Shown: one piece after another, positions 1 through 64,000 of the stretch
How positions within the stretch are numbered: the stretch's first letter is position 1
Layout: each line of letters opens with the position of its first letter
Origin: a candidate division WOR-3 bacterium
GTDB taxonomy: Bacteria; Hydrothermota; Tepidihabitantia; SM23-42; CAYGYG01
Reading direction: 5' to 3'
NCBI GenBank assembly: GCA_965648915.1
Contig: CBFGIV010000002.1
Coordinates: 583 to 64,582 of the forward strand
Length of the DNA: 64,000 bases
Notes under the pieces: generated by a model
Databases searched by the model: none
What the model saw: the letters and a program-made list of their open reading frames with translations, nothing else
What the model was told of the DNA's origin: nothing
Program-made: the position numbers and the translations under genes

Positions 1-1927
1 CCTTATTCCCTTGCAGCCGCCTTTACCCGAGAATCTTGAGACTCAAGATTTTGTCATTGACCAGGTCTGTTATCAGACCAATCAATTTTATCCTGATAAC
101 TGGGCAAAGCTCGAGGAACCGGCCGTGATTCGCGATTATCGGGTGGTGCCGCTCTTGATTCAACCGGTTCGCTATAATCCAGTGACCAACGAACTTCAGG
201 TTGCCACACAGCTCAGGTTGGAACTTATTTATGAAGGCATATCTTCGATTAGCCGCAAGGAGATATTCCGGCCTGCTCCCTCAAGGGCTTTTGAAAAAAT
301 ATATCGGAATTTTATTATAAATTACGACTTCCTCGCACCACCGCAATCACCGATTGATGGAACCTACCTCATTATTGTCCCGGACAATTTCTACAATCAC
401 ATCCTGCCATTAGCACAGTGGAAGAGAAAGAAAGGCTGGCGCACGGTTGTAACCAGGACTTCCCAGATTGGCACGCCGCTTGACTCGGCAAAGATCTACA
501 ACTACATCCATACTGCTTATACTAACTGGCCCTATGCCCCGGACTATGTGCTTTTAGTTGGAGATGTCGAGCATGTCCCTTGCTGGCATCGAGTGAGCAG
601 TAATGCGACTGATCATCAGTATGCCAAACATGAAGGCAGTGACTATTTTGCCGACCTGATGGTAGGCAGGATTTCAATTAAAGATACGATCGAATTGAAA
701 TATGAAGTCAATAAACTTGTAAAGTATGAAAAGAATCCTTATATGGTTCAGACCGACTGGTATAAAAAAGCAACAACCATCGGTGCCTATGAGTCAGGCA
801 ACCCCAATCGCTTCTGGCCGACCTGCATTCGCTGTATGAACATTATGAAGACCTATGCCGGTTTTACTGAAGTTGATACTCTTTTCCAGCGCTGGGGATT
901 GAACCGGGCTGATAGTATTAACAGCAAACTCAGGCAGGGCCGATCCTGGATGCTCTACCGCGGTCACGGCGAGGTTACCTACTGGTATAATGTATCACCT
1001 TATTATGACACACTTCAGGTCAAAGCCCAGGCAAATGGTGAAATGCAGCCGGTGGTTATCGGCCCAACCTGCCTGACCGGAAGTTATGATTCGCCCCGCT
1101 GCCTTTCTGAATACTTTGTTGTCGCTGGTGCCAAAGATGGCGCGACCAAAGGTGCCTGTGGTTATTTCGGTTCTTCGAGGGTAAGCTATTCAGGCTACAA
1201 CGATTCGCTTGCGGTCGGGACTTTCCTCGGCTATTTCCGCGACACTCTAAACTGTTTTGGCCAGGCGACCAACAATGGTAAGATGTATATGTACCGGGCT
1301 TATCCAGGTGGAACCTATACTGAACTTGAATTCGAAATGTTCAATAACTTCGGTGATCCGGAATTGAATCTCTGGTCAGCGATTCCGCTCAATTTAACGG
1401 TAAGCCATCCTACGGCCATCCCGGTTGGCAACTATAATTTTACGGTCACCGTGAATGGCGACAAGGCTCCGATCAAAGGTGCCCTGGTTGGACTTATGGC
1501 TAAGGCCGACACCTCGGTCCATAATCGAGGATTCACTGATGCCAGCGGTTCGGTAACCCTACCCATCCGGACAACGATGCCTGATACTCTTTTTGTTACG
1601 GTCACTGGTAGAAATTACAAACCCTATGAAGGATTTGCCCTTGTCTATGCTGGCGTTGAAGAAGGGTTTGCTCAACCGCCGCTGAAAACACCGTCTTTGA
1701 GAATCTATTCAAATCCAAGCAGGGCCGGGCTCCAATTACAGGGATTAAACCTCAACAGTAATACCGAACTAAAAATATATAATTCTACCGGCCAGTTGGT
1801 TGGCAATTATTCAAAGATACTGATTCCTGGTCAGTGGGTCAAAGTCAAACTTAGTCCTGGCGTATACTTTGTGAAATTCTCGTCCGGTGACCAAGCGGTG
1901 ACCAGAAAGGTGGTTGTTATCGAATAA
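1..1927 (+). CDS. Peptidase C25 (gingipain-like cysteine protease) with T9SS C-terminal sorting domain. The 5' end is truncated by the window edge; the first in-frame start listed is a TTG at 11.
   Basis: Translation shows gingipain-family motifs (LIIVPDNFYN..., a catalytic His in the RGHG context, a Cys in the IGPTCLTGSYD context). The C-terminal ~80 aa (KIYNSTGQLVG...VYFVKF...) resembles a T9SS type-A CTD. The N-terminal propeptide and signal peptide are missing, which implies the gene continues upstream of the window. Confidence 0.8.
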   Translation, partial: LIPLQPPLPENLETQDFVIDQVCYQTNQFYPDNWAKLEEPAVIRDYRVVPLLIQPVRYNPVTNELQVATQLRLELIYEGISSISRKEIFRPAPSRAFEKIYRNFIINYDFLAPPQSPIDGTYLIIVPDNFYNHILPLAQWKRKKGWRTVVTRTSQIGTPLDSAKIYNYIHTAYTNWPYAPDYVLLVGDVEHVPCWHRVSSNATDHQYAKHEGSDYFADLMVGRISIKDTIELKYEVNKLVKYEKNPYMVQTDWYKKATTIGAYESGNPNRFWPTCIRCMNIMKTYAGFTEVDTLFQRWGLNRADSINSKLRQGRSWMLYRGHGEVTYWYNVSPYYDTLQVKAQANGEMQPVVIGPTCLTGSYDSPRCLSEYFVVAGAKDGATKGACGYFGSSRVSYSGYNDSLAVGTFLGYFRDTLNCFGQATNNGKMYMYRAYPGGTYTELEFEMFNNFGDPELNLWSAIPLNLTVSHPTAIPVGNYNFTVTVNGDKAPIKGALVGLMAKADTSVHNRGFTDASGSVTLPIRTTMPDTLFVTVTGRNYKPYEGFALVYAGVEEGFAQPPLKTPSLRIYSNPSRAGLQLQGLNLNSNTELKIYNSTGQLVGNYSKILIPGQWVKVKLSPGVYFVKFSSGDQAVTRKVVVIE

Positions 1928-2271
1928 AGAAACCCTGAATAATCAAGGTTTCGGTAAAATGGTTTTAATACCTGCTACTTATGAGGATTTGTATCAGAGG
2001 GGGAGTTTTATTCGCTTCAGTTTTATGAAATTAACTAAAGTCATCAAAAGTAACCGTCGATCATTTCGCCAACTATTCCAAGAAATATCTTTTTCAGGTT
2101 TACAATCTGATATTGACTAAAATCATATCTTCGGATATATTTATTCGCTTCTCTGTTCTTTGGCATTAATTCTATTCCTGGTTGAGAAGAACAGACTCCG
2201 TCGGTTTCGGGTTTCGAATTTAGTATTTAATACGGTGGGGTCGGGCTTCGGCAACAGGTTTTTTACCTGTG

Positions 2272-2299
2272 GGACTTCTCTTAAAGAAGTCCTTTTTTG
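2272..2299 (+). terminator. Rho-independent terminator-like hairpin (GGACTTCT-cttaa-AGAAGTCC followed by TTTTTTG). It may instead be an attenuator in the leader of the CDF transporter gene.
   Basis: Perfect 8-bp stem with a 5-nt loop and a 6-T run, read directly from the sequence. It is preceded by a second hairpin, ACAGGT-ttttt-ACCTGT, at 2254-2270. Confidence 0.5.
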
Positions 2300-2329
2300 T
2301 TATAATATGAATATTGACGGATAAAAATT

Positions 2330-3289
2330 ATGAAAGGGCTTAATAATTTTTTAATCAAGAGGTTTGTTGTCAATTATAATAAGATTGAGGATCAACAGGT
2401 CCGGTCAAAATATGGTTTTCTTGAGGCCTGGGTATCGATTATCGGCAATACGGTTCTCTTTATCATTAAATTACTCATTGGAATCTTTACCAATAGCATC
2501 GCTTTGCTTGCCGATGCCTTCCATACACTCTCTGATGTTATAACCTCGGCCTGTGTACTGATCGGTTTCAGTATTGCCCGAAAACCGCCTGATAAGGAGC
2601 ATCCCTTTGGTCACGGCCGGAGTGAATATATTGCTACTCTAATAATTGCAATTCTTCTGATAACGGTCGGCTTTGAATTCTTTATCCACTCAATCGAAAG
2701 GATTATCAATCCTCCTCTAATTGTTGGTAATTGGTGGTTAATTATCTTAATGGTCAGCGTCGGCATCTTTAAGGAATGGATGGCGCGATTTTCTATCAAT
2801 CTTGGAAAGATTATTCGATCTGATACCCTGTTGGCTGATGCCTGGCATCACCGCAGTGATGCAATTGCTACATTTCTAATTGCCCTCAGTTTCCTGGGTG
2901 CAATGTTTGGAATCTATCGGCTCGATGGAATCTTAGGCGCACTGGTTTCAATGCTGATAATCTATACCGGCCTTAGACTTAGCCGCAAACCGATATCTAA
3001 TCTAATGGGACAAGGTGCTGGGCCCGAACTTAAATCCCGGATAATAGAAATCGCAAGTAAGATCCCCGGGGTAAAAGATGTCCACGAAATCGATCTTCAT
3101 GAGTATGGCTCAATAAAGATTGTTTCAATCCATATCGAGGTAGAGCCGAATTTGCATGTCAGCCGATCACATGATATCAGTGAAAAGGTTCAGGAGGCGA
3201 TTGACCGGGAACTGGGTACCAAGACCACAGTCCATGTCGAACCTTATATAAGTCAAAGAAAATCAAAAGATAAAAAAATCTCCGGGTAG
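2330..3289 (+). CDS. Cation diffusion facilitator (CDF) family divalent-metal efflux transporter (CzcD/FieF-like)
   Basis: Six predicted TM segments, CDF signature region (HTLSDVITSACVLIGF...PFGHGRSEY), and a C-terminal cytoplasmic domain. Length 319 aa. Confidence 0.85.
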   Translation: MKGLNNFLIKRFVVNYNKIEDQQVRSKYGFLEAWVSIIGNTVLFIIKLLIGIFTNSIALLADAFHTLSDVITSACVLIGFSIARKPPDKEHPFGHGRSEYIATLIIAILLITVGFEFFIHSIERIINPPLIVGNWWLIILMVSVGIFKEWMARFSINLGKIIRSDTLLADAWHHRSDAIATFLIALSFLGAMFGIYRLDGILGALVSMLIIYTGLRLSRKPISNLMGQGAGPELKSRIIEIASKIPGVKDVHEIDLHEYGSIKIVSIHIEVEPNLHVSRSHDISEKVQEAIDRELGTKTTVHVEPYISQRKSKDKKISG

Positions 3290-3334
3290 ATTCAACAATT
3301 TAAACCAAGATAATCTTGTCTGCGTCAAAATTAT

Positions 3335-3892
3335 ATGACTGGTGAAGCAGGCTTGAGTAATGAACAGAATAATCGTCAAGAAGATGAGATCAGTCTGGTC
3401 AATCGGCTCAGGAGCGGAGACGAAGTTGCATTCAACCAATTGTTTGACCGATATCATCTTACAGTTTACAACATCTGTTATCGATTTACCCGGAATTGCG
3501 CTGATGCCCAGGATCTTACCCAGGAGGTCTTTGTGAAGATCTACAAGAAAATAAAGACTTATAATTTTAAGGCCAAGTTTTCAACCTGGCTCTATCGTGT
3601 TACCCTGAATCACTGCATTTCATTCCGACGTAAGGAAAAGACGGCCGGACCTATTGAACCAACGCGGGGTGACTCAGATTTTAAAGAAAGGGTGGAACTG
3701 AAAAGAGCAATCGACCAGGCAATGATAAAACTCCCCAAACAGCAACGGATGGTCTTTATCCTGCGCCATTTCAACCAGTTTTCCTTTGACGAGATTGCCG
3801 AGATCTTAAAGATCTCAACCGGTGCGGTAAAGGCGCATCACCATTTTGCGGTATTAAAGATGAAGGAGTCCTTGATAAACTTAGGGTATTAA
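3335..3892 (+). CDS. ECF-type RNA polymerase sigma-70 factor
   Basis: Sigma-70 region 2 motifs (YNICYRFTRNCADAQDLTQEVFVKIY..., FSTWLYRVTLNHC) and a region 4 HTH (FDEIAEILKISTGAVKAH). Its stop overlaps the start of the downstream gene (TAATATG). Confidence 0.85.
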   Translation: MTGEAGLSNEQNNRQEDEISLVNRLRSGDEVAFNQLFDRYHLTVYNICYRFTRNCADAQDLTQEVFVKIYKKIKTYNFKAKFSTWLYRVTLNHCISFRRKEKTAGPIEPTRGDSDFKERVELKRAIDQAMIKLPKQQRMVFILRHFNQFSFDEIAEILKISTGAVKAHHHFAVLKMKESLINLGY

Positions 3893-3893
3893 T

Positions 3894-4445
3894 ATGAACT
3901 GTTATAAGAAAGAGATACTGATTGACTATATTGAAGGCGAACTGAAGGCCGATGAGCGACGGGCAGTTGAAGAGCATCTCAGCCTCTGCCCGGTCTGCAG
4001 TAAGGAGGTTGCCGATTTAAGACACCTCTATACATTGCTTGAGGCAGATGTTGTCGAAGAACCGAATCGGTCAATAATCAGAGATAATATCGAGAAGGCA
4101 ATAAGGAAAAGATCTCCTTTCCGGATAATATATCTCTTCCCGGCACCGGTCGCTGTGGCCGCTGCAGTTCTGCTTATTTTCCTGCTCAATCGCGGCAGTA
4201 AAGATTTTGAACCGAGCTTTTACTACCCACCCGCTCAGTATGTCTACGAAGGTTCAGATACGATCCAGGTTACGCTGCTGGCAGAGTTGATCGAGATCAA
4301 AACAGGAACATCGCTTGCTGAGATCAGTGCTGATCTCGATAATCGTGTAGAGATGTCCGAATTACTCGAGGAATTAACCGAAAGTGAACAGAGAGATTTT
4401 TATAAAAGTCTTAAGAATCAGTTTGGTCCATTCAATGGAACATAA
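3894..4445 (+). CDS. Putative zinc-finger (ZAS-type, HxxxCxxC) anti-sigma factor with one TM helix
   Basis: N-terminal HLSLCPVCSKE motif, a central hydrophobic helix (FPAPVAVAAAVLLIFLL), and translational coupling to the upstream ECF sigma gene. Confidence 0.6.
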   Translation: MNCYKKEILIDYIEGELKADERRAVEEHLSLCPVCSKEVADLRHLYTLLEADVVEEPNRSIIRDNIEKAIRKRSPFRIIYLFPAPVAVAAAVLLIFLLNRGSKDFEPSFYYPPAQYVYEGSDTIQVTLLAELIEIKTGTSLAEISADLDNRVEMSELLEELTESEQRDFYKSLKNQFGPFNGT

Positions 4446-4467
4446 TTTTATATAAGGAGGTTACAGG

Positions 4468-4989
4468 ATGCGTAAATTGATCATCTTTACATTTATCTTT
4501 TTTATCTCGAACCTTTTTGCTCAGCGACCGCCTGAACCGGTTGATCCCTCGCCCGAACCACGGGGACCCGATACTCCTGAACCAAGAAAATGGATAGAAA
4601 GGGTGATGCTGGTAACAGTTATTGACGAACTAAATCTCAGTGAAGAGCAGACTGCAAAATTTATACCGAAATTTAAAGAACATCAGCGTCTGGAGCAGGA
4701 ATTTTTTAAGAAACGGATGGAGAAATTTAATGAACTGAGAGAATTACTCCATAGTGATAAAATTTCGGATGAGAAACTCAGGATTAAGATCGAAGAGTTC
4801 GAAAGAATGCGCGACGATTTTCAGAAGCGACAGACGGTGTTAAGAAAAGAGATGGAATCGATTCTAACGATCGAGCAGCGGGCAAGGTTTCTTGTCTTTC
4901 AGGCAGATTTTGAGCGGAAGATTCGCGACATCATTGAAAGGGTGCGTAAACAGCGTCCTCTGCAGAAGCGTCTGGAACCGCCTGAATAG
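4468..4989 (+). CDS. Periplasmic Spy/CpxP/ZraP-like (LTXXQ motif) protein with a signal peptide
   Basis: Signal peptide (MRKLIIFTFIFFISNLFA), two LTXXQ-like motifs (LSEEQ, LTIEQ), highly charged helical repeats, and an RBS GGAGG upstream. Confidence 0.55.
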   Translation: MRKLIIFTFIFFISNLFAQRPPEPVDPSPEPRGPDTPEPRKWIERVMLVTVIDELNLSEEQTAKFIPKFKEHQRLEQEFFKKRMEKFNELRELLHSDKISDEKLRIKIEEFERMRDDFQKRQTVLRKEMESILTIEQRARFLVFQADFERKIRDIIERVRKQRPLQKRLEPPE

Positions 4990-5236
4990 GACTGGTTTAG
5001 TCAAATCTTCATACTTCACAAATTTTGCCGCAAACGCCGCTCTTCTTATATCATACAAACTACTTACTTCGCTATTGATCATTTTGCTCGCCGGTTAATA
5101 TCACTTTATCTATAAGACATCTCGGCAATAATACTACTATTATCCCCTCACCAGAAATTTCCCCCAAATAATTCTTTGCATCCACTAAAAAAGCCTTGTT
5201 CTGGGCTTGATATATGGGTTTATCTACATTTTATCA

Positions 5237-5264
5237 TTGACATTTTAAAAGGTATGTTTATAAT
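5237..5264 (+). promoter_or_regulatory. Sigma-70-like promoter (TTGACA, 16-nt spacer, TATAAT) upstream of the second C25 peptidase
   Basis: TTGACA at 5237-5242 and TATAAT at 5259-5264. An AGGAGG RBS lies at 5275-5280, before the ATG at 5286. Confidence 0.4.
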
Positions 5265-5285
5265 AGCAGCAGGTAGGAGGTAGTG

Positions 5286-7616
5286 ATGAAGAAATTCCTT
5301 ATTGTCTTTTTTCTTGTTATGATCGTTTCTGCCGGCGAACTCATCCAAAGTTATACATTCAACCCTGCTGATTTGAAACTAAGCAAAGAAAAAGGATATG
5401 ATGTGGTCCAGATGGCGATGGTGCCGCCAACTGAAGAGATTGGTGCACCCCAACTGCCCGCCTATACTTTTGCCGTATGTATCCCTCCAACAGCAGTTGC
5501 TACTGGTATTGAAGTTGTTTCGATGAAAGAGGTTACAATCCCTGGTGAATATTATGTCTATCCGGCTCAACCGGGCTTGCCTCTTTCGGAAACCAAAGAG
5601 CCGCCCTTCGTTGCCCCCGATCCTCATATCTATAATTCCAGCCGACCATACCCATCTGAAGTTATCGAATATGTCCATACCGGCTCGAAAGGTGGTTTTC
5701 GGGTTGTCGATTTCTTTGTTTATCCGGTCCACTATCAACCAAAAGAACATCGACTCTCATTAATCACAAACCTTGTTGTTAAGATTCATTACCAAGAAAA
5801 TGTGGTGGCTCCAGTGCGAAAAACATCCCGACAGTTAGAATACTTAACCAGTGATTTGATGACCTTGGTTTCTAATCCCGAAGACCTCAGGCGCTTTCGA
5901 CCCCCGGAAAAGGATGTCGGGATCATAGGATCTCCTTATCTGCCACCGGGCAATTATGAGCATGTCATCCTCACCCCATCTGCATTTAAGGATACAATGC
6001 AAAAATTGGCTGACTGGCGAACCAAACTGGGAGTTCCATCCCGGGTTTGCTGTATCGAAAGTGTCAGCGTTTATCCAGGCAGGGATATCCCTGAAAAGAT
6101 GCGTAACTTTATTAAGGATGCCGACACCACTTGGGGGACATCGTTCTTTTTCATTGCGCGTCAGGATCACCCGGTCCAGCAGTATCGAAGGTGTCGGGCA
6201 ATATATTCGAGTTATCGTGACACCTTGCCCTGTGATATGTATTTCACCGACTTAGATCGAACCTGGGATTGTAACCGAAATGGAACCTATGGTGAGTTTC
6301 CCTTTGCGACGGCGGACTCGGTCGATTGTTACTCAGATGTTTATGTCGGTATGATTACAATCGACCAGATTGTTGAGGCGTCGCGCTATCTGGCCAAGTT
6401 GTTCCGGTTTGAGAAGAACCCGGATACAACCTATATCGAAAAGGCATTGCTCCCGGCTAATGTATCTGAGGGTTATCCGAACCATGACTCGATCGCCATG
6501 GCAACCCCACCTGATTGGATTGACTGTCGGATGTACACGAGCGGTGGAAGTGGTGTGCCACCAACACGACGGAATTTCACCGATTCATTAAATGCCGGTT
6601 ATGGACACGGTGCCTATTATGGTCATGGCCTGGTTGATGCTCTGGTACTTGATGATGGTAACTGGACAAGCAACGATGCTATTGCTCTTACCAATGTCAA
6701 CAAACTTAATGTCTTTTTCAGCGCCGCTTGCGATTGTGGTGGTTTTGATCGAACTGGGACGACCAATGGTGACTGCCTGGCAGAAAATATGGCAGTCCAT
6801 GCACCGAACGGATTTGTTGGCATAATGATGAACTCCCGCTACGGCTGGCGCTGGGTTGCTAACTTTTTCAATCAATACTATTTCTATAAGATCCTGCCTT
6901 ACGGTGCGCCCCGGTGTTCCAACTACTGTTATCTCGGTCAGGCAGTGGCAAGGACTAAGGATAACTTCGTTCCCCGGTATGGGTTCACGACCGATTCTTC
7001 ACGTTGGCGCTGGGAGGCATATGAAAAGAACATCTTCGGTGACCCGGCTCTTCGCCTGTGGAATGACCGACCAAAAAGAATGACGGTTTCTCACCCCATC
7101 AGTATCAATGTCGGTAATAATATTCCATTTACCGTGACCGTTGATGGCAATTATGCACCATTGGAATCGGTTCTGGTCTGTCTCTGGAAAGGCACTGAGG
7201 TCTATGCACGAGGCTTTACCAACAGTGCTGGTCAGGTTACGCTTATCATCTCACCCCGGACCGCAGGTAATATGTTTGTGACCGCAAGCAAGCAGAACCG
7301 GATTCCCTATGAAGGTAACTGCACCGTCAATGCTGGTGTTAGCGAAGAGGTTAGCAGTCAGGTGCGACCCTTCAAGATCGAATTGAGGCCCAATCCCTTC
7401 CAGAGACTACTTTTCATCAATCTTCAGACGACGAGAACCGTCAACTTAAAGATCTACGACATCACCGGTAAACTGGTAAGGTCAGTGAATACAAAACAGA
7501 GCTTTGTTTGGAGAGGCGAAGACGAACACGGAAATCGTTGTCCGGCAGGTATTTACTTCTTAAATGTGAAGACCGAGAATATAAACCGGACCTACTCTTT
7601 GATATTGCTGAGATGA
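5286..7616 (+). CDS. Peptidase C25 (gingipain-like) with T9SS C-terminal sorting domain. The ORF track begins at a GTG at 5283; the ATG at 5286 has the better RBS spacing.
   Basis: Signal peptide, C25 catalytic His (GYGHGAYYGHG) and Cys (SAACDCGGFD), and a CTD (LKIYDITGKLVR...GIYFLNV). It is a paralogue of the gene at 1..1927. Confidence 0.8.
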   Translation: MKKFLIVFFLVMIVSAGELIQSYTFNPADLKLSKEKGYDVVQMAMVPPTEEIGAPQLPAYTFAVCIPPTAVATGIEVVSMKEVTIPGEYYVYPAQPGLPLSETKEPPFVAPDPHIYNSSRPYPSEVIEYVHTGSKGGFRVVDFFVYPVHYQPKEHRLSLITNLVVKIHYQENVVAPVRKTSRQLEYLTSDLMTLVSNPEDLRRFRPPEKDVGIIGSPYLPPGNYEHVILTPSAFKDTMQKLADWRTKLGVPSRVCCIESVSVYPGRDIPEKMRNFIKDADTTWGTSFFFIARQDHPVQQYRRCRAIYSSYRDTLPCDMYFTDLDRTWDCNRNGTYGEFPFATADSVDCYSDVYVGMITIDQIVEASRYLAKLFRFEKNPDTTYIEKALLPANVSEGYPNHDSIAMATPPDWIDCRMYTSGGSGVPPTRRNFTDSLNAGYGHGAYYGHGLVDALVLDDGNWTSNDAIALTNVNKLNVFFSAACDCGGFDRTGTTNGDCLAENMAVHAPNGFVGIMMNSRYGWRWVANFFNQYYFYKILPYGAPRCSNYCYLGQAVARTKDNFVPRYGFTTDSSRWRWEAYEKNIFGDPALRLWNDRPKRMTVSHPISINVGNNIPFTVTVDGNYAPLESVLVCLWKGTEVYARGFTNSAGQVTLIISPRTAGNMFVTASKQNRIPYEGNCTVNAGVSEEVSSQVRPFKIELRPNPFQRLLFINLQTTRTVNLKIYDITGKLVRSVNTKQSFVWRGEDEHGNRCPAGIYFLNVKTENINRTYSLILLR

Positions 7617-7652
7617 AGAGTGGATAAGACAGATGAAGTGAACATTCTACTT

Positions 7653-8744
7653 TCACTTCACTATAAATGGTACCGGCGTAAAGGTGAGAATCAGGATAAT
7701 ATAAGGGATTAAAGAGATTAACCTGTCCTTAAACGATAGGGGGGTGATGGTATCCTGTATAACCGGGTCGCGCCGGCTTAACAATAGTGCAATACCCAGC
7801 CAGAAGAACCAGCCGTAGATCCAGCCCTGGCAAAGGAGAATGAGCAGAAGAATTATTACGGGTATGATATAGAGTCTCCTCCTGCCAATGAGAGCATAGG
7901 CAATATGCCCGCCATCGAGCTGGCCGATCGGCATCAGATTCATTGAGGTAACAAGAAAACCGAGCCAGCCGGCATAAGCCATTGGATGGAGAAACAGGTC
8001 ATAGCCCTTAGGGATATTCGGGTGGATAATATTTGCTAAAAGAGCAAATAGTATCGATTCGCCAAGATGGATACCGGCTACGCCCTCACCGGTAAATTTA
8101 ACCTTGGAGAAGAAGAGGCCGATGACGGTCAGGGGTAAGGCAATTATAAAACCGGCCAAAGGGCCTGCCATACCAAGTCTTGCCAGAGCCTGCCGGTTCG
8201 GAATCAATGTCTTGATCCTCATAATTGCCCCAAAGGTCCCGATTAAAGGATGGGGGATGGGTAAAAAGAAAGGCAGGGTGGTTTTGACTCTATTTCTCTG
8301 GGCGGTGAAATAATGGCCAAACTCGTGAAAGGTCAAAATCGCCATCAGGGAGAAAGAGAAGGGGATGCCGGCAACCAAATCCACCGGTCTCTTGGGAAAG
8401 GACCCGATCTGGTGATAACTGCCAACCAGCAGGGTCGATACTATTGTCGCAATAAATAGGATTAAGTTGAGGAGAATTTTTGGTTTCTCTTCCCTGAGAA
8501 AATACGGAAAACACTCAACCATCTCTTTTTTCTCTTTGATCTGAAATATAGGTAGGTAATCGAAGGGCCTGAGTTCATCTTTTATCTTCTCGATATTTTC
8601 TCTCCTGGGCTCGCGAATCTTACCCAAAACAATAATACGGGGACCATAAGTTGCTATACTTTCCACTTCCATAAATTTTGAAATCAGACTAATGATTTGA
8701 TCGTTCATCCCGGTATCCTTTCTCAATAAAATAGAAGAGGACAA
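7653..8744 (-). CDS. Site-2 protease family (peptidase M50) membrane metalloprotease
   Basis: HEFGH (HExxH) motif and the NLMPIGQLDGGH (NxxPxxxLDG) motif within a polytopic membrane protein. The annotated start overlaps the 3' end of mnmG, so the true start is probably an internal Met. Confidence 0.8.
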   Translation of the reverse strand: MSSSILLRKDTGMNDQIISLISKFMEVESIATYGPRIIVLGKIREPRRENIEKIKDELRPFDYLPIFQIKEKKEMVECFPYFLREEKPKILLNLILFIATIVSTLLVGSYHQIGSFPKRPVDLVAGIPFSFSLMAILTFHEFGHYFTAQRNRVKTTLPFFLPIPHPLIGTFGAIMRIKTLIPNRQALARLGMAGPLAGFIIALPLTVIGLFFSKVKFTGEGVAGIHLGESILFALLANIIHPNIPKGYDLFLHPMAYAGWLGFLVTSMNLMPIGQLDGGHIAYALIGRRRLYIIPVIILLLILLCQGWIYGWFFWLGIALLLSRRDPVIQDTITPLSFKDRLISLIPYIILILTFTPVPFIVK

Positions 8745-10572
8745 TTACATCCGATGGGGTTATACCTGAGATTCTTGAAGCTTGACCAAGGTTGGCTGGC
8801 TGGATCTTTGAGAGTTTTGCTCTCGCTTCATTCGAAAGTCCGGGCACTTTATTAAAATCGACCCAGGGGGGGATCTTTCTTGCCTCCATTTCAGAAAATT
8901 TCTTGGCCAGTTCTTCATCTCTCCTGATATATCCTTCGTATTTAATCCTGATCTCGACTTTGCGGCTGAGATCAGGGGGCAGAGATCCTTTGCCGTCCAT
9001 CCGGGTGATATCTTCATATCTTACCTTTGGTCTTTTTAATATTGTGGCGAGTGGGAGATGCTGATCGACCGGGGTTTCACCGATTGCCTCAAGGATCGGA
9101 TTTATTCGGGCAGGATCAAGGCGTGTCTGGCCCAGCCTTCGGATCTCTTCCTCGACCATAAGCCATTGCTCTTTCTGTTCATTAAATTCTCTTTCACTGA
9201 TCAGACCGAATCTTCGACCATAGGGCATCAATCTTTCGAGGACATTGTCAATTCTTAAAAGCAAACGGTGTTCAGCCCGGGAAGTAAACATACGATAAGG
9301 TTCTTCAGTCCCCTTTAAGACCAGATCGTCGATCAGGACACCGATGTAGGCTTCGGACCTCTTGAGCACAAACGGTTCCTCGCCCCTGATCTTCAGAACC
9401 GCATTGACACCCGCCATAAATCCCTGGGCAGCCGCTTCTTCATAACCCGAGGTGCCATTTATCTGTCCGGCAAGAAATAGATTTTGAATCAGTTTGGTCT
9501 CGAGGTTATGGCGTAACTGGGTGGGCAAGACATAGTCGTATTCAACTGCATAACCGGGCCTGAGGATTTCAGCCCTCTCCAGCCCCTTAATTGAATTGAC
9601 CATTGCTACTTGGACATCAAAGGGCAGAGATGTCGACAACCCATTTATATAGTATTCATTGGTATTTCTCCCTTCGGGTTCTAAGAAGATCGGATGAGTC
9701 GGTCGGTCTTTAAAGCGAAAAACCTTGTCTTCAATCGATGGGCAATATCTTGGACCAATACCTTTAATCTTACCAGAAAAGAGCGGTGAGCGACTTAAAC
9801 TCTCTTCAATTATCCGGTGGGTTCTGAGACTGGTATGGGTGATATGGCAGGGGATTTGCTCAATATTTATCTTTTCAGTCCGGAAGGAGAAAGGGAAAGG
9901 GTTTTCATCTCCGGGTTGAATCTTTAATTCGCTAAAATCTATTGTCTTACCGTCAATTCGTGGAGAGGTCCCGGTCTTAAGACGACCCAAGAATAAACCG
10001 ATATTCTGCAGGGAATCAGAAAGATTCGAAGATTCTTTCTCTCCTAATCTTCCTCCGTTAAAGGAATCGAGCCCGATATGGATAAGACCTTTTAAGAAGG
10101 TTCCGGTGGTGAGAATCACGGCCCGGGCAAAATATTCCTTATCTTTCTGGGTCTTTATTCCTGCAACCCGGTTGCCATCCCGTAATAGTTCTTTGACCTC
10201 ATCCTCTTCTATCTCAATATTTGGTTCCCTCATTAGTATCTTCTGTGCCTCTTTTTTATACTCGATCCGATCGTTCTGGGTTCGCGGCGACCAGACCGCC
10301 GGCCCTTTCCCGATATTGAGCATTCGATACTGGATGGCAGTAGCATCAGCCAGCTGACCGATCTGACCACCCATTGCATCGACCTCGAGAACCAGGTGGC
10401 CTTTGGCCAAGCCACCGATTGCTGGATTACAGGACATCTGCCCGATCATATCTTTCTGCATGGTGAAGAGGAGGGTCTTCATTCCAAGTCGAGCACTTAC
10501 CAATGAGGCCTCAATACCCGCGTGGCCACCACCAACTACAATCACATCATACATAACGATAAATTTAACCAT
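8689..10572 (-). CDS. mnmG: tRNA uridine 5-carboxymethylaminomethyl modification enzyme MnmG (GidA)
   Basis: N-terminal FAD-binding motif DVIVVGGGHAGIEA and full-length (627 aa) similarity to the GidA family. Confidence 0.9.
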   Translation of the reverse strand: MVKFIVMYDVIVVGGGHAGIEASLVSARLGMKTLLFTMQKDMIGQMSCNPAIGGLAKGHLVLEVDAMGGQIGQLADATAIQYRMLNIGKGPAVWSPRTQNDRIEYKKEAQKILMREPNIEIEEDEVKELLRDGNRVAGIKTQKDKEYFARAVILTTGTFLKGLIHIGLDSFNGGRLGEKESSNLSDSLQNIGLFLGRLKTGTSPRIDGKTIDFSELKIQPGDENPFPFSFRTEKINIEQIPCHITHTSLRTHRIIEESLSRSPLFSGKIKGIGPRYCPSIEDKVFRFKDRPTHPIFLEPEGRNTNEYYINGLSTSLPFDVQVAMVNSIKGLERAEILRPGYAVEYDYVLPTQLRHNLETKLIQNLFLAGQINGTSGYEEAAAQGFMAGVNAVLKIRGEEPFVLKRSEAYIGVLIDDLVLKGTEEPYRMFTSRAEHRLLLRIDNVLERLMPYGRRFGLISEREFNEQKEQWLMVEEEIRRLGQTRLDPARINPILEAIGETPVDQHLPLATILKRPKVRYEDITRMDGKGSLPPDLSRKVEIRIKYEGYIRRDEELAKKFSEMEARKIPPWVDFNKVPGLSNEARAKLSKIQPANLGQASRISGITPSDVIVLFYFIEKGYRDERSNH

Positions 10573-10631
10573 AAACTATCTGATGTCAAGCCAATTTACT
10601 TACTTTTGCCAGATCCCCAGATGGTTAATTC

Positions 10632-10659
10632 TTGACATATCAAGTTTTTTAACTATAAT
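10632..10659 (+). promoter_or_regulatory. Sigma-70-like promoter for topA (TTGACA 10632-10637, TATAAT 10654-10659), positioned to give a leaderless or near-leaderless transcript
   Basis: The -10 box ends 6 nt before the topA ATG at 10666, and there is no room for a Shine-Dalgarno sequence. Confidence 0.4.
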
Positions 10660-10665
10660 AAAGGT

Positions 10666-12697
10666 TATGGCTAAGAAAGCGGTAATTGTTGAATCTCCAA
10701 CCAAGGCAAAGACAATCAAAGGTTTTTTGGGCCGGGATTATCTTGTCTTATCTTCGAGCGGTCACATAAAGGATCTACCAAAATCTAAACTTGGTATAGC
10801 GATCGACAATAATTTTGAGCCGACCTATATTACAATTAAAGGAAAGAAACGGATTATTTCCGAAATTAAAAAGGCGGTCGAGAACAATGTTGATGAAGTG
10901 TATCTGGGTTGTGACCCAGATCGGGAAGGGGAGGCAATTGCTTATCATATTGCCCAGGAATTAAATTCTGATCATAGGTCAGAGACCGGGAAACCTAAAA
11001 TCCACCGTGTCCTCTTTTACGAAATTACCCCTTCCTTTGTCCGTTCAGCCCTTCTCCATCCTACCGATATCAATTTTAAGAAAGTTGATGCCCATAAGGC
11101 AAGAAGGGTGCTGGATCGTATATTTGGCTACTTTACCAGCCCCCTCCTGTGGCGCATATTGAGAAGGGGACTTTCAGCCGGCCGGGTTCAGACGGTCGCT
11201 CTCCGCCTCCTGTGTGAACGGGAAGATGAGATTATTGCTTTCAAGCCTGTTCCTTACTGGGTAGTTGAAGCGATATTCAAAACCCAGGAGAATGTTGAAA
11301 TTAAAACTTCCCTTCATTCAATTAAAGGGAAGAGCCAGCGGATCGAGGATGAGGAGATTTTAGACCAGATAAAGCGGAAACTTAAACCGGGGACCGGATT
11401 TACAATAAAAAAGTTTGAGATTTCGGAAAGGAGACAGCGGCCCGCTCCACCATATATCACCTCAACCCTTCAGCAGGAAGCAATCCGGCGTTTCAATTTT
11501 TCCGCCAGTAAGACAATGCGCATTGCTCAGGCATTATACGAAGGGGTTGAACTTAAAGAGGGTCGAATCGGTCTTATAACCTATATGCGGACTGACTCCC
11601 GGAGGGTGGCCGATGCCGCAATTGCTGAATTAAGACGTTTTATTAGAGACAATTTTAGTAAAGAATATATAAGCCCGACCATACATAAATATAAAGATCG
11701 CAAGACTTCAGAAGGCGCACATGAAGCGATTCGACCGACCAGCATCCTCCGGACGCCGGCATCAGTAAAAGAGTACCTTGATGAAGACCAGTACAAATTA
11801 TATAGTATGATCTACGAAAAGTTTCTTGCCACCCAGATGTCGGATGCGGTCTATAGAGTCAAAGAGGTCATTGTTCAATCACCAGATGGAGAATTTGAAT
11901 TCAGGGCGGTATCTACCCAGTTACAATTCCCGGGATATCTTAAGGCCTTCTCGGATTTCGAAAGATTGAAACCGGCCGAAGAAGATAGCCTCCCTGATCT
12001 TAAGACCGGGGAGAAGGTAACCCTGATTAAACTTATCGACGAAAAGAGGTTTACTGAACCACCGGCTCGATATTCAGAGGCCAGCCTGATCAAGAAACTC
12101 GAAATCAATGGTATCGGGCGCCCCTCCACCTATGCCAAGATTATTCAGACCCTTTTCGATCGACAATATATTGAAAAAGACCGTGGGCGACTTGTGCCCA
12201 CCGAATTGGGCATGACCGTTATCAGGATACTGATAAAGAAATTTTCGAATGTCTTTGATCTCTCCTTTACCGCAGGGATGGAAAAGGAACTCGATATGGT
12301 TGAAGAGGGTGATAAATCCTGGCAGGAGGTGGTAAGAAAATTCTATGAGCCATTTATTATCGATGTTAAAGAGTTTGAATCGGCCTCGGCCGAAATCAAG
12401 AAGAGTTTGATAACTAAAACCGAAAGGACCTGTCCTAAATGCGGAAGCGATTTAATCATCAAATGGGGAAAGTACGGTAAGTTCTACTCCTGCGATAAGT
12501 TTCCCGAATGTAAATATACTGAGCCGATCGAGCAGAAATTGAAGGTTTGCCCTAAGTGTAATAGCCCGATGTTATTAAAGAAAGGAAAATTTGGTCGTTT
12601 CTATGCCTGCACCCGATTCCCGGAATGCAGGCATACTGAAAGATATTCGACCGGGCGTCATTACTATGGGGATTCCAGTGATGGATCCGGGGAATGA
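10666..12697 (+). CDS. topA: DNA topoisomerase I. The ORF-track entry 10403.. is an upstream in-frame extension; the real start is MAKKAVIVESPTKAK at 10666.
   Basis: Toprim N-terminus (VIVESPTKAKTI...GHIKDLP), a catalytic Tyr region, and three C-terminal C4 zinc ribbons (CPKCGSD..., CPKCNSP...). Confidence 0.9.
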
Positions 12698-12723
12698 ATA
12701 AGAAACCATAGGGTAAATTTAAG

Positions 12724-13191
12724 ATGTCCTTAACCTATAGTCTCCAGTGTCTCGAGATGGAAGATGTGAAAGATTTTGAAGTCAGTCCTGAAGAACTCGA
12801 GTTAACCAAACCCCGGGTGAAAGAAAATATCAAGGCACATCTTGAGATACTCAGAGGTAGTAACTTTGTGCGGGTTCAGGGCACAGTCGAAGCAATTATC
12901 ATAACTAACTGTTCAAGATGCCTTGAAGAGATTCTATTTCTAATAAGAGAGAATTTTAAACTTGACTACATATTAGGTAGAGACCCCTATGCATTACGCG
13001 AGCGGGTTGAACTTAAAGATGAAGATATTGATCGGGTTTATTTTCAGGGAGACACAATTGATCTCGGTATCGGCATCCGGGAAACCATTGTTCTGGCCAC
13101 GCCCATTGCGCCGCTCTGCCGACAGGACTGTTCTGGTATCTGCCCCAGGTGCGGGAAGAATCTGAATCAAGGAAAGTGTGAATGCAAATAG
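12724..13191 (+). CDS. YceD/DUF177 family protein (23S rRNA accumulation protein-like)
   Basis: C-terminal CxxC...CxxC motif (CRQDCSGICPRCGKNLNQGKCEC) and a size typical of DUF177 proteins. The usual rpmF/plsX neighbours are absent. Confidence 0.6.
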   Translation: MSLTYSLQCLEMEDVKDFEVSPEELELTKPRVKENIKAHLEILRGSNFVRVQGTVEAIIITNCSRCLEEILFLIRENFKLDYILGRDPYALRERVELKDEDIDRVYFQGDTIDLGIGIRETIVLATPIAPLCRQDCSGICPRCGKNLNQGKCECK

Positions 13192-13303
13192 AAGCAGATT
13201 CTAAAATTCGGCGTTCTAAATATGAAACAAACTATAAATTTTTAAATTTCAATTTTAAAAATTCATCCTTGAGAATTATGCCATCCTGAAGGATTGAGAG
13301 ATT

Positions 13304-13984
13304 ATGTCGATAAGGATTTTAAATCCGGCCGATTTGGCAAAGTTGATCGATCATACGATCCTTAAAACCGAGGCGACGCAAGATGATATTATCCGGCTTT
13401 GCCGCGAAGCTAAGGAATATGGTTTTTATTCAGTCTGTGTCAATCCTTGCTGGATTGATATTGCCCGTAAAAATTTAATCCCAGAAATTAAGATTACGAG
13501 CGTTGTCGGCTTTCCCCTCGGTGCCACTTCGATTGCAAATAAAAAGTTTGAGACACGTGACAATATTGATCGCGGTGCTGATGAAATTGATATGGTTATG
13601 AATGTAGGAAAGTTCAAAAACCGAGATTTAAATTATGTTAAAGATGAGATTGCAACGGTGGTCGAGGCAGCACAAGGCCATATTGTCAAAGTCATCATCG
13701 AAACCTGCCTCCTGACCGATGATGAGAAGAGTCAGGCGGCAAAGATTATAATGGAGTGCGGTGCCCATTTTGTTAAGACCTCAACCGGTTTTAATTTGAG
13801 AGGGGCTGAAGTTGCCGATATCCTGCTCCTGCGTAAAACGGTCGGTCCTGATTTTGGGATAAAGGCATCGGGCGGAATCCGTGACTACAAAACCTGCCTT
13901 TCGATGATTGAGGCCGGTGCCACTCGGATTGGAACCTCGGCCTCGATCAAGATTATCGAAGAGGCGATTAAAAAAAATATTTGA
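13304..13984 (+). CDS. deoC: Deoxyribose-phosphate aldolase
   Basis: DeoC motifs (IDHTILK, VCVNP, VVGFPLG, the Schiff-base Lys region KTSTGF), 226 aa. Confidence 0.85.
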   Translation: MSIRILNPADLAKLIDHTILKTEATQDDIIRLCREAKEYGFYSVCVNPCWIDIARKNLIPEIKITSVVGFPLGATSIANKKFETRDNIDRGADEIDMVMNVGKFKNRDLNYVKDEIATVVEAAQGHIVKVIIETCLLTDDEKSQAAKIIMECGAHFVKTSTGFNLRGAEVADILLLRKTVGPDFGIKASGGIRDYKTCLSMIEAGATRIGTSASIKIIEEAIKKNI

Positions 13985-14022
13985 CATCTTTTAAATTTTG
14001 AATAAAATAGAACAACTTTTTA

Positions 14023-15453
14023 ATGAATATTGAACTTTTGGTTATTTTAACAATCTTTGTCCCAATAATCGGTTCATTGACCATCCCCTTAGCGGGGCTA
14101 ATATCAAAATCGGCCCGTTCTTGCTGGTCGATCCTGTTGGGTGTCGTGACTGCAATTCTTCCCCTCTTATTGATACCGTTTGTCTTAAATGGTGGAGTGC
14201 ATACTTTTGGTCGTCCCCTGACCATGGGAATGGATTTTTACCTGATTGTTGATGGGCTCTCGGTCTTTATGTCTATCGTCTCTTCCTTTATTGGCATGCT
14301 CATTATCGTCTATTCTATCGGTTATGTAAGTCATGATGAGAATCAGAATGAATACTACCTAATGGTCCTTCTCTTCATCGGTTCAATGATGGGATTGGTC
14401 TATTCGGCAAATCTGATATTTATGTACCTCTTCTGGGAGATCACAGCGATCTGCTCCTGGCGACTGGTCGGTTTTTATCGAGACAAGATTCACATTATCA
14501 AGGCGGATAAGACCTTTCTGGTTACATTTTTTGGTGCGGTCGTGATGCTCTTCGGTTTCATTCAGATTTATAATCAGACCCAGACCTTTAATATCCTGTC
14601 GATGCGCGGGACCCTGGTCCCTGGTTCGGCGGTATTACTGATTTTAATCGGAATGTTTGCTAAATCGGCAACCGTGCCGATTCAGACCTGGTTGCCGGAT
14701 GCGGGTGTTGCTCCGAGCACGGTCACAGCATTATTGCATGCAGCGGTCCTGGTCAAGATCGGGGTATATGCCTATGCCCGAATTTTCAATTACACATTTG
14801 CCATCCCGGAGGGCTGGCAGGTTGCTATCCCAATCCTGGCGGTGATTTCCAGTCTGGTCGCGGCCGGTGCAGCAACCGTGGAGAATGACTTAAAGAGAAT
14901 TCTGGCCTATTCCACGGTTAGCCAGATCGGTTACATCTTTCTCGGCCTGAGTGTTCTGGAACCAACAGCAGTTACCGGCGCGATATTATACCTCTTAATG
15001 CACGGCCTGGCCAAAGGCGGATTGTTTCTTTGTGCGGGTATTATCGAACATAATGCTCATACCAAGGATATCCGGCACCTTGGTGGTTTGATAAAAACAA
15101 TGCCCATCACCGCGATTGCTTTTTTAATTTCGGCATTTTCGGTTATTGGTATTCCGCCAATGGGGGGATTCTTTTCAAAATTTATGGTGATCTTTGGAAC
15201 GGTAAAATCGGGCAATGTTGGTCTCGCAGCGGTTGCCCTCTTTACTGCAGTGATGACCGCGTTTTATCTCTATCGGGTCTTCAGTATGGTCTTTCTTGGT
15301 GAGGCAAAGATCACAGTCAAAGAGGGAACAAATTCGATGATCTTTGTTGTTTCGGTCCTTGCCCTTCTTTCAATCCTCACGGGTATTTTTATCACTTACC
15401 CAATGAAATTAGCAAATATTGCAACCCTTGAAATTCTGAGGTTGAAACCATGA
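14023..15453 (+). CDS. Group-4 hydrogenase membrane subunit, Mrp/NuoN/HyfB-like antiporter-type
   Basis: About 14 TM segments and the conserved WLPDAGVAPSTVTALLHAAVLVK motif of the complex-I antiporter superfamily. First gene of the operon. A putative promoter (TTGACA...TAAAAT) overlaps the deoC stop. Confidence 0.8.
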   Translation: MNIELLVILTIFVPIIGSLTIPLAGLISKSARSCWSILLGVVTAILPLLLIPFVLNGGVHTFGRPLTMGMDFYLIVDGLSVFMSIVSSFIGMLIIVYSIGYVSHDENQNEYYLMVLLFIGSMMGLVYSANLIFMYLFWEITAICSWRLVGFYRDKIHIIKADKTFLVTFFGAVVMLFGFIQIYNQTQTFNILSMRGTLVPGSAVLLILIGMFAKSATVPIQTWLPDAGVAPSTVTALLHAAVLVKIGVYAYARIFNYTFAIPEGWQVAIPILAVISSLVAAGAATVENDLKRILAYSTVSQIGYIFLGLSVLEPTAVTGAILYLLMHGLAKGGLFLCAGIIEHNAHTKDIRHLGGLIKTMPITAIAFLISAFSVIGIPPMGGFFSKFMVIFGTVKSGNVGLAAVALFTAVMTAFYLYRVFSMVFLGEAKITVKEGTNSMIFVVSVLALLSILTGIFITYPMKLANIATLEILRLKP

Positions 15454-17330
15454 ACCCCCAGCTACTCTTGGTGCCTATATTGTTGCCCGTATTCCTGGCA
15501 ATCATAACATTTATAATTCCCAGGACGGTAAGAGGGGTGAGAGAAACCATTACCCTCCTTGGCTTGATAATCGGCGTCTATATCGCCTGGTTTCTGTTCG
15601 GTTGCCGGAATTTAACTCTCAGCCTGGACTGGATTGATGGGCTTGGTTTTGACCTGAGGCTCTATCACTTCAGTGGCTTTACCCTTCTCTGGATAAATAT
15701 CTTCGGATTTTTAATATCTCTCTATTCAGTGATAAAAATGGCCAGTCATAAGCGAGTAAATGAATATTATTTATACCTCCTCCTCACCCTCGCTTTTGCT
15801 AATGGCGCAATTCTGGCCGATAATTTCCTTGTTTTATTATTCTTCTGGGAAGGTTTGTTACTGACGCTTTACGGATTTATTACCCTGGGTAGTACGGAAA
15901 ATACGCAGCGCACCGCAATCAAGGCATTCATCATCAACGGTTTTTGCGACTTCTGTATGATCCTCGGAATTTCTATATTCTGGGCGATTACGGGCAAGGC
16001 GAAATTCACGGAGATTGCTCAGAACCCTATCCAGCCTGTTGGTCTGGGTATGGCAAGTTTCATCCTCATCCTGATCGGTGCCTTAGGTAAAGGCGGTTCA
16101 CTCCCCTTCCATACCTGGATTCCGGATGCGGCAATTGATGCGCCGGTTTCGTTTATGGCCTTCTTACCCGGTGCCCTTGAGAAACTTTTGGGCATTTATC
16201 TGGCAAGCAAGGTTGCGCTTGAACTGTTCGTTATTGAGCCGAACAGTCCGATGTCAATTTTAATGATGACGATTGGCGGAATTACGATTGTCCTCGCCGT
16301 CTTGATGGCTTTGATCCAGAAGGATTATAAAAAATTATTGTCCTTTCATGCAATCAGCCAGTATGGTTATATGATTCTCGGGATTGGCACCGCACTACCG
16401 ATTGGTATCGTTGGTGGTATCTTTCATATGCTCAATAATGCGATATACAAATCGGGCCTCTTTATGGTCGCGGGTGCAGTTGAGCATCGGACAGGAACGA
16501 CTGAATTGAAGAGACTGGGTGGACTGAGAGGAGATATGCCGATAACGGCCCTTTGCTATCTTGTGCTGGCCGCAGCGATATCCGGGATCTGGCCCTTAAA
16601 TGGATTTGTATCGAAGGAGATGGTAATACACGGTGCCTACGAGACCGGATTTATAATCTTTGCCCTTTTCGGCTGGGTTGGTGCCATCTTTACCTTTGCT
16701 TCGTTCTTAAAAGCGGGACATTCAATATTTCTCGGTCCGAGGAGCAGAGAGGTTCCGAAGATAAGAGAGTGTGAATCGCCCTTCCTTATTCCAATGGTTA
16801 TAATGGCAATACTCTCGATCATCTTCGGCGTTTATAACTATCTGCCGCTGAAACTCTTTTTAGAACCGATTATTGCAGGTCGGATCATGGCCGGTGAACA
16901 TATTGATATTGATTTTTCCACCCATGCCCTTGACCTGATGAGCCCGATTGCATCAGTTTCGATATTTATGCTTCTTATTGCTCTCTCCATTCACCTCTAC
17001 GGCTGGAACCGGGCCGAGAAGCAGGCGCATCAAGCCTCGGAAGTGATTCATAAACTGCCCATCATCAGAACCCTTTATGATTGGTCAGAGGCGAGATTTT
17101 TTGATATCTATGAGCAGGGAATAAAATTCTTAAAAGGGCTCGCCCGTATGCTATATGTCGCAATAGACAGGCCGGTTGACTATTTCTATGAGAAGATCAT
17201 AACGGTTCCTGGTCAGATAGGCACAAAAATCTTCCAGTATGCCCATAATGGCCATTATGCCAACTATTTAGCTTGGTGTGTTGCGGGATTGGTTATTATT
17301 ATTTATGTCTTACTATCTCTTATAAGGTGA
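15450..17330 (+). CDS. Group-4 hydrogenase membrane subunit, NuoL/MrpA-like antiporter-type (long form)
   Basis: FHTWIPDAAIDAPVSFMAFLPGA motif. 626 aa with a C-terminal extension. ATGA overlap with the upstream gene. Confidence 0.8.
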   Translation: MNPQLLLVPILLPVFLAIITFIIPRTVRGVRETITLLGLIIGVYIAWFLFGCRNLTLSLDWIDGLGFDLRLYHFSGFTLLWINIFGFLISLYSVIKMASHKRVNEYYLYLLLTLAFANGAILADNFLVLLFFWEGLLLTLYGFITLGSTENTQRTAIKAFIINGFCDFCMILGISIFWAITGKAKFTEIAQNPIQPVGLGMASFILILIGALGKGGSLPFHTWIPDAAIDAPVSFMAFLPGALEKLLGIYLASKVALELFVIEPNSPMSILMMTIGGITIVLAVLMALIQKDYKKLLSFHAISQYGYMILGIGTALPIGIVGGIFHMLNNAIYKSGLFMVAGAVEHRTGTTELKRLGGLRGDMPITALCYLVLAAAISGIWPLNGFVSKEMVIHGAYETGFIIFALFGWVGAIFTFASFLKAGHSIFLGPRSREVPKIRECESPFLIPMVIMAILSIIFGVYNYLPLKLFLEPIIAGRIMAGEHIDIDFSTHALDLMSPIASVSIFMLLIALSIHLYGWNRAEKQAHQASEVIHKLPIIRTLYDWSEARFFDIYEQGIKFLKGLARMLYVAIDRPVDYFYEKIITVPGQIGTKIFQYAHNGHYANYLAWCVAGLVIIIYVLLSLIR

Positions 17331-17340
17331 AGAGGAATTT

Positions 17341-18810
17341 ATGATTGTGCTCTTTATTATCCTCCCCTTTGTCCTGGCGGCAGTTCTGCCCCTGATTGAA
17401 AAATTGTCCCGTCGGTTTCTTCCGGATCTATTAACCAATGCGGGGATTCTCTTTTTACTTATCTATACAATCGGCCCAGCCCGGCAGATGTTCGGTGCCC
17501 GGCAACTACAGTGGTTTAACGAACCATTGAATATGGTTATCAGCCTTGATAGTTTCAGTCTCTTTATCCTTTTCACCATCTATCTGGTAAGTTTTGGAGT
17601 TACACTCTTCTCGATTGACTATATGGAGCATTATACATCGAAGGGGATCTTCTATGCCCTCTTCTTAATCATGATTGGTGGGATGAGCGGGCTGGTCTTG
17701 GCGGTGGATCTATTTACAATCTATATCTTTCTTGAGATTGCAGCCATCTCTTCATACGGACTTGTTGCCTATGGCCTGGGCCACGATGAACTGGAGGCAT
17801 CATTCAAATATCTGATGCTCTCGGCAGTAGCGACGGCGTTCTTGCTATTAGGAATTACTCTCATTTTTGGGATTTCCGGCAATCTCCAACTGGATAGTAT
17901 CGCCCGGACATTTGCGGCGGGTGAACTTAAATCTATTCTCAGTGTCTGTATCGGATTCTTCATCTTTGGTTTTGGTCTGAAGGCAGCGCTGGTACCTTTC
18001 CATTCCTGGCTGCCCGATGCCCACCCCAGTGCACCGGCACCGATCTCGGCGATGCTTTCTGGTCTGTTGATAAAAGTCTCCGGGGTATATGCATTGACCA
18101 GGATTTTCCTGAATGTTTTTGGCCTGACCCCGGCCCTTTCCGGATTGCTGATGTATCTCGGCATCATCTCCATTCTGGTTGGTGCCTTACTCGCCCTCGG
18201 TCAGAGTGACATAAAACGGATGCTCGCATATTCATCGATCAGTCAGGTTGGTTATATCATTCTTGGTATCGGTGCGGGAACGAAGTTTGCACTGATGGGT
18301 GCATTATTCCATATATTGAACCATGCTCTGGCTAAAGGGTTGTTGTTTTTGAATTCTGGTTCAGTTGAGCATGCCACCGGCACCAGGGATTTAAATAAGA
18401 TGGGTGGTCTGGGCCGGAAGTTACCGGTTACTACCGCAACTTCGGTTGTTGGTTCACTGGCAGTTAGTGGCGTCCCACCCTTAAATGGATTCTGGAGCAA
18501 ATTATTCATCATTATCGGTCTGTTTGAAGCCCGGGCCTACGGTTTTGCCTTTATCGCCATCCTGGCAAGTGTGGTTACACTATGGTATTATATAATAATC
18601 CAGCGTCGGGCCTTCTTTGGCAAATTGAATCAGACCTGGCGAGAGGTGAAAGAGGTTCCTTTCTGGATGGCACTTTCGACGATATTTATTGCCCTGGTCT
18701 GTATCATATTTGGTATTGCATTTCCGTTTATCCTGTCGAAATGGATAGCACCGGCGGCGGCGATCTTGAAAGCGGGTGTTTTATCCAGCGTTCACAATCT
18801 GGGACTTTAG
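17341..18810 (+). CDS. Group-4 hydrogenase membrane subunit, NuoM/MrpD-like antiporter-type
   Basis: HSWLPDAHPSAPAPISAMLSGLLIK motif, 489 aa. Confidence 0.8.
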   Translation: MIVLFIILPFVLAAVLPLIEKLSRRFLPDLLTNAGILFLLIYTIGPARQMFGARQLQWFNEPLNMVISLDSFSLFILFTIYLVSFGVTLFSIDYMEHYTSKGIFYALFLIMIGGMSGLVLAVDLFTIYIFLEIAAISSYGLVAYGLGHDELEASFKYLMLSAVATAFLLLGITLIFGISGNLQLDSIARTFAAGELKSILSVCIGFFIFGFGLKAALVPFHSWLPDAHPSAPAPISAMLSGLLIKVSGVYALTRIFLNVFGLTPALSGLLMYLGIISILVGALLALGQSDIKRMLAYSSISQVGYIILGIGAGTKFALMGALFHILNHALAKGLLFLNSGSVEHATGTRDLNKMGGLGRKLPVTTATSVVGSLAVSGVPPLNGFWSKLFIIIGLFEARAYGFAFIAILASVVTLWYYIIIQRRAFFGKLNQTWREVKEVPFWMALSTIFIALVCIIFGIAFPFILSKWIAPAAAILKAGVLSSVHNLGL

Positions 18811-18828
18811 GAGTTAATATGCAGGCGT

Positions 18829-19304
18829 TATATTTAATATCCTTATGCGGACTGACTCTATTCTCTATCTTTGCAATATTGAGCAAGGATCTGCTCAAGG
18901 CGGCACTCAGTCTGATGGCGGCGAGTATCTTTCTTGCCGTCGTATTCTTTTTTATGCGCGCCTATTATGCGGGTGTATTTGAGATTTCGGTGGTGGCCGG
19001 TTTGATTACAGTCCTTTTTGTCTCAACCATAGGTTTGACCCGGGGCGAAGATGTGGCCGAGAGTAAATTACCGCGTATCATCTTTCCTTTATTCTTTATC
19101 TGGTTTATTGCTCTCGACCTCTTGATTATGTATGCGCTTTTGAGTAAATATTCACTTTCCCAGACCCGGGTCCAGGAAGCGGCCGGTTTTGGCCAGATCT
19201 TCTGGACCAAAAGGACTTTTGACCTCGTCGGCCAGATTGGCATAATCTTTGCCGGGGTCTTCTCGGTTTTAGCCCTGTTCCGAAAGAGAGATAAGAATGG
19301 TTAA
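18829..19304 (+). CDS. MrpB/MnhB-domain small membrane subunit. The ORF-track entry 18582.. runs through the previous gene; the start is taken at the ATG at 18829, which has a GGAG RBS.
   Basis: Four predicted TM helices and an MnhB-like pattern (MQALYLISLCGLTLF...). Confidence 0.55.
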
Positions 19305-19614
19305 TCTGATCAGTGACTGGTATTTTAATATTGCCTTCTGTGGAATACTCTTCTTTATTGGATTATACTGTCTTCTTTCGATGCGGAATCTAATTAAACT
19401 TCTAATCGGGATTGAGGTTATTGCCAAAGGTATCACCCTGGCGATAATCTCAACCGCCAATGCTAAGGGGTTTATCTTTACCGGACAGTGTTTAGCGATT
19501 ACTTTTATTGTGATTGAGGTTAGTGTCGTGGCGGTTGCCCTCGCAATCATCATTAACATATATCGACACACCCGCAGTCTTGACATTAGAAAATTGACGA
19601 AGTTGAAAGGATAA
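19297..19614 (+). CDS. NuoK/MrpC-like small membrane subunit
   Basis: 105 aa with three TM helices. Motif LIKLLIGIEVIAKGITLAII resembles NuoK/MnhC. Confidence 0.6.
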   Translation: MVNLISDWYFNIAFCGILFFIGLYCLLSMRNLIKLLIGIEVIAKGITLAIISTANAKGFIFTGQCLAITFIVIEVSVVAVALAIIINIYRHTRSLDIRKLTKLKG

Positions 19615-19617
19615 TAA

Positions 19618-19944
19618 ATGATTGATATCCTGATTGCCCCACCTATCGCCTTTATAATCTTTCTGGGCATTTTCTATCTTATCTATGGACTTGGTAGTTT
19701 AATTGCGCCTAAATTTAAAAAGACTCCGGGTAAGAGTGCAACTTATGTATGTGGTGAAGATATCCCCGGAACCAAGGTGCAGTTCGGTTATCGTCTCTTC
19801 TTCTATGTGGCTTTGTTCTTCACAATGATGCATGTGGCAGCGCTGGTTGTGGCGACAATCCCCTCGGGAAAGGTCGCCCTTTTTGGCATATTTTATCTGG
19901 CAATGATATTTTTGTCAGTGGTTGCATTAATTACAAGGAGATAG
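19618..19944 (+). CDS. NuoA/MbhI-like small membrane subunit
   Basis: 108 aa. The YVCGEDIPG...F..FF..ALFF pattern is reminiscent of NuoA. Confidence 0.45.
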   Translation: MIDILIAPPIAFIIFLGIFYLIYGLGSLIAPKFKKTPGKSATYVCGEDIPGTKVQFGYRLFFYVALFFTMMHVAALVVATIPSGKVALFGIFYLAMIFLSVVALITRR

Positions 19945-19945
19945 G

Positions 19946-20365
19946 ATGTTAAGCTGGCTTGTGCGATGGTCGAGGATAAAGTCACCCTGGGTATTGCATT
20001 TGAATACCGGTGCCTGCAATGCCTGTGATATTGAAATCCTTGCAGCACTTATGCCGAGATTTGACCTGGAAAGGTTTGGTGTTTTATTAAAGGCAACACC
20101 AAGGCATGCGGATGTGATTGTCTGTACCGGTCCGATGACGAGGCTAAGCCGGGATAGAATGGTGAGAATCTATGAACAGGTGCCTGAACCGAAGTTTGTA
20201 GTTGCGGTTGGCGCCTGTGCAATGAGTGCTTGTGTTTATCGTGGTTGTTATAATATCATCGGTGGTATTGACCAGGTTCTCCCAGTCCATGCCTATATCC
20301 CGGGTTGTCCAGTCCGTCCGGATGCAGTGATTGATGGGGTTTATAAGTTGTTGAAGACATTATGA
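19946..20365 (+). CDS. [NiFe]-hydrogenase small subunit, NuoB/HycG/MbhJ-like
   Basis: Four Cys for the proximal [4Fe-4S] cluster (TGACNACDIE, GACAMSAC, PGCPVRP), 139 aa. Confidence 0.85.
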   Translation: MLSWLVRWSRIKSPWVLHLNTGACNACDIEILAALMPRFDLERFGVLLKATPRHADVIVCTGPMTRLSRDRMVRIYEQVPEPKFVVAVGACAMSACVYRGCYNIIGGIDQVLPVHAYIPGCPVRPDAVIDGVYKLLKTL

Positions 20366-20847
20366 TTGAGGAAGATATGAGCGAAACAGAACTTTTAGAA
20401 AAGATCAAACAGGGCTTGAAAGAAAAAATTTTAGAAATAACCAATCCCGCCTCAAGAAGAATCTTTCTAAAGGTTGATAAGAAAAACCTTGTTGAGGCAG
20501 TACAGTTTTTAAAAGAGAGATTTAATTTTTATCATATTTCTACCATCTCCGGTGTCGATCTGGGTGAGAATTTTGAAATATTATATCATCTTGCCAATGA
20601 AAATTGTGTATTGACTGTGCGGACACTGACACCGAGAAATGACCCGAAGGTACCAACAATCACCGGTGTTATCCCTGGTGCCACGCTTTATGAAAGAGAG
20701 ATACAGGATATGTTTGGAATAAAGGTTGAAGGCCATCCCAATCCAGTGCGCCTTTTGCTTGCTGATGACTGGCCTGAAGGTGTTTATCCATTGCGTAAGG
20801 ACTGGAAATTTGAGCGTCCTGAAGAAAAAATCCCGGGAGGTAAATAA
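20362..20847 (+). CDS. NuoC/MbhK-like hydrogenase subunit
   Basis: ERE..DMFGIKVEGHP motif, 161 aa, start overlapping the upstream stop. Confidence 0.8.
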   Translation: MIEEDMSETELLEKIKQGLKEKILEITNPASRRIFLKVDKKNLVEAVQFLKERFNFYHISTISGVDLGENFEILYHLANENCVLTVRTLTPRNDPKVPTITGVIPGATLYEREIQDMFGIKVEGHPNPVRLLLADDWPEGVYPLRKDWKFERPEEKIPGGK

Positions 20848-22058
20848 TGGAGGCTCAGGAGTTTAAGGTCCCAATCGGTCCACAACATCCCGCCTTAAAA
20901 GAGCCAGTAAGCCTGCGGATGACACTCGAAGGCGAGATAATTAAAGATGCAGATTTACGGCTGGGATATAATCACCGGGGTATTGAAAAACTTGCGGAAT
21001 CAAGGACTTATATCCAGAATATATATTTGACTGAACGTATCTGTGGAATCTGCTCCCATTCTCACACCACCTGTTTTGTTCAGGGGGTTGAAAAACTTAT
21101 GGAGATTGAACCAGCAAAGAGAGGCTTATATATCCGCACCCTTGTTGCTGAGTTAGAGCGTATCCATAGCCATCTGCTCTGGCTCGGTGTTGCGGGGCAT
21201 GAGGCAGGTTTTGATACATTCTTTATGTATACCTGGCGCGACCGTGAACTGGTAATGGATATCCTTGAAATCATTTCGGGTAACCGTGTCCACTATGCGA
21301 TAAATACCTTTGGCGGAGTGAGGAGAGACCTTGACGAATTACAGATAAAGAAGTGTCTTGATTATCTTGAGATTTTGAAAAATCGCACTGCATATTATGC
21401 AAATATCGGAACCAATGAGCCGACATTTGTTGCAAGGCTCGCTGGTGTAGGTAAATTACCCAAGGAAAAGGCATTAGAACTCTGTGCAGTAGGGCCGACC
21501 TTAAGAGCCTCAGATATCCCAAGGGATGTGCGCAAGGATGATCCATACGCCTCCTACGCTGAGATCCCTTTTGAGGTCTGCACTGCCGATACCTGTGATG
21601 TCCTGGGACGGGTCGTCGTTCGGGTAAAAGAATTGTTTGAGTCTTATAAGATTTGCGAATATATATTAAAGAATTTACCTTCGGGCCCGATAAAGGTAAA
21701 GGCCCCGAGGAAGGTTAAACCCGGTGAAGTAGTGAGTAAATATGAGGCACCCCGGGGTGAGAATATTCATTATATTAAGTCTAACGGCAGTGATAAACCA
21801 GAAAGATTAAAGGTGCGTGCACCGACACTTGGCAATTATGCTGCAACGATATATATGTTAAAGAATGGATTTATTGCCGATATCCCATTGATCTTTGCAG
21901 CCATTGACCCCTGTATTTGCTGTGCGGAGCGGTTGATCCAGATTGATGATATAAAGACAAAGAAATCCAAGATTATGACAATGGCGGAATTGCGTAAATG
22001 GTCAATTGAATTTTATAAAAAGAATCCGGTGAAGAAGGAAATAATATGGCCATTTTGA
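20847..22058 (+). CDS. Group-4 [NiFe]-hydrogenase large (catalytic) subunit (HycE/MbhL/EchE-like)
   Basis: N-terminal RICGICSHSH (RxCGxC) and C-terminal DPCICCAER (DPCxxC) Ni-Fe ligand motifs are both present. Complex-I NuoD lacks these motifs. A ~40-aa C-terminal extension follows the DPCxxC motif. Confidence 0.85.
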   Translation: MEAQEFKVPIGPQHPALKEPVSLRMTLEGEIIKDADLRLGYNHRGIEKLAESRTYIQNIYLTERICGICSHSHTTCFVQGVEKLMEIEPAKRGLYIRTLVAELERIHSHLLWLGVAGHEAGFDTFFMYTWRDRELVMDILEIISGNRVHYAINTFGGVRRDLDELQIKKCLDYLEILKNRTAYYANIGTNEPTFVARLAGVGKLPKEKALELCAVGPTLRASDIPRDVRKDDPYASYAEIPFEVCTADTCDVLGRVVVRVKELFESYKICEYILKNLPSGPIKVKAPRKVKPGEVVSKYEAPRGENIHYIKSNGSDKPERLKVRAPTLGNYAATIYMLKNGFIADIPLIFAAIDPCICCAERLIQIDDIKTKKSKIMTMAELRKWSIEFYKKNPVKKEIIWPF

Positions 22059-22062
22059 AAGA

Positions 22063-22188
22063 GGATATCAGGTCATCGGGGTATCGGGAAGAAGGATATC
22101 AGGTAAACAGAATATCGGGTAATTATGACCCTCTGATCTCCTGGTATTCTGATATTCACTCCCTGATAATCTGTTGTCCTGATAATCT
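22063..22188. repeat. Repeat-rich intra-operon spacer. Two 26-nt imperfect direct repeats (GGATATCAGGT-N9-ATCGGG, starting at 22063 and 22094), plus two CCTGATAATCT copies (22162 and 22178).
   Basis: Read directly from the sequence. The motifs CTGATAT and CTGATAA recur in both orientations, and GATAAT hexamers are Fur-box-like. Confidence 0.5.
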
Positions 22189-22212
22189 TGTTAACAAAAG
22201 TGGAGTTGGAAA

Positions 22213-23181
22213 ATGGATATCTTAAAGACAATACTTTATCTCCTGATCTATCCTGGTTTTCTCTTTCTCTTTCTCTATTCGACATTCTGTGAGTGGGTAG
22301 ATAGAAAATTCTATGCGCGTTTGCAGAATCGAATTGGGCCTCTATATACTGGCCCACGTGGACTATTACAGCCAATAGCCGATTTCATTAAACTGATGGC
22401 AAAAGAAGATATTATTCCGGAGAAGGCAGATCGGGGAATGTTTTCCGCATTGCCAGTCTTCGCCTTAGCGGTTGTCGCCACGGCGGCGATGTATTTACCG
22501 GTCTGGCATTATAAATCAGATCCTACTTTTAACTCATTTCCGGGCGATTTAATATTGATCCTGTTCTTACTGAGTTTACCGACCCTCGCCTTTTTCCTTG
22601 CCGGCTGGCATTCAACGAATCTATTTTCTATTGTTGGTGGTGTGCGTGTATTGACGATGCTATTCGGTTATGAGGTGCCTTTATTCTTAGCAGTATTGAG
22701 TCCGGCAATCCTGGCTGGTTCCTGGCGGCTTCTCGAGATTACCTGGTTTTATCAGAAGACCCCGCTCCTCCTCCTGGTTAATATCATCGGTTTCTTTGTT
22801 TCGCTGGTTGCCCTGCAGGCAAAACTGGAGAGAGTCCCATTCGATGTTCCTCATGCTGAGACCGAGATTGTGGGTGGGACATTCACTGAATATTCAGGCA
22901 AAAAACTTGCTTTTTTCAGATTACTCTCAGATATCGAGATGGTTGTTGGTGCAGGTTTGATTGCTGCGGTATTTTTAGGTGGTTTCCCGGGCGGACTGAT
23001 CTGGGGTGTTATAAATTTTATCATTAAGACTTTAATCGTTATCCTGCTCCTTTCTGCAATCAGGGCGGTCTGTGCCCGGATCCGGATTGACCAGGTTGTA
23101 TCTTTCTCCTGGCGTTATCTGGCACCTCTCGCAGTTCTTCAGTTATTGATTGTGATAGTTGTAAAATCTCTATCCTATTAA
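22213..23181 (+). CDS. NuoH/HyfC/MbhM-like membrane subunit
   Basis: RLQNRIGPLYTGPRGLLQPIADFIKL is a NuoH signature. 322 aa with 8 TM helices. GGAG RBS upstream. Confidence 0.85.
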   Translation: MDILKTILYLLIYPGFLFLFLYSTFCEWVDRKFYARLQNRIGPLYTGPRGLLQPIADFIKLMAKEDIIPEKADRGMFSALPVFALAVVATAAMYLPVWHYKSDPTFNSFPGDLILILFLLSLPTLAFFLAGWHSTNLFSIVGGVRVLTMLFGYEVPLFLAVLSPAILAGSWRLLEITWFYQKTPLLLLVNIIGFFVSLVALQAKLERVPFDVPHAETEIVGGTFTEYSGKKLAFFRLLSDIEMVVGAGLIAAVFLGGFPGGLIWGVINFIIKTLIVILLLSAIRAVCARIRIDQVVSFSWRYLAPLAVLQLLIVIVVKSLSY

Positions 23182-23194
23182 GGGAGAAATCAGT

Positions 23195-23581
23195 ATGAAG
23201 ATAGCCGCCTTTTTGCCGGAACTGATCAGACACATCTTCAAAAAACCGGCCACAGTTAAATATCCTTTTGAGAAACTCGAAGTCCCGAAGGATTTCCGGG
23301 GAACACCGATACTCTATCCGGAGAAGTGTATTGTCTGTTATGCCTGCCAGCGCGACTGCCCGGCTGAGGCGATTGAAATAACAACGGTAAACGAGGCCGA
23401 GAAAAAATACAAGATGGTAATTCACAATGATCGCTGTGTCCATTGTGAGCAGTGTGCCGAATCCTGTCCGGTTGATGCCATAAGATTGAATACTGAGTTT
23501 GAACTCGCTGCCTTCAGTCGATGGGATTTGAAGGCTGAGTATATCTACATCAAGGCCACCCCTAAGTCTAAAACCGAATAA
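23195..23581 (+). CDS. 2x[4Fe-4S] ferredoxin-type subunit (NuoI/HycF/MbhN-like)
   Basis: Two CxxCxxCxxxCP motifs (CIVCYACQRDCP, CVHCEQCAESCP). Confidence 0.85.
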   Translation: MKIAAFLPELIRHIFKKPATVKYPFEKLEVPKDFRGTPILYPEKCIVCYACQRDCPAEAIEITTVNEAEKKYKMVIHNDRCVHCEQCAESCPVDAIRLNTEFELAAFSRWDLKAEYIYIKATPKSKTE

Positions 23582-23665
23582 GATTCAATATTTTAAACCC
23601 CTTGACTCAGGATTACCTTAAGGTATAATCTACGGCTGATCAATTTTATAGGCAGGAGGTTATCT

Positions 23666-24271
23666 GTGTTATCATCTTTTTTATTTATAACATCGATCTT
23701 ATCAGAATTGCCTTTTTCAATCAGTATTGGCGGCAAGGTAACGAGATACTGGGGAGATTTTGCTATCAGGTCCGAATATGTAGATACGGTAGCCGGTCAC
23801 CATTATATTAAAGAGGATGTGATCACCGAGAATTATAAAGGTGGTAGCATCGAACTCCTGATCGGCTATAGGGAGAGAATCTATCTGCGCACCGAGATCA
23901 TCGAATTACGCCTTTTTGACCGCCGCGGCACATCGACCAACTTCGGACAGAATCTTGATACCGACTTTTTCTTTGCCCAACCGATTGGTCCAAAGATCAG
24001 TCCCTATATTGCTGCGGGTATTGGCATTGAAAAATTTGAAGGCGCCCGCGATGTTATCGATCCCCGCTTCGTCGAAGGGGCACGCTATGAGATTCGCGGT
24101 GGTATAGGTATCAACTATAAACTGAGAAGTCATATCATATTATTTGTCGAGAGCCAGTGGTATGAAAATATAAAGATCATCAGAACGGGAAAGGATGCAA
24201 TACTGGTTGAATCTTATAATTCAGAGGCGATAGATCTGGTCCGGCTCAATGGAGGAGTGAGAATCCGGTAA
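23666..24271 (+). CDS. Hypothetical protein, possibly an outer-membrane beta-barrel (GTG start)
   Basis: The N-terminus looks like a signal peptide, and amphipathic beta-strand patterns alternate along the protein (GIGINYKL, ARYEIRGG). No family is recognised. Confidence 0.3.
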   Translation: MLSSFLFITSILSELPFSISIGGKVTRYWGDFAIRSEYVDTVAGHHYIKEDVITENYKGGSIELLIGYRERIYLRTEIIELRLFDRRGTSTNFGQNLDTDFFFAQPIGPKISPYIAAGIGIEKFEGARDVIDPRFVEGARYEIRGGIGINYKLRSHIILFVESQWYENIKIIRTGKDAILVESYNSEAIDLVRLNGGVRIR

Positions 24272-24291
24272 GCGGCTGGAGATTTTCGCCG

Positions 24292-25668
24292 ATGAAGTAT
24301 TTAATCTTCATTACCTTGATTGGTTTGATTTATTCTTCGGGTGTTTTTGCTTCTTTTCTTAAACTGCCCTATCTTCAGAATCTGCTCGATACCAGTGTTG
24401 TCATCAGATGGGAGACAATAACGGCTCAGGATGGAAAGGTCCAGTATGGATTGAGCATTCTGTATGGTTTGGAAGTGACCCATCTCGATTCAACCACCCA
24501 GCATGAATTGAGGCTTCCGTCACTGATGCAGGATACTGTCTACCATTACCGAGTAATTTCCGGACCTGACACAAGCCCGGACTACACCTTTCATTCCCCG
24601 GTTAAGCCCGATAAGCCTTTCCGTTTTGCGGTCATCGGTGACACGAGAACCGACAGCCTTGCCCACCAGATGGTCATCGATCAATTGCTCAGGGGAGATC
24701 CCAGGCCCGCATTCATTCTCAATACCGGTGATCTTACGGAGAATGGTGCATCATCAGAATATCAGACATTTTTTAATATTGAGAGTTCGCTCCTTTCACA
24801 GGTCTGTCTCTTCCCGGCGCTGGGCAACCACGATCTGGGAAACATAATCAACTGGCATACCTTTTTTGCCTTACCCAATAATGAACGGTGGTATACATTT
24901 CGTTATGGCAACTCAGTATTTCACTGTATCGATAACTATTCACCCTATACCAATGATTCTCCTCAATATAACTGGCTGGTGAATGAACTCTTATCTGACA
25001 GCGCCGATCCGACCATCAGGCATATCTTTGTATTTTTTCATGATCCACCCTATTCTACAAATCTTGCCCACTCGAGCAACCTCACAATCCGGGAGTATCT
25101 CTGCCCTCTCTTTGAGCGGTTTAATATCACTTTCTCATTTCAGGGGCATAATCACTGTTATGAAAGGAGTGTGGTCAATAATATCCATTATACCGTTTCT
25201 GGTGGTGGCGGTGCGCCACTCCATTTCTTCTGGGGTTCTCTCGAGCCCTGGTCCGCCTACCGGGAGACAACTTATGAATTTGTTCTGATCGATATCTGTG
25301 GTGATACAATCTCCTCTCAGGGGATCAAACCGACCGGTGAGACTTTTGATCACTTTTCTATAATTCATCGGCCAGAGCCCGATAGGACCAACCGGTTAAT
25401 CCTCCCGTATAACCCCCGACTCAGAATTTTCCCCAATCCCGCGACCGGGGAGATCAGAATTACCTTTGCTCTTCAGACTCAGGGAATGGTGGATATTTCA
25501 ATTTACAATAGTTCAGGACAGAAGATCGGTTCGGTTATTAAAAAAAATCTTCCGGTCGGTCTTCACAAACTGATCTGGCGCAAGAAGTCTCTTGCCAGTG
25601 GAACTTATCTCTGCTTCTTGAATACACCAACCTTTTCTCAATCGGTCAGTTTCAGATTTATTAGATAA
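24292..25668 (+). CDS. Calcineurin-like metallophosphoesterase (purple-acid-phosphatase-like) with T9SS C-terminal sorting domain
   Basis: Metallophosphatase motifs (FAVIGDTRTD, NTGDLTENG, GNHD, GHNHCYER) and a CTD (RIFPNPATGEIRITF...IYNSSGQKIG...GTYLCFL). Confidence 0.75.
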   Translation: MKYLIFITLIGLIYSSGVFASFLKLPYLQNLLDTSVVIRWETITAQDGKVQYGLSILYGLEVTHLDSTTQHELRLPSLMQDTVYHYRVISGPDTSPDYTFHSPVKPDKPFRFAVIGDTRTDSLAHQMVIDQLLRGDPRPAFILNTGDLTENGASSEYQTFFNIESSLLSQVCLFPALGNHDLGNIINWHTFFALPNNERWYTFRYGNSVFHCIDNYSPYTNDSPQYNWLVNELLSDSADPTIRHIFVFFHDPPYSTNLAHSSNLTIREYLCPLFERFNITFSFQGHNHCYERSVVNNIHYTVSGGGGAPLHFFWGSLEPWSAYRETTYEFVLIDICGDTISSQGIKPTGETFDHFSIIHRPEPDRTNRLILPYNPRLRIFPNPATGEIRITFALQTQGMVDISIYNSSGQKIGSVIKKNLPVGLHKLIWRKKSLASGTYLCFLNTPTFSQSVSFRFIR

Positions 25669-25695
25669 TCTACCACCTCATATTGCAGGTAACCA

Positions 25696-27735
<2,040 letters not shown>

Positions 27736-27749
27736 GAAAAGGAGTAGAG

Positions 27750-28622
27750 ATGAAGGAGACGGGTCAAAAGATGCACCGAAGAACCTTTTTAAAAATCTTC
27801 GGTTTTTTAACACCGATAATTCTCTTCCTGGGGAAGATCCCTTTTGCCCTGGCTGGTAAATGGGAGAAGGGCAAGATTAATTACTGGGTCGGTAAGAGTT
27901 TTAAGCAGAATAATGTCGATTTATCAAAATTGAGCAAGGGGATAATCCATGCCCGGATTAATGGAAAATGGGATGACTATCAGATCCAGCCCCTGAGTGA
28001 TTCTTTTATTGAATGGAATTTAACAAGCCGGCTCAAGGGCCTTGAACGAATTAAAAGCGGGGCAATGCCTGACCTGAGCGGTCCCCATTCGGGTGCGGTC
28101 GCAACTTATGGTGGCTACCGTCTCGACTCCCGGGTCACCATCAACAATGCGATAAAGGGTATAGGTTGTGCACCGAGAGCAGATCGGGTTGAATCTATGA
28201 TTAAGAGATTAAAAGCGACAATTAAATATTCAATGCCGGAAAAGATCGATATTTTAAAATCTTTCTATCAGGACCGGAATCTATTTGACTGGACCAAACA
28301 GACTTCGCTTGAGTTATATACCCAGCCCGATTTTGAGACCCATACCTTTCTTAATTTGATGGAGAATCCAATTGCATCGATTGTCTTTCTTGATAACCCT
28401 TCATTTGAGATAAGGGCAATAACCCGGCTGGTTCATCCTGATGACCGGACTGCATCTAAAGATGAGAGGAATCTCTTGGAATATGTCAATCTGATTCACA
28501 GCTATTTCCATGGTCAATTCAAAAAGGTTTTCATTCTTATGGTATTTTATGTAATTGAACTATTTGATAACAGCCCGGGTAAGATGAAGGGCATCAGAAT
28601 TGTTCCACCATTGTCCGAATAG
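27750..28622 (+). CDS. Hypothetical exported protein with a twin-arginine (Tat) signal
   Basis: N-terminal HRRTFLK followed by a hydrophobic stretch, a canonical S/T-R-R-x-F-L-K match. No recognisable catalytic family. Confidence 0.5.
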   Translation: MKETGQKMHRRTFLKIFGFLTPIILFLGKIPFALAGKWEKGKINYWVGKSFKQNNVDLSKLSKGIIHARINGKWDDYQIQPLSDSFIEWNLTSRLKGLERIKSGAMPDLSGPHSGAVATYGGYRLDSRVTINNAIKGIGCAPRADRVESMIKRLKATIKYSMPEKIDILKSFYQDRNLFDWTKQTSLELYTQPDFETHTFLNLMENPIASIVFLDNPSFEIRAITRLVHPDDRTASKDERNLLEYVNLIHSYFHGQFKKVFILMVFYVIELFDNSPGKMKGIRIVPPLSE

Positions 28623-28634
28623 CGGAGACTCAGT

Positions 28635-29633
28635 ATGAAATATAAAGATGCAGGTGTTGATCGAGCAGGTCTGGGTTCGATAAAAAAGAGAATCAAGTTG
28701 CTTGCCCGAAAAACCTTCAATGCACGAGTCCTGAGTGAGATTGGACTCTTTGGCGGGCTCTTTGAGATCAGAGGGTTTAAGCGACCGGTCCTGGTTGCCA
28801 GTACGGACAGTGTGGGGACCAAGATTATGATCGCGGCGATGGCGGGAAAGCACCGGTCGATCGGGATGGATATTGTCAATCACTGTATCAATGATATCCT
28901 TACCCTGGGTGCCCGGCCCTTATTTTTTCTCGATTATATTGCATATACCCGGCTGGAACCAGAGGTTATCGGTGAAGTTGTTGAGGGGATGGCCCAGGCC
29001 TGTCGTCAAGAAGGAGTGGCGCTGATCGGAGGCGAAACCGCTCAACTGCCTGGCTTCTATCCTGATGGTATTTATGACCTGGTTGGTTTTATCGTTGGTG
29101 TTATCGAGAAAGGAGATGTTATTGATGGGAGAAGAATCAGGCCGGGTAATCTGATCGTCGGTTTTCGTTCCAATGGCCTTCACACCAATGGCTATTCATT
29201 AGCACGAGCAGTCTTATTCAAAAATAAGAGATACAGTATATCCACCTATCTACCTGGACTTAAAAACAGCCTCGGCACTGAATTGCTGAAACCCCATATC
29301 TCATATCATAAAAAACTCAGACCTCATTTAAGAAGTATAAACGGATTGGCTCATATTACCGGCGGTGGTTTTTATGAGAATATTGAACGGATCTTACCAG
29401 AGGGTTGCCGGGCCTGCATTGTGAAATCGAGCTGGCAGATACCCCCGATCTTTAATAAAATTCAAGAAATAGGGAATATTCCGGAAGAGGAAATGTATAA
29501 TGTATTTAACATGGGTATTGGTATGGTTGCGTTTGTTGATCGGATGGTTTCTAAGAGACTTAGTGAAATCGGTGGGATTGAAATCGGGTTTGTGGAAAAA
29601 GGGCATAAAGAAGTAGTATTGTTAGAAAGATGA
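28635..29633 (+). CDS. purM: Phosphoribosylformylglycinamidine cyclo-ligase (AIR synthetase)
   Basis: N-terminal YKDAGVD, the GLFGG motif, and full-length PurM similarity (332 aa). Confidence 0.9.
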   Translation: MKYKDAGVDRAGLGSIKKRIKLLARKTFNARVLSEIGLFGGLFEIRGFKRPVLVASTDSVGTKIMIAAMAGKHRSIGMDIVNHCINDILTLGARPLFFLDYIAYTRLEPEVIGEVVEGMAQACRQEGVALIGGETAQLPGFYPDGIYDLVGFIVGVIEKGDVIDGRRIRPGNLIVGFRSNGLHTNGYSLARAVLFKNKRYSISTYLPGLKNSLGTELLKPHISYHKKLRPHLRSINGLAHITGGGFYENIERILPEGCRACIVKSSWQIPPIFNKIQEIGNIPEEEMYNVFNMGIGMVAFVDRMVSKRLSEIGGIEIGFVEKGHKEVVLLER

Positions 29634-30034
29634 TTGATAAACTAAGTAAAATCCTCGAAGTAGATAGTCGTTATCACTATGAAGCTTACATCTTTGTGCT
29701 TGAAGCCCTGGCTTATACTTTAAGAAAACTGGAAGTAAAACGACATATTACCGGCCGAGAACTTCTGGGTGGGATAAGAGATCTGGCACAGGAGAAGTTT
29801 GGCCTTATGGTCAAGAGTGTTTTTGCATACTGGGGCATCAAAGAGACGCTCGATTTCGGACATATCGTTTTTAATCTTGTGGAGTGTGGACTATTGAAGA
29901 AGACCACTGAGGATAAGTTAGAGGATTTTAAGGATGTTTACGACTTTGAAGAGGTATTTGTACGCAACTATCCAATCGATGTTGATCGAGAGAAGATAAG
30001 AAAGGCAAAATTTCTGCCTTCACATCTCGGTTGA
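29630..30034 (+). CDS. Hypothetical conserved small protein (134 aa)
   Basis: ORF with ATGA overlap to purM. No family recognised with confidence. Confidence 0.45.
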   Translation: MIDKLSKILEVDSRYHYEAYIFVLEALAYTLRKLEVKRHITGRELLGGIRDLAQEKFGLMVKSVFAYWGIKETLDFGHIVFNLVECGLLKKTTEDKLEDFKDVYDFEEVFVRNYPIDVDREKIRKAKFLPSHLG

Positions 30035-30145
30035 CAGAGAGGTTTTTTTTCAGTAGAATATATGAAGATGAATCTGGACTTTGAAGTAAAAAAGAGGATA
30101 TCAGTGTTTAAGCAGCAGTCATAATCAAGCAAAAGGAGGTCTGCG

Positions 30146-32230
30146 ATGAAAAAATTGTTAACCTTTGGTGTTATTATTGTTCTATTAAGTTGCGGGCCGA
30201 GAGAAGAGAAACTCACCGGTGAACCCGGGGGAACACTTGTGATTGGCACTATGGAAGAACCTTCTTCTTTAGTCCCATTAAAGCCGTCGGTGACCGGTTC
30301 GAATGAGATTATGGATATGCTCTTCCTCCATCTCCATCGAGTTGACCCCGGGTCCGGTAGGATTATCAACCAACTGGCAACTGCCTGGGAATATTCAGAG
30401 GACCTGAAGATGATCACCTACACATTAAGAAAAGATGTCAAATGGTGGGACGGTAAACCGGTTACGGCCGAAGATGTGCTTTATGCTTTTGAAAAGATGA
30501 AAGACCCTAAGACTGGTTACCCGAATATCACAAGCATCAGAAATATCGAAAAAGCAGAAGTGCTCGGGCCCCATACGATACGATTCAGATTTACTAAAGT
30601 ATACGGTGATCAACTGATCGATTCCGATATCCAGCCTGTCCCCAAACACATCTTAGAAAAGAATCCTGATCTCGATAAGTTTGGTGAAAATCCAGTTGGA
30701 AATGGCCCATTTATTGTGAAGAGATGGATTCGGGGTTCATCCCTGGAACTTGTCGCCAATCCAGAATTTTATCGAGGCCGGCCACCGCTTGATCAGATCC
30801 GATTTATCTTCTACACCGACCTTGAGGCAATGGCCAAAGACTTTGAAGATGGAAAGATCGATATGATAACCGATGTGTCACCTGCCCTTGCCCAGAGATG
30901 GCAGAAGAATCAGAATATCGTCATAAGTTCCCAGCCCGGTTCCAGTTATATCTATATCGGGTGGAACCTGAGACACCCCTTGTTGCAGAATATCGAAATT
31001 AGAAAGGCACTGACTATGGCAATAGATGTGCCAAAAATTCTGAAAGAAAACTTCCTTGATCAGGGAGCGATAGCGGTTGGTCCAATACCACCAAGCAGCT
31101 GGGCATACAACAATAAGATTAAACCAATAACCTATAATCCTCTTGTTGCCCAGGATATCTTATTAAAACAGGGTCTTACTGATGTAGATCGAGACAAATT
31201 CTTAGAGAAAGATGGTCGCCCTTTTGAACTAAATCTGATTACCAACAAAGAGAATACTCTTCGGGTGGCAATTGCCAATCAGGTAGCCAGTCAACTGGCA
31301 AAGATCGGTATCCGGGTTAAAGTTCAAGCCCTCGACCTGAATTCTTTCGTCAACAGCATTCTAACCGGCAAATTTGATGGCTATATAATGGGTTCGCGCG
31401 TTTCTCAGAAGATTGATCCCTCAATATACTGGTATTCTGATCCTCAGCGTGGTCGATATAATCTTGTTGTTTATAAGAACAGAGTCGTTGATAGTCTAAT
31501 TGATGAAGGGCTGGTGGCATTGAGTCGGCGTCGAGCAAAGGAGATCTGGGACAGGTTTCAGGAGATTATCTACGAATCCCAACCATTTACTTTTCTTGTC
31601 ATACCCAATGAAATCTCGGCAACCTATAAGAGGGTCAGAGGGATTAAGGAGAGCGGGCCGAGTATCTATGAGTCTTATGCATACTGGATACCTGAATCAG
31701 AAAGAAGACCAATCGCCGTTGCGGCGACGACACCGCCGACGCCATCACCATCTCCGACGCCGACGACAACTGTCACTACAACTACACCGATAGCACCGGC
31801 TGAAGCTCCTAAACCAAAGACGCCTACTCCACCGGCTCCAAAACCACCACAGATTGTCGAACCGGAAAAGATACTTGAAGCAAGGGCTAAAGCCGCTGAG
31901 ACCCCTCCTCCAGAGACGACTAAACCTGTCGTAACTCCACCGCCTATGCCTAAGCCGGTGATAGAGACCCAGGCTCAGATAATAAAGCGGGTCAATGCTA
32001 TATATCCCGAGGCAGCGCGCGAATTCGGTGCAGAAGGTGTCGTTAAAGTACGAGTCATCGTCGGGGCTGATGGTAAGGTCAAGAATGCAACGGTGGTGAA
32101 GAGTTTTGGCAACGCATTATGTGAAGAAGCAGCACTCCGGGCTGCTCAGCAGTGGGAATTCAAGCCAGCAACTAAAGATGGGGTACCGGTTGAGTCACCA
32201 TTGACTCTTGAGTTCACATTTAAGCCATAA
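30146..32230 (+). CDS. Lipoprotein fusion: family-5 ABC substrate-binding domain (OppA/DppA/NikA-like), a Pro/Thr-rich linker, and a TonB C-terminal domain
   Basis: Lipobox LLSCG. SBP_bac_5-type sequence through ~aa 500. Then a TTPPTPSPSPTPTTT...PKPKTPTPPAPKPP linker. Then a clear TonB_C signature (YPEAAREFGAEGVVKVRVIVGADGKV...AALRAAQQWEFKPATKDG). AGGAGG RBS upstream. Confidence 0.75.
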   Translation: MKKLLTFGVIIVLLSCGPREEKLTGEPGGTLVIGTMEEPSSLVPLKPSVTGSNEIMDMLFLHLHRVDPGSGRIINQLATAWEYSEDLKMITYTLRKDVKWWDGKPVTAEDVLYAFEKMKDPKTGYPNITSIRNIEKAEVLGPHTIRFRFTKVYGDQLIDSDIQPVPKHILEKNPDLDKFGENPVGNGPFIVKRWIRGSSLELVANPEFYRGRPPLDQIRFIFYTDLEAMAKDFEDGKIDMITDVSPALAQRWQKNQNIVISSQPGSSYIYIGWNLRHPLLQNIEIRKALTMAIDVPKILKENFLDQGAIAVGPIPPSSWAYNNKIKPITYNPLVAQDILLKQGLTDVDRDKFLEKDGRPFELNLITNKENTLRVAIANQVASQLAKIGIRVKVQALDLNSFVNSILTGKFDGYIMGSRVSQKIDPSIYWYSDPQRGRYNLVVYKNRVVDSLIDEGLVALSRRRAKEIWDRFQEIIYESQPFTFLVIPNEISATYKRVRGIKESGPSIYESYAYWIPESERRPIAVAATTPPTPSPSPTPTTTVTTTTPIAPAEAPKPKTPTPPAPKPPQIVEPEKILEARAKAAETPPPETTKPVVTPPPMPKPVIETQAQIIKRVNAIYPEAAREFGAEGVVKVRVIVGADGKVKNATVVKSFGNALCEEAALRAAQQWEFKPATKDGVPVESPLTLEFTFKP

Positions 32231-32263
32231 TATAATAAAGATTGATCGGCAATTTAGCAAAAA

Positions 32264-32348
32264 TGCCGGGAGGGGGATTTGAACCCCCACGGTCTTTAAA
32301 GACCAGAGGATTTTAAGTCCTCTACGTCTACCATTCCGCCATCCCGGC
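32264..32348 (-). tRNA. tRNA-Leu (anticodon TAA), type II with a long variable arm; CCA not encoded
   Basis: Manual fold of the reverse complement: acceptor GCCGGGA/UCCCGGC with discriminator A, anticodon loop CUUAAAA, T-arm GGGGG-UUCAAAU-CCCCC, variable arm GGUCUUUAAAGACC. Confidence 0.85.
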
Positions 32349-32792
32349 AAAAAAACTGAAGCCGAAATCTGCTATCAGAATTACTTCCCTTTGATTATAA
32401 CAAAAAGTGACAGTTTGTCAACGAATCGATTTAAATCAAAAATAATCTTACCGAAAATAGATAATTTAATCAAATTAGAGTATCTTCCCAATACTTGAAA
32501 ATATAACCCACACTTTCAGCAGGATGAAAAATAAAAAATTACTTATAAATCACCAACTTTTCAATATCATCATCTTTCTTTATAAAATAAACCCCAGAAT
32601 TCAAATCAATGTCATTCTTGCCTTTATCTATTTTTCTAATTTTTCTTCAGCAACGCCGATAACCATTGAATCCGCAGGGATTACAGCGGAGTCAGATATT
32701 TATTTTTTACACTTTAATGTTTATCCAGCGTTTTTAAGTATCTAAAATTCTGCACAACGATCCGCCATAAAGCGTGGCGTACTGACACTACA

Positions 32793-34058
32793 TTAGTGTT
32801 TTCTCCTGCTCAGGACAGTTTTTTCGTATTTTTTTATTGTGCCAAGCCAGTCCGGGTCAAGGGGTACATTGGAAATAAAACAAAAATAATCCCAGACTGC
32901 ACTGAAAGGCAATGTCTTTGTTCCTTCATAAATACCGAGCCTGGAAATATAATCTTTTCTTTCTTCAGAATCTTTTAATATCTTTATCGGCTCAAGCAGG
33001 GCGTATAATAATGCCTTCTGGACTGAACGGGCACCCAAGACCCAGGCGCCAATACGGTTGAGTGTTGCATCAAAATAGTCAAGCCCGATATAAATTCTTG
33101 AGAGCGCATCGCATCGGACAATTTCAGAAAACAATTCCCGGAGTGTATCATCAAACAATGGTATGTGGTCGCTGTCCCAGCGCACGCCCCGGCTGATATG
33201 AAGCAGAATGCCTTTGATAAATAAAAGCAAAGAGGATATTTTATCCGCAATAGATTCGGTGGGATGAAAATGTCCGAGGTCAAGACAGAGCATTAAATCA
33301 TTCTTTAAGGCATAACTTAAGTAAAATTCAAATGAACCCGTGACAAATGATTCACTACCGATTCCAAAGAGTTTTGGTTCCAGGGAGTCTTTTAAAAATT
33401 TTTCAGGATATTTTTTTGAATATATTTTATCAAGTGAATCTTTGAGCAGACTCCGATAACCGATACGGTCAACACAGATATCCTTCATTCCATCCGGTAT
33501 CCAGAGATTATGGACCGCGGGCATTCTTAATGCCCGGCCAAAATAGGTAGCAATTTCTCGCGCACGACGGACATGCTCAATCCAGAAATCCCTTATATTT
33601 TTATTTTTACTGCTCAAGGTAAATCCATCTTCAGACAGAGGATGGGAGAATAGTGTAGCATTGAAGTCAAGCCCTAATTTTTTTTCTTTTGCCCAGTCAA
33701 TCCAGGATTGAAAATGCTCAATTCCAATCTCATTCCGCTCAATCTTTTTGTCCCCAAAATCACCATAGATTGCATGGAGATTGATACGGTGTCTGCCCGG
33801 GATTAAAGATAGTGCCATTGTTAAATCCTTGCGCAACTCTGAAATATTACTTGCCCTGCCTGGATAATTTCCCGTGACCTGTATCCCACCTGAGAGTCCT
33901 GAACCCTGAGTTTCAAATCCTTTTATATCATCACCCTGCCAGCAATGGATTGAGAGACTTATCTGCGCAAGTCTTTTTATTGCCTGCTCAGTATCAATCC
34001 CAAACTTGTGATATTTTTCACGGGCATATCTATATTGTTCAATAAGCTTATTTTTCAT
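32793..34058 (-). CDS. rhaA: L-rhamnose isomerase
   Basis: The N-terminal region (FGIDTEQAIKRLAQISLSIHCWQGDDIKGFE) parallels E. coli RhaA. 421 aa. Confidence 0.8.
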   Translation of the reverse strand: MKNKLIEQYRYAREKYHKFGIDTEQAIKRLAQISLSIHCWQGDDIKGFETQGSGLSGGIQVTGNYPGRASNISELRKDLTMALSLIPGRHRINLHAIYGDFGDKKIERNEIGIEHFQSWIDWAKEKKLGLDFNATLFSHPLSEDGFTLSSKNKNIRDFWIEHVRRAREIATYFGRALRMPAVHNLWIPDGMKDICVDRIGYRSLLKDSLDKIYSKKYPEKFLKDSLEPKLFGIGSESFVTGSFEFYLSYALKNDLMLCLDLGHFHPTESIADKISSLLLFIKGILLHISRGVRWDSDHIPLFDDTLRELFSEIVRCDALSRIYIGLDYFDATLNRIGAWVLGARSVQKALLYALLEPIKILKDSEERKDYISRLGIYEGTKTLPFSAVWDYFCFISNVPLDPDWLGTIKKYEKTVLSRRKH

Positions 34059-35549
34059 CTATTCTCCTTTACGATTTTTTGCTACTATATTTTGATATGC
34101 TTCTTCATATCTATCCCATTTTTGTTTTTCTTTAGGTTGGTAAACTTTGATATCAAATGAATTCCTGACAATCGCCCGCAGTTGTCCAAGAGACTTTATT
34201 CTTTCTTTTGCTTTTGCCTGGATAAGAAGGTTGCCAATTGCCGTTGCCTCAACTGGTCCGGCATAGACGGTTAAGCCAGTAGCATCCGCAGTGAACTGGC
34301 AGAGCAAAGAATTCAAGGCACCACCACCAATTATATGAATACAGGAATAATCAGTCTGACTTATTTCTCTGACTTCGTTCAAGACTTTCCGATAGGAAAA
34401 GGCAAGGCTCTCCAGAATACAACGTACAAACTGTCCGATATTTTCAGGTGTCTTTTGACCGGTCTTTATACAAAACTCAATTATCTCCTTGGGTAAATTA
34501 TTACTGTATAAAAATCGAGGATCATAGGTATCAATCAAGGAGCGAAATCTCTCTTCGTTTTGGGCAAGTCCAATTAACTCTTCATAAGAATAAATCTTAT
34601 TTTTATCCCATTCCTTTTTGCAATTATGTAATATTCCGAGCCCCATTATATTCTTTAAAAGACATATCCTTCTTTCTACACCACCTTCATTCGTAAAATT
34701 ATAGTAATAGGTCTTATCGTTTATGACCGGTCTGTCCGACTCTATCCCGAGTAGTGACCAGGTTCCAGAACTGATATAGATAAAATCCTTATCCAATGCC
34801 GGGACTGCGGCAATCGCGGATGCGGTATCATGGGATGCAACTGCAATCACTGTTGTATCCTTCAATCCGGTCATTGATGATACCTCACTATTTATCCTGC
34901 CAATACTGGTGCCGGGATTGATGACCGGCGGGAATATATCGGGACTGACACCGAGCACCTCAATGATTTTTTCATCCCATTCGTTTTTATTGATATTATA
35001 AATCTGGGAGGTTGTTGCAAAGGTGAATTCAGCAAATTTCTTTCCGGTCAGAAAATAATTTATGATATCGGGTATAAAAAGGAGTTTTGCGGCCTTTTTG
35101 ATCAGCGGGCTATCGTTGACCACCATCGCATAGAGTTGATACAGGGTATTTATTTCCATAAATTGAATCCCGGTACGTTGATATATCTCTTCTTTAGAAA
35201 TCTTGCTGGTGAATTTCTCAACCATTCCCCTGGTCCGGCCGTCGCGGTAGGAAAATGGCGGTGCAACCAGATTGCCATTTTTGTCTAAGAGCCCGAAATC
35301 AACACCCCAGGTATCAATCCCGATTGAGACAGGCTTTTTCGTTATTTCTTTAGCGCAAATTGACAAACCTTTTAAGATTTCGCGATAAAGATTTTCAATA
35401 TCCCAATGCAAGCCATCCGGCATCTGGATTGTATCATTGGCAAAACGATGCAATTCTTTTATTGTCAATCTGCCTTTTTCTTCAAGTATCCCTGCTATCA
35501 CCCTGCCACTACCTGCACCAAGGTCAATACCGAGATAAGTATCAGACAT
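34059..35549 (-). CDS. rhaB: Rhamnulokinase (FGGY carbohydrate kinase)
   Basis: FGGY N-terminal motif YLGIDLGAGSGRV. 496 aa. Adjacent to rhaA. Confidence 0.8.
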   Translation of the reverse strand: MSDTYLGIDLGAGSGRVIAGILEEKGRLTIKELHRFANDTIQMPDGLHWDIENLYREILKGLSICAKEITKKPVSIGIDTWGVDFGLLDKNGNLVAPPFSYRDGRTRGMVEKFTSKISKEEIYQRTGIQFMEINTLYQLYAMVVNDSPLIKKAAKLLFIPDIINYFLTGKKFAEFTFATTSQIYNINKNEWDEKIIEVLGVSPDIFPPVINPGTSIGRINSEVSSMTGLKDTTVIAVASHDTASAIAAVPALDKDFIYISSGTWSLLGIESDRPVINDKTYYYNFTNEGGVERRICLLKNIMGLGILHNCKKEWDKNKIYSYEELIGLAQNEERFRSLIDTYDPRFLYSNNLPKEIIEFCIKTGQKTPENIGQFVRCILESLAFSYRKVLNEVREISQTDYSCIHIIGGGALNSLLCQFTADATGLTVYAGPVEATAIGNLLIQAKAKERIKSLGQLRAIVRNSFDIKVYQPKEKQKWDRYEEAYQNIVAKNRKGE

Positions 35550-35585
35550 AATCTTTGAGATTAAAACTTTTTATCCGATGATTCT

Positions 35586-35858
35586 TCATTCTCTTTGTTG
35601 TTTCTTTGTCAAGTGCTTCCGTGCCCGGGCACCATTAGCCATGACAAGATAGATACGGTTACTTAAAATCGGGTCTGGAACAGGAAATAAAATCTTTTCT
35701 CCTTTCTTTAGCGTTTTAATTTTATCCTGTAATACTTCAGTCACATCAACCGAGATATTTCCGGCATTGCGCTCTGCCCAGCCCTTTTGCCAGAGGAATT
35801 TGCCGATTTCGCCGATCTCATCAATGATCTTTTTCAATTCAGGATTTTTCATAGACAA
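35586..35858 (-). pseudogene. rhaD: Truncated remnant (N-terminal ~90 aa) of rhamnulose-1-phosphate aldolase (class II aldolase/adducin family)
   Basis: KGWAERNAGNISV matches RhaD KGWDERNGGNLTL. Only 36 nt separate its stop from the rhaB start, so the C-terminal two-thirds, which carry the Zn-binding His residues, are absent. Confidence 0.55.
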
Positions 35859-35859
35859 T

Positions 35860-37911
35860 TCATTCCTCCTGCGGAGTGATTTTCAGGACAATTCCATCTT
35901 TTTTATCAATATGCCAGTATATAAAATTCTGATGCCGGAAATCAATAATCTCGGTCTTGTCTGTTATCAAATCCGTTATTTTATAAATACGGTCCAGTCC
36001 CGCATTAATGGTGAACTTGACACCGCAGGGATTATTATTGTTATTCACTGCAATAAGATAGTAGCTATCATCGCGTCTAAATAATGCGGAATGGATATTC
36101 TTCTCCTTTGTGTGACAATAGATATTTATCGCAAATTCAAGCAAAAGATTGGCGAGCATCTCAGCATCAGGTCTTAAGCCAATGAAGGTCAATCTTCCCT
36201 TTCCAATACTCTGGATATAACCGACGATATAATCACTTCCCGTTGGTAAATTCGTGAACCAGAATGTAGTATTGAGACATTTCGCCATTATCGGGATTCC
36301 CGGGACTTCCTTAAAATAATAGATATAAGGTGATTGGGTATTGATTTCTCTGTTACCAAGCCTGAGCCGGATCTTTCTTGGACTCAATTCATAGCCGATT
36401 ATACCTTCAGGCGCAGGAATATTTAGAATGTTTGCGTCCTGGAGATTATCGTCAAATAAAACCGGCTTACCAATTATAACAAAATGCCCGCCATTCTCTA
36501 TATATTTTAAAATCTTGTTTTGATACTCAGCTGACAGCCATTCTTCACCGGCATAAAAAAGGATTGGTTTATCACACTCATTATAATTCAGGTCAAAAAA
36601 TTCAAAATCTATACCCGTATCATAAAAAGATTTTAATAAATCATCACCAGCATAAATGCCTGATGTTATCTCGTTTTGTTTATTACAGACTGCCTGCTGG
36701 AGAAAGTCTACAGCAATTCCGACTTCACAGCATCTTTTCAAATCAGGTGGTTTAATCTCATTATAAATCTCCACAATTTTTTTGAATACTGAAAATAGTT
36801 CGGGATGCTCAATACCCCATTCATTTATCGGGCTCATATACCAGTTATCGCGGTTTACAAGCATATACCAGTTCCAGCCGGCCGCACCAGCGAGTAATGC
36901 GGAAAGGCATAATAAACGATAATGATTTGCACTTAAAGCGCCGGTTTGATAATGCCAGCCATGCCATATCCCGGATTCAAATTCGGCAATAAATGGTAAT
37001 CTTGAATAGGAAGCGACATAGCGAATGGAAAAGAGAAAATGGCGGTGTTCATCCGGACGCCTGTCAAATTCGTTGGTCGGATAATAATCCGGGGCAGATA
37101 TATCAGCGATCTTTTCCAGTAAGGGCCAGGGCTGGACACCAATGGTATCAACATTGAAATAGATTGGTATATCAACACCACATTTCTGGTAGATCTCTTT
37201 ATTCCACCGCGCAACCTCTTTTGTATACCACAATAAAAAGCGCACGACATCAATCCTTCTACAATCAATCTTTGTTAAATCATCAAATGCGCGGACTTCA
37301 GAGAATCTTGAGTAATCGGTCTTCCATAATCGGTTCAGATTCGTAATATCGCGGTATCGTTTTTCAAGAAATTCCTGAAACATACCCATGGTATTACCGA
37401 GTCCGAGTTGTTCACCATAAAAATTTATGAATGGATGGATTTCATTATCCGGCTGTAAAAGGATTATCCTTCCGCCATTGGTGGCAAAGTATGGTTTCAA
37501 AAATTCTGTTATCTCACGAATCCAGTGGGCTGCCTCTTTTTTAAATTCTAAATGGAGCCGGTGATAAGGGACAAGCCGTTCAGGTATACCAAAATTTATC
37601 CATTCAGAATAGATATAGGGACCGGGTCTGATAATTATATAAAAATCCATTTCACTGAGTAGTTCCAAGAAAGATTTTAAGTCTCTTCTCGGGTCGGTCT
37701 TACCGGTAAAATCGTATTTATTGACTTCAACCTCGTGGAACTGCCAGCAGACATAGGTTGATACAATTTTAAGTCCGAGTCCTTTGACCTTATCAAGAAT
37801 TGCCTTCCAGGATTCAGGTGCGAGCCGCCAGTAATGGACCTCACCGCTGAGCAGGGGAATTGCCTTTTCATCAAGATAGAGTTTTTTTTCTTTTATAAAA
37901 AGGTTAAACAT
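35860..37911 (-). CDS. Glycoside hydrolase, GH35-like (possibly GH42) beta-galactosidase family
   Basis: GEVHYWR and YVCWQFHEVEVNKYDFTG correspond to GH35 motifs (G..HY.R, YV.WN.HEP..G.YDF.G). 683 aa. Confidence 0.7.
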   Translation of the reverse strand: MFNLFIKEKKLYLDEKAIPLLSGEVHYWRLAPESWKAILDKVKGLGLKIVSTYVCWQFHEVEVNKYDFTGKTDPRRDLKSFLELLSEMDFYIIIRPGPYIYSEWINFGIPERLVPYHRLHLEFKKEAAHWIREITEFLKPYFATNGGRIILLQPDNEIHPFINFYGEQLGLGNTMGMFQEFLEKRYRDITNLNRLWKTDYSRFSEVRAFDDLTKIDCRRIDVVRFLLWYTKEVARWNKEIYQKCGVDIPIYFNVDTIGVQPWPLLEKIADISAPDYYPTNEFDRRPDEHRHFLFSIRYVASYSRLPFIAEFESGIWHGWHYQTGALSANHYRLLCLSALLAGAAGWNWYMLVNRDNWYMSPINEWGIEHPELFSVFKKIVEIYNEIKPPDLKRCCEVGIAVDFLQQAVCNKQNEITSGIYAGDDLLKSFYDTGIDFEFFDLNYNECDKPILFYAGEEWLSAEYQNKILKYIENGGHFVIIGKPVLFDDNLQDANILNIPAPEGIIGYELSPRKIRLRLGNREINTQSPYIYYFKEVPGIPIMAKCLNTTFWFTNLPTGSDYIVGYIQSIGKGRLTFIGLRPDAEMLANLLLEFAINIYCHTKEKNIHSALFRRDDSYYLIAVNNNNNPCGVKFTINAGLDRIYKITDLITDKTEIIDFRHQNFIYWHIDKKDGIVLKITPQEE

Positions 37912-37914
37912 TAT

Positions 37915-39444
37915 TTACTCCATGATATTATTTAAATCTTTAAATTGATTTTTGATTGAAGGATAGAGCGTCCTATACAATTTGTAGTATTTTTGATAGA
38001 TTTCAGAATCTTTATCCGGTTTTGTGATACCGGTCTCATAGATCGTCATTTTACAGGCTTCTTTTGCATTTCTATAAACTTTGGTTCCGACACCGGCAAT
38101 TAGTGCAGCGCCGAATGCTGCACCCTCGGTTGCATTCACGGTTACAATATCAAGGTTAAAGATGTCTGCCATTATCTTTCGCCATAACAGAGACTTTGCA
38201 CCACCACCCGAGACCCGAACCCGATTAAATCTTATTCCCATATCCTTTAATAATTCCAGGCAGTCCTTTAAGCCGAATGTTATACCTTCGATCACAGCGC
38301 GGGCAAGATGGGGTCGGCTATGCTTCAATGATAAGCCAAAGAATAAACCCCTTGCATAAGGGTCAGGATGGGGTGTCCTTTCTCCCGAAAGATAAGGGAG
38401 AAATACCAACCCTTCAGCACCAGGTGGGATTGTGCCTGCCTCTTTTGTAATCAAATCATAGATATCAATCCCCTTATTTTTTGCGTAAATCTTTTCATTG
38501 CTGTATAACAGATCCCTTAACCATCTCAAACTGCCACCGGCAGAAAGCATCACACCCATCAAATGCCACATATCAAATACTGCATGGCAATAGGTGTGCA
38601 GTCTGCCGTTTTTATCATACCGATATGTATCAATTGCGGCAAATACGACACCAGAAGTGCCGATTGTTACCGATATCGTTCCTGGCTCATATATTCCAGT
38701 GCCGATTGCTTGGGCTGCCTGGTCACCAGCACCGGCAATAACCGGGGTGTCTTCTCTTAGACCGGTCAATCTTGCAGCATTCTTGCTCACATAACCACAT
38801 ACCGCCGGTGATTCATAAACCGGTGGTAGCCATTCCCTTTTTATCTTCAGTCCATTTATTATCTCATCTGACCAGTCTCTCTTTGCTACATCAAATAGAC
38901 AGGTTCCTGAGGCATCTGCCACATCCATACCCTGGGTTTCAGTGAGTTTGAAGCGCACATAATCCTTGGGCAAAAGGATATGGGCAATCTTTTTGTAGTT
39001 CTCGGTTTCATTGTTTTTTATCCACAGAATTTTACCAGCAGTAAAACTCGGCAGACAGGGCTTTCCCGCTATCTTTATCATTCTTTCTGCGCCGATAATG
39101 CGATTTATTTTTATACACTCTTTTACCGTGCGCTGGTCATTCCAGAGGATACAATTTCTTAAAACATTTTTTTTATTATCAAGGATGACCAACCCGTGCA
39201 TCTGTCCGGTCAGCCCGATTCCTGCGATGCGGTTCGGATTGGTGCGGGATTTTGCCAGTACCTGTTTAATCCCCTTTATCGTTGCCTTCCACCAGTCTTC
39301 GGGATTCTGCTCAGACCAGTTTGGCTTCGGTATGTATACAGGATATTCGTTTGTAGAAGTGGCAATGATATCGCCATCAGAAGCAATCAAAACTACCTTT
39401 GCACCGGTCGTACCAATATCAATCCCCAGGAGCAATTCTTTCAT
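37915..39444 (-). CDS. xylB: Xylulokinase-like FGGY carbohydrate kinase
   Basis: LGIDIGTTGAKVVL N-terminus and FGGY C-terminal motifs. 509 aa. Adjacent to the xylose isomerase gene. Confidence 0.75.
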   Translation of the reverse strand: MKELLLGIDIGTTGAKVVLIASDGDIIATSTNEYPVYIPKPNWSEQNPEDWWKATIKGIKQVLAKSRTNPNRIAGIGLTGQMHGLVILDNKKNVLRNCILWNDQRTVKECIKINRIIGAERMIKIAGKPCLPSFTAGKILWIKNNETENYKKIAHILLPKDYVRFKLTETQGMDVADASGTCLFDVAKRDWSDEIINGLKIKREWLPPVYESPAVCGYVSKNAARLTGLREDTPVIAGAGDQAAQAIGTGIYEPGTISVTIGTSGVVFAAIDTYRYDKNGRLHTYCHAVFDMWHLMGVMLSAGGSLRWLRDLLYSNEKIYAKNKGIDIYDLITKEAGTIPPGAEGLVFLPYLSGERTPHPDPYARGLFFGLSLKHSRPHLARAVIEGITFGLKDCLELLKDMGIRFNRVRVSGGGAKSLLWRKIMADIFNLDIVTVNATEGAAFGAALIAGVGTKVYRNAKEACKMTIYETGITKPDKDSEIYQKYYKLYRTLYPSIKNQFKDLNNIME

Positions 39445-40592
39445 TTAATTTTGAGTCGGGGCAGTTCAGGTAATTTTTCTGGTCTCAATGCCCGCATTCT
39501 TATCAGGTATGCCTCAATCCAACCCCGCGCCTTATCCGGATTATTTATTGCATAGACTATTGATTCATGGTCCATTGCATTTATCCGGTCATTTGCAGAT
39601 CTTATTGCATCAATTGAAATCTTTATTGCGGTCTGGACATCCATCCTTTCCGGATTTATATCAATCCCGAACCAGCCATTGTAAGAATGCATCTTTAAGA
39701 CATATAAGAGTGCCTCAAATTGTTCAGGTGCCACAACCCCGATATTCAAATCCTGGTCAAAATTTCCCAGTGGCTGGGAATTGAGATGCATATGGGCGAG
39801 TCGGGCTTCGCTCAAAGGAAGAGAATATGCATAGGCAAGGTCTTCATAAGCCATAAGTGCATGTCCAATCTCCGGATTCATACAACACAACTTGTGCCCC
39901 TGTTTCAATAGGGCAAGATTCTTTTTGTTCCTTAAAAGTGATTCCACTTTGTGGCATAATAACATCCCTTCTGCAGTGGTGCCAAAAAGGATTCTGCCCC
40001 GTGGCTCATAAGGTTTTGGTTCAAATGCAATCCGCACACCCGGGACTTTATCCATTGCCTGTGCCAGACCCCGGGCAAATCTGTCCCAGAATTGGAAGAA
40101 GTCAATGCCGAATGGATTTTCATAACCATCAATACCGGGCCAGACAACCGCGAAATCGGTATCAAATTCTCTATTCAATCTCAGGGTTTCTACTGTCAGT
40201 TCAATCGCCTTCTGCCGGTATTTTTCTATTGGATTTGAGAGAGAGCCGAATTCAAAATCCTTATCCCGGAATAGAAGGGGGACGATGGTAACGAGTTTCA
40301 TCCCGGTTGATTTCAAAAATTTCTTCCAGATTTCAAGATTTTTTTCATTTATCTCATTGGGATAATGTGCCTCAAGTCCGGTGAGTCCATAATCCTGGAG
40401 TTCTGCTGCGATATCCAGCCGTCTTCTTATATCTAAATCTTTTTTATATTTATCATGGAATCTTGAGTCGGGTGGAGAGAAATACCAGATGCCTGCGGAA
40501 AACTTTAGATCGAGTTTAAAATCTCTAAGATGTTTAACTAATTCTTCAGGTTTTCTACGAATTGCCTCTCTTCTTATATCAACTAATGGCAT
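39441..40592 (-). CDS. xylA: Xylose isomerase, class I (short type)
   Basis: FEPKPYEPRG, NPEIGHALMA and HMHLNSQ align with class-I xylose isomerase motifs (EPKPNEPRG, NPEVGHEQMA, HIDLNGQ). 383 aa. Confidence 0.75.
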   Translation of the reverse strand: MPLVDIRREAIRRKPEELVKHLRDFKLDLKFSAGIWYFSPPDSRFHDKYKKDLDIRRRLDIAAELQDYGLTGLEAHYPNEINEKNLEIWKKFLKSTGMKLVTIVPLLFRDKDFEFGSLSNPIEKYRQKAIELTVETLRLNREFDTDFAVVWPGIDGYENPFGIDFFQFWDRFARGLAQAMDKVPGVRIAFEPKPYEPRGRILFGTTAEGMLLCHKVESLLRNKKNLALLKQGHKLCCMNPEIGHALMAYEDLAYAYSLPLSEARLAHMHLNSQPLGNFDQDLNIGVVAPEQFEALLYVLKMHSYNGWFGIDINPERMDVQTAIKISIDAIRSANDRINAMDHESIVYAINNPDKARGWIEAYLIRMRALRPEKLPELPRLKIK

Positions 40593-42462
40593 TCTTCCTC
40601 CTATGTTTGTCAGGATCCTGGATTGAGGGCGGTGGTATTACAAGATTTATATCTTCAAATTTTATATTACCCTGTTTACTTATTCTCAAAATTATCGCCT
40701 GATATGGTTTAAATTGTAAATTTATTCCATTATTATGGCCAGCATAATTTATTAAAATTTTTACATTCATATCAGTCTCACAGAACGACTGACCATAGCG
40801 CATAGGATAGGTTATTGACCTTGTCATTGGATGGCTGAAAAAGATTATCATATCCTCGTCAATCTGCCGACACCAGAACTCAGGGATTAAATGTCCTTCA
40901 ATCAGGGGTGGTTTTTTTGCTGTTTTCTGTAATATTCCGCTCACGCTCTTCTGAGAAAATAGTTCTCTTATTAGTGTATCATATTTTTTATCTTTATTAA
41001 ATCCGGGCTGGCTTGGTTTTTTAATGATACAGATTGGGCAACCCATTTTGGCAAGTCTTAGTAAATTTTGTAGTGGCTTAATATCGAGCCAGTCAACATC
41101 AATATAAAGAAGATCAAAATTCATCTGTCCGATTTTCAGACGATTGTCGGCATATTCGGCATTAGCAAGAAAATGGTTCGTCACCCAGAAAGGCCCGAAT
41201 CCTATTAAATGTTCGGGAAATTTTACATACTGCAATTCCCAGTGGTAATGGGCACTTGGACGCTGGAGTTCCTCAGGTAATTCATTCTTTATCCAGGTGT
41301 CTTCAAGGGGTAGATAGACTGCAACCTGACCACAGGGTTTTCCTGAACGCATCAAATTACTCACCTTCTCAAGATATTGATTGAAATCAGGAAGTTCTTT
41401 AACAAAATTGCAATCCGGTCCGGTATGGACTGTAGCATAGAAACGATTTTTTCCTCCGGGTGGATTATAGGGCATTCCGTGCCAGACGATGAAATTTATA
41501 CCATTGGCAAAAAGGGCATCAGCAAGGAGTTTCAAATCGGCAATCTGTTCTTTTTCCTGGTAGGGTCCAGGCCCAGGATATGGCAACCAGCCATAGATAC
41601 AGGTAAATGCCTCAGCCGAAACTATCTCTTTCCCGCTCAATGCACCGGCAGAGGCAGGAATCTGGGAAAAATGCGGATCAAATAACAATGCCTCGCTCTC
41701 GGGCACATCCACTTTTGAATATGCCTCAAGCAAATCCGTCGGTGCACCATGGCACTGGACCCTGGAGATTCCCCCGAGGCGATGGCATATTTCGGTTAAA
41801 GGTAAGTAGAATTCGTTGATAATCAATCGGGCAATGAGTTTGCGATAGTCATAACGCACTGACTGCCTTTTATCAAGGTCACGAATATATAATCTGATAT
41901 CATAACCAAACTCATCCATAAATAAATTTTCAAATCCATCGGTCCATAAAAGTTCGGTATCCACTTCCCAGGAATCACAGAAGAGTGCCGAAGGGCTTAT
42001 CTTTAATGCCGGTTCAAGTACCCTGCCCATTTTTTCGGCATACCTTTCAAGTGCCTTATGGTCGAGATGATTCAAAATAAATCCCTGTTTTGAATGGGCG
42101 ATCTCCCAGGATTTTTCAAGGCGCTGTGGAGAGAGACCATAAAAATTCTTTGCCGCATCCTTTTCTTCAATAAATGAACCACCAAAGGGCCAGGCAGTGC
42201 CAAAGGTAAAATCACAACCCAGACCAATCTTTGTCGCATATTCTTTGGCAAAGGCGACGATTTTGCTCCATTCATCAGAGAGCCATTCAGGTCCGGGCTC
42301 GGAATTGGGCAGGGGATACATAAAGGCGAGTTCCACGCCGCCGAAGTTACTTTTCTTACACCAGTCAAGTTGATATTTTACTACTTCCGGGTCAATTTTC
42401 CCTGAAAACCACCACCAGCGGATATAGGGTCTGGCAGTTTTATATATCTCTTTTAAAATCAT
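40579..42462 (-). CDS. Putative glycoside hydrolase (TIM-barrel type), family unassigned
   Basis: 627 aa cytoplasmic protein in a sugar-catabolic operon, with an N-terminal RPYIRWWWFSG motif. No confident family match from the sequence alone. Confidence 0.5.
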   Translation of the reverse strand: MILKEIYKTARPYIRWWWFSGKIDPEVVKYQLDWCKKSNFGGVELAFMYPLPNSEPGPEWLSDEWSKIVAFAKEYATKIGLGCDFTFGTAWPFGGSFIEEKDAAKNFYGLSPQRLEKSWEIAHSKQGFILNHLDHKALERYAEKMGRVLEPALKISPSALFCDSWEVDTELLWTDGFENLFMDEFGYDIRLYIRDLDKRQSVRYDYRKLIARLIINEFYLPLTEICHRLGGISRVQCHGAPTDLLEAYSKVDVPESEALLFDPHFSQIPASAGALSGKEIVSAEAFTCIYGWLPYPGPGPYQEKEQIADLKLLADALFANGINFIVWHGMPYNPPGGKNRFYATVHTGPDCNFVKELPDFNQYLEKVSNLMRSGKPCGQVAVYLPLEDTWIKNELPEELQRPSAHYHWELQYVKFPEHLIGFGPFWVTNHFLANAEYADNRLKIGQMNFDLLYIDVDWLDIKPLQNLLRLAKMGCPICIIKKPSQPGFNKDKKYDTLIRELFSQKSVSGILQKTAKKPPLIEGHLIPEFWCRQIDEDMIIFFSHPMTRSITYPMRYGQSFCETDMNVKILINYAGHNNGINLQFKPYQAIILRISKQGNIKFEDINLVIPPPSIQDPDKHRRKNAIS

Positions 42463-42691
42463 TCTACCGGATTAGATTATATGTTCAATTATTCCGATGT
42501 CAAGAAGTCTATAGAATATAAAGGAGCACTTTCAAATTGCCCCTTATCAACCATCTATGCTATTTTATCTCAATAGAACTCCTTTCTTGATGAAGCGTAC
42601 CTCAGTGGTACTCAATCGAAAAAACTGTTGACACTCGGTGAATAACAAGTATCATTGTATGCTCTTGGTCTGTTTAACGCAGGAGGTATCT

Positions 42692-44269
42692 ATGAAGAAG
42701 TTTGGCATACTCTTTTTGGTTGGTATGATATCAATAATTGCCGGCGCACCAATTGAATACCTTGTCAGGATTGAATTAAATCCCCAGGGGAGAATATACG
42801 ACCTGGCGGATATGCAGATCTGTATTATTGATGAACTGGATGGTTTCTGTCTGGCAATAATCAGCGATGGTGAATGGGCACTTCTCGACCTGCATAATTT
42901 CAAGTATAAGATACTCGACACCAGTCCCCGGAGTAAGAGTTACTACATCGTCTATCCGGCGCAATGGGTCCCGATTGATAACTTAAAGCCTTATGGTGAT
43001 ATTCTCGATTATGATGGTCAGGCAGTTATCTTCCGAACTGAAGAGAAGAATATCTTTTTCTTAAATATGATGCAGGTCGAATTGAAGAAGGTCTTCTTCG
43101 ATCCGATGGTGATAAAACGCGATTATCAGAGTTTCACTGCCCCACCTTCAAGTCCTTTGATCGATACGCTGATCCAGCAGATGGTCAGCCAGGTCTCGTC
43201 CGATACCCTTCTGTCATTTCTCAATATCTTAACCAAGAACTTCGGTATCAGGTATTCGACCTATCGCGGTTGCTCGCTGGCGGTGCGCTGGTTCAGAGAT
43301 AAATGTCGCAGTTATGGAGCTGACAGTGTCTATCTCCATCCCTATCGGACTAGTTATGCGGAAAATTGCATCGCAATCAAGCGCGGAATCAGATATCCCA
43401 ACTGGAAGCGATATTATGTAATCTGTGGTCATATCGATGCGGTTTCGGTTTCGCCCGGTGCCGACGATAATGGAAGTGGAACGGCCTGCGTGCTTGAGGC
43501 GATTCGGATTATGCGCCGTTACCGGTTTGAGAATGGTATAAGGTTTATCACCTTCACCGGTGAGGAGCAGGGTCTTTATGGGAGCGCGGCCTATGCAAGT
43601 AATGCTCGAACCCAGGGCGACAGTGTCCTGGGTGCACTCAATTTTGATATGATTATGTATCAGCAGACCAATCCCGATACATTAAGACTGGCGATCGGAC
43701 GCACCCGGGCAGATACTGTGCTGTATAATACCTTCAAGGCAGCAGTCGATACCTATACGACCCAGCGGACGATTTGTCAGAGCCTCGGGTTTGGCTCTTC
43801 GGACCATGCCTCTTTCTGGAATAATGGTTATCCAGCATTCTGTGGTATTGAACACCACTATACGAGTAATCCCCATTATCATACTTCACACGATTCAGTG
43901 GGTGCTCCCGGCTATTCAATTCCATTCCTGACCAGTTGTGTCAAGGCAGCGATTGCGGGTCTGGCGCGGCTTGCAGTGCCAATGGCAGCAGGTGTTGAAG
44001 AACTAACTATCCCAGCAGGGGAGATCCCGAAGTTAAAGGTATCACCCAATCCTGCCCGGACCTGGGTTAGATTTCAGATATCAGATCACAGGGATAAAAG
44101 TTTGAGCATAAAGATCTACGACATCACCGGCAAACTGGTCAGAGAGACTGACCAGTTGATCTGGGACTTGCGTGATGATTCGGGTCGACGTCTCCCTGCC
44201 GGTATCTATATCTGCCGGCTGAATACAGAAAGGGAAGAATCGACAGCAAAAATCATTCTGCTGGATTAA
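42692..44269 (+). CDS. Peptidase M28 (Zn aminopeptidase) with T9SS C-terminal sorting domain. The ORF track starts at 42638; the ATG at 42692 has an AGGAGG RBS.
   Basis: M28 Zn-ligand region (GHIDAVSVSPGADDNGSGTA, FTGEEQGLYGS) and a CTD (KVSPNPARTWVRF...KIYDITGKLVR...GIYICRL). Confidence 0.8.
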   Translation: MKKFGILFLVGMISIIAGAPIEYLVRIELNPQGRIYDLADMQICIIDELDGFCLAIISDGEWALLDLHNFKYKILDTSPRSKSYYIVYPAQWVPIDNLKPYGDILDYDGQAVIFRTEEKNIFFLNMMQVELKKVFFDPMVIKRDYQSFTAPPSSPLIDTLIQQMVSQVSSDTLLSFLNILTKNFGIRYSTYRGCSLAVRWFRDKCRSYGADSVYLHPYRTSYAENCIAIKRGIRYPNWKRYYVICGHIDAVSVSPGADDNGSGTACVLEAIRIMRRYRFENGIRFITFTGEEQGLYGSAAYASNARTQGDSVLGALNFDMIMYQQTNPDTLRLAIGRTRADTVLYNTFKAAVDTYTTQRTICQSLGFGSSDHASFWNNGYPAFCGIEHHYTSNPHYHTSHDSVGAPGYSIPFLTSCVKAAIAGLARLAVPMAAGVEELTIPAGEIPKLKVSPNPARTWVRFQISDHRDKSLSIKIYDITGKLVRETDQLIWDLRDDSGRRLPAGIYICRLNTEREESTAKIILLD

Positions 44270-44287
44270 GAGATCATCGATCAATCA

Positions 44288-44320
44288 GGCCCCGCTATTT
44301 TCCCGGCGGGGCTTTTTATT
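44288..44320 (+). terminator. Rho-independent terminator after the M28 peptidase gene
   Basis: GCCCCGC-tattttcc-GCGGGGC stem-loop followed by TTTTTATTT. Confidence 0.6.
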
Positions 44321-44360
44321 TGCTAATTGACAATATTGATAGTTGGAGTAAATTTAAGCG

Positions 44361-46058
44361 ATGAAGGAATGGATCTTGCTGGATCAAACTGCAGATATGC
44401 CGGATCTACCCGGTATTCCCGGGCCAGTATTAAGGGTACTGAAGAATCGCGGATATAATACGAAAGATGCGATTGAGAGATTTCTCAACCCCGAACTTAA
44501 ATACCTCAATTCACCATTCCTCTTTGCAGATATGGAAAGGGCGGTTGAGAGGATTGTCGGGGCTCAAAGGGCGGGTGAAAAGATTCTTGTTTATGGTGAT
44601 TATGATGCAGATGGGATAACCGCAACTGCGATGTTGATTCAGTTTTTAAAAGGGATCGGGATTGATGCCGGATATTATATTCCTCATCGGATAATTGAAG
44701 GTTATGGACTATCAACTCGCGGTGTTGAGTTTGCCCGGGAGCATAAATTTTCGGTCTTGATTACGGTCGATTGTGGAACAAGTTCGGTTGCGGAAATCGA
44801 TATGGCCCGAGCAGCAGGCATTGATGTTATCGTCTGTGACCATCACGAACCGGGTGAGATACTGCCTCAGCCTTTTGTCTTCTTAAATCCCAAGTTGGTA
44901 ACCGCCCATTATCCATTCAAAGAGCTTTCCGGAGCGGGTGTAGTTTTTAAAATGATTCAAGCGTTATCCATCTATTTAAATAAGCCCGAACTTGCGGAAG
45001 ATTACCTCGATTTATGTGCCTTAGGGACGGTTGTCGATGTTGCCCCCTTGATTGATGAGAACCGCATTCTGGTCAGGTTTGGCCTGGAGCGGATGGCCCG
45101 GACTGAGAATATCGGTCTCGAGAGAATAATTGATCGTGCCGGCTTAAAGAATAAGATGCTTACCCCTTACCATTTAAGTTTTATAATTGGGCCGAGGATA
45201 AATGCTGGTGGTCGTATGGCTGAAGCCACGATTGCCTTGAAATTATTTTTAACCGAGGACCATCAGGAAGCTGGCCATATCGCTTCCCGGCTCGAAGAGG
45301 AGAATCAACGCCGTCAACAGATCGAGGATCTTATCCTGAATGAAGCCTTGTATTTAATCGATGAAGAGAAAAAAGACCGAAACCGGGTGGTTGTTCTTGC
45401 CCGTGAGGGATGGCATGAAGGGGTGATCGGGATTGTCGCCTCGAGGATCGTCGAGCGTTTCTATCGACCTGCTTTTCTGATTGCCCTGAAGGATAAACGG
45501 GGTAAGGGATCGGGTCGGAGTATCCCGGGATTTCACCTGGCTCAGGCCTTGAAGTATTGCCAGCAGGAACTTGTTTCCTATGGTGGACACAAACAGGCAG
45601 CAGGTCTGGTGATTGAACAGTCCAAGATTGATGGTTTTGAAACCCGTATCAACGAATATGCGAGTCAATTTCCTGAAGATCTCTTTACCCCCAGGACTTA
45701 TATTGACACGAAGATATCACTCGCCGAGATCGATTACCACCTGGTTGAATTTCTTAAAAAATTTGAACCGACCGGCATAGAAAATCCGACCCCTACCTTT
45801 CTGGGAGAAAGATTGGAAGTGGTTGGTTATCCAAGGGTTGTTGCCAATTCGCACCTCAGGTTTGCACTGCGCGAGAAGAAAAAAGCCCTGCCCGCAATTG
45901 GCTACGGGATGGGTGAAAAGATTGTCGGGTTAAAAGTTGGTCAGACCAGGATCGATGCGGTCTTTACGATTGATGAAGACTCTTTCCAGGGTAAAAGAAG
46001 GATTATGGTCAAGCTCAAAGAAATAAGGGAGTCCCAGGGTGTGGCAGAAGGTGAATGA
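44361..46058 (+). CDS. recJ: Single-stranded-DNA-specific exonuclease RecJ
   Basis: DHH motifs (VYGDYDADGITA, ITVDCGTSS, VCDHHEP) and a DHHA1 region (GGHKQAAG). 565 aa. Confidence 0.9.
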   Translation: MKEWILLDQTADMPDLPGIPGPVLRVLKNRGYNTKDAIERFLNPELKYLNSPFLFADMERAVERIVGAQRAGEKILVYGDYDADGITATAMLIQFLKGIGIDAGYYIPHRIIEGYGLSTRGVEFAREHKFSVLITVDCGTSSVAEIDMARAAGIDVIVCDHHEPGEILPQPFVFLNPKLVTAHYPFKELSGAGVVFKMIQALSIYLNKPELAEDYLDLCALGTVVDVAPLIDENRILVRFGLERMARTENIGLERIIDRAGLKNKMLTPYHLSFIIGPRINAGGRMAEATIALKLFLTEDHQEAGHIASRLEEENQRRQQIEDLILNEALYLIDEEKKDRNRVVVLAREGWHEGVIGIVASRIVERFYRPAFLIALKDKRGKGSGRSIPGFHLAQALKYCQQELVSYGGHKQAAGLVIEQSKIDGFETRINEYASQFPEDLFTPRTYIDTKISLAEIDYHLVEFLKKFEPTGIENPTPTFLGERLEVVGYPRVVANSHLRFALREKKKALPAIGYGMGEKIVGLKVGQTRIDAVFTIDEDSFQGKRRIMVKLKEIRESQGVAEGE

Positions 46059-46704
46059 TAGTCTCTTTGTTTTTAATGGAAAAGAGACGGTAGCAGTTAT
46101 GACTACCAAGAAAGGGAGAAGTGTCTTTAAAAAGGTTCAACAGCAGAGAGAGGTATATTTCTTAAACCAGATTCATTCTGATAGGGTTGTCGATATTGAT
46201 TGCGAAAGGACAACAGTTGGTGATGGACTGGTTACGAGTCGGCGTGATATATTTATTGGGGTAAAGGTTGCCGACTGTCTGCCGATTTATTTTATTGCTA
46301 AAGACCGAATCGGTATTGTCCATGCGGGATGGAAAGGGACTTTGAACAAGATCGCCCTGAAGATGCTTGATAAATTTGATAAAAAACCGGTTTACTTCTT
46401 TGGTGCCTGTATCGGCCCCTGTTGTTACTCAATCGATAAAGACCGATACGACCTTTTCAAAAAAGATTTTCCCGAGGAGATTTTTATCCGGAAAGGGGAG
46501 ATGATATTCTTAGACTTAAAATGTGCCAACCGTTATCTGCTCAAGGGGATAAACGAACTTGCCTCTCTTGAGTACTGCACCTACTGTAACACTAACCTTT
46601 TCCACTCTTACCGGCGGGATCATAGTTTAACTGATCGTAATTACGCACTTTTGAGTTTGATTAACCCTTTGAAATTTCAGGGGTTAATAGGTATCGAGCG
46701 CTGA
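46039..46704 (+). CDS. pgeF: YfiH/PgeF family (DUF152) purine nucleoside phosphorylase / laccase-domain protein
   Basis: DCLPIYFIAKDRIGIVHAGWKG and a C-terminal CTYC motif. Overlaps the recJ 3' end by 20 nt. Confidence 0.75.
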   Translation: MWQKVNDSLFVFNGKETVAVMTTKKGRSVFKKVQQQREVYFLNQIHSDRVVDIDCERTTVGDGLVTSRRDIFIGVKVADCLPIYFIAKDRIGIVHAGWKGTLNKIALKMLDKFDKKPVYFFGACIGPCCYSIDKDRYDLFKKDFPEEIFIRKGEMIFLDLKCANRYLLKGINELASLEYCTYCNTNLFHSYRRDHSLTDRNYALLSLINPLKFQGLIGIER

Positions 46705-46729
46705 CCCCAGGTTGGAACAGGTTTAAAGA

Positions 46730-46757
46730 TTGACAATGGCCAAAAAATGATTATAAT
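46730..46757 (+). promoter_or_regulatory. Sigma-70-like promoter (TTGACA 46730-46735, TATAAT 46752-46757) with a ~100-nt leader before the APC permease gene
   Basis: Consensus hexamers with a 16-nt spacer, read from the sequence. Confidence 0.4.
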
Positions 46758-46858
46758 CGCTGTTGGGTTTTACTCAATATCGCTGAATAAAAATCTCTCA
46801 AGATATTTTCTGTGGGCTACTTATAATTATGATTTGTATAAAAGTTTAATACCTAAAT

Positions 46859-48427
46859 ATGACTAATTCCAAAGTTGAAGCCAAGGCTGAATTGCGGCGT
46901 GATGTTACAATTTGGGGCTCTTTTATGTGGGGGCATGCAGATGTGGGCGCTGATGTCTATGTTGCCCTCGGCCTGGTTATGGCTGCTGCCCAGGGGGCAA
47001 CCAATCTCGCTTTTGCTCTGGCCGGAATTGTCTATATTATGATAGGGCTGGCCTATACTGAACTTGCCTCGGCCTACCCGGTGGCTGGGGGTGGACAATA
47101 TTTTACTTTGAGAGGACTCGGTGATCTGTGGGGTTTTATCGCCGGGTGTGCCCTTCTTCTTGACTATACGATAGATATTGCACTTTTTGCTTATGCCTCG
47201 ACCGGTTATATAAATTTTTTCTTCCCGGCGATTGCGAAGATGTCGGTCACGATCGGCCCTTTTCATGGAGTCAATCCGGTCTGGGTAGGACAGACCTTGC
47301 TGCTAATAGCCTTTCTCATATGGCTGAATATTCGTGGTGTTCGGGAATCATCGCTCTTAAACGAAATCTTGGGTGCAGTCAGTATCATAACCGAGTCGGC
47401 GATTATTATCATCGGTTTTCTCTTTGCTTGGAAGCCTGAACTCTTAGCCCATCAGTGGAAGACCCAGTTTCCCGGATTTCATAACTTTCTATATGGTTCG
47501 TCGCTTGCGATTATCTCTTATGTTGGCTTAGAATCAATCTCTCAGGCTGCCCAGGAGACGAGAAGGCCTGCAACAATTATTCCCCGGACATCGCTCTCTT
47601 TAATATTTACAGTCTTCATCTTTGCTACAGCATTTTCGACCCTGGGTTTGGGCGTTCTCTCCTGGCAGGAGATTGCTGAGGCTGAAGCCAATCCAGTGGC
47701 TAAACTGGCCAGCACCCTGCCGTATATCGGTGCTTTTGCTGGACCATTTTCTGCAATACTGGGGGCGATAATATTGTTAATCTCATCAAATACCGGGGTT
47801 ATGGGGGCTTCAAGGGTGACCTTTTCGATGAGTCAGTTGAATCTGATCAGTCCCTGGTTCAATGAGGTCCACTCTAAGTTCCATACGCCAGTCCGCACAA
47901 TAATCGTCTTCTCCTGTATGGGAGCATTAGAGGCAATCCTCTCGGCATTGACCCCCAGGGTGCTGGATACACTGGGCAATATGTATGCCTTTGGTGCCAG
48001 TTTAGGGTACTTGCTGGTGTTTATCTCTTTAATAAAACTGCGATTTTCCGACCCCTTAACGCCACGCCCCTACACGATGCCCCTCAATATCAAGGCAAGA
48101 AAAAAGGGTTTAGATATTAAGATTCCGATCCTGGGTTTCATCGGGATTCTCGGGGTCAGTGCGATACTTTTTGCCGTAATCCTTACCCATACCATTGGCC
48201 GAATTGCTGGGCCGGTCTGGATCATAGTCTGTCTCGTATATTATGCTTGGTTCAGGCGTAAAAATGGTATGCCGATATTTAAGAGTATTAAACGAGACTG
48301 GGAGAAAGATCAGATTGAGATATTGACTTCAGCAGAAGAGTTTGAACTGGTTGAGCTATACAAACAGGCTCTTAAAGAAAGGGATGAGAATCTGATCAGG
48401 AGCAAAAGCGATGGATCTGCAGGATAA
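46859..48427 (+). CDS. APC-superfamily amino acid/polyamine permease
   Basis: 12 TM helices and an N-terminal WGSFMWGHADVGADVYVALG pattern. 522 aa. Confidence 0.85.
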   Translation: MTNSKVEAKAELRRDVTIWGSFMWGHADVGADVYVALGLVMAAAQGATNLAFALAGIVYIMIGLAYTELASAYPVAGGGQYFTLRGLGDLWGFIAGCALLLDYTIDIALFAYASTGYINFFFPAIAKMSVTIGPFHGVNPVWVGQTLLLIAFLIWLNIRGVRESSLLNEILGAVSIITESAIIIIGFLFAWKPELLAHQWKTQFPGFHNFLYGSSLAIISYVGLESISQAAQETRRPATIIPRTSLSLIFTVFIFATAFSTLGLGVLSWQEIAEAEANPVAKLASTLPYIGAFAGPFSAILGAIILLISSNTGVMGASRVTFSMSQLNLISPWFNEVHSKFHTPVRTIIVFSCMGALEAILSALTPRVLDTLGNMYAFGASLGYLLVFISLIKLRFSDPLTPRPYTMPLNIKARKKGLDIKIPILGFIGILGVSAILFAVILTHTIGRIAGPVWIIVCLVYYAWFRRKNGMPIFKSIKRDWEKDQIEILTSAEEFELVELYKQALKERDENLIRSKSDGSAG

Positions 48428-48632
48428 GATTGATAAGAATGTCTTTAACTGGCGATTGGTCTATCAGGCATTTTCCGGCTTATTATTCATCACCCTCGGT
48501 TGTGTTATCTTTGTTCGGGCTAAAGGATATATTCACTTTTTTAGCGCCGGACTTTTCAGTTCTCTGCTTTTCGCCTACGGGGTTTATCGTATTATCATCT
48601 TCATTAACAATCTGAAAAGGAGAAAAAAATAG
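48411..48632 (+). CDS. Small two-TM membrane protein (hypothetical)
   Basis: 73 aa with two hydrophobic helices and a basic C-terminus. Located between the permease and Usp genes. Confidence 0.35.
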   Translation: MDLQDKIDKNVFNWRLVYQAFSGLLFITLGCVIFVRAKGYIHFFSAGLFSSLLFAYGVYRIIIFINNLKRRKK

Positions 48633-48635
48633 AAG

Positions 48636-49199
48636 ATGAGCCCGACTCCCCAGATAACCTTTCTTGGTGCAGTGATGGCGATTATATTTTCCGGGGCGAT
48701 GTTTGGTATTATCTGGTGGATGCTCCATCCTCCACCCCAGATGTCGCTTTCGACTGCGAAGGCTAAGGTTGCAGTCTCGGCGATCAAAAAAATAATCGTG
48801 CCCACGGTTGGGACGACCTACTCAGAAAAAGCGGTGGAACTTGCCTGTCGATTGGGGAAAGAACAGAAAGCCGAGATAATAATTGCTTATGTCCTTGAGG
48901 TCCCTTTTACTCTGCCGCTGAATGCAGTAATGACCAAGGCCGAAGCAATTGCTAATGATGCGGTTAAACGTGCGGTCGAAATTGTCCGCCATCGAGAATT
49001 ACCGGTGAAGGCAAAGATTGAGCGGGCAAGAAAAGTCGGTGAAGGTATTATCCGTCTGGCTAAAGAGGAAGATGCCGATCTAATCATCATCGGGATCAGG
49101 CCGGTTATCGGTTTACCGGAAAAGATTCTCGGCCGAACTTCAGAGACGGTCCTCAGGCGGGCTCCCTGTGAAGTAATCATTGATCGTCAACCTGAATGA
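48636..49199 (+). CDS. Universal stress protein (UspA family) with an N-terminal membrane anchor
   Basis: N-terminal TM helix, then a Usp fold (KKIIVPTVGTTYSEKA..., DLIIIGIRPV...GRTSETVLRRAPCEVII). Confidence 0.75.
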   Translation: MSPTPQITFLGAVMAIIFSGAMFGIIWWMLHPPPQMSLSTAKAKVAVSAIKKIIVPTVGTTYSEKAVELACRLGKEQKAEIIIAYVLEVPFTLPLNAVMTKAEAIANDAVKRAVEIVRHRELPVKAKIERARKVGEGIIRLAKEEDADLIIIGIRPVIGLPEKILGRTSETVLRRAPCEVIIDRQPE

Positions 49200-49215
49200 G
49201 CATACAGGAGGAAGT

Positions 49216-49638
49216 ATGAAGGCTTTGATTTTAGGTTGTGGTCGGGTTGGTTCAATGCTTGCCAATATGTTAAATGAAAATAAGTGGGATGTGACCGTGG
49301 TTGACTCAGATGCCAATGCATTTTCGGCATTAACTGAAAATTTTTCCGGTCAACAGATCGCTGGTCGGATTGTCGATGAAGAACTGCTGAAGAGTGCAGG
49401 CGTGGAGAATGCAGATATTATTGCGGTTTTGACTTCGGATGAGAATTCCAATCTGATGGCGGCCCAGATTATTCGCCACAAATTTGGTAAGGAGGCAATA
49501 CTGGTGCGGGTCTTTGATCCGGTAAAGGCTGGTGCCTATCGCGAATTAGGATTGAAAACAATCTGCCCGACGGATACAGAGTTATCGATGATCTTAAAAG
49601 AGTTTGGTATAAAAGCGAAGAGAGCGAAGGGAGGGTAG
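49216..49638 (+). CDS. TrkA-N (RCK N-terminal, NAD-binding) domain protein. The ATG at 49216 has a GGAGG RBS; the track ORF starts at 49180.
   Basis: Rossmann motif ILGCGRVGSMLA. 141 aa. Confidence 0.75.
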   Translation: MKALILGCGRVGSMLANMLNENKWDVTVVDSDANAFSALTENFSGQQIAGRIVDEELLKSAGVENADIIAVLTSDENSNLMAAQIIRHKFGKEAILVRVFDPVKAGAYRELGLKTICPTDTELSMILKEFGIKAKRAKGG

Positions 49639-50283
49639 ATGTACATTATAATTGTTGGCGCAGGTAAGATTGGTTATAACCTTACCAAGGCCCTGATCGC
49701 TGAGGGGCATGAGGTTCTGGTGATTGAGCGTGACCGTAACAAATATAATCTCCTGGTTAAAGAGTTGGGTGAGGCGATCTATTTTGGCAATGGCTGTGAG
49801 TTTTCAACCCTTAAAACAGTTGGGACAAATCGAGCGGATATGTTTATTGCTTTGACCGGTCTTGATCAAGAGAATCTCGTTGCCTGTCAACTGGCAAAAC
49901 TTCTCTTTATGGTGCCCAAGACACTGGCGATTGTCAACGAACCAAAGAACGAAGACATTTTCAAGAGCCTGGGGGTTGATCTCGTGGTCAATACGACAAA
50001 TTTAATCAGTGCCTTAATCGGCCACAAACTCGATATTGGTATCTTGACTCCGCTTTTGACCTTTAAGAATCTCGAGATTGTTCAGGCCGAAATTACCGAC
50101 TCTTCGCCTGCTGCCAACCGGGCGGTTAAGGACCTGGGACTACCTGCAGATTCATTGTTGATTGCGGCGATCAGGGATGGTAATGCGGTTCTGCTTAAAG
50201 GCGATTCGATCATAACGGCAAATGATACTATTGTTGCCTTGACCACAAAAGAGAAAGAGAATGAATTGAGGAAGATACTTTGA
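49639..50283 (+). CDS. trkA: Trk/Ktr-system potassium uptake regulatory protein (RCK N + C domains)
   Basis: IIVGAGKIGYNL Rossmann motif and a C-terminal TrkA-C domain. 214 aa. Confidence 0.8.
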   Translation: MYIIIVGAGKIGYNLTKALIAEGHEVLVIERDRNKYNLLVKELGEAIYFGNGCEFSTLKTVGTNRADMFIALTGLDQENLVACQLAKLLFMVPKTLAIVNEPKNEDIFKSLGVDLVVNTTNLISALIGHKLDIGILTPLLTFKNLEIVQAEITDSSPAANRAVKDLGLPADSLLIAAIRDGNAVLLKGDSIITANDTIVALTTKEKENELRKIL

Positions 50284-50738
50284 AGATCTCGAAATTCTTA
50301 ACACCATCGCAGATTGTGCTCGATCTTACCACCGAGGACAAGACCGAGACACTCTGTGCCCTGGTCCGGGTGCTGGTCGAAAATAGCCTCTTACCCGAGG
50401 ATAAGAGTCAGGAAGTCTTAAATCTACTATTGGAAAGGGAGAATCTTGCCAGCACCGGATTGGGCTATGGGGTTGCCCTGCCTCACATCAAGACCAATCT
50501 GGTCAACAGGACCTGTATCGTCTTTGGCCGGAGTGCAAAAGGGGTTGAATTTGAGGCGCTGGATGGTAATCCCGTGAATCTTTTATTTCTTATCCTCTCT
50601 CCCGAAAGAGAGACCGAAGACTACTTAAAAATACTCTCTTCTCTTTCTGGTCTGATGAAAGATCCTGATGTTCGGGCCGGATTGATGGGGGCAAAGACAG
50701 TTGATGAGGTATTAAAAATTTTAAACCGTCCAGTATAA
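50280..50738 (+). CDS. ptsN: PTS EIIA type-2 domain protein (nitrogen-regulatory PtsN-like)
   Basis: PTS_EIIA_2 signature with the phosphorylatable His in the LPHIK context (LGYGVALPHIKT). 152 aa. Confidence 0.75.
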   Translation: MKISKFLTPSQIVLDLTTEDKTETLCALVRVLVENSLLPEDKSQEVLNLLLERENLASTGLGYGVALPHIKTNLVNRTCIVFGRSAKGVEFEALDGNPVNLLFLILSPERETEDYLKILSSLSGLMKDPDVRAGLMGAKTVDEVLKILNRPV

Positions 50739-50838
50739 GATTGGGAACTGTCGATTATGGATAGTCTTATATGTGAAGCATGGTTAAACTTGATATTGAC
50801 ATTTTCACAGAAATGAAGATAATTATATAGGGTTAAAT

Positions 50839-51762
50839 ATGGCCAGACCAATTTTGGTCAGCTTTTGCCTCTTTTTCGTTTCTACATTACCGATGCTCTC
50901 AGGGTGTGGTGAGAGTAAGGAACGGCCGAGTGCAATCTCAGGTTATATAACGGTCAGGAGTTCAGAACAGGTTTTGCTAATGATGATGGATGCGGCCTAT
51001 GCCTTTATGGATTTATATCAAAAGGCAAAGATCCTGGTCCGGGACCAGGGTTCAAATCCGGCTTTAGCCTCGATCTTTATCGATTCAGCAGAGATTGCGG
51101 TTTCGACTCGACCAATAACGCCGGATGAGCGGGAAAGGGCCCGGAACGCAGGTTTTGATGTTCATGAATATAAAGTTGCAAAAGATGGAATTGCAATTGT
51201 TGTCAATCCCCTCAACCCGGTTACTAAACTTACGGTTAAGCAGTTGATTGATATCTTTACCGGTCGGATAAAGAATTGGTCAGCAGTTGGTGGTAAAGAT
51301 TGGCCAGTGCTGGTCATGATCTGGGGTGAAAATGCCGGGACATTCAGTTACTTTCGAGACAGTATCTTAAGAGGCACCGATTACAGGAAAGACGCCCGGC
51401 GGTTTGATAATACCGAAGCGATGATAAAGGCGATTGCCGTGGAGAAAGGTGCCATCGGGTTAATTTCGATGGCGCGCCTCTATCGGTCATGGAGTCCATT
51501 GATTGAAGATACAAGGATTAAACCATTGGCGATCGGGTTAAATTCCTCATCCGAATTTGTTACGCCCGATGAGGCGACGGTTCATGAAGGTCGTTATCCA
51601 TTAACCCGCTATATCTATCTCTATACCCCGCGTGAACCAAAAGGGCTGGATGCAGGATTCATTACATACCTTACTTCATCGGCGGGTCAGAAGATTATTG
51701 CGGCTAACGGCTTTGTGCCGATAACCGTTCCGGTCAAATATACGCAGGATACAATAAAATAG
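50839..51762 (+). CDS. PstS-like phosphate-binding periplasmic lipoprotein (PBP superfamily)
   Basis: Lipobox LSGCG and a PBP-like phosphate-binding family pattern (VSTRPITPDERERA, IKNWSAVGG). No pstCAB genes are nearby. Confidence 0.7.
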   Translation: MARPILVSFCLFFVSTLPMLSGCGESKERPSAISGYITVRSSEQVLLMMMDAAYAFMDLYQKAKILVRDQGSNPALASIFIDSAEIAVSTRPITPDERERARNAGFDVHEYKVAKDGIAIVVNPLNPVTKLTVKQLIDIFTGRIKNWSAVGGKDWPVLVMIWGENAGTFSYFRDSILRGTDYRKDARRFDNTEAMIKAIAVEKGAIGLISMARLYRSWSPLIEDTRIKPLAIGLNSSSEFVTPDEATVHEGRYPLTRYIYLYTPREPKGLDAGFITYLTSSAGQKIIAANGFVPITVPVKYTQDTIK

Positions 51763-51827
51763 GTTATGCACCGTCCGGGAATAAATTATCGGCCAACAGG
51801 TATAATAATAAGGAATCTGGAGTGTAA

Positions 51828-53228
51828 ATGAAAAATATTTTAAGCTTAATCTTCTTAGGAGTTGTTATTCTTGCTGGGGCATCGATTGAAGATCTTTTAA
51901 GAGAAGGGATAATGCTCAGAGAGCAGGGTAAGATAGACGAATCGATCCTCAAATTCCAGGAGATATTGAAGTCAAAGGCGAAGCATCCTCAGGCAAATTT
52001 TGAAATTGCTAAAAGTTATCTGCTTAAGAACGATTGTGAAAATGCTATCACATACTTTAAGAACGCCGCAAAATATGGCTATGACAAATTCCAGTCTTCT
52101 TTTAACTTGGGGCTTGCCTATGAAGCCTGTGGCAACAATATGGAGGCCTCCTATGAGTTCAGCGAAGCCCTCAGGATCAAGTCTGATGATTTAGATTGTA
52201 TGTGTGCACTGGCCCGGGTCAGTCAACAGAATAATGTTGCGGAATCGCTCTATCTTGCAATCTTAAAAATTGATAAAAATAATGCCCCGGCGATGGTTGG
52301 ATTGGCTAATCTCTATGCTAATAGACGCCAGAAGGACAAGGCGCTTTCTTATTATGAAAAGGCTACAGCGGTGAAACCGGATTATGCTCCCGGCTTCTAT
52401 GCCCTGGGCAATTTTTATCTTCAGGAGAAGTTATATCCCAAGAGTATTGTGGAATTCACAAAATTTATCCAGCTGGAGCCAAAGAAACCGAAAGGATATA
52501 CGGCTCGCGCCGATGCCTATTCAAAGATGAATAACGATTCCAGTGCAATTAAAGATTTAAAAATTGCGACCGGTCTCGGTGACACATCTTTAGGGACATT
52601 AAAGTTTTTAGGATTCCTGCTGAATCGGGCAAAATTGATGGGAGAGTATAAAAAGGTGTTAAACCAGATCGTCGCGAAAGATCCGTATGATATTCAGTCC
52701 TGGCTCGATATTGCAAGGATCGCTAATAAAGTTGATACAACCAAGAATGGATGGGTAGAGGCAGCATTTGCGTACAACAAGGTAATCGGACTCGATACAA
52801 TGTATATCCGTGAGATTGCTTCAGATCTCGGTAAGGTTTACTATTCGATCGGTAAATATGATTCAGCAGTCTATTGGTTTAGTCGGGCAATCATGTATGA
52901 TACACTTAAAGTTGCTACATATTTCAATCGTGCTCTGTCTTATATTCAACTCAAGAAATATCGACCTGAGGCAATTGAGGATCTGAAAAAAGGGTTGAGA
53001 TTCAACCCTAAATATGTTCAGGGCTGGTTGTGGCTGGGACAGATCTATGAATTTTTAGGTATGAAGAGTGAAGCACTAACTGCTTATAATAAGGTTTTAG
53101 GACTCGATCCTAAGAATAAAACGGCCCGTGAAGGTATTCAGCGCCTCAAGCGGCCGGCACCCGCCCAGAGACCCAGTACCGAAGATTATTGGGACAAATA
53201 CTGGGATGAGTTATACAAGCCAAAATGA
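51828..53228 (+). CDS. Tetratricopeptide-repeat (TPR) protein with a signal peptide
   Basis: Multiple 34-aa TPR-like repeats (A..Y..AL.......A...). 466 aa. Confidence 0.7.
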   Translation: MKNILSLIFLGVVILAGASIEDLLREGIMLREQGKIDESILKFQEILKSKAKHPQANFEIAKSYLLKNDCENAITYFKNAAKYGYDKFQSSFNLGLAYEACGNNMEASYEFSEALRIKSDDLDCMCALARVSQQNNVAESLYLAILKIDKNNAPAMVGLANLYANRRQKDKALSYYEKATAVKPDYAPGFYALGNFYLQEKLYPKSIVEFTKFIQLEPKKPKGYTARADAYSKMNNDSSAIKDLKIATGLGDTSLGTLKFLGFLLNRAKLMGEYKKVLNQIVAKDPYDIQSWLDIARIANKVDTTKNGWVEAAFAYNKVIGLDTMYIREIASDLGKVYYSIGKYDSAVYWFSRAIMYDTLKVATYFNRALSYIQLKKYRPEAIEDLKKGLRFNPKYVQGWLWLGQIYEFLGMKSEALTAYNKVLGLDPKNKTAREGIQRLKRPAPAQRPSTEDYWDKYWDELYKPK

Positions 53229-53370
53229 ACCTATTTGCCCTGATTTTTCGATGTGCTTATACTGAATCAGTAAATTGTCCTGGTGATCAAGTTTTTAGAC
53301 AGGGTAAAAAGGGGCGGAATTTGTTGAAGATGGAACCAGACGGTAACAAACAAAGAAAGGAGGTTTAACG

Positions 53371-54204
53371 ATGTCTGGATTTTTTGAAGGACTGCACAAT
53401 GCACCGGTGGCTGTAAAACTAATCGTCTCTTTTGGTATCCCGGCAGCTCTGGCTATTGGCTTAGGGATTGCCCTCGCCTTCGTGAAAAAAGTTGGCCTTT
53501 TAACCTGGATACTCTACATCTGTAATCTGATCATCTGTATCATAATCTTTCAGATGTTACCCGATTTTGTCAGAGCTGGTGGCCCCCTGGTCGGTGTCTT
53601 GATTTATATCTTTATTCTCCTGATCACCTATATGATTGAAAGGTATTTTACTCTCCATAGAGCCAAAGGGCGGTCGCCGATGAGTGAATTTATGCACAGC
53701 TACATCCAGCATATTTCTGAGAAGAATTTTGATGCAGCAATTAATGACTGCGATATGCAGGGTGGTTCGGCGGCAAATATTCTTAAGAGCGGTTTACAGC
53801 AGGTTGTGAAGGGTTCGGGAGAAAAGGCCCAGTTGACCAAGACTGCCTTTGAGACAAGGAGGATATTCGAAGAGGCAATTGCCCGTGAGACCCCACTCCT
53901 TGAGCGGAATTTAATCGCCCTTACGACTATTGCTTCGATCGCAACGATGGTTGGACTCTTAGGGACAACGATCGGAATGATTCGTGCTTTCCAGGCAATG
54001 GCCCATGCTGGTGCCCCGGATGCTATCCAGCTGGCGCGGGGTATTTCCGAGGCACTCTTTAACACCGCGGGCGGTCTTGCCAATGCAATCCTTGGTATCC
54101 TTTCCAACAACTTCTTCGTTAACAAGGTTGACCGTTTCACCTATGACATCAATGAAGCGGTCTATGATACACTTGACTACCTGGAGCGTCTCGAAAAGAA
54201 ATAA
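53371..54204 (+). CDS. exbB: MotA/TolQ/ExbB proton-channel family protein
   Basis: Conserved C-terminal TM region LIALTTIASIATMVGLLGTTIGMIRAF...ALFNTAGGL. Confidence 0.85.
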   Translation: MSGFFEGLHNAPVAVKLIVSFGIPAALAIGLGIALAFVKKVGLLTWILYICNLIICIIIFQMLPDFVRAGGPLVGVLIYIFILLITYMIERYFTLHRAKGRSPMSEFMHSYIQHISEKNFDAAINDCDMQGGSAANILKSGLQQVVKGSGEKAQLTKTAFETRRIFEEAIARETPLLERNLIALTTIASIATMVGLLGTTIGMIRAFQAMAHAGAPDAIQLARGISEALFNTAGGLANAILGILSNNFFVNKVDRFTYDINEAVYDTLDYLERLEKK

Positions 54205-54215
54205 CGGAGGCCAAA

Positions 54216-54890
54216 ATGGCAGTTCGTAAAAAACCACGCGTTGGCATCACCATCGATATGACGCCGATGGTGGATATCGGCTTCCTCCTGGTCATCTTTT
54301 TTATGAGCACCTATCATGCTCGACCACCCGAGACACTCAGCGTGGAATTACCATTATCCCGCTCACCTTTTAAGGTTCCGGAATCGGATGTTATGATTTT
54401 AACCATCATCCCACCGGAAAGGGCATATAATATTGCAGAGAGTATCAACCCTTCGGCGCTCTTGAAGACAATCGCCGATTATCAACTGCCCGTTGCTCAG
54501 GGAGGTTTGGGGTTGAAACGGACAGTTGCGATTGATCGTGCTGTGCATGAATTCAAGACAAAGGAGAAGATCTTAGAGACGATTGCCGAGGTGGCAAACT
54601 TTACACCACAACAGCGAGCGGCACGTGCGGATAGTCTTCTGATCTGGTGGAATTTAGGCCGGGAATCGGCCCAGCCCATAAAATTTGATGATGTCGGGCG
54701 TCTGATCATTGATGAGCGGATAAGAAATCCACGGCTCCGTCTGGTGGTCAAGGCGGATAAGAAAGTTCAATCGGGTGTAATCCTCAGATTGATGGAAGTT
54801 CTTCAGGATCCCAAGGTTAATATGCTACGGTTTAGCATGATGACGATGCTGGAAGAGACCGGCTCCGCCATCATGACACATGGAGGATAA
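54216..54890 (+). CDS. exbD: ExbD/TolR biopolymer transport protein (long form)
   Basis: N-terminal MTPMVDIGFLLVIFFM motif. 224 aa. Confidence 0.8.
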   Translation: MAVRKKPRVGITIDMTPMVDIGFLLVIFFMSTYHARPPETLSVELPLSRSPFKVPESDVMILTIIPPERAYNIAESINPSALLKTIADYQLPVAQGGLGLKRTVAIDRAVHEFKTKEKILETIAEVANFTPQQRAARADSLLIWWNLGRESAQPIKFDDVGRLIIDERIRNPRLRLVVKADKKVQSGVILRLMEVLQDPKVNMLRFSMMTMLEETGSAIMTHGG

Positions 54891-55473
54891 TATGGCAGTA
54901 GTCGAAGGAGCACAACGGGGTGGTAAAAGGCGACGCGGTCGAATCATCAATGACCTGACGCCAATGGTAGATATTGCATTTCTACTTGTGATCTTCTTTA
55001 TGACGACAACGGTCTTCCGTGAACCCCAGGCGATCGAAATCGCTTTACCTCCCAAGGGGACGGTCCCGACCGCCCAATCGAATGTTATTACTATATTCAT
55101 CGATTCGCTCGGCAATACGACCAAACAGTTAGCAGATGAGCCGCCGGTGCCAATCAGGCTTGATTCGATAGAATATTATCTAAGGATAGAAGAGCGGAAG
55201 AATGTGGAGCGTCAACCCGGTGGCCAGGAGTTACTTGCCCAGTATGACGCATTACCTGAAGGCGACCGGAAGGATAGCCTTGAGAAATTTATCAAGCGGA
55301 AGGTTTCGAAACTAGTCGTGCTGGTTGACGTCCATGGTAAGTCTCTCTATCAGGATATGGTCAGGGTTATGGATCAGGTGCAACAGGCAGGTATTGTTCG
55401 ATTCAGTATCATCCCGCACATTGTAGAAACACCACCACCCACCAGGACCAAGAAAGGAGGTAGAATAAGATGA
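54880..55473 (+). CDS. exbD: ExbD/TolR biopolymer transport protein (second copy)
   Basis: LTPMVDIAFLLVIFFM motif. 197 aa. Confidence 0.8.
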   Translation: MEDNMAVVEGAQRGGKRRRGRIINDLTPMVDIAFLLVIFFMTTTVFREPQAIEIALPPKGTVPTAQSNVITIFIDSLGNTTKQLADEPPVPIRLDSIEYYLRIEERKNVERQPGGQELLAQYDALPEGDRKDSLEKFIKRKVSKLVVLVDVHGKSLYQDMVRVMDQVQQAGIVRFSIIPHIVETPPPTRTKKGGRIR

Positions 55474-56225
55474 TGAATGGAAGATTCTGGTTCCCCCCAA
55501 TCGGTAAGAGAAGCCCGATCGTCCAGATTGCAAGTAATAACCTGCGTACCGCTTATTACATCACCAACGGTTTGATTTTCTTGCTGATTTTTCTGGTTTT
55601 TGCTTATGTAAAATATCAACAGTGGCAGTACCAGCAGAGGATTAAGAAATTGGGATCGACTACAGGTAAGAAGGTAATAACATTGACCTATGCTCAATTA
55701 GGACCACCGCCTTCAATTGCCGGAAGTGAAGAGGCGAGTGCGCAGGCAGCGAGCGGTGGCGCCCGGGCGGCCGCACCAGCCGTGGGTGTTCCAAAGCCAG
55801 TACCGGATGAAGAGGCTATTTCGGAAACAGCACCAACCCAGGCTGAGATCTCAGGTGTCAGTCTTGTTGGCTCGGGAACCGGAACCGGTGTTGGTTCGGG
55901 GACAATCATTCAGGTTGAGGAGATCCCGGATATCAATGCCTTTGTCCCTTATGAGGTTGAACCGAAGATTATCAGTCAGCCACCTTTAATCTATCCTGAA
56001 TTTGCCCGGGTTGCTGAACAGGAAGGGACAGTATATGTTAAGGCCCTGGTTGATCTGGACGGTTCAATTATGAGGGTTGTGGTGATTAGAAGCTCGGGTT
56101 CACCGATACTCGATTCGGCGGCAGTCGGCTGGGTTTATGACTGGAAGATGTCGCCTGCCCTCCAGAACCAGAAACCGGTTCGGGTCTGGGTTGCCAAGCC
56201 GATTCACTTCAAATTACAGAAGTAG
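55470..56225 (+). CDS. tonB: TonB family energy transducer (Gly-rich rather than Pro-rich linker)
   Basis: N-terminal TM anchor and a TonB_C domain (LIYPEFARVAEQEGTVYVKALVDLDGSI...LDSAAV). Confidence 0.75.
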   Translation: MMNGRFWFPPIGKRSPIVQIASNNLRTAYYITNGLIFLLIFLVFAYVKYQQWQYQQRIKKLGSTTGKKVITLTYAQLGPPPSIAGSEEASAQAASGGARAAAPAVGVPKPVPDEEAISETAPTQAEISGVSLVGSGTGTGVGSGTIIQVEEIPDINAFVPYEVEPKIISQPPLIYPEFARVAEQEGTVYVKALVDLDGSIMRVVVIRSSGSPILDSAAVGWVYDWKMSPALQNQKPVRVWVAKPIHFKLQK

Positions 56226-56346
56226 TTTCGTTAAAAACGCTCTATCCGATAAAAGGTTTGTCGGGAATAATACCGAATGCCTCCTGGTATAATTAGATAG
56301 CAATGAGTGCCTCGGATTAAGCGGGGCACTCAGAAAGGAGGCTAAA

Positions 56347-57105
56347 ATGCGCGCCAATTTTAACCAAACCGATCTGGCGGATTTAGGTACCCGGAGCCCA
56401 GTAATAAAGGTGTATACCTCCAATCTCAAACGAGCCTTTTACTCAACCAATAGCCTGATATTTCTTATCATCATTCTGGTCTTTGCCTATATCAAATACC
56501 ACCAATGGCAGTATCATCGATGGCGTGATCTACAGGTAAAGAGAACAGAAACCAGAACAATAATTATTGAACCCTGGCGAATTGGTCCCCCGCCATCGAT
56601 AACCGGAAATGGCGGTGATGGAGGAATTGGGAATGGTACAGGCGGAGTTAAGTCGGTCGCACCGGCGGTCGGTGTTCCCAAACCAGTGCCTGATGATAAG
56701 GCAGTTCAAATCACAATACCAACCCAATTCGACATTGCCGGAACCGGCATCTTCCAGGGTAATGGCGGGATAGGTTATGGGGTGGATATCAAAATTCAGG
56801 ACATCCCTGATATTGATACCTTTATCCCCCATGAGGTTGCTCCCCGGGTGATTTCAAAGCCACCGTTGATCTATCCCCAGCCTGCGGTCCTGATGGAACA
56901 GGAAGGCAAGGTCTGGATCAAGGCCCTGGTCGACCTTGATGGTTCAATAATGAAGGCAGTGGTGTTGAAGAGCTCAAGTTTTCCCCTGCTCGACAGTGCG
57001 GCAGTTGCAAATATTTACGGGTGGCGATTAAGTCCAGCCCTGCAGAATAAAAATCCAGTGCGGGTCTGGGTAACGATGCCGATTGAATTCAAACTGCAGA
57101 AGTGA
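56347..57105 (+). CDS. tonB: TonB family energy transducer, tandem paralogue
   Basis: Same architecture as the upstream gene and about 55% identical to it. Own extended -10 (TGGTATAAT, 56285-56293) and a GAGTGCC/GGCACTC hairpin (56305-56331) in the leader. Confidence 0.75.
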   Translation: MRANFNQTDLADLGTRSPVIKVYTSNLKRAFYSTNSLIFLIIILVFAYIKYHQWQYHRWRDLQVKRTETRTIIIEPWRIGPPPSITGNGGDGGIGNGTGGVKSVAPAVGVPKPVPDDKAVQITIPTQFDIAGTGIFQGNGGIGYGVDIKIQDIPDIDTFIPHEVAPRVISKPPLIYPQPAVLMEQEGKVWIKALVDLDGSIMKAVVLKSSSFPLLDSAAVANIYGWRLSPALQNKNPVRVWVTMPIEFKLQK

Positions 57106-57108
57106 TTT

Positions 57109-57546
57109 TTATATATGCGGAGTTGTCTCTTTCTCAATTCTCGGCCCCTTACGCCGGCCGATCTTAATTCTAATCAAGGCACGCTGCAGGGCGGCCAATG
57201 CTTCGGCATGTGATGTCTTATCGAGTTGCTTCTCAGCCAGAAGTTTACGGGCACGCTCCCGGGCTTTTTCCGCCCTCTCGATATCGATCTCTTCGGCCCT
57301 TTCTGCCGCATCGGCCAGGATTGTTACCTTCTGACTGGTTATCTGGACAAAGCCGCCGGTGATTGCCATATAGACAATTTCGCTCTCTTTTTTTATCTTT
57401 ATCTCGCCCGGACTGATTATTGATACAACCGGCATATGGTGGGCCAGAACTGTGATCTCGCCCTGCAGGGTCGGAATGGTTACGGAATCGACCTCTTCTG
57501 AGTAGATTAACCGTTCGGGCGTTACAATCTCTAACTTAAATTTCAT
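57109..57546 (-). CDS. atpC: F-type ATP synthase epsilon subunit
   Basis: N-terminal beta-sandwich (LEIVTPERLIYSEEVDSVTIPT.QGEITVL) and a C-terminal helical region. 145 aa. Confidence 0.85.
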   Translation of the reverse strand: MKFKLEIVTPERLIYSEEVDSVTIPTLQGEITVLAHHMPVVSIISPGEIKIKKESEIVYMAITGGFVQITSQKVTILADAAERAEEIDIERAEKARERARKLLAEKQLDKTSHAEALAALQRALIRIKIGRRKGPRIEKETTPHI

Positions 57547-57564
57547 AACGATAAGATTTTTTGA

Positions 57565-59806
<2,242 letters not shown>

Positions 59807-59807
<1 letters not shown>

Positions 59808-61321
59808 TAATCTTTTTCAAAGATACCCTTAAATTCCTCAATATATTTTTTGAGTTTTTCCTCGACCTCAACCGTGAGGTCTTTTGTTTTTTTAATCTCG
59901 GCACCAATTTCCGGATGCATCGAGTCCATAAATTTCAAGAATTTATCTTCGAAATCACGGATCTTATTAACCGGGACATCATCGATCAAACCCGAGATAC
60001 CTGCAAATATTATCATAACCTGTTTCTCAACGGCCATTGGAACATATTGATTCTGCTTCAAGATTTCGGTCATAACTTTACCCCGGGTTAATTGCTTACG
60101 GGTTGCCTCATCAAGGTCACTGGAAAACTCGGCAAAGGCAGCCATTTCCCGATACTGGGCGAGGTCGAGACGTAACTTACCGGCAACCTTCCGCATTGCC
60201 TTGATCTGGGCTGATGAACCCACCCGGGAGACGGAGAGGCCGACATTGATCGCAGGTCGAATACCCTGATAAAAGAGTTCAGGCTCGAGGTAGATCTGGC
60301 CATCGGTTATTGAGATGACATTGGTTGGAATATAAGAAGTAAAGTCACCCGCTTGGGTCTCAATAATGGGCAGAGCAGTAAGTGAACCTCCGCCATGCTC
60401 CTTATTTAATTTGGCTGCCCGTTCGAGGAGACGGGAATGGAGATAAAAGATGTCCCCCGGGTATGCTTCACGACCCGGAGGTCTTCTGAGGACCAAGGAG
60501 ATTTGACGATAGGCCCAGGCATGTTTGGAAAGGTCATCATAGATGACCAGGGCATCCTTTCCCTGATCCATAAAATATTCGCCCATCGCACAGCCGGCAT
60601 AGGGCGCAATATACCAGAGCGATGCTGGATCTGATGAACTGGCGCTGACAACAATAGTGTAGTCCATTGCTCCGTACTTCTCCAGCTCAGTAATGATTCG
60701 GGCAAGTTTCGATTCTTTCTGCCCGATTGAGACATAGATACAGAAGACATCCTCATTTTTCTGGTTAATTATTGTATCGATGACAATTGCGGTCTTACCG
60801 GTCTGACGATCACCGATTATCAATTCCCGTTGACCCCGGCCAATTGGTATCATACTATCAATTGCCTTGATTCCGGTCTGAATCGGTCGATTTACCGGCT
60901 CCCGGAGAATAACCCGGGGCGCAATCTTTTCTATCGGGTAATATGCATTGGGTTTGATCGAACCCTTGCCATCAAGCGGTTCTCCCAGAGGGTTGACGAC
61001 CCGGCCTAAAAGTTGAGGCCCAACTCCCACCTCAAGGATGCGGCCGGTTCCTTTTACCAGATCACCTTCTTTTATCTTCTCAAAATCGCCCAGGACAATT
61101 GCCCCAATTCGGTCGTGGAGAAGATTGAGCGCAACCCCAGATATACCACCCGGGAATTCGAGCATCTCAGAGGCAAAACAGTCAGTCAGACCAAAAATTT
61201 GGGCAACGCCGTCACCGATCTCAATCACAGTGCCGACACGCTCAACCATAACTTTTGCTTCAAATTCAATGAGTTCCTTTTTTAATTCAGTCAAAAGCCT
61301 TGCTTTTTGATCTTGATCCAT
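59807..61321 (-). CDS. atpA: F-type ATP synthase alpha subunit
   Basis: Walker [10 protein letters not shown]. 504 aa. Confidence 0.95.
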
Positions 61322-61369
61322 CCGATCAGACCTCCGGTTGATGAACGACCAACCAATTAGTTGTTATTT

Positions 61370-61846
61370 CTACCCGTATTGAAATCGTGCCAATCTTTTC
61401 AATTTTGAACTGATACTGGCATCAATCAAAATATCCCCCATCTTGACTACCATCCCACCAATAATTTCAGGATCGACAATATTTTTGACCGTCAAAGGTC
61501 GGCCGATCCGGGCCGAAAACCTTTCCGCCAGGCTAATTTTTTCTTCAGGTGAAAGTGGTTCGGCTGTTTTTACTTCTAATTCAAGAATACCGCGTTCTTC
61601 CCTGGTCCGACGGTAATTTCTCAAGATTTCAGTCAGTGTATTTATTGTATTACTGCGCAGGAGGAGGAAGAGAAATTCATAAGCGGTCGGACTGATATAG
61701 TCTTTGAAAAGACCTTTGAGGGTTTTAATTTTTTCCGCAAAGGGAATACGTGGGTTTTCCAGATAACCGCGGAGTTTTAGGGAAGAACGGAGTGAAGATT
61801 CAACAAGTTCAAGATCAGTAAATATTGGTTCCAGATCCGGTTCCAT
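61370..61846 (-). CDS. atpH: F-type ATP synthase delta (OSCP) subunit
   Basis: Position between atpF and atpA. 158 aa with an OSCP-like helical pattern. Confidence 0.8.
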   Translation of the reverse strand: MEPDLEPIFTDLELVESSLRSSLKLRGYLENPRIPFAEKIKTLKGLFKDYISPTAYEFLFLLLRSNTINTLTEILRNYRRTREERGILELEVKTAEPLSPEEKISLAERFSARIGRPLTVKNIVDPEIIGGMVVKMGDILIDASISSKLKRLARFQYG

Positions 61847-61847
61847 A

Positions 61848-62372
61848 TTATCTCTTTTTGCTGATCGACTCGAGTTCTTTTTCTACTTCTTTGACTGCAT
61901 TCTCGAGGAGATTCTTCTTGGTCTTTTCATCGATTGTCTTACGGATCATTGCGGTTGAGAGAGTGACCACCATGGCACCTACTTCCTTTTTTATCTCGTT
62001 CATGATGTTCTTCTTTTCGACATCAATCTCCTGCATTGTTCGCTCAACAATCTTTTTCGATTCCTCATTGGCTAACTGAATAATCTTTTTCTTCTCCTCT
62101 TCCCCCAGCCTGGATGCCTGTTCGATTATCCGGTGTGCTTCTCTTTTTGCTTCTTCAATCAGGAGTTTCTGTTTTGTTTCAGATTCGGCTGCCTGTCTTT
62201 TAAGGTCTTCAGCCGTCTTGAGGCTTTCTTCAATCTTAGTCGAACGCTCTTTGAAGAGCTTGAGGATCGGTTTATATAAAAAACGGTTGAGGAGCCAGAG
62301 AAGAATCAAAAAGTTAATAATCTGGGCAAGGAGAAGGATCGGCTGAATGCCGAGTTTACCGAGGACTTCCAT
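61848..62372 (-). CDS. atpF: F-type ATP synthase subunit b
   Basis: N-terminal TM helix followed by a long charged coiled-coil. 174 aa. Confidence 0.8.
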   Translation of the reverse strand: MEVLGKLGIQPILLLAQIINFLILLWLLNRFLYKPILKLFKERSTKIEESLKTAEDLKRQAAESETKQKLLIEEAKREAHRIIEQASRLGEEEKKKIIQLANEESKKIVERTMQEIDVEKKNIMNEIKKEVGAMVVTLSTAMIRKTIDEKTKKNLLENAVKEVEKELESISKKR

Positions 62373-62374
62373 GG

Positions 62375-62653
<279 letters not shown>

Positions 62654-62703
62654 TTAGAATTGTTAAAAGATCAGCCTCAAATATCGTTCGATTCAGATAG
62701 AGA

Positions 62704-63453
62704 CTAATGTTCTTCATGGATTGTAGCAATCTTGATAAAAAATAGGGTTAAGAGTGCAAAGACCAGGGCCTGAATAAAGCCGACAAATATTTCAAGAATT
62801 AGAAAAGGGATCGGTATAATAAGTGGCACTAATGTAATCATCACTAATAGCAGGACTTCACCGGCAAATATATTACCAAAGAGTCGAAATGAGAAAGAAA
62901 TAATCTTTGCAAACTCGGAGATTAACTCGAGGATGCCGACAAAAAAATAGATCGGGCTTCTAAGTTTGATAAAGCGGCCAATAAAACCCTTAAAGCCGAG
63001 ATATTTAATGCTGTAAACCTGGGTTAAAAAGACTGAGATCAGAGCCAAGGCAAGAGTGGTATTGAGATCGGCAGATGCCCCGCGCAAATACGGAACAAAT
63101 TCTTTGTGCTCACCGTGACCATGGTAAAATCCGATCGAACCAAAACCGGGCAGCAGGCCCAGCCAGTTGATGAGCAGCACAAAGAGGAAGATGGTCATTA
63201 CCAGAGGGAAGAAGCGTTGACCTCTCTTTTCGTCCTCGACTGCATCACAGATGGTCTGATAGAAGAATTCCAGGATATACTCAATAACGTTCTGGATACC
63301 GATCGGGATGATATTTTTCTTTATGCGGATAATAACTATCAAAATGATAAAAATGATGATAGTCAGCCAGGTTGCTATCAAGGAATTGGTAATCGGCAGG
63401 GGCCCTAAATCAAATAACTTTTCTGCAGCAATTGAAATGTGCATCTTATACAT
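62704..63453 (-). CDS. atpB: F-type ATP synthase subunit a
   Basis: Conserved essential Arg region (RLFGNIFAGEVLL). 249 aa. Confidence 0.85.
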   Translation of the reverse strand: MYKMHISIAAEKLFDLGPLPITNSLIATWLTIIIFIILIVIIRIKKNIIPIGIQNVIEYILEFFYQTICDAVEDEKRGQRFFPLVMTIFLFVLLINWLGLLPGFGSIGFYHGHGEHKEFVPYLRGASADLNTTLALALISVFLTQVYSIKYLGFKGFIGRFIKLRSPIYFFVGILELISEFAKIISFSFRLFGNIFAGEVLLLVMITLVPLIIPIPFLILEIFVGFIQALVFALLTLFFIKIATIHEEH

Positions 63454-63849
63454 TATACTTTAAAAAAGCAAAAAGTCAACTATAATGTGCAGATAGGCAT
63501 AGAGATCGTAATCGGTTGTCCGCCTGGCTTGGTCAAAGAACAATTTTGCCGGGTAAGTCCGGGCTTTATACTTTCAGGTTATACCCGGATTGAAGAATTG
63601 CTTGGAGGGGCAGGATTTCTCTGAATATGCTGGCAAGGGAATGAATTCCATTACGTCTTTTGATCGGGTCAAATTAGATTATCCTCAGGGGGTAAATCTT
63701 TTCTTCTCTTTTTAAATTACTTCCCCTCTCGGCGCGGACAAAAATTCTTTATGGGTTTTAAGAGCCGAGAGCCTTATGACAGAAAGAGAGATTCAGATTG
63801 ACTGTTAATTTTGCGCAGGGCGTCAAGGGGATTAAAGATCACCTACTGG

Positions 63850-64000
63850 TTATTGTCTATTTTTTAAGATCCTGGACAAGGTCTGGATCAGGGCCCGGGC
63901 CAGGGCATTGATTGCCTTTTTTACCGGTGGGGAGATGGGAGTGCCCCAGTCTAAAGATTTGGGCACGACCCCGATAATAATTACCTGAGCACCGATCGAC
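63850..64000 (-). CDS. 3' end of an unidentified minus-strand ORF that runs off the window edge (C-terminus ...IIIGVVPKSLDWGTPISPPVKKAINALARALIQTLSRILKNRQ)
   Basis: Manual translation of the reverse complement gives an open frame from the window edge to a TAA at 63850-63852. The visible part is too short for the ORF track or for a family assignment. Confidence 0.25.
   Translation of the reverse strand, partial: SIGAQVIIIGVVPKSLDWGTPISPPVKKAINALARALIQTLSRILKNRQ

Follow-up and report, generated by a model that had tools for sequence, protein, structure and literature searches.

A candidate group 4 [NiFe]-hydrogenase with a complex I-shaped subunit set, encoded by an eleven-gene cluster in a candidate division WOR-3 bacterium

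Our results support the assignment of an eleven-gene cluster from an uncultured candidate division WOR-3 bacterium to the group 4 energy-converting [NiFe]-hydrogenases, its predicted product being neither complex I nor an Mbx/MBS-type enzyme. Judged from sequence, the cluster is a genuine operon for a membrane-bound, ion-pumping hydrogenase of eleven subunits, which probably uses ferredoxin to evolve H2 and exports protons. The family is widespread, and its subunit set is shaped like that of complex I yet keeps the nickel-iron hydrogen site. A literature search found no report of a family member that had been purified or assayed. Public annotations often name these family proteins NuoD or NuoL.

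The cluster lies in a 64-kb window (the whole stretch of DNA that was analysed, 64,000 nucleotides), where eleven plus-strand open reading frames, co-directional and operon-like, fill exactly positions 14023-23581, as the first-pass annotation had described. The features are as follows.

13981..14008, + strand: sigma-70-like promoter match (TTGACA-16-TAAAAT) that overlaps the stop codon of deoC
14023..15453, + strand: P1, antiporter-like, NuoL-N-terminal/HyfD/MrpA-like, 476 aa (Pfam Proton_antipo_M, E 1.8e-68, plus Proton_antipo_N)
15450..17330, + strand: P2, NuoL-type antiporter-like, 626 aa, with predicted C-terminal lateral helix and final TM helix
17341..18810, + strand: P3, MrpD/MbhH/NuoM-N-like antiporter subunit, 489 aa (Pfam Proton_antipo_M, E 1.8e-72)
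18819..19304, + strand: P4, NuoJ-like, 161 aa (Pfam Oxidored_q3, E 8e-9; MbhD, E 3.6e-5)
19297..19614, + strand: P5, NuoK/MrpC/MbhG-like, 105 aa (Pfam Oxidored_q2, E 5.2e-20)
19618..19944, + strand: P6, NuoA/ND3-like three-helix subunit, 108 aa (Pfam Oxidored_q4, E 3e-4)
19946..20365, + strand: P7, hydrogenase small subunit, NuoB-like, 139 aa (Pfam Oxidored_q6, E 1.8e-27)
20362..20847, + strand: P8, NuoC-like, 161 aa (Pfam Complex1_30kDa, E 1.6e-34)
20847..22058, + strand: P9, [NiFe]-hydrogenase large subunit, 403 aa (Pfam Complex1_49kDa plus NiFeSe_Hases)
22059..22212, + strand: intergenic insert, 154 nt, with a repeated GGATATCAGG motif
22213..23181, + strand: P10, NuoH/MbhM-like membrane anchor, 322 aa (Pfam NADHdh, E 1.6e-83)
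23195..23581, + strand: P11, NuoI/MbhN-like 2x[4Fe-4S] subunit, 128 aa (Pfam Fer4 families)
63853..63999, - strand: 3' end of a HycI-type maturation endopeptidase gene, cut by the window edge

Every cluster gene except the 108-aa P6 has a significant Pfam match (E 1.8e-72 to 8e-09). The genes had been called tightly coupled, which holds for junctions that are overlaps or gaps of at most 13 nt, but not for the sole exception, a 154-nt gap between the P9 and P10 genes. Although the long open reading frame of P4 has its first ATG at 18582, the start was set at 18819, following the gene call in the other assembly of the same organism. The position immediately downstream of deoC (13304-13984) and the promoter-like element over the deoC stop were both described correctly. 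This element is a putative promoter by consensus match, with 11 of 12 positions and joint best in 13000-24400, in a phylum whose own promoter type may differ; 14 nt separate it from the initial ATG of P1, and no obvious Shine-Dalgarno sequence was seen.

The large subunit carries much of the evidence for a hydrogenase. P9 contains both motifs attributed to it earlier, as RICGICSHSH and DPCICCAER, with ligand cysteines in two CxxC pairs (Cys66/Cys69 and Cys356/Cys359) and Arg362 following; 81 of 81 family members keep all four of these Ni-Fe cysteines as well as His73 and Arg362. Its 41-residue C-terminal extension aligns with the HycE propeptide, through which the alignment of HycE to P9 extends. 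Among solved structures P9 scored highest with MbhL (295 bits) and HycE (293), then Nqo4 (217), and MbsL was the weakest match (182), which speaks against an Mbx-type enzyme. On the NCBIfam NuoD model P9 reached 335 bits, below the cut-off of 360, and P7 passes the NuoB subfamily cut-off. The four cysteines reported for the NuoB-like subunit are present in P7 (Cys24-x-x-Cys27, Cys91 and Cys121, a CxxC...C...C pattern invariant in 70/70), which would carry one [4Fe-4S] cluster. P8 is encoded separately from the large subunit, with no NuoC-NuoD fusion, and P11 has two CxxCxxCxxxCP motifs whose eight cysteines are all invariant (79/79).

Comparison of related genomes strengthened this assignment. 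The eleven-gene order is identical in 80 of 80 related loci, which span WOR-3, Aminicenantes, Omnitrophota and Ratteibacteria. hycI is the twelfth gene in most of them, directly after the last cluster gene, and in seven loci (L039, L042, L043, L056, L057 and L067 among them) hycI-hypABFCDE follows the cluster. The cluster had been called complete, which is true of its structural genes, but hycI is not adjacent here. When the window was searched in six frames (1110 segments) with an HMM of 57 hycI genes that adjoin orthologous clusters, one segment matched significantly: a hycI-like 3' end about 40 kb away, which comprises the last 41 profile positions (119-159 of 159, E 3e-10) and 8 further residues. 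The search for HycI and hyp genes that had been proposed, run on the window, thus returned the hycI fragment at 63853-63999 and no hyp genes in the 64 kb. In the large-subunit tree the P9 family formed its own clade (200/200 bootstraps), with a Methanoregula Mbh-like enzyme as weakly supported sister (116/200). P9 never grouped with the Pyrococcus furiosus Mbh clade (0/200), the HycE clade was monophyletic without P9 in 171/200, and P9 fell outside the Cys-less Fpo/Nuo clade, anchored by Methanosarcina FpoD and monophyletic in 190/200, so that the phylogeny does not place P9 with NuoD or complex I. Together with the invariant cysteines, the propeptide, the P9 scores and the hycI/hyp linkage, the tree sustains the earlier claim of a true group 4 [NiFe]-hydrogenase.

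The membrane arm includes three antiporter-like subunits, as had been claimed. P1 lacks a C-terminal extension, scores about 306 bits on the NCBIfam HyfD and NuoL models, under both cut-offs, and keeps Glu139 in TM5, Lys214 in TM7, His239/Lys245 and Lys331 in TM12 in 57-59 of 59 orthologues. P2 is modelled as a subunit of the complete NuoL type, lateral helix included: its family profile aligns with mycobacterial NuoL end to end (q10-617 / t12-623), and its AF2 model (pLDDT 83.9), with helices at 531-598 that include one of 46 residues and a terminal TM helix at 603-625, superposes full-length on NuoL/ND5/NdhF (TM about 0.8). Its conserved residues are Glu134, Lys214, Glu244/Lys245 and Lys334. 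P3 scores 349 bits on NCBIfam PRK08376, and its Glu132, Lys214, Lys245 and Lys332 are invariant (64/64). The label MrpB-like given to P4 should be replaced, since this NuoJ-like protein corresponds to MbhD (residues 12-79) and MbhE (102-154) joined in one chain; its family profile matches MbhD (E 7e-10), MbsD (1e-9) and NuoJ (2.6e-7), and the single P4 matches two separate Methanoregula genes. Glu56 of P4 is invariant across the family. P5 exceeds the NCBIfam NuoK cut-off (59.4 vs 57) and has membrane glutamates Glu40 (62/66) and Glu74 (66/66). P6 is probably related to NuoA. Its single-sequence matches are weak (Oxidored_q4 at E 3e-4, below the Pfam cut-off, and ND3 at E 0.015); the relationship is supported by its family profile, which also scores weakly (best E 3e-4) but matches 21 NuoA/ND3/NdhC chains and no other chain at E<=1. 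Y43, G46 and E47 of its Y-x-C-G-E-D loop are invariant, and C45 is found in 65/67.

No NuoE/F/G-like gene was found in the cluster or the remainder of the window, as stated before, and the cluster holds no genes for an input module (formate dehydrogenase, CO dehydrogenase or NuoEFG type) and no MrpE/F/G-type gene. In the proposed mechanism, reduced ferredoxin from fermentation would donate electrons to P11, the presumed entry point, from which they would pass via the single cluster of P7 to the Ni-Fe site of P9 and there reduce protons to H2. This redox step would be coupled to the membrane arm via the P6 loop, the P10 anchor and P4 and P5, and the arm, whose antiporter-like subunits P1, P2 and P3 the P2 lateral helix would hold together, would export protons. 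The window also encodes an F-type ATP synthase that could use the resulting gradient. The Gln/Ser-Thr sodium-binding signature of ATP synthase c subunits is missing from the c subunit sequence in this window. We infer as most likely the ferredoxin donor, the H2-evolving direction and protons rather than sodium; we also infer how many antiporter modules would pump and how they would be arranged around the anchor.

Sequence cannot settle the direction of the reaction, since group 4 enzymes are generally reversible, and the same enzyme could run in reverse, taking up H2 and drawing proton-motive force inward through three modules to reduce low-potential ferredoxin, like Eha/Ehb and Ech in methanogens. 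Three pumping modules are hard to reconcile with the forward reaction, because little free energy is released when the oxidation of ferredoxin is coupled to the formation of H2; forward operation would need very low H2 or some modules that do not pump. The three conserved modules would suit a high ion-to-electron ratio and so aid the uphill reaction, the sister clade of P9 comes from a methanogen, and a phylum-wide study ascribes hydrogenotrophic potential to WOR-3 (PMC12542636). However, the window is that of a polymer and sugar degrader, whose T9SS-tagged peptidases and rhamnose and galactoside genes fit fermentation with surplus reductant, and no gene in it demands extra reduced ferredoxin. 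We regard the reverse direction as unlikely, though it is the strongest rival.

Two further readings concern the identity of the enzyme. A Hyf-type (hydrogenase-4) formate hydrogenlyase, coupling formate oxidation to H2 evolution and ion pumping, is suggested by the three antiporter-like subunits, the scores of P1 on HyfD (306 bits) and P3 on HyfB (285 bits) and the HycE-like propeptide, but it is very improbable, as every Hyf model score is under its cut-off, P9 is unfused to NuoC and lies outside the HycE clade, and no HycB/HyfA-like or FdhF-like gene occurs in or beside the cluster or in the inspected flanks of six related loci and L081 and L083-L085. The least probable reading is a non-hydrogenase that kept ancestral cysteines, either a complex I/NDH-1-like ferredoxin:quinone oxidoreductase or an Mbx/MBS-type sulfane reductase. 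The full set of 11 complex I core counterparts, the NuoD and NuoB scores and the frequent public names would agree with it, but the sub-threshold NuoD score, the invariant Ni-Fe residues, a propeptide of the protease-cleaved type and the poor match to MbsL do not, and the hycI and hyp linkage in relatives makes no sense without a Ni-Fe cofactor.

Among known systems, the nearest named relative of P9 (about 55% identity) is the uncharacterised Mbh-like cluster of Methanoregula (Methanomicrobiales; loci L084/L085). It has homologues of P4-P11, including a 109-aa protein encoded just 5' of the NuoB-like gene and 40% identical to P6, as well as three antiporter-like modules, the B-C-D-H-I order and no adjoining MrpE/F/G-type genes. 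Unlike here, its small membrane genes rather than its antiporter genes come first, MbhD and MbhE are separate, two antiporter modules are fused in one 1094-aa protein, and hycI adjoins, after the B-C-D-H-I genes. The P. furiosus Mbh (14 subunits, PDB 6CFW; HydDB group 4d), which converts ferredoxin reductant to H2, is the best solved match of both P9 and P4 (MbhD) and shares the hydrogenase module (J, K, L, M and N equivalents), but it has one antiporter-like subunit, and nothing here corresponds to its sodium-translocating module, made up of MbhA, B, C, F (MrpE, F, G, B). The P6 gene sits at the position of MbhI, which the P6 family profile did not detect at E<=1. Hyf of Escherichia coli shares the three antiporter-like subunits, HycE of formate hydrogenlyase (Hyc, PDB 7Z0S; group 4a) matches P9 full-length, and HycI-type maturation is common to both systems and this family; in contrast, HycE and HyfG are NuoC-NuoD fusions, extra ferredoxin-like subunits are present with formate dehydrogenase H as partner, and a NuoA-like subunit is absent. 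The earlier term Mbh/Hyf-like is thus apt as a loose likeness, but the cluster has no MrpE/F/G/B-type module, NuoCD fusion or formate-side genes and belongs to neither clade.

The complex I core (NuoA, B, C, D, H, I, J, K, L, M, N; also NDH-1 and Fpo) has one counterpart each here, the likeness extending to the lateral helix of P2, five helices in NuoJ-like P4, both NuoK membrane glutamates in P5 and the Y-x-C-G-E/D loop of P6. The NuoB of complex I has a tandem CC, whereas P7 has CxxC; where complex I has a quinone pocket, the subunit at the NuoD position has a Ni-Fe site, and the order here is L/M/N-like, J, K, A, B, C, D, H, I. A 2011 survey found NuoA and NuoJ seemingly missing from all hydrogenases (PMC3144371). 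Membrane hydrogenases in MAGs of Omnitrophota and Cloacimonadota carry the label HydDB group 4g in published work, which took them to be H2-evolving ion pumps that depend on ferredoxin (PMC8542988), and Omnitrophota loci L053, L056 and L057 carry the same eleven-gene cluster, with 74% large-subunit identity. By likeness to those labelled enzymes, the present family is a candidate member of group 4g (ferredoxin-coupled, function unknown), a loosely clustered, polyphyletic catch-all (PMC5037454; PMC13582414), other members of which have an Ech2-like organisation unlike that seen here.

The 154-nt insert between P9 and P10 is lineage-specific and non-coding for the enzyme. It folds as a long imperfect hairpin (-50.3 kcal/mol, z -2.96) and is missing from the majority of family loci, in which the P9 and P10 genes overlap or directly adjoin; in WOR-3-like relatives it is present but variable.

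ORF listing and translation showed that eleven forward-strand genes fill positions 14023-23581 exactly, in agreement with the eleven co-directional genes described in the first-pass annotation. Neighbouring genes overlap by 1-8 nt or are separated by gaps of 1-13 nt, except that the ninth and tenth lie 154 nt apart. According to the gene call in another assembly of the same organism, the true start of the fourth gene is 18819, and the start of the long ORF at 18582, which overlaps the third gene, does not mark it. Upstream, deoC ends at 13984, and a promoter-like element said to overlap its stop was indeed found: TTGACA-16-TAAAAT (11/12), at 13981-14008, covers the stop codon and is the joint best sigma-70-type match of the region, a match to the consensus pattern only and hence a candidate promoter. 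The products, P1 to P11 in gene order, place a NuoH-like anchor, Mrp/NuoL-type antiporter-like subunits and a 2x[4Fe-4S] subunit within one operon.

Pfam/NCBIfam assignment of the products of the cluster (14023-23581, forward strand)
P1, P2 and P3: three Proton_antipo_M proteins
P4: NuoJ/MbhD-like protein
P5: NuoK-like protein
P6: weak NuoA match
P7, P8, P9 and P10: NuoB-, NuoC-, NuoD- and NuoH-like proteins
P11: 2x[4Fe-4S] protein

The large subunit, P9, carries both of the Ni-Fe ligand motifs that had been read in the NuoD-like protein, RICGICSHSH and DPCICCAER, and all 81 family sequences compared (81/81) keep its four cysteines as well as His73 and Arg362, the family being the large subunit with its orthologues. 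Against PDB chains, P9 scored 295 bits with Pyrococcus furiosus MbhL, 293 with Escherichia coli HycE, 217 with Nqo4 and 182 with MbsL, and it reached 335 on the NuoD model, under the cut-off of 360. Together with its position outside the cysteine-less FpoD clade, the retained cysteines and the low NuoD score bear out the initial view that this is a true hydrogenase and not complex I. P9 extends 41 residues beyond Arg362, and its alignment with HycE runs on through the HycE propeptide, which in that enzyme is removed by HycI. The 139-aa P7 contains Cys24-x-x-Cys27, Cys91 and Cys121, invariant in 70/70 sequences and fitting a single proximal [4Fe-4S] cluster; the two cysteines that are neighbours in NuoB of complex I are spaced as CxxC in P7. 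The eight cysteines of P11 are invariant across the family.

Pfam also recovered the three antiporter-type subunits of the first-pass annotation as P1, P2 and P3. All three contain the TM5 Glu, TM7 Lys, TM8 Lys/His and TM12 Lys, almost invariant across the family; these charged residues are typical of NuoL/M/N, and their roles are known from established work on complex I. The family profile of P2 aligns end to end with bona fide NuoL, and its AlphaFold2 model (pLDDT 83.9, pTM 0.82) superposes over its full length on NuoL/ND5/NdhF with TM-scores of ~0.8, better than on MbsH'. In this model, a helical stretch at residues 531-598, including a 46-residue helix, is followed by a final transmembrane helix. 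The label "MrpB-like", on the other hand, had to be given up. Since the two halves of P4 match two consecutive genes of the Methanoregula cluster, an uncharacterised Mbh-like relative, and a profile of 36 P4 orthologues finds MbhD (E 7e-10), MbsD and NuoJ (E 2.6e-7), P4 is a fused MbhD+MbhE, that is, a NuoJ-like subunit. Searched against the PDB, a profile of 38 P6 orthologues found NuoA/ND3/NdhC chains only (21 sequences) and zero Mbh or MBS chains at E<=1. The P6 loop Y43-x-C45-G46-E47-D48 is essentially invariant across the family, and P6 is 40% identical to the small Methanoregula gene at the MbhI position. P6 is a putative NuoA counterpart, the weakest of the eleven complex I assignments, with a best E of 3e-4.

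More than 8000 database relatives of P9 were found at E<=1e-20, and the best 120 clusters among them share 74-93% identity with it; the closest come from WOR-3 MAGs, and many others belong to Aminicenantes/Saccharicenans, Omnitrophota and Ratteibacteria. Family large subunits are unusually well conserved, at 70-93% identity across several candidate phyla, and the eleven genes recur in unchanged order in every genome locus fetched (80/80). A more distant locus (L081, ~55% identity) keeps this order over its 8.5-kb contig, from the second antiporter gene onward, and also has hycI, the gene of the large-subunit maturation endopeptidase. P2 shows 100% identity to a protein whose annotation gives a "candidate division WOR-3 bacterium" as its source. 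The window cluster is one more well-preserved member of the family, which is common in public MAG data under generic annotations, and its analysis corrects two subunit labels. A literature search that mostly left subscription journals aside, and is weak for that reason, found no paper on the 11-subunit architecture in WOR-3 or Aminicenantes, nor any characterisation of the family.

The phylogeny proposed as a check in the first-pass annotation was run by neighbour-joining, not maximum likelihood, on MbhL, HycE and the full-length members of 9095 related clusters found among 1.84 billion representatives at 50% identity (360 well-aligned mature-region columns, 200 bootstraps), and it placed the large subunit outside the cysteine-less Fpo/Nuo, MbhL and HycE clades. 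Deep nodes were poorly supported (22/200 and lower), and our claims are therefore limited to the family itself, a weak sister relation and exclusion from the named clades.

Bootstrap support in the large-subunit tree
Family as its own clade: 200/200
Family and Methanoregula-type Mbh-like cluster as sisters (~55% identity): 116/200
Family joined to the P. furiosus MbhL clade: 0/200
P. furiosus MbhL clade without the family: 183/200
HycE clade without the family: 171/200
Cysteine-less clade with Methanosarcina FpoD, without the family: 190/200

Enzymes of this general kind from Omnitrophota and Cloacimonadota have been labelled group 4g (PMC8542988), a group described as loosely clustered and polyphyletic (PMC5037454; PMC13582414). 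Both Ni-Fe cysteine motifs have disappeared from three full-length relatives (P0189, P0245 and P0258) that group with P0156 near the family in the tree, and their sequences suggest an independent shift from hydrogenase chemistry in this part of group 4. Two further loci contain variant clusters.

L083, 8626-12675: apparently decaying cluster copy with the 376-aa relative P0160, which is without the C-terminal Cys motif, a NuoJ+NuoB-like fusion of 298 aa, a NuoC remnant of 71 aa and a NuoH-like gene that is shortened; no antiporter genes upstream
L053 (Omnitrophota MAG), 15483-19052: second, smaller group 4 hydrogenase cluster ~3 kb past the 11-gene cluster, with genes of the NuoH-, NuoB-, NuoC-, large-subunit- and ferredoxin-like types, whose products share 32-52% identity with those of the window

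The cluster shows the marks of a group 4 (energy-converting) [NiFe]-hydrogenase: a large subunit with the RxCGxCxxxH and DPCxxCxxR/H ligand motifs, a short small subunit with four Cys, and the anchor, antiporter-like and 2x[4Fe-4S] subunits encoded alongside. The Thermococcales Mbh (group 4d, 14 subunits) contains an Mrp-type sodium module in which MbhA, B, C and F correspond to MrpE, F, G and B, but no MrpE/F/G family match was found in the cluster or its flanks, and all eleven genes were assigned to other families. P. furiosus Mbh also has one antiporter-like subunit, whereas the window cluster has three; with the MrpE/F/G/B module absent and a different clade in the tree (0/200 joined), a P. 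furiosus-type Mbh was rejected. Hyf/formate hydrogenlyase (group 4a) shares the three antiporter-like subunits, but its NuoC and NuoD are fused, whereas P8 and P9 are encoded by separate genes. No HycB/HyfA-type or formate dehydrogenase genes occur in the cluster, the Hyf model scores of its proteins are under their cut-offs, and Hyf was rejected on the unfused large subunit, the missing formate-side genes and the position outside the HycE clade.

The cluster has homologues of NuoA, B, C, D, H, I, J, K, L, M and N, the 11-subunit core of complex I/NDH-1/Fpo. A complex I-type NuoD, with a quinone/methanophenazine pocket and no Ni-Fe cysteines, was nevertheless rejected, as P9 keeps the four cysteines and falls outside the FpoD clade. 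An MBS/Mbx sulfane reductase was rejected as well, given the retained ligands of P9 and its lower score with MbsL (6u8y_L, 182 bits) than with MbhL. In a 2011 survey, hydrogenases seemed to lack NuoA and NuoJ (PMC3144371), and later structural work showed that MbhD/E and MbhI fill the NuoJ/NuoA roles in Mbh (PMC8165549). At the level of predicted proteins, the family shows this link between NuoA/NuoJ and hydrogenases.

From its sequence, the window enzyme is best read as a hydrogenase that depends on ferredoxin, translocates protons and has a membrane arm of the complex I type; its donor, direction, ion and stoichiometry we infer. Because electron transfer from ferredoxin to protons yields little free energy, three pumping modules present a real puzzle, and the reverse mode, an H2-driven, gradient-assisted reduction of ferredoxin by the same enzyme, therefore stays as a rival, although we regard it as unlikely. 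Should the proposed hydrogenase function hold, the enzyme would be a main route for the disposal of reductant as H2, with energy conservation, in these uncultured fermenters, whose candidate phyla dominate anoxic sediments and digesters, as well as a good structural target for the evolution of coupling.

Respiratory complex I is regarded as descending from energy-converting hydrogenases. In each of the solved structures, Mbh, formate hydrogenlyase and MBS, the membrane arm is reduced or differently assembled. The family joins a hydrogenase catalytic module to a counterpart of every complex I membrane subunit. It is conceivable, though doubtful, that the family represents the living hydrogenase with the membrane arm closest to complex I, with an 11-subunit set and a predicted working Ni-Fe site; the features that may speak for it are the NuoA-type coupling loop, the fused NuoJ and a NuoL lateral helix over three proton channels. 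If the modules are arranged as in complex I and not as in Mbh, the family would represent a stage just before the active-site switch from protons to quinone, and the number of ions that a redox reaction of very low energy can move through three antiporter modules could be tested on it directly. Depending on the architecture of the complex, this may be the hydrogenase whose design is nearest to the ancestor of complex I.

In most of the 80 loci hycI directly follows the 11-gene cluster, and in seven the order after it is hycI-hypA-hypB-hypF-hypC-hypD-hypE (Pfam check made on L039), the hyp genes being those for Ni-Fe cofactor maturation. The window and its nearest relatives, L001-L007, have no adjacent hycI. 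An HMM built from 57 family hycI genes gave a single significant match in the window, the 3' end of a hycI-type gene.

63853-63999, reverse strand: last 41 protein positions of a hycI-type gene (E 3e-10), cut by the right edge of the window

This fragment lies just upstream, in the direction of transcription, of the atp operon, and some 40 kb separate it from the hydrogenase operon; the window shows a maturation protease gene moved away from its hydrogenase operon. It was also the only significant match when the L039 hyp-region genes were compared with the window by tblastn. No hyp genes were found within the 64-kb window, either by this search or by Pfam/NCBIfam on all ORFs >=150 aa, and the latter scan found no hycI. 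An AIRS-family gene at 28635-29633 was considered as hypE and rejected, as it is purM (341 bits). Exact matches to the window AtpB, AtpA, subunit c and P2 (P0415) were confined to short contigs of GCA_039802405.1, and the relatives returned by a metagenome scan with AtpB were at most 70% identical and had neither hycI nor hyp upstream. L008 (CAYGYG010000009.1) shares the upstream topA-yceD-deoC synteny with the window at 58-66% identity, and its hycI, ~4.4 kb downstream of the cluster, is intermediate between adjacent and distant hycI.

The 154-nt insert between the large-subunit and NuoH-like genes (22059-22212) contains the motif AGGATATCAGGT repeated twice and is predicted to fold into a long imperfect hairpin (-50.3 kcal/mol, z -2.96). 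Similar inserts occur in L001 and L003, unrelated ones at the same junction in L005/L007 and L008, and none in 71/79 other family loci. The insert may be an mRNA processing/stability element or a small insertion hot spot. A dispersed mobile repeat found no support, the core motif occurring twice in the window, both times in the insert, with one further 1-mismatch match elsewhere.

In ATP synthases, sodium binding has a signature of Gln and Ser/Thr residues. Since the window c subunit (MSPEAL...ILKFL) is without these residues, the window ATP synthase is suggested to be proton-coupled. This operon and the other loci of the window are as follows.

57565-63453, reverse strand: F-type ATP synthase operon (a, c, b, delta, alpha, gamma, beta), with epsilon further down
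23602-23629: second strong promoter-like match, TTGACT-16-TATAAT, ahead of the next ORF
23666-24271, forward strand: 201-aa ORF with a GTG start, immediately downstream of the hydrogenase operon and unmatched in Pfam and NCBIfam
27750-28622, forward strand: 290-aa ORF with no Pfam or NCBIfam match
11-1927, 5283-7616, 24292-25668 and 42638-44269: four secreted enzymes with a type IX secretion C-terminal sorting domain (Por_Secre_tail), comprising two C25 (gingipain-like) peptidases, a purple-acid-phosphatase-like metallophosphoesterase and an M28 peptidase
32793-42462, reverse strand: sugar-use block with L-rhamnose isomerase, two FGGY kinases, a GH35/GH42 beta-galactosidase-like protein, a xylose-isomerase-like TIM barrel protein and a GH106 alpha-L-rhamnosidase-like protein
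53371-57105, forward strand: TolQ/ExbB-like gene, two ExbD genes and a tandem pair of paralogues with TonB C-terminal domains, nearly equal in length (251 and 252 aa)
30146-32230: further TonB_C domain, fused to a family-5 solute-binding protein

Follow-up and report, generated by a model that had tools for sequence, protein, structure and literature searches.

The window that we analysed, that is, the whole 64-kb stretch of DNA, carries an operon for a group-4 membrane-bound [NiFe]-hydrogenase of the Mrp type, in which Pfam recognizes three Proton_antipo_M genes together with NuoB-, NuoC-, NuoD/NiFe-, NuoH- and NuoI-like genes. The translation of the large-subunit gene contains the Ni-binding motifs RICGICSHSH and DPCICCAER and ends in ...WPF followed by the TGA at 22058. 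The NuoH-like ORF starts at 22213, which leaves the gap of 154 nt that had been pointed out in a first-pass annotation of this DNA. The same annotation had described all other junctions of the operon as tight, and we found that the remaining ones measure between -8 and +13 nt; the value of -229 given for mrpD3 and its next gene is an artefact of the ORF start chosen by the ORF listing. The features of the gap and of its two neighbours are collected in Table 1.

Table 1. Genes and sequence features at the junction between the large-subunit and NuoH-like genes (window positions).
Feature	Position	Strand	Remarks
Group-4 [NiFe]-hydrogenase large-subunit gene, 403 aa	20847..22058	+	Pfam Complex1_49kDa, NiFeSe_Hases
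Putative ancestral NuoH ribosome-binding site, GAAGGA	22034..22039	+	7 nt upstream of the relic ATG
Relic 13-nt overlap copy, ATGGCCATTTTGA	22046..22058	+	Former NuoH ATG together with the TGA of the large subunit; compare 135/154 live overlaps
Bridging ORF, 59 codons, MAILKEDIRSSGYREEGYQVNRISGNYDPLISWYSDIHSLIICCPDNLVNKSGVGKWIS	22046..22225	+	Overlaps each neighbouring gene by 13 nt
Long imperfect hairpin, 134 nt	22059..22192	+	50 pairs (17 GC, 25 AU, 8 GU), -50 kcal/mol as sense RNA
Left arm	22059..22124	+	8-nt TATCAGGN-type units: TATCAGGT, CATCGGGG, TATCGGGA, ..., TATCAGGT, AAACAGAA, TATCGGGT
Right arm	22133..22192	+	8-nt CTGATNNN-type units, both CCTGATAATCT copies among them
SD-like GGAG, putative	22202..22205	+	7 nt upstream of the present NuoH ATG, outside the hairpin
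Second 13-nt overlap copy, ATGGATATCTTAA	22213..22225	+	Contains the NuoH ATG now in use and the TAA (22223-22225) that ends the bridging ORF
NuoH-like membrane-subunit gene, 322 aa	22213..23181	+	Pfam NADHdh, E = 1.6e-83

The gap is dense in repeats, and the patterns that the first-pass annotation had listed in it are real. Its two imperfect direct repeats of 26 nt fall within the left arm of Table 1, where we recovered a pair with a 31-nt period at 22057 and 22088 (77% identical). Exact copies of CCTGATAATCT are found only at 22162 and 22178, 16 nt apart as reported; when up to one mismatch was allowed the spacer gave six matches, a number reached by no shuffle. Regarding CTGATAW, said to be present at least five times and in both orientations, we counted two minus-strand and three plus-strand copies, so that the spacer holds 5 of the 40 matches of the whole 64 kb, with about 0.1 expected per 154 nt.

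These repeats are parts of a larger figure. The repeats on the left and those on the right are reverse complements of each other, and hence the whole spacer is one hairpin; CTGATAW is found in both orientations because the hairpin has two arms. A repeat finder delimits complementary arms of 31 nt at 22089-22119 and 22162-22192 (77% complementary), which are terminal inverted repeats of the kind by which a MITE is recognized. The true repeat period is 8 nt, with TATCAGGN as the unit of the left arm and NCTGATAN as that of the right arm, and Tandem Repeats Finder detected no comparable arrays in the window. The complementarity between the two sides, the 8-nt period and an ORF that spans the spacer had all been overlooked in the first-pass annotation.

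The sense fold of the spacer stands out from mononucleotide shuffles with a z of about -5. When the flanks are included, the folding energy reaches -56.7 kcal/mol (z = -3.2 relative to dinucleotide shuffles, with 0 of 200 shuffles folding as well). The minus strand folds weaker, at -37.5 kcal/mol, which is 12-15 kcal/mol less than the sense strand. In a sliding 150-nt scan of the 64-kb window the spacer gave the top GC-adjusted fold (z = -4.3), outranking the only tRNA of the window. Other structured intergenic sites are unlike the insert: an ordinary terminator at 44287-44320, a small leader hairpin at 56304-56332 and the tRNA at 32263-32349.

The outer stem of the hairpin is kept in four orthologues (loci L001, L003, L083 and L085). 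Compared with L085, the closest orthologue with the same architecture, 44 of the 50 pairs are kept, one of them through a double compensatory change and seven with a change on one side only, mostly from G.U to A-U. Substitutions amount to 15% at paired positions and 31% at unpaired ones. Besides, the A-to-G changes of the left arm (TATCGGG for TATCAGG) retain pairing as G.U.

To trace the origin of the spacer we turned to a comparison among relatives, which the first-pass annotation had put forward as a check. The set consisted of 160 related loci from genomes and metagenomes, all of them metagenome-assembled, and 154 of these hold both genes. In 135 of the 154 the spacer is absent, and the two genes share an exact 13-nt overlap, ATGGCCnTTnTGA, with the stop of the large subunit lying inside the start of NuoH. 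Inserts of 100-194 nt at this junction are confined to the clade of the window, being present in 14 fetched loci with large-subunit identities of at least 77%; the closest relatives (90-93% large-subunit identity) carry the label candidate division WOR-3. Of the loci in the 92% clade, L002 has the overlap intact and no insert, and L006 has a spacer of only 28 nt that is identical to the right end of the element in L082. As judged from its sequence context, then, the comparison establishes the spacer as an insertion into a former 13-nt stop/start overlap.

The junction sequence is present on both sides of the insert over 13-17 nt, and both copies are under coding constraint. A duplication of this size is long for a transposase target-site duplication, and at other junctions the shared stretch around the start codon is, in sister families, only about 4-6 nt long. 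Two histories are equally plausible: independent target-site duplications, or a single tandem duplication after which elements landed repeatedly and, as in L002, were excised precisely between the direct repeats on either side. A purine-rich site at the position of the GGAG is found in every long insert at this junction.

The insertion leaves one reading frame open. From the relic ATG at 22046, the bridging ORF runs across the whole hairpin to the TAA at 22223-22225, while the remaining two sense frames of the spacer contain 4 and 6 stops; dinucleotide shuffles give P = 0.034 for this frame being open by chance. The peptide DIRSSGYREEGYQVNR belongs to the predicted product of the 22046 frame. 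An equivalent bridging ORF is present in 15 of 15 long inserts at the large subunit/NuoH junction, which represent at least four families, and an open sense frame in 54 of 61 inserts at eight operon junctions, counts that overstate the independent events (perhaps 5-10) since many of the 61 inserts are orthologous. Shuffles predict 20.6 open frames among the 61, and the antisense strand, a control that retains the repeat structure, gives 32 of 61; this last value shows the extent to which repeat units that are stop-free in every frame, such as CCGAAAT, inflate the number of open frames.

The geometry of these ORFs is also shared. Among the 15 long inserts at the large subunit/NuoH junction, the relic start is an ATG in 14, and the stop of the bridging ORF, relative to the NuoH ATG, lies at +13 in eight, at +10 in one and 1-12 nt before it in six. 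The 28-nt remnant in L006 has a bridging ORF as well, which stops at +13. At other junctions the ORF starts at -3 (ATGA), +2/+3 or -12 relative to the upstream stop and ends at about -12 to +13 of the next ATG, covering at least 90% of the gap in most inserts. The CCGAAAT family uses one reading frame at every site (NSKSEIRNSKQ...GFRASDFGF). Copies of sister families that lie in non-coupled intergenic DNA show no bridging.

The units of the right arm bear a mark of this frame. Because the period is 8 nt, every third right-arm CTGAT unit would give a TGA in the bridging frame. In the five TATCAGG-type orthologues, CTGAT occupies 16 of the 17 right-arm units in frames 0 and 1, where it is harmless, and none of the seven units in frame 2, where it would be read as TGA; there, three units have CTGGT and four CTGTT (hypergeometric P of about 2e-5, a value that ignores shared ancestry). 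In the window, the positions at risk are 22141, with CTGGT, and 22171, with CTGTT, and the counterpart of a TGA-frame unit in L083 is CCGCT. Opposite CTGTT the hairpin shows T-T mismatches or single-base bulges. Hence, as far as the letters tell, where pairing and open frame are in conflict it is the frame that wins. The imperfections of the repeats, already visible in the first-pass annotation, are accounted for largely by the avoidance of stop codons or by transitions that preserve pairing as G.U. The change of CTGAT into CTGGT or CTGTT according to frame would be a clean signature of selection for the passage of ribosomes through a hairpin of -50 kcal/mol.

The same junction is occupied by different sequences in different relatives. 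We distinguished at least four unrelated hairpin families at the large subunit/NuoH junction: the TATCAGG type (window, L001, L003, L083 and L085), the CCGAAAT type (L004, L008, L081, L082, L084 and L086), the GGTTATA / CGTTATACG type (L005, L007 and L087) and the L096 type, seen in L096 with another hairpin nested inside. All these inserts are long hairpins whose arms consist of tandem units of 7-9 nt. The type of insert is discordant with a neighbour-joining tree of the large-subunit and NuoH proteins, and L081 and L083 are sister loci with different insert families. The discordance thus indicates turnover, recombination, or repeated insertion and excision.

After placing every protein of the window operon on the close relatives, we also identified inserts of 60-360 nt at the junctions g19297/g19618, g19618/nuoB, nuoB/nuoC, large subunit/NuoH and NuoH/NuoI, in combinations that vary from genome to genome. 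The sole insert of the window operon is the one between the large subunit and NuoH. Most outgroups (L088-L095) have tight junctions, and L096 and L097 have inserts at most of theirs. The CCGAAAT family is found at three or more junction types, at sites outside the operon and also in L090; the GGTTATA family of L005 is present at nuoB/nuoC of L001 as well; the L096 type occupies three junctions of the L096 locus, and a CACCGAG family two junctions of L097. Since several families lie at multiple junctions and outside the operon, they are dispersed repeats.

Regarding the TATCAGG type, no copy beyond the large subunit/NuoH junction was detected in the 64-kb window by blastn-short or in 1.63 Mb of loci, and a periodic-array scan of window and loci for (TATCAG NN)x3 gave matches only at that junction. 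The first-pass annotation had proposed that its motifs might recur as a regulon or a repeat family, and had named the lack of recurrence as a point against its reading; neither the remainder of the window nor 1.6 Mb of related loci has a further occurrence. A one-armed ATCAG array at nuoB/nuoC of L086, considered as a candidate TATCAGG copy, turned out to be a variant of a GGCAATT family. A scan of viral contigs for TATCAGNNTATCAGNNTATCAG gave 39 matches, all of them unrelated tandem or iteron-like phage repeats (e.g. L164 and L173). By analogy with its sister families, the TATCAGG family may have been mobile too.

We then considered the regulatory readings that the repeats had originally suggested. 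The GATAAT hexamers had been tentatively attributed to a Fur/Nur-family regulator. When a Fur box was scored as the 19-bp inverted repeat GATAATGATAATCATTATC, the best match in the spacer was 12/19, a value equalled by 30% of 154-nt windows. The hexamers, which lie 16 nt apart, are replaced by GATTAC, GATAGC, GATAAC and GATGAC in the four orthologous spacers. As for an internal promoter or attenuator, the spacer presented no sigma-70-like site on the plus strand, and no terminator-like site was found in 22059-22212, where the hairpin is followed by CUUGUUAACAAAAG and not by a U tract. At the gathering threshold, Rfam reported only a tRNA in the whole window, and at a permissive threshold over 21000-23500 its matches were at chance level (best E = 0.13, 22.5 bits against a threshold of 86 bits).

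Taken together, we consider it likely, on the evidence of sequence comparison, that the spacer is a miniature hairpin insertion which persists because it is translated through and so preserves translational coupling. In the mechanism that we propose, a hairpin-forming insertion would have split the 13-nt overlap, whose sequence now stands on each side. Transcripts of the operon probably include the insert, which is probably also translated. On completing the large subunit, ribosomes would start again at the relic ATG (22046) with the help of the old ribosome-binding site, read the 59 codons while unwinding the hairpin, and terminate at the TAA, 10 nt beyond the ATG of NuoH. Termination on the NuoH start would reproduce the ancestral termination-reinitiation geometry, and NuoH would in this way stay translationally coupled. 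The efficiency of coupling is known to drop fast with the distance between stop and start, and untranslated structure just 3' of the stop inhibits coupling (PMC12548453). An insert would thus survive at this site if it satisfied two constraints, namely an open frame and an end at the next start. We regard the element as most likely selfish or neutral DNA and probably not as a regulator that the operon needs. The interpretation given in the first-pass annotation is therefore partly supported: its suggestion of a decayed miniature repeat element holds for the miniature repeat, as the insertion is absent from 135 of the 154 relatives, and does not hold for the decay, as hairpin and open frame are maintained.

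One could argue that nothing was ever inserted, and that the spacer arose in place by a tandem duplication of the junction, after which slippage and template switching built the 8-nt arrays and the complementary ones in a sequence that was never mobile. In favour of such an origin, the TATCAGG type is confined to this one junction, GGATATC is common to the first left-arm unit and the start of NuoH, the 16-nt flanks TTTGAAAGAGGATATC and TTGGAAAATGGATATC are 81% alike, and the number of units varies among orthologues. Sister genomes, however, have three further families at this junction, all of which are demonstrably dispersed. A derivation of the right arm from NuoH codons 10-17 was also tried and rejected, the identity being only 60% over 30 nt and absent in the orthologues. 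We regard an origin in place as unlikely, although it fares better than the other alternatives.

Somewhat less probable still is that the hairpin is an adaptive RNA element (a decay barrier, an RNase III processing site or a ribosome brake) through which the upstream hydrogenase and antiporter subunits would be made in a set proportion to NuoH and NuoI, with the ORF as a secondary feature. The hairpin is very stable and conserved in four orthologues, it contains eight G.U pairs, and intercistronic REP hairpins stabilize upstream mRNA segments, according to works cited in PMC3184786. Sense-strand folds are favoured in 46 of the 61 inserts, an excess that could stem from the G>C composition of the strand. 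Yet the insert is dispensable: L002 lacks it, only 28 nt are left of it in L006, and unrelated sequences take its place in sister genomes. The same operon has inserts at differing junctions in different genomes, with no fixed pattern. Where pairing and reading frame conflict, the pairing yields, as at the mismatches opposite CTGTT.

Far less credible than either is a genuine small-protein gene, for instance one for an accessory hydrogenase subunit, as the function of the 59-codon ORF. The ORF does have an SD-like site, an ATG, an open frame and stop avoidance, it was called by a gene caller, and it has one identical NCBI entry. Its sole homologue among 5.8 billion proteins is itself, however, and it has no Pfam match; orthologous peptides differ by indels of repeat units, the corresponding place in sister genomes codes for unrelated peptides or for none, and the peptide sequence is dictated by the repeats of the hairpin. 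Homology and Pfam searches with two of the sister bridging peptides gave no family either. Finally, a DNA-level binding array for a multimeric regulator (Fur/Nur or other), or an internal promoter or attenuator, to which the five CTGATAW cores within 154 nt and the two GATAAT hexamers had pointed, is the least probable reading and is effectively refuted by the results above, with an orientation pattern that is that of the hairpin arms, and it would leave the strand asymmetry and the frame-dependent changes of the units without explanation.

If the translated hairpin insertion is the right reading, an apparent regulatory array becomes a case of foreign or duplicated DNA tolerated inside a translationally coupled operon, and the 59-aa 'gene' already entered in a public database is best regarded as an incidental product of the repeat and not as a protein of interest. 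More tentatively, and with somewhat less than even confidence, we suggest that WOR-3-like bacteria carry an undescribed class of translated palindromic intercistronic elements, of which the spacer would be one member. The class would comprise many unrelated hairpin families of 60-250 nt, made of tandem 7-9-nt units, that colonize the stop/start junctions of operons, each persisting as a mini-cistron that leads from the old start codon to the new start. Selfish DNA could then spread through tightly coupled operons, at up to five junctions of one hydrogenase operon, with the coupling unbroken. The set of 61 inserts, spread over eight junctions and with both occupied and empty alleles among genomes that share more than 90% identity, would also offer a natural experiment on translational coupling, in which the termination-reinitiation geometry (stops at -12 to +13 of the next ATG) is conserved despite unrelated sequences. 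If the phenomenon is genome-wide, the principle known from MIRU would extend to a distant uncultivated phylum and to hairpin-shaped elements.

Our search of the literature on such elements in WOR-3, or on translated hairpin inserts, returned only the precedents of MIRU, RPE, REP and heptamer repeats. The STRR of cyanobacteria are reportedly short tandem repeats of heptamers. Together with the TAACTGA heptamer repeats of Beggiatoaceae, Cyanobacteria and Bacteroidetes, for which a post-transcriptional role has been proposed (PMC4679880), they resemble the spacer in having 7-nt units in tandem, in intergenic DNA and close to start codons. In contrast, they are mostly direct arrays of one heptamer distributed genome-wide, with no complementary array, and no bridging ORF has been reported for them. 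REP/BIME and REPIN are extragenic palindromes, often intercistronic, that affect the stability of the upstream mRNA (PMC3116915, PMC3337134). A REPIN, like the spacer, has two inverted halves that form a hairpin of about 100 nt, but what defines REPs is a conserved core (about 25-35 nt), a copy number in the hundreds and an associated RAYT transposase, and no description presents them as translated.

MITEs such as Correia/NEMIS, ERIC, RUP and Chunjie are closer in build. They measure about 100-200 nt, have terminal inverted repeats, form a long hairpin when co-transcribed and show presence/absence polymorphism, and some of them carry ORFs or fuse to genes. The family of the window differs in having no defined short target-site duplication and no dispersed copies, its arms are internally periodic with units of 7-9 nt, and the constraint of a bridging ORF is not a described feature of MITEs. 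Within the 64-kb window and the 1.63 Mb of loci, the spacer has neither the copy number nor the dispersal that characterize all the mobile-element families compared here. The RPE of Rickettsia, palindromic repeats with a length of about 105-146 nt, owe their survival to a frame that they keep open at the insertion site (PMC3184786), as we propose for the spacer; unlike it, they are inserted within protein-coding genes, whose products incorporate them, whereas the insert lies between genes and forms a mini-cistron of its own.

The nearest parallel in behaviour is MIRU, which in the summary of Supply et al. (1997) given by PMC3184786 is intercistronic, co-transcribed and provided with an ORF overlapping both flanking genes. 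MIRU are units of 40-100 bp in tandem arrays, G+C-rich, actinobacterial and of one family with about 40-50 copies per genome, whereas here we find a single long hairpin of 8-nt units in an unrelated phylum, with its family at one site; by description and by dispersal, with no second copy in 64 kb or 1.6 Mb, the spacer stands apart from them. Both are small repeats with imperfect inverted repeats that lie between the genes of polycistronic operons, are co-transcribed (presumably so in our case) and show filled and empty sites among relatives, and in both the ends of the ORF overlap the flanking stop and start, here by 13 nt at each end of 22046-22225.

Besides the TATCAGG-type hairpin insertion that the window carries between its large subunit and NuoH genes, we found a second hairpin family, unrelated in sequence and dispersed among related loci, whose arms are made of the heptamers AAATCCG and CGGATTT (the CCGAAAT type). 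In relatives, these hairpins sit between the genes of this same hydrogenase operon at several junctions, and at every site the copies use a single reading frame, NSKSEIRNSKQ...GFRASDFGF. The corresponding junctions of the window are empty. Two more distant lineages, L096 and L097, with 78% identity in the large subunit, have hairpin families of their own at most junctions, with arms of the types CACGAAA/TTCGTG, CGGATT/AATCCG and CACCGAG/CTCTGTG. At the large subunit-NuoH junction of L096, one such element is nested within another.

Structured features of the window and hairpin elements of related loci (L handles; coordinates are those of each locus)
Feature	Location	Strand	Junction or detail
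CCGAAAT-type copy	L001:6318-6520		
CCGAAAT-type copy	L003:2356-2494		g19297-g19618
CCGAAAT-type copy	L004:2322-2450		NuoH-NuoI
CCGAAAT-type copy	L008:2643-2749		g19297-g19618
CCGAAAT-type copy	L087:1918-1953		g19297-g19618
CCGAAAT-type copy	L090:1659-1729		
Hairpin element	L096:8466-8541		
Hairpin element	L096:9908-9989		
Hairpin element	L096		large subunit-NuoH
Hairpin elements	L097		nuoB-nuoC and NuoH-NuoI
tRNA-Leu (anticodon taa)	window 32263-32349	minus	
Ordinary intrinsic terminator	window 44287-44320	plus	GGCCCCGCU...GGCGGGGCC then U-run
Compact G+C-rich hairpin	window 56304-56332	plus	

Regarding gene boundaries, the apparent 361-nt gap between NuoH and NuoI in the related locus L007 gives the C-terminal portion of NuoH when translated, and therefore, judging from the sequence, NuoH seems to be interrupted in this MAG by a stop or a frameshift; the gene may be a pseudogene, or the interruption may reflect a sequencing error or recoding. 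The NuoC-like ORF of the window starts at 20362 in an ATGA overlap and has a second in-frame ATG at 20377 (residue 6), where the alignment with its relatives begins, and the five codons ahead of this ATG may not be NuoC proper and may instead have been left behind by the same junction dynamics. The plus-strand gene at 24292-25668, which follows the last hydrogenase gene at a distance of about 0.7 kb, encodes a protein that combines a metallophosphatase domain with a C-terminal sorting domain for type IX secretion (Por_Secre_tail).

Elsewhere in the window, the tRNA-Leu is the sole tRNA and the sole Rfam match, and ranks second by strength among the folds of our sliding scan. Neither of the other two structures is kin to the insertion: one is an ordinary terminator, 3' of the ORF ending at 44269, and the other a compact hairpin adjoining the SD of the ORF whose start lies at 56347. 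The first-pass annotation had named a Fur/Nur array among its candidates for the spacer; the best Fur-box-like match of the window (16/19, GATAAAGATTTTCAATATC) lies at 35384-35402 and is probably due to chance, because it falls within a long minus-strand ORF (34059-35549).

Finally, a repeat array in the IMG/VR phage contig IMGVR_UViG_3300001533_000464 (L173, 7400-7610) is unrelated to the window. Here, three CTGATAGA units are opposed to three TATCAGTC units at a distance of ~60 nt, and a larger inverted repeat (~45 nt) encloses them all; the arrangement resembles that of an iteron or operator region.

Follow-up and report, generated by a model that had tools for sequence, protein, structure and literature searches.

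What is a TonB C-terminal domain doing at the end of a lipid-anchored substrate-binding protein (SBP)? The question is raised by an open reading frame (ORF) of 694 codons plus stop at positions 30146..32230 of the window, by which we mean the whole 64-kb stretch of DNA analysed here (coordinates are those of the window, and all features described below lie on its plus strand). The route of substrates from TonB-dependent transporters to periplasmic SBPs, and whether TonB acts as a scaffold on that route, have been unsettled since the reports of TonB-FhuD and TonB-BtuF binding in vitro. The lineage-conserved fusion of both partners argues, in the manner of a Rosetta stone, that the contact between TonB and SBPs is biologically meaningful.

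A real and conserved gene fusion

The ORF starts with ATG and encodes a lipoprotein with the order SBP_bac_5, linker, TonB_C; its completeness is supported by Pfam, NCBIfam and homologue clusters. An earlier note on this locus had read the two-domain architecture from the translation and had expected Pfam to recover both domains. Both were indeed detected in the single ORF, far above the Pfam cut-offs: SBP_bac_5 (PF00496) at aa 73-426 (E=1e-79, 268.8 bits against a cut-off of 32.4) and, within the C-terminal 90 aa, TonB_C (PF03544) at aa 619-693 (E=7.8e-21, 74.8 bits against a cut-off of 24.6). The gene appears to carry its own expression signals. A Shine-Dalgarno sequence, AAGGAGG (30133..30139), is read 6 nt 5' of the ATG, and a promoter-like TTGACA-17-TAGAAT (30031..30059; 11/12 matches, identified by consensus match alone) lies immediately 3' of the stop of the upstream ORF.

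The fusion gene is confirmed as real and as conserved across an uncultured WOR-3 group. An identical protein exists in NCBI (P0001), where the current annotation is merely "TonB family protein", and both domains occur in one protein of 670-725 aa in more than 100 clusters (90% identity). A frameshift or an assembly join between separate genes, named in the earlier note as a possible refutation, is excluded with near certainty. The single-ORF form comes from NCBI, JGI, ENA and Logan assemblies, six complete chromosomes among them; L044, in which 458 and 211 aa are encoded separately, is the only split case and comes from a metagenome-assembled genome of 3.8x coverage. In species-representative genomes, 75 of the 82 family ORFs (80 loci) are fused, and the fusion is retained down to about 31% identity; carriers are found in WOR-3, Stahlbacteria, TA06, Cloacimonadota, Edwardsbacteria, UBP2 and Hydrothermus. 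This conservation across the lineage had no place in the earlier account. Motif and cysteine counts given below refer to a family alignment of 66 homologues.

The use of TonB_C as a portable module is shared with MxcH-type receptors, which carry it at the N-terminus, and with proteins that contain 3-9 tandem copies, but in these proteins the partner domain is a different one and none pairs TonB_C with a transport binding protein. Proteins with such tandem arrays dominated the output of an exhaustive HMMER search that used the profile of the C-terminal domain, so that it yielded neither a family size nor sister architectures; a word-index search for that domain by itself gave nothing but fragments. 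Literature searches turned up no paper on the SBP-TonB_C architecture or on TonB in WOR-3.

Two familiar domains, a TonB-like spacer and a lipid anchor

The binding domain (aa 29-520, 30230..31705) belongs to cluster C, the Opp/Dpp/Nik type, according to Pfam, PDB search, AlphaFold2 (AF2) and Foldseek. Its closest match in the PDB sequence search was AppA (1xoc, E=3e-58), and the AF2 model, with pLDDT mostly above 90, is predicted to be an ordinary two-lobed binding protein, for which Foldseek retrieved 1xoc (E=6e-47) and NikZ (4oet, TMt 0.89). Many Trp, Asn, Arg and Asp residues of this domain are invariant in the family alignment. All NCBIfam equivalogs for named specificity groups (Opp4A, NikA, DppA, GsiB and others) scored far under their cut-offs, the best being Opp4A with 197 bits against 650, and Pfam gave SBP_bac_5 alone for the binding domain, with no sign of the BtuF-type fold (class III/cluster A, Peripla_BP_2). 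With Bacillus subtilis AppA (1XOC) and Campylobacter jejuni NikZ (4OET), the fusion shares the SBP_bac_5 domain, the two-lobed fold and the lipid anchor, but it differs from such Opp/App/Nik-type lipoproteins in the added C-terminal linker and TonB domain. It further differs in that no OppBCDF genes adjoin it in the flanks examined, whereas the nearest unfused relatives have such genes.

The TonB-type domain proper (aa 602-694, 31949..32227) was delimited by Pfam, NCBIfam, AF2, Foldseek and alignment with TonB. The domain reaches 63.5 bits with the NCBIfam model tonB_Cterm (TIGR01352; cut-off 27.1), and the YP, Gly and W-x-aromatic positions align with those of E. coli TonB; the YP motif is Y620-P621, with the tyrosine nearly invariant and the proline invariant in the family. 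The best structural matches of the C-terminal model are TonB bound to FoxA (6i97_D, TMt 0.83, rmsd 1.6 A) and TonB bound to BtuB (2gsk_B, 0.82), against only about 0.4 for TolA domain III, and the predicted structure thus marks the domain as genuinely TonB-type and not TolA-type. The fusion and the TonB of E. coli and Pseudomonas (PF03544) have in common the fold, the YP, Gly and W-x-aromatic signatures, a Pro-rich spacer of similar length and an N-terminal extension of the domain, which is conserved here as PKPxVIxxxxxxK. In contrast to TonB, the fusion has no N-terminal transmembrane (TM) helix or SHLS-type motif and instead begins with a cleavable signal of the lipoprotein type, followed by a binding domain of 490 aa; its gene does not lie beside exbBD; and an invariant cysteine, Cys659 (codon 32120..32122), occupies a position where TonB has Phe or Leu, the E. 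coli counterpart being the Phe of NMFERE. The fusion's C-terminal domain is 33-34% identical to those of the two canonical TonBs of the genome, whereas these paralogues are 52% identical to each other, which rules out that the domain was recently captured from a TonB of the same genome.

Between the two domains lies a linker rich in Pro, Thr, Glu, Ala, Val and Lys (aa 521-601, 31706..31948), which the alignment and AF2 predict to be disordered except for one helix. The earlier note had likened it to the Pro/Thr-rich spacer of TonB, and the comparison stands: family linkers measure 66-113 aa (median 88; about 80 aa in the query) with 18% Pro and 16% Thr, and their length is about that of TonB's own spacer. 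The conserved helix, PEKILEARAKAAE (aa 573-585, 31862..31900; alignment and AF2), was not part of the earlier account; its motif, PE..LLE, is present in 56 of the 66 members. Its predicted confidence rises from a pLDDT of about 50, when the C-terminal fragment is modelled by itself, to about 78 in the full-length AF2 model; the respective alignments comprise 38 and 66 sequences. A linker motif, [DE]T.[AVIT]V, was considered as a TonB box that might bind the protein's own domain or TonB, and was rejected: although it occurs in 24 of 66 members, compared to 4.2 in shuffles, all of these belong to a single clade and the query lacks it, and in the AF2 model of a member with a good copy the motif is predicted to be disordered and forms no strand.

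At the start of the linker, a strand-prone conserved junction, R-P-IAVAATT-PP (aa 521-531, 31706..31738; full peptide RRPIAVAATTPP), follows the family pattern R-[RK]-[VI]-x-[VI]-A-x-x-[LI]-P/G and loosely resembles the D-box as defined in PMC10907165. The strict published pattern is satisfied by 11 of 66 members only. The resemblance raises the prospect of an energised TonB paralogue that dispenses with the TM helix: the lipid would hold it at the inner membrane, the ExbD dimer would grip the junction as it does the D-box of TonB, and the protein would pull on transporters while bringing along its own SBP. The force-transmission argument of the D-box paper, which attributes transmission to the ExbD-D-box contact and not to the TM helix (PMC10907165), would accommodate such a protein. 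Moreover, the query's P-IAVAATT-PP stands at the start of the Pro-rich region much like QP-ISVTMVT-PAD in E. coli, and a looser hydrophobic-x-hydrophobic start is found in 56 of 66 members. However, few members match the published pattern, and the segment could be nothing more than the last stretch of the SBP fold. A globular domain of about 500 aa also separates membrane and motif, and no genomic link to exbBD exists, such that we consider an energised paralogue very improbable.

The N-terminus, MKKLLTFGVIIVLLSC, has the appearance of a lipoprotein signal peptide (aa 1-16, 30146..30193; family alignment). The lipobox proposed in the earlier note, L-L-S-C, is present, and the putatively lipidated Cys16 is invariant in all 66 aligned homologues. 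The only hydrophobic segment of the protein is the 12-residue signal-peptide core that runs into the lipobox, and no N-terminal TM helix was found.

The cysteine is followed by a short charged tether (aa 17-28, 30194..30229; GPREEKLTGEPG), delimited by alignment and by comparison with the Capnocytophaga signal, with the family consensus C-x-K-K-E-E (K+3 in 46, K+4 in 37, E+5 in 42 and E+6 in 39 of 66 members). Relative to the optimum of the lipoprotein export signal of Capnocytophaga, C-X-K-(D/E)2-X (PMC5080379), this consensus is shifted by a single residue. It raises a possibility absent from the earlier note, namely that the fusion may not be located in the inner membrane. Under a surface reading, the tract would act like the Bacteroidota signal, and the SBP would capture peptides outside the cell as the partner of a transporter, comparable to RagB, SusD or BtuG. 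These lipoproteins likewise capture substrate on behalf of a TonB-dependent transporter and have a similarly charged tract after the cysteine, but they are cell-surface proteins of unrelated folds, have no TonB domain and carry the motif in a different register. The surface reading draws on the occurrence of Lys followed by acidic residues after the cysteine in 38 of 66 members, compared to none of 9 other predicted lipoproteins from the same flanks (a very small background set), and on the host's membership in a T9SS-bearing, FCB-type group. Yet the acidic residues are at +5/+6 rather than +4/+5, position is critical in the published signal, which has no Lys at +4 (PMC5080379), and export by this signal was demonstrated in Bacteroidota only. 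In addition, a TonB domain on the surface would have no known partner because TonB boxes face the periplasm. Surface exposure accordingly appears very unlikely to us; were the K-K-E-E tract a surface-export signal, docking on TonB boxes, as proposed below, would be incompatible with it.

A stand-alone gene with clade-specific neighbours

The earlier note had reported no oppBCDF permease genes nearby, and this holds for the whole window, as judged by Pfam on the annotated ORFs and by six-frame tblastn with OppB, OppC and OppD. Nor was an OppB/C homologue found in 1.24 Mb of flanks around fused genes. The nearest unfused relatives, by contrast, sit in SBP-OppB-OppC-OppD operons, and therefore the fusion coincides with the loss of linkage to a permease operon. 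A search for Opp permeases in WOR-3, made with the OppB from beside an unfused relative, returned names from Gemmatimonadota and Eiseniibacteriota only.

The search for a family-wide operon partner found none: the fusion gene stands alone, and its synteny and neighbours differ from clade to clade. It is flanked by housekeeping genes, namely purM and ligA in the window and pyr genes, ClpXP, trigger factor and tRNA synthetases at other loci. A membrane protein, family 17, adjoins the fusion in 9 loci and has no Pfam, NCBIfam or PDB match. Such a core-like setting, with no transport partner in cis in either the window or the 1.24 Mb of flanks, could point to a structural envelope tether, in which the TonB-like domain grips peptidoglycan or an outer-membrane protein, the lipid grips the membrane, the layers of the envelope are thereby stapled to each other, and the SBP is a spacer or a binding module with no transport role. 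The many non-canonical contexts of TonB_C, in tandem arrays and in MxcH, also speak for this possibility. The conservation of the SBP and its normal two-lobed model, however, imply more constraint than a spacer requires, and TonB in complex with a transporter is a much closer match to the C-terminal domain than TolA is, so that a purely structural role seems unlikely.

The regular Ton motor of the organism is encoded elsewhere in the window, as a cluster of ExbB, ExbD, ExbD and two TM-anchored canonical TonB paralogues (53371..57105) that lies 21 kb from the fusion. Together with the two canonical TonBs (55470-56225 and 56347-57105), both of which have a TM helix, the fusion brings the number of TonB_C domains in the window to three, as had been counted from the sequence. 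In none of the loci examined does exbB or exbD adjoin the fusion gene.

TonB-dependent transporters are encoded in the flanks of fusion loci, and in two clades the neighbourhood is directly related to Ton. In one, a divergent BtuB-type transporter is the neighbour at all five loci with upstream sequence (L040, L043, L045, L046 and L053); its TonB box reads PEIVVTA, and its gene is under the control of a cobalamin riboswitch (82-92 bits). In another, a canonical tonB lies directly upstream of the fusion (L069, L070, L077 and L082). By a rough count, the Ton-related adjacency is no more than suggestive in statistical terms. Neither adjacency occurs in the window's own clade. No such riboswitch or transporter was found near 22 loci of other clades, and the riboswitch scan of the window was negative as well; a specificity for B12 can therefore not be generalised to the family. 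The window encodes an amino-acid permease as well as T9SS-secreted peptidases of families C25 and M28, and the organism is therefore likely to live on peptides.

Proposed docking on TonB boxes and periplasmic capture

Taken together with the TonB-dependent transporters of these lineages, the conserved architecture, the TonB-type fold and the lost Opp operon linkage lead us to favour, with a probability of roughly 40%, a lipid-anchored SBP whose TonB-type arm docks on the TonB boxes of transporters in the outer membrane, so that import is coupled to capture in the periplasm, much as the earlier note had envisaged. Under this model, the lipid would hold the protein on a membrane, at its periplasmic side. 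The most economical site would seem to be the inner membrane, from which the spacer could reach across the periplasm like that of TonB. By beta-strand addition, the C-terminal domain would bind the TonB box exposed by a ligand-loaded outer-membrane transporter, and the docking would physically tie the transporter to the binding protein, such that the imported substrate could be captured at once and then handed to a transporter of the inner membrane whose genes lie elsewhere. Oligopeptides would be the probable substrate in this protease-secreting host, with corrinoids a possibility in the BtuB-linked clade.

The fusion would thus represent a covalent version of the in vitro contacts of E. coli TonB with FhuD and BtuF (Carter 2006; James 2009, both as cited in PMC3813593). 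Those contacts likewise join a periplasmic binding protein with the periplasmic region of TonB, a parallel to which the BtuB-type neighbour of one fusion clade adds, and they were observed in vitro, their in vivo role being unsettled. The differences are that the link is covalent in the fusion, that its SBP belongs to cluster C rather than to the FhuD/BtuF class, and that its TonB part has no connection to the membrane motor.

The TonB-type fold, the transporters of the lineage and the clade-specific BtuB and tonB neighbours favour docking circumstantially. Against it, the substrate of the sole transporter whose type is evident is cobalamin and neither a peptide nor a metallophore, and the known binding protein for cobalamin, BtuF, is of a different SBP class. 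The docking reading is also weakened because a non-energised TonB domain on TonB boxes should, from work in E. coli, compete with the real TonB and inhibit transport.

The same consideration suggests a decoy or regulator, as also raised in the earlier note: a non-energised TonB domain would fill TonB boxes and throttle import, and the ligand occupancy of the SBP might modulate this effect, so that the substrate level in the periplasm would feed back on uptake at the outer membrane. Periplasmic C-terminal fragments of TonB are known to inhibit transport in E. coli, and the TonB-type fold and motifs of the fusion are intact, while it has neither a TM helix nor exbBD beside its gene. The higher predicted confidence of the conserved linker helix in the full-length model might further indicate contact with the SBP. 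However, that difference could reflect alignment depth alone, and a coupling between the state of the SBP and the C-terminal domain is conjecture. Moreover, a lineage-wide, single-copy and constitutive-looking gene with its own promoter-like site and Shine-Dalgarno sequence is unexpected for a pure inhibitor. We therefore regard regulation by competition as an unlikely explanation.

A variant of the docking model is a hand-off device with no motor, in which docking on the TonB box by itself triggers or biases release and the tethered SBP traps the substrate. TonB with no TM helix is reportedly enough to trigger or bias substrate release when bound to BtuB. We hold this variant to be distinctly unlikely, yet if true, it would be a second means of coupling outer-membrane import to periplasmic capture, independent of the TM helix that engages ExbB and possibly helped by an ExbD grip on the D-box-like junction, and it would amount to a natural genetic proof that TonB and binding proteins form one unit.

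The fusion indicates that the TonB C-terminal domain can be deployed with no trace of the TM helix that defines TonB, and it may be the main route of peptide capture in a protease-secreting lineage that is widespread and uncultured. As a test construct, the fusion is compact, a single polypeptide of two well-understood folds with, in the BtuB-linked clade, a defined TonB-box partner.

The fused protein and its distribution

The open reading frame at 30146-32230 (+) translates, as the earlier note had described, into a 694-aa protein, and both of the domains predicted for it were matched far above the Pfam gathering scores: SBP_bac_5 at aa 73-426 (E=1e-79) and TonB_C at aa 619-693 (E=7.8e-21). 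The TonB C-terminal domain was also matched by NCBIfam, and the N-terminal part came nearest to Opp4A, NikA and DppA, with all equivalog cut-offs missed by far. At the domain level, the protein qualifies both as an ABC binding protein and as a TonB; however, it comes without a defining feature of each, namely cognate permease genes in the first case and the transmembrane (TM) helix and exbBD linkage in the second. A promoter-like site, TTGACA-17-TAGAAT (30031-30059, +; consensus match), a strong AAGGAGG located 6 nt 5' of the ATG and a convergent tRNA-Leu downstream (32263-32349) make the fusion gene look like a stand-alone transcription unit.

An assembly or frameshift artefact is ruled out by the occurrence of the same two domains in a single protein in many independent homologues. 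Among the 120 best homologues, at identities down to 34%, almost every one is 670-725 aa long and contains both Pfam domains, and a public entry named 'MAG: TonB family protein [candidate division WOR-3 bacterium]' is identical to the protein. When species-representative genomes were scanned, 328 relatives emerged; among the 80 best loci, 75 of the 82 family ORFs possess the C-terminal domain. These ORFs span WOR-3, Stahlbacteria, TA06, Cloacimonadota, Edwardsbacteria, UBP2 and Ca. Hydrothermus, with six complete chromosomes among their sources. Only one locus (L044, 8409-10398) is split, into ORFs of 458 aa and 211 aa in a MAG with 3.8x coverage; this probably reflects a sequencing frameshift and not a form that is unfused in nature. 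In databases, the family is labelled either 'TonB family protein' or 'peptide/nickel transport system substrate-binding protein'. As far as our searches showed, the architecture is undescribed in the literature, and it is unmentioned in a 2025 survey of TonB/TolA evolution.

Anatomy of the family

In an alignment of 66 homologues, the lipobox closes the signal peptide with an invariant Cys, which opens a C-x-K-K-E-E tract that is absent from 9 other predicted lipoproteins of the same flanks; that such an anchor displays a capture protein at the cell surface appears very unlikely. Conservation of the SBP domain is strong and its model confident; the closest structures are those of Bacillus subtilis AppA, a nonapeptide-binding protein, and Campylobacter jejuni NikZ. 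Directly C-terminal to this fold lies a conserved strand-prone segment (RR-P-IAVAATT-PP in the query), and then a spacer of 66-113 residues rich in Pro, Thr, Glu, Ala, Val and Lys, predicted to be disordered except for one mid-linker helix (PE..LLEAAA, 31862-31900). The motif PE..LLE occurs in 56 of the 66 members, compared to 4.6 expected from shuffles, and AF2 confidence in the helix was higher for the full-length protein than for the isolated C-terminal fragment. With a lipid anchor at one end and a folded domain at the other, the protein could be an envelope tether, which we consider unlikely.

The C-terminal fold starts at a conserved PPKPSVIT segment, ahead of the Pfam boundary. Its model comes far closer to the TonB domains bound to FoxA and BtuB (TMt 0.82-0.83) than to TolA, and the YP, Gly and W-x-aromatic positions line up with Escherichia coli TonB. 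Cys659 (codon 32120-32122), the sole cysteine of the window protein besides the lipidated one, is invariant across the family and in the alignment takes the place of the Phe in E. coli TonB's NMFERE. We take this Phe to be F202, where engineered cysteines trap TonB dimers; Cys659 could be buried in the core or link two molecules through a disulfide. The domain shares only 33-34% identity with the two canonical TonB domains of its own genome, as against 52% between those two, so the fusion is old. Proteins with 3-9 tandem TonB_C domains are also numerous in public data (library hits P0129-P0277), for example, P0141 (1017 aa, 9 stretches) and P0133 (1080 aa, 8).

Genomic context and a possible function

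The earlier note's count of three TonB_C domains in the window was correct. The other two belong to tandem canonical TonBs, each with an N-terminal TM helix, that follow a PstS-like binding protein, a TPR protein, ExbB and two ExbD (50839-57105, +), a cluster about 21 kb 3' of the fusion gene; an energised variant of the fusion protein gripped by ExbD is very improbable. Also as noted earlier, oppBCDF genes are missing near the fusion gene, and even a six-frame search detected no ABC permease, Opp ATPase or TonB-dependent transporter in the 64 kb. The closest unfused relatives (L080, from Acidobacteriota, and L075) have OppB, OppC and OppD on their 3' side, whereas no OppB/C homologues were found in 1.24 Mb around fused genes, so that gain of the TonB arm coincides with lost operon linkage to an ABC permease.

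Across the loci compared, the fusion gene has no universal neighbour, and its synteny is clade-specific: a glycosyltransferase/epimerase/MscS block 5', a divergent M19 dipeptidase with pyr genes, pyrR-pyrB-pyrC 3', or, in four loci, a canonical tonB directly 5' on the same strand. One flank family (family 17; L053:2828-4039 (-), L060:8639-9871 (+) and 7 other loci) adjoins the fusion gene in nine loci and three arrangements, in one of which it begins 26 bp 3' of it. The protein is about 400 aa long and multipass, with ~6-8 TM-like segments and a highly charged tail, and has no match in Pfam, NCBIfam or PDB. Given that it was seen only beside the fusion gene, and in three arrangements, it is a candidate inner-membrane partner.

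Plug domains were detected in two of 33 large flank ORFs, one being a 657-aa BtuB/CirA-like transporter with a textbook TonB box, PEIVVTA. In one clade, its gene lies immediately 5' of and divergent from the fusion gene in 5/5 loci with upstream sequence, and in all five the intergenic region contains, on the strand of the transporter, a cobalamin riboswitch (RF00174; 82-92 bits against an Rfam gathering score of 31.5): L040 2084-2326, L043 1941-2129, L045 2343-2518, L046 3319-3502 and L053 241-425, all (-). This riboswitch marks the transporter as a B12-regulated BtuB; the fusion gene itself is outside its control. The B12 link cannot be extended to the whole family, since scans of 22 loci of other clades and of the window found no such riboswitch. 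In one sub-clade (L007:9161-11599 (-); family 31 in L012, L025, L038, L044 and L078), a second Plug-domain family, without a riboswitch, lies ~6 kb 3' of the fusion gene. Together, the BtuB-divergent and tonB-adjacent clades are suggestive of a functional tie to the Ton system, which is not statistically strong.

Four proteins of the window bear T9SS C-terminal sorting domains (11-1927, 5283-7616, 24292-25668 and 42638-44269): two gingipain-like C25 peptidases, a metallophosphatase and an M28 aminopeptidase. The peptidases among them indicate a secreted-protease lifestyle; an amino-acid permease is also encoded.

We favour, at a probability of roughly 0.4, a reading under which the TonB-type arm would dock on the TonB boxes of loaded outer-membrane transporters and so couple import to capture by the lipid-anchored binding protein. 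Such docking agrees with a TonB-type domain that is intact, a spacer of TonB-like length, the lost permease linkage, the BtuB- and tonB-adjacent contexts and the proteolytic lifestyle. It echoes the in vitro contacts of TonB with FhuD and BtuF, as cited in PMC3813593, and the report that TonB without its TM helix suffices for release of cobalamin from BtuB. Against it, the arm should compete with the real TonB, and the sole typed transporter, BtuB, imports a ligand whose usual binding proteins belong to a different SBP class. Such competition would be the very function of a decoy or regulator of TonB-dependent uptake, which we regard as rather improbable. The protein is of interest chiefly as a natural fusion that informs the question of the TonB-binding-protein hand-off.

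Other genes of the window

On its 5' side, the fusion gene is preceded by ligA, an unannotated 290-aa ORF (27750-28622, +), purM and an unannotated 134-aa ORF (29630-30034, +), both unannotated ORFs lacking Pfam matches. On the 3' side lies a rhamnose/galactoside utilisation cluster (32793-42462, -) with RhaA, two FGGY kinases, GH35, a xylose-isomerase-like TIM barrel and a GH106 rhamnosidase. The segment 14023-23581 (+), which shows a strong negative AT skew (-0.17 to -0.21) and encodes membrane subunits, Complex1_49kDa/NiFeSe-like and NADHdh proteins, is probably an Mrp/Mbh-type or complex-I-like module.
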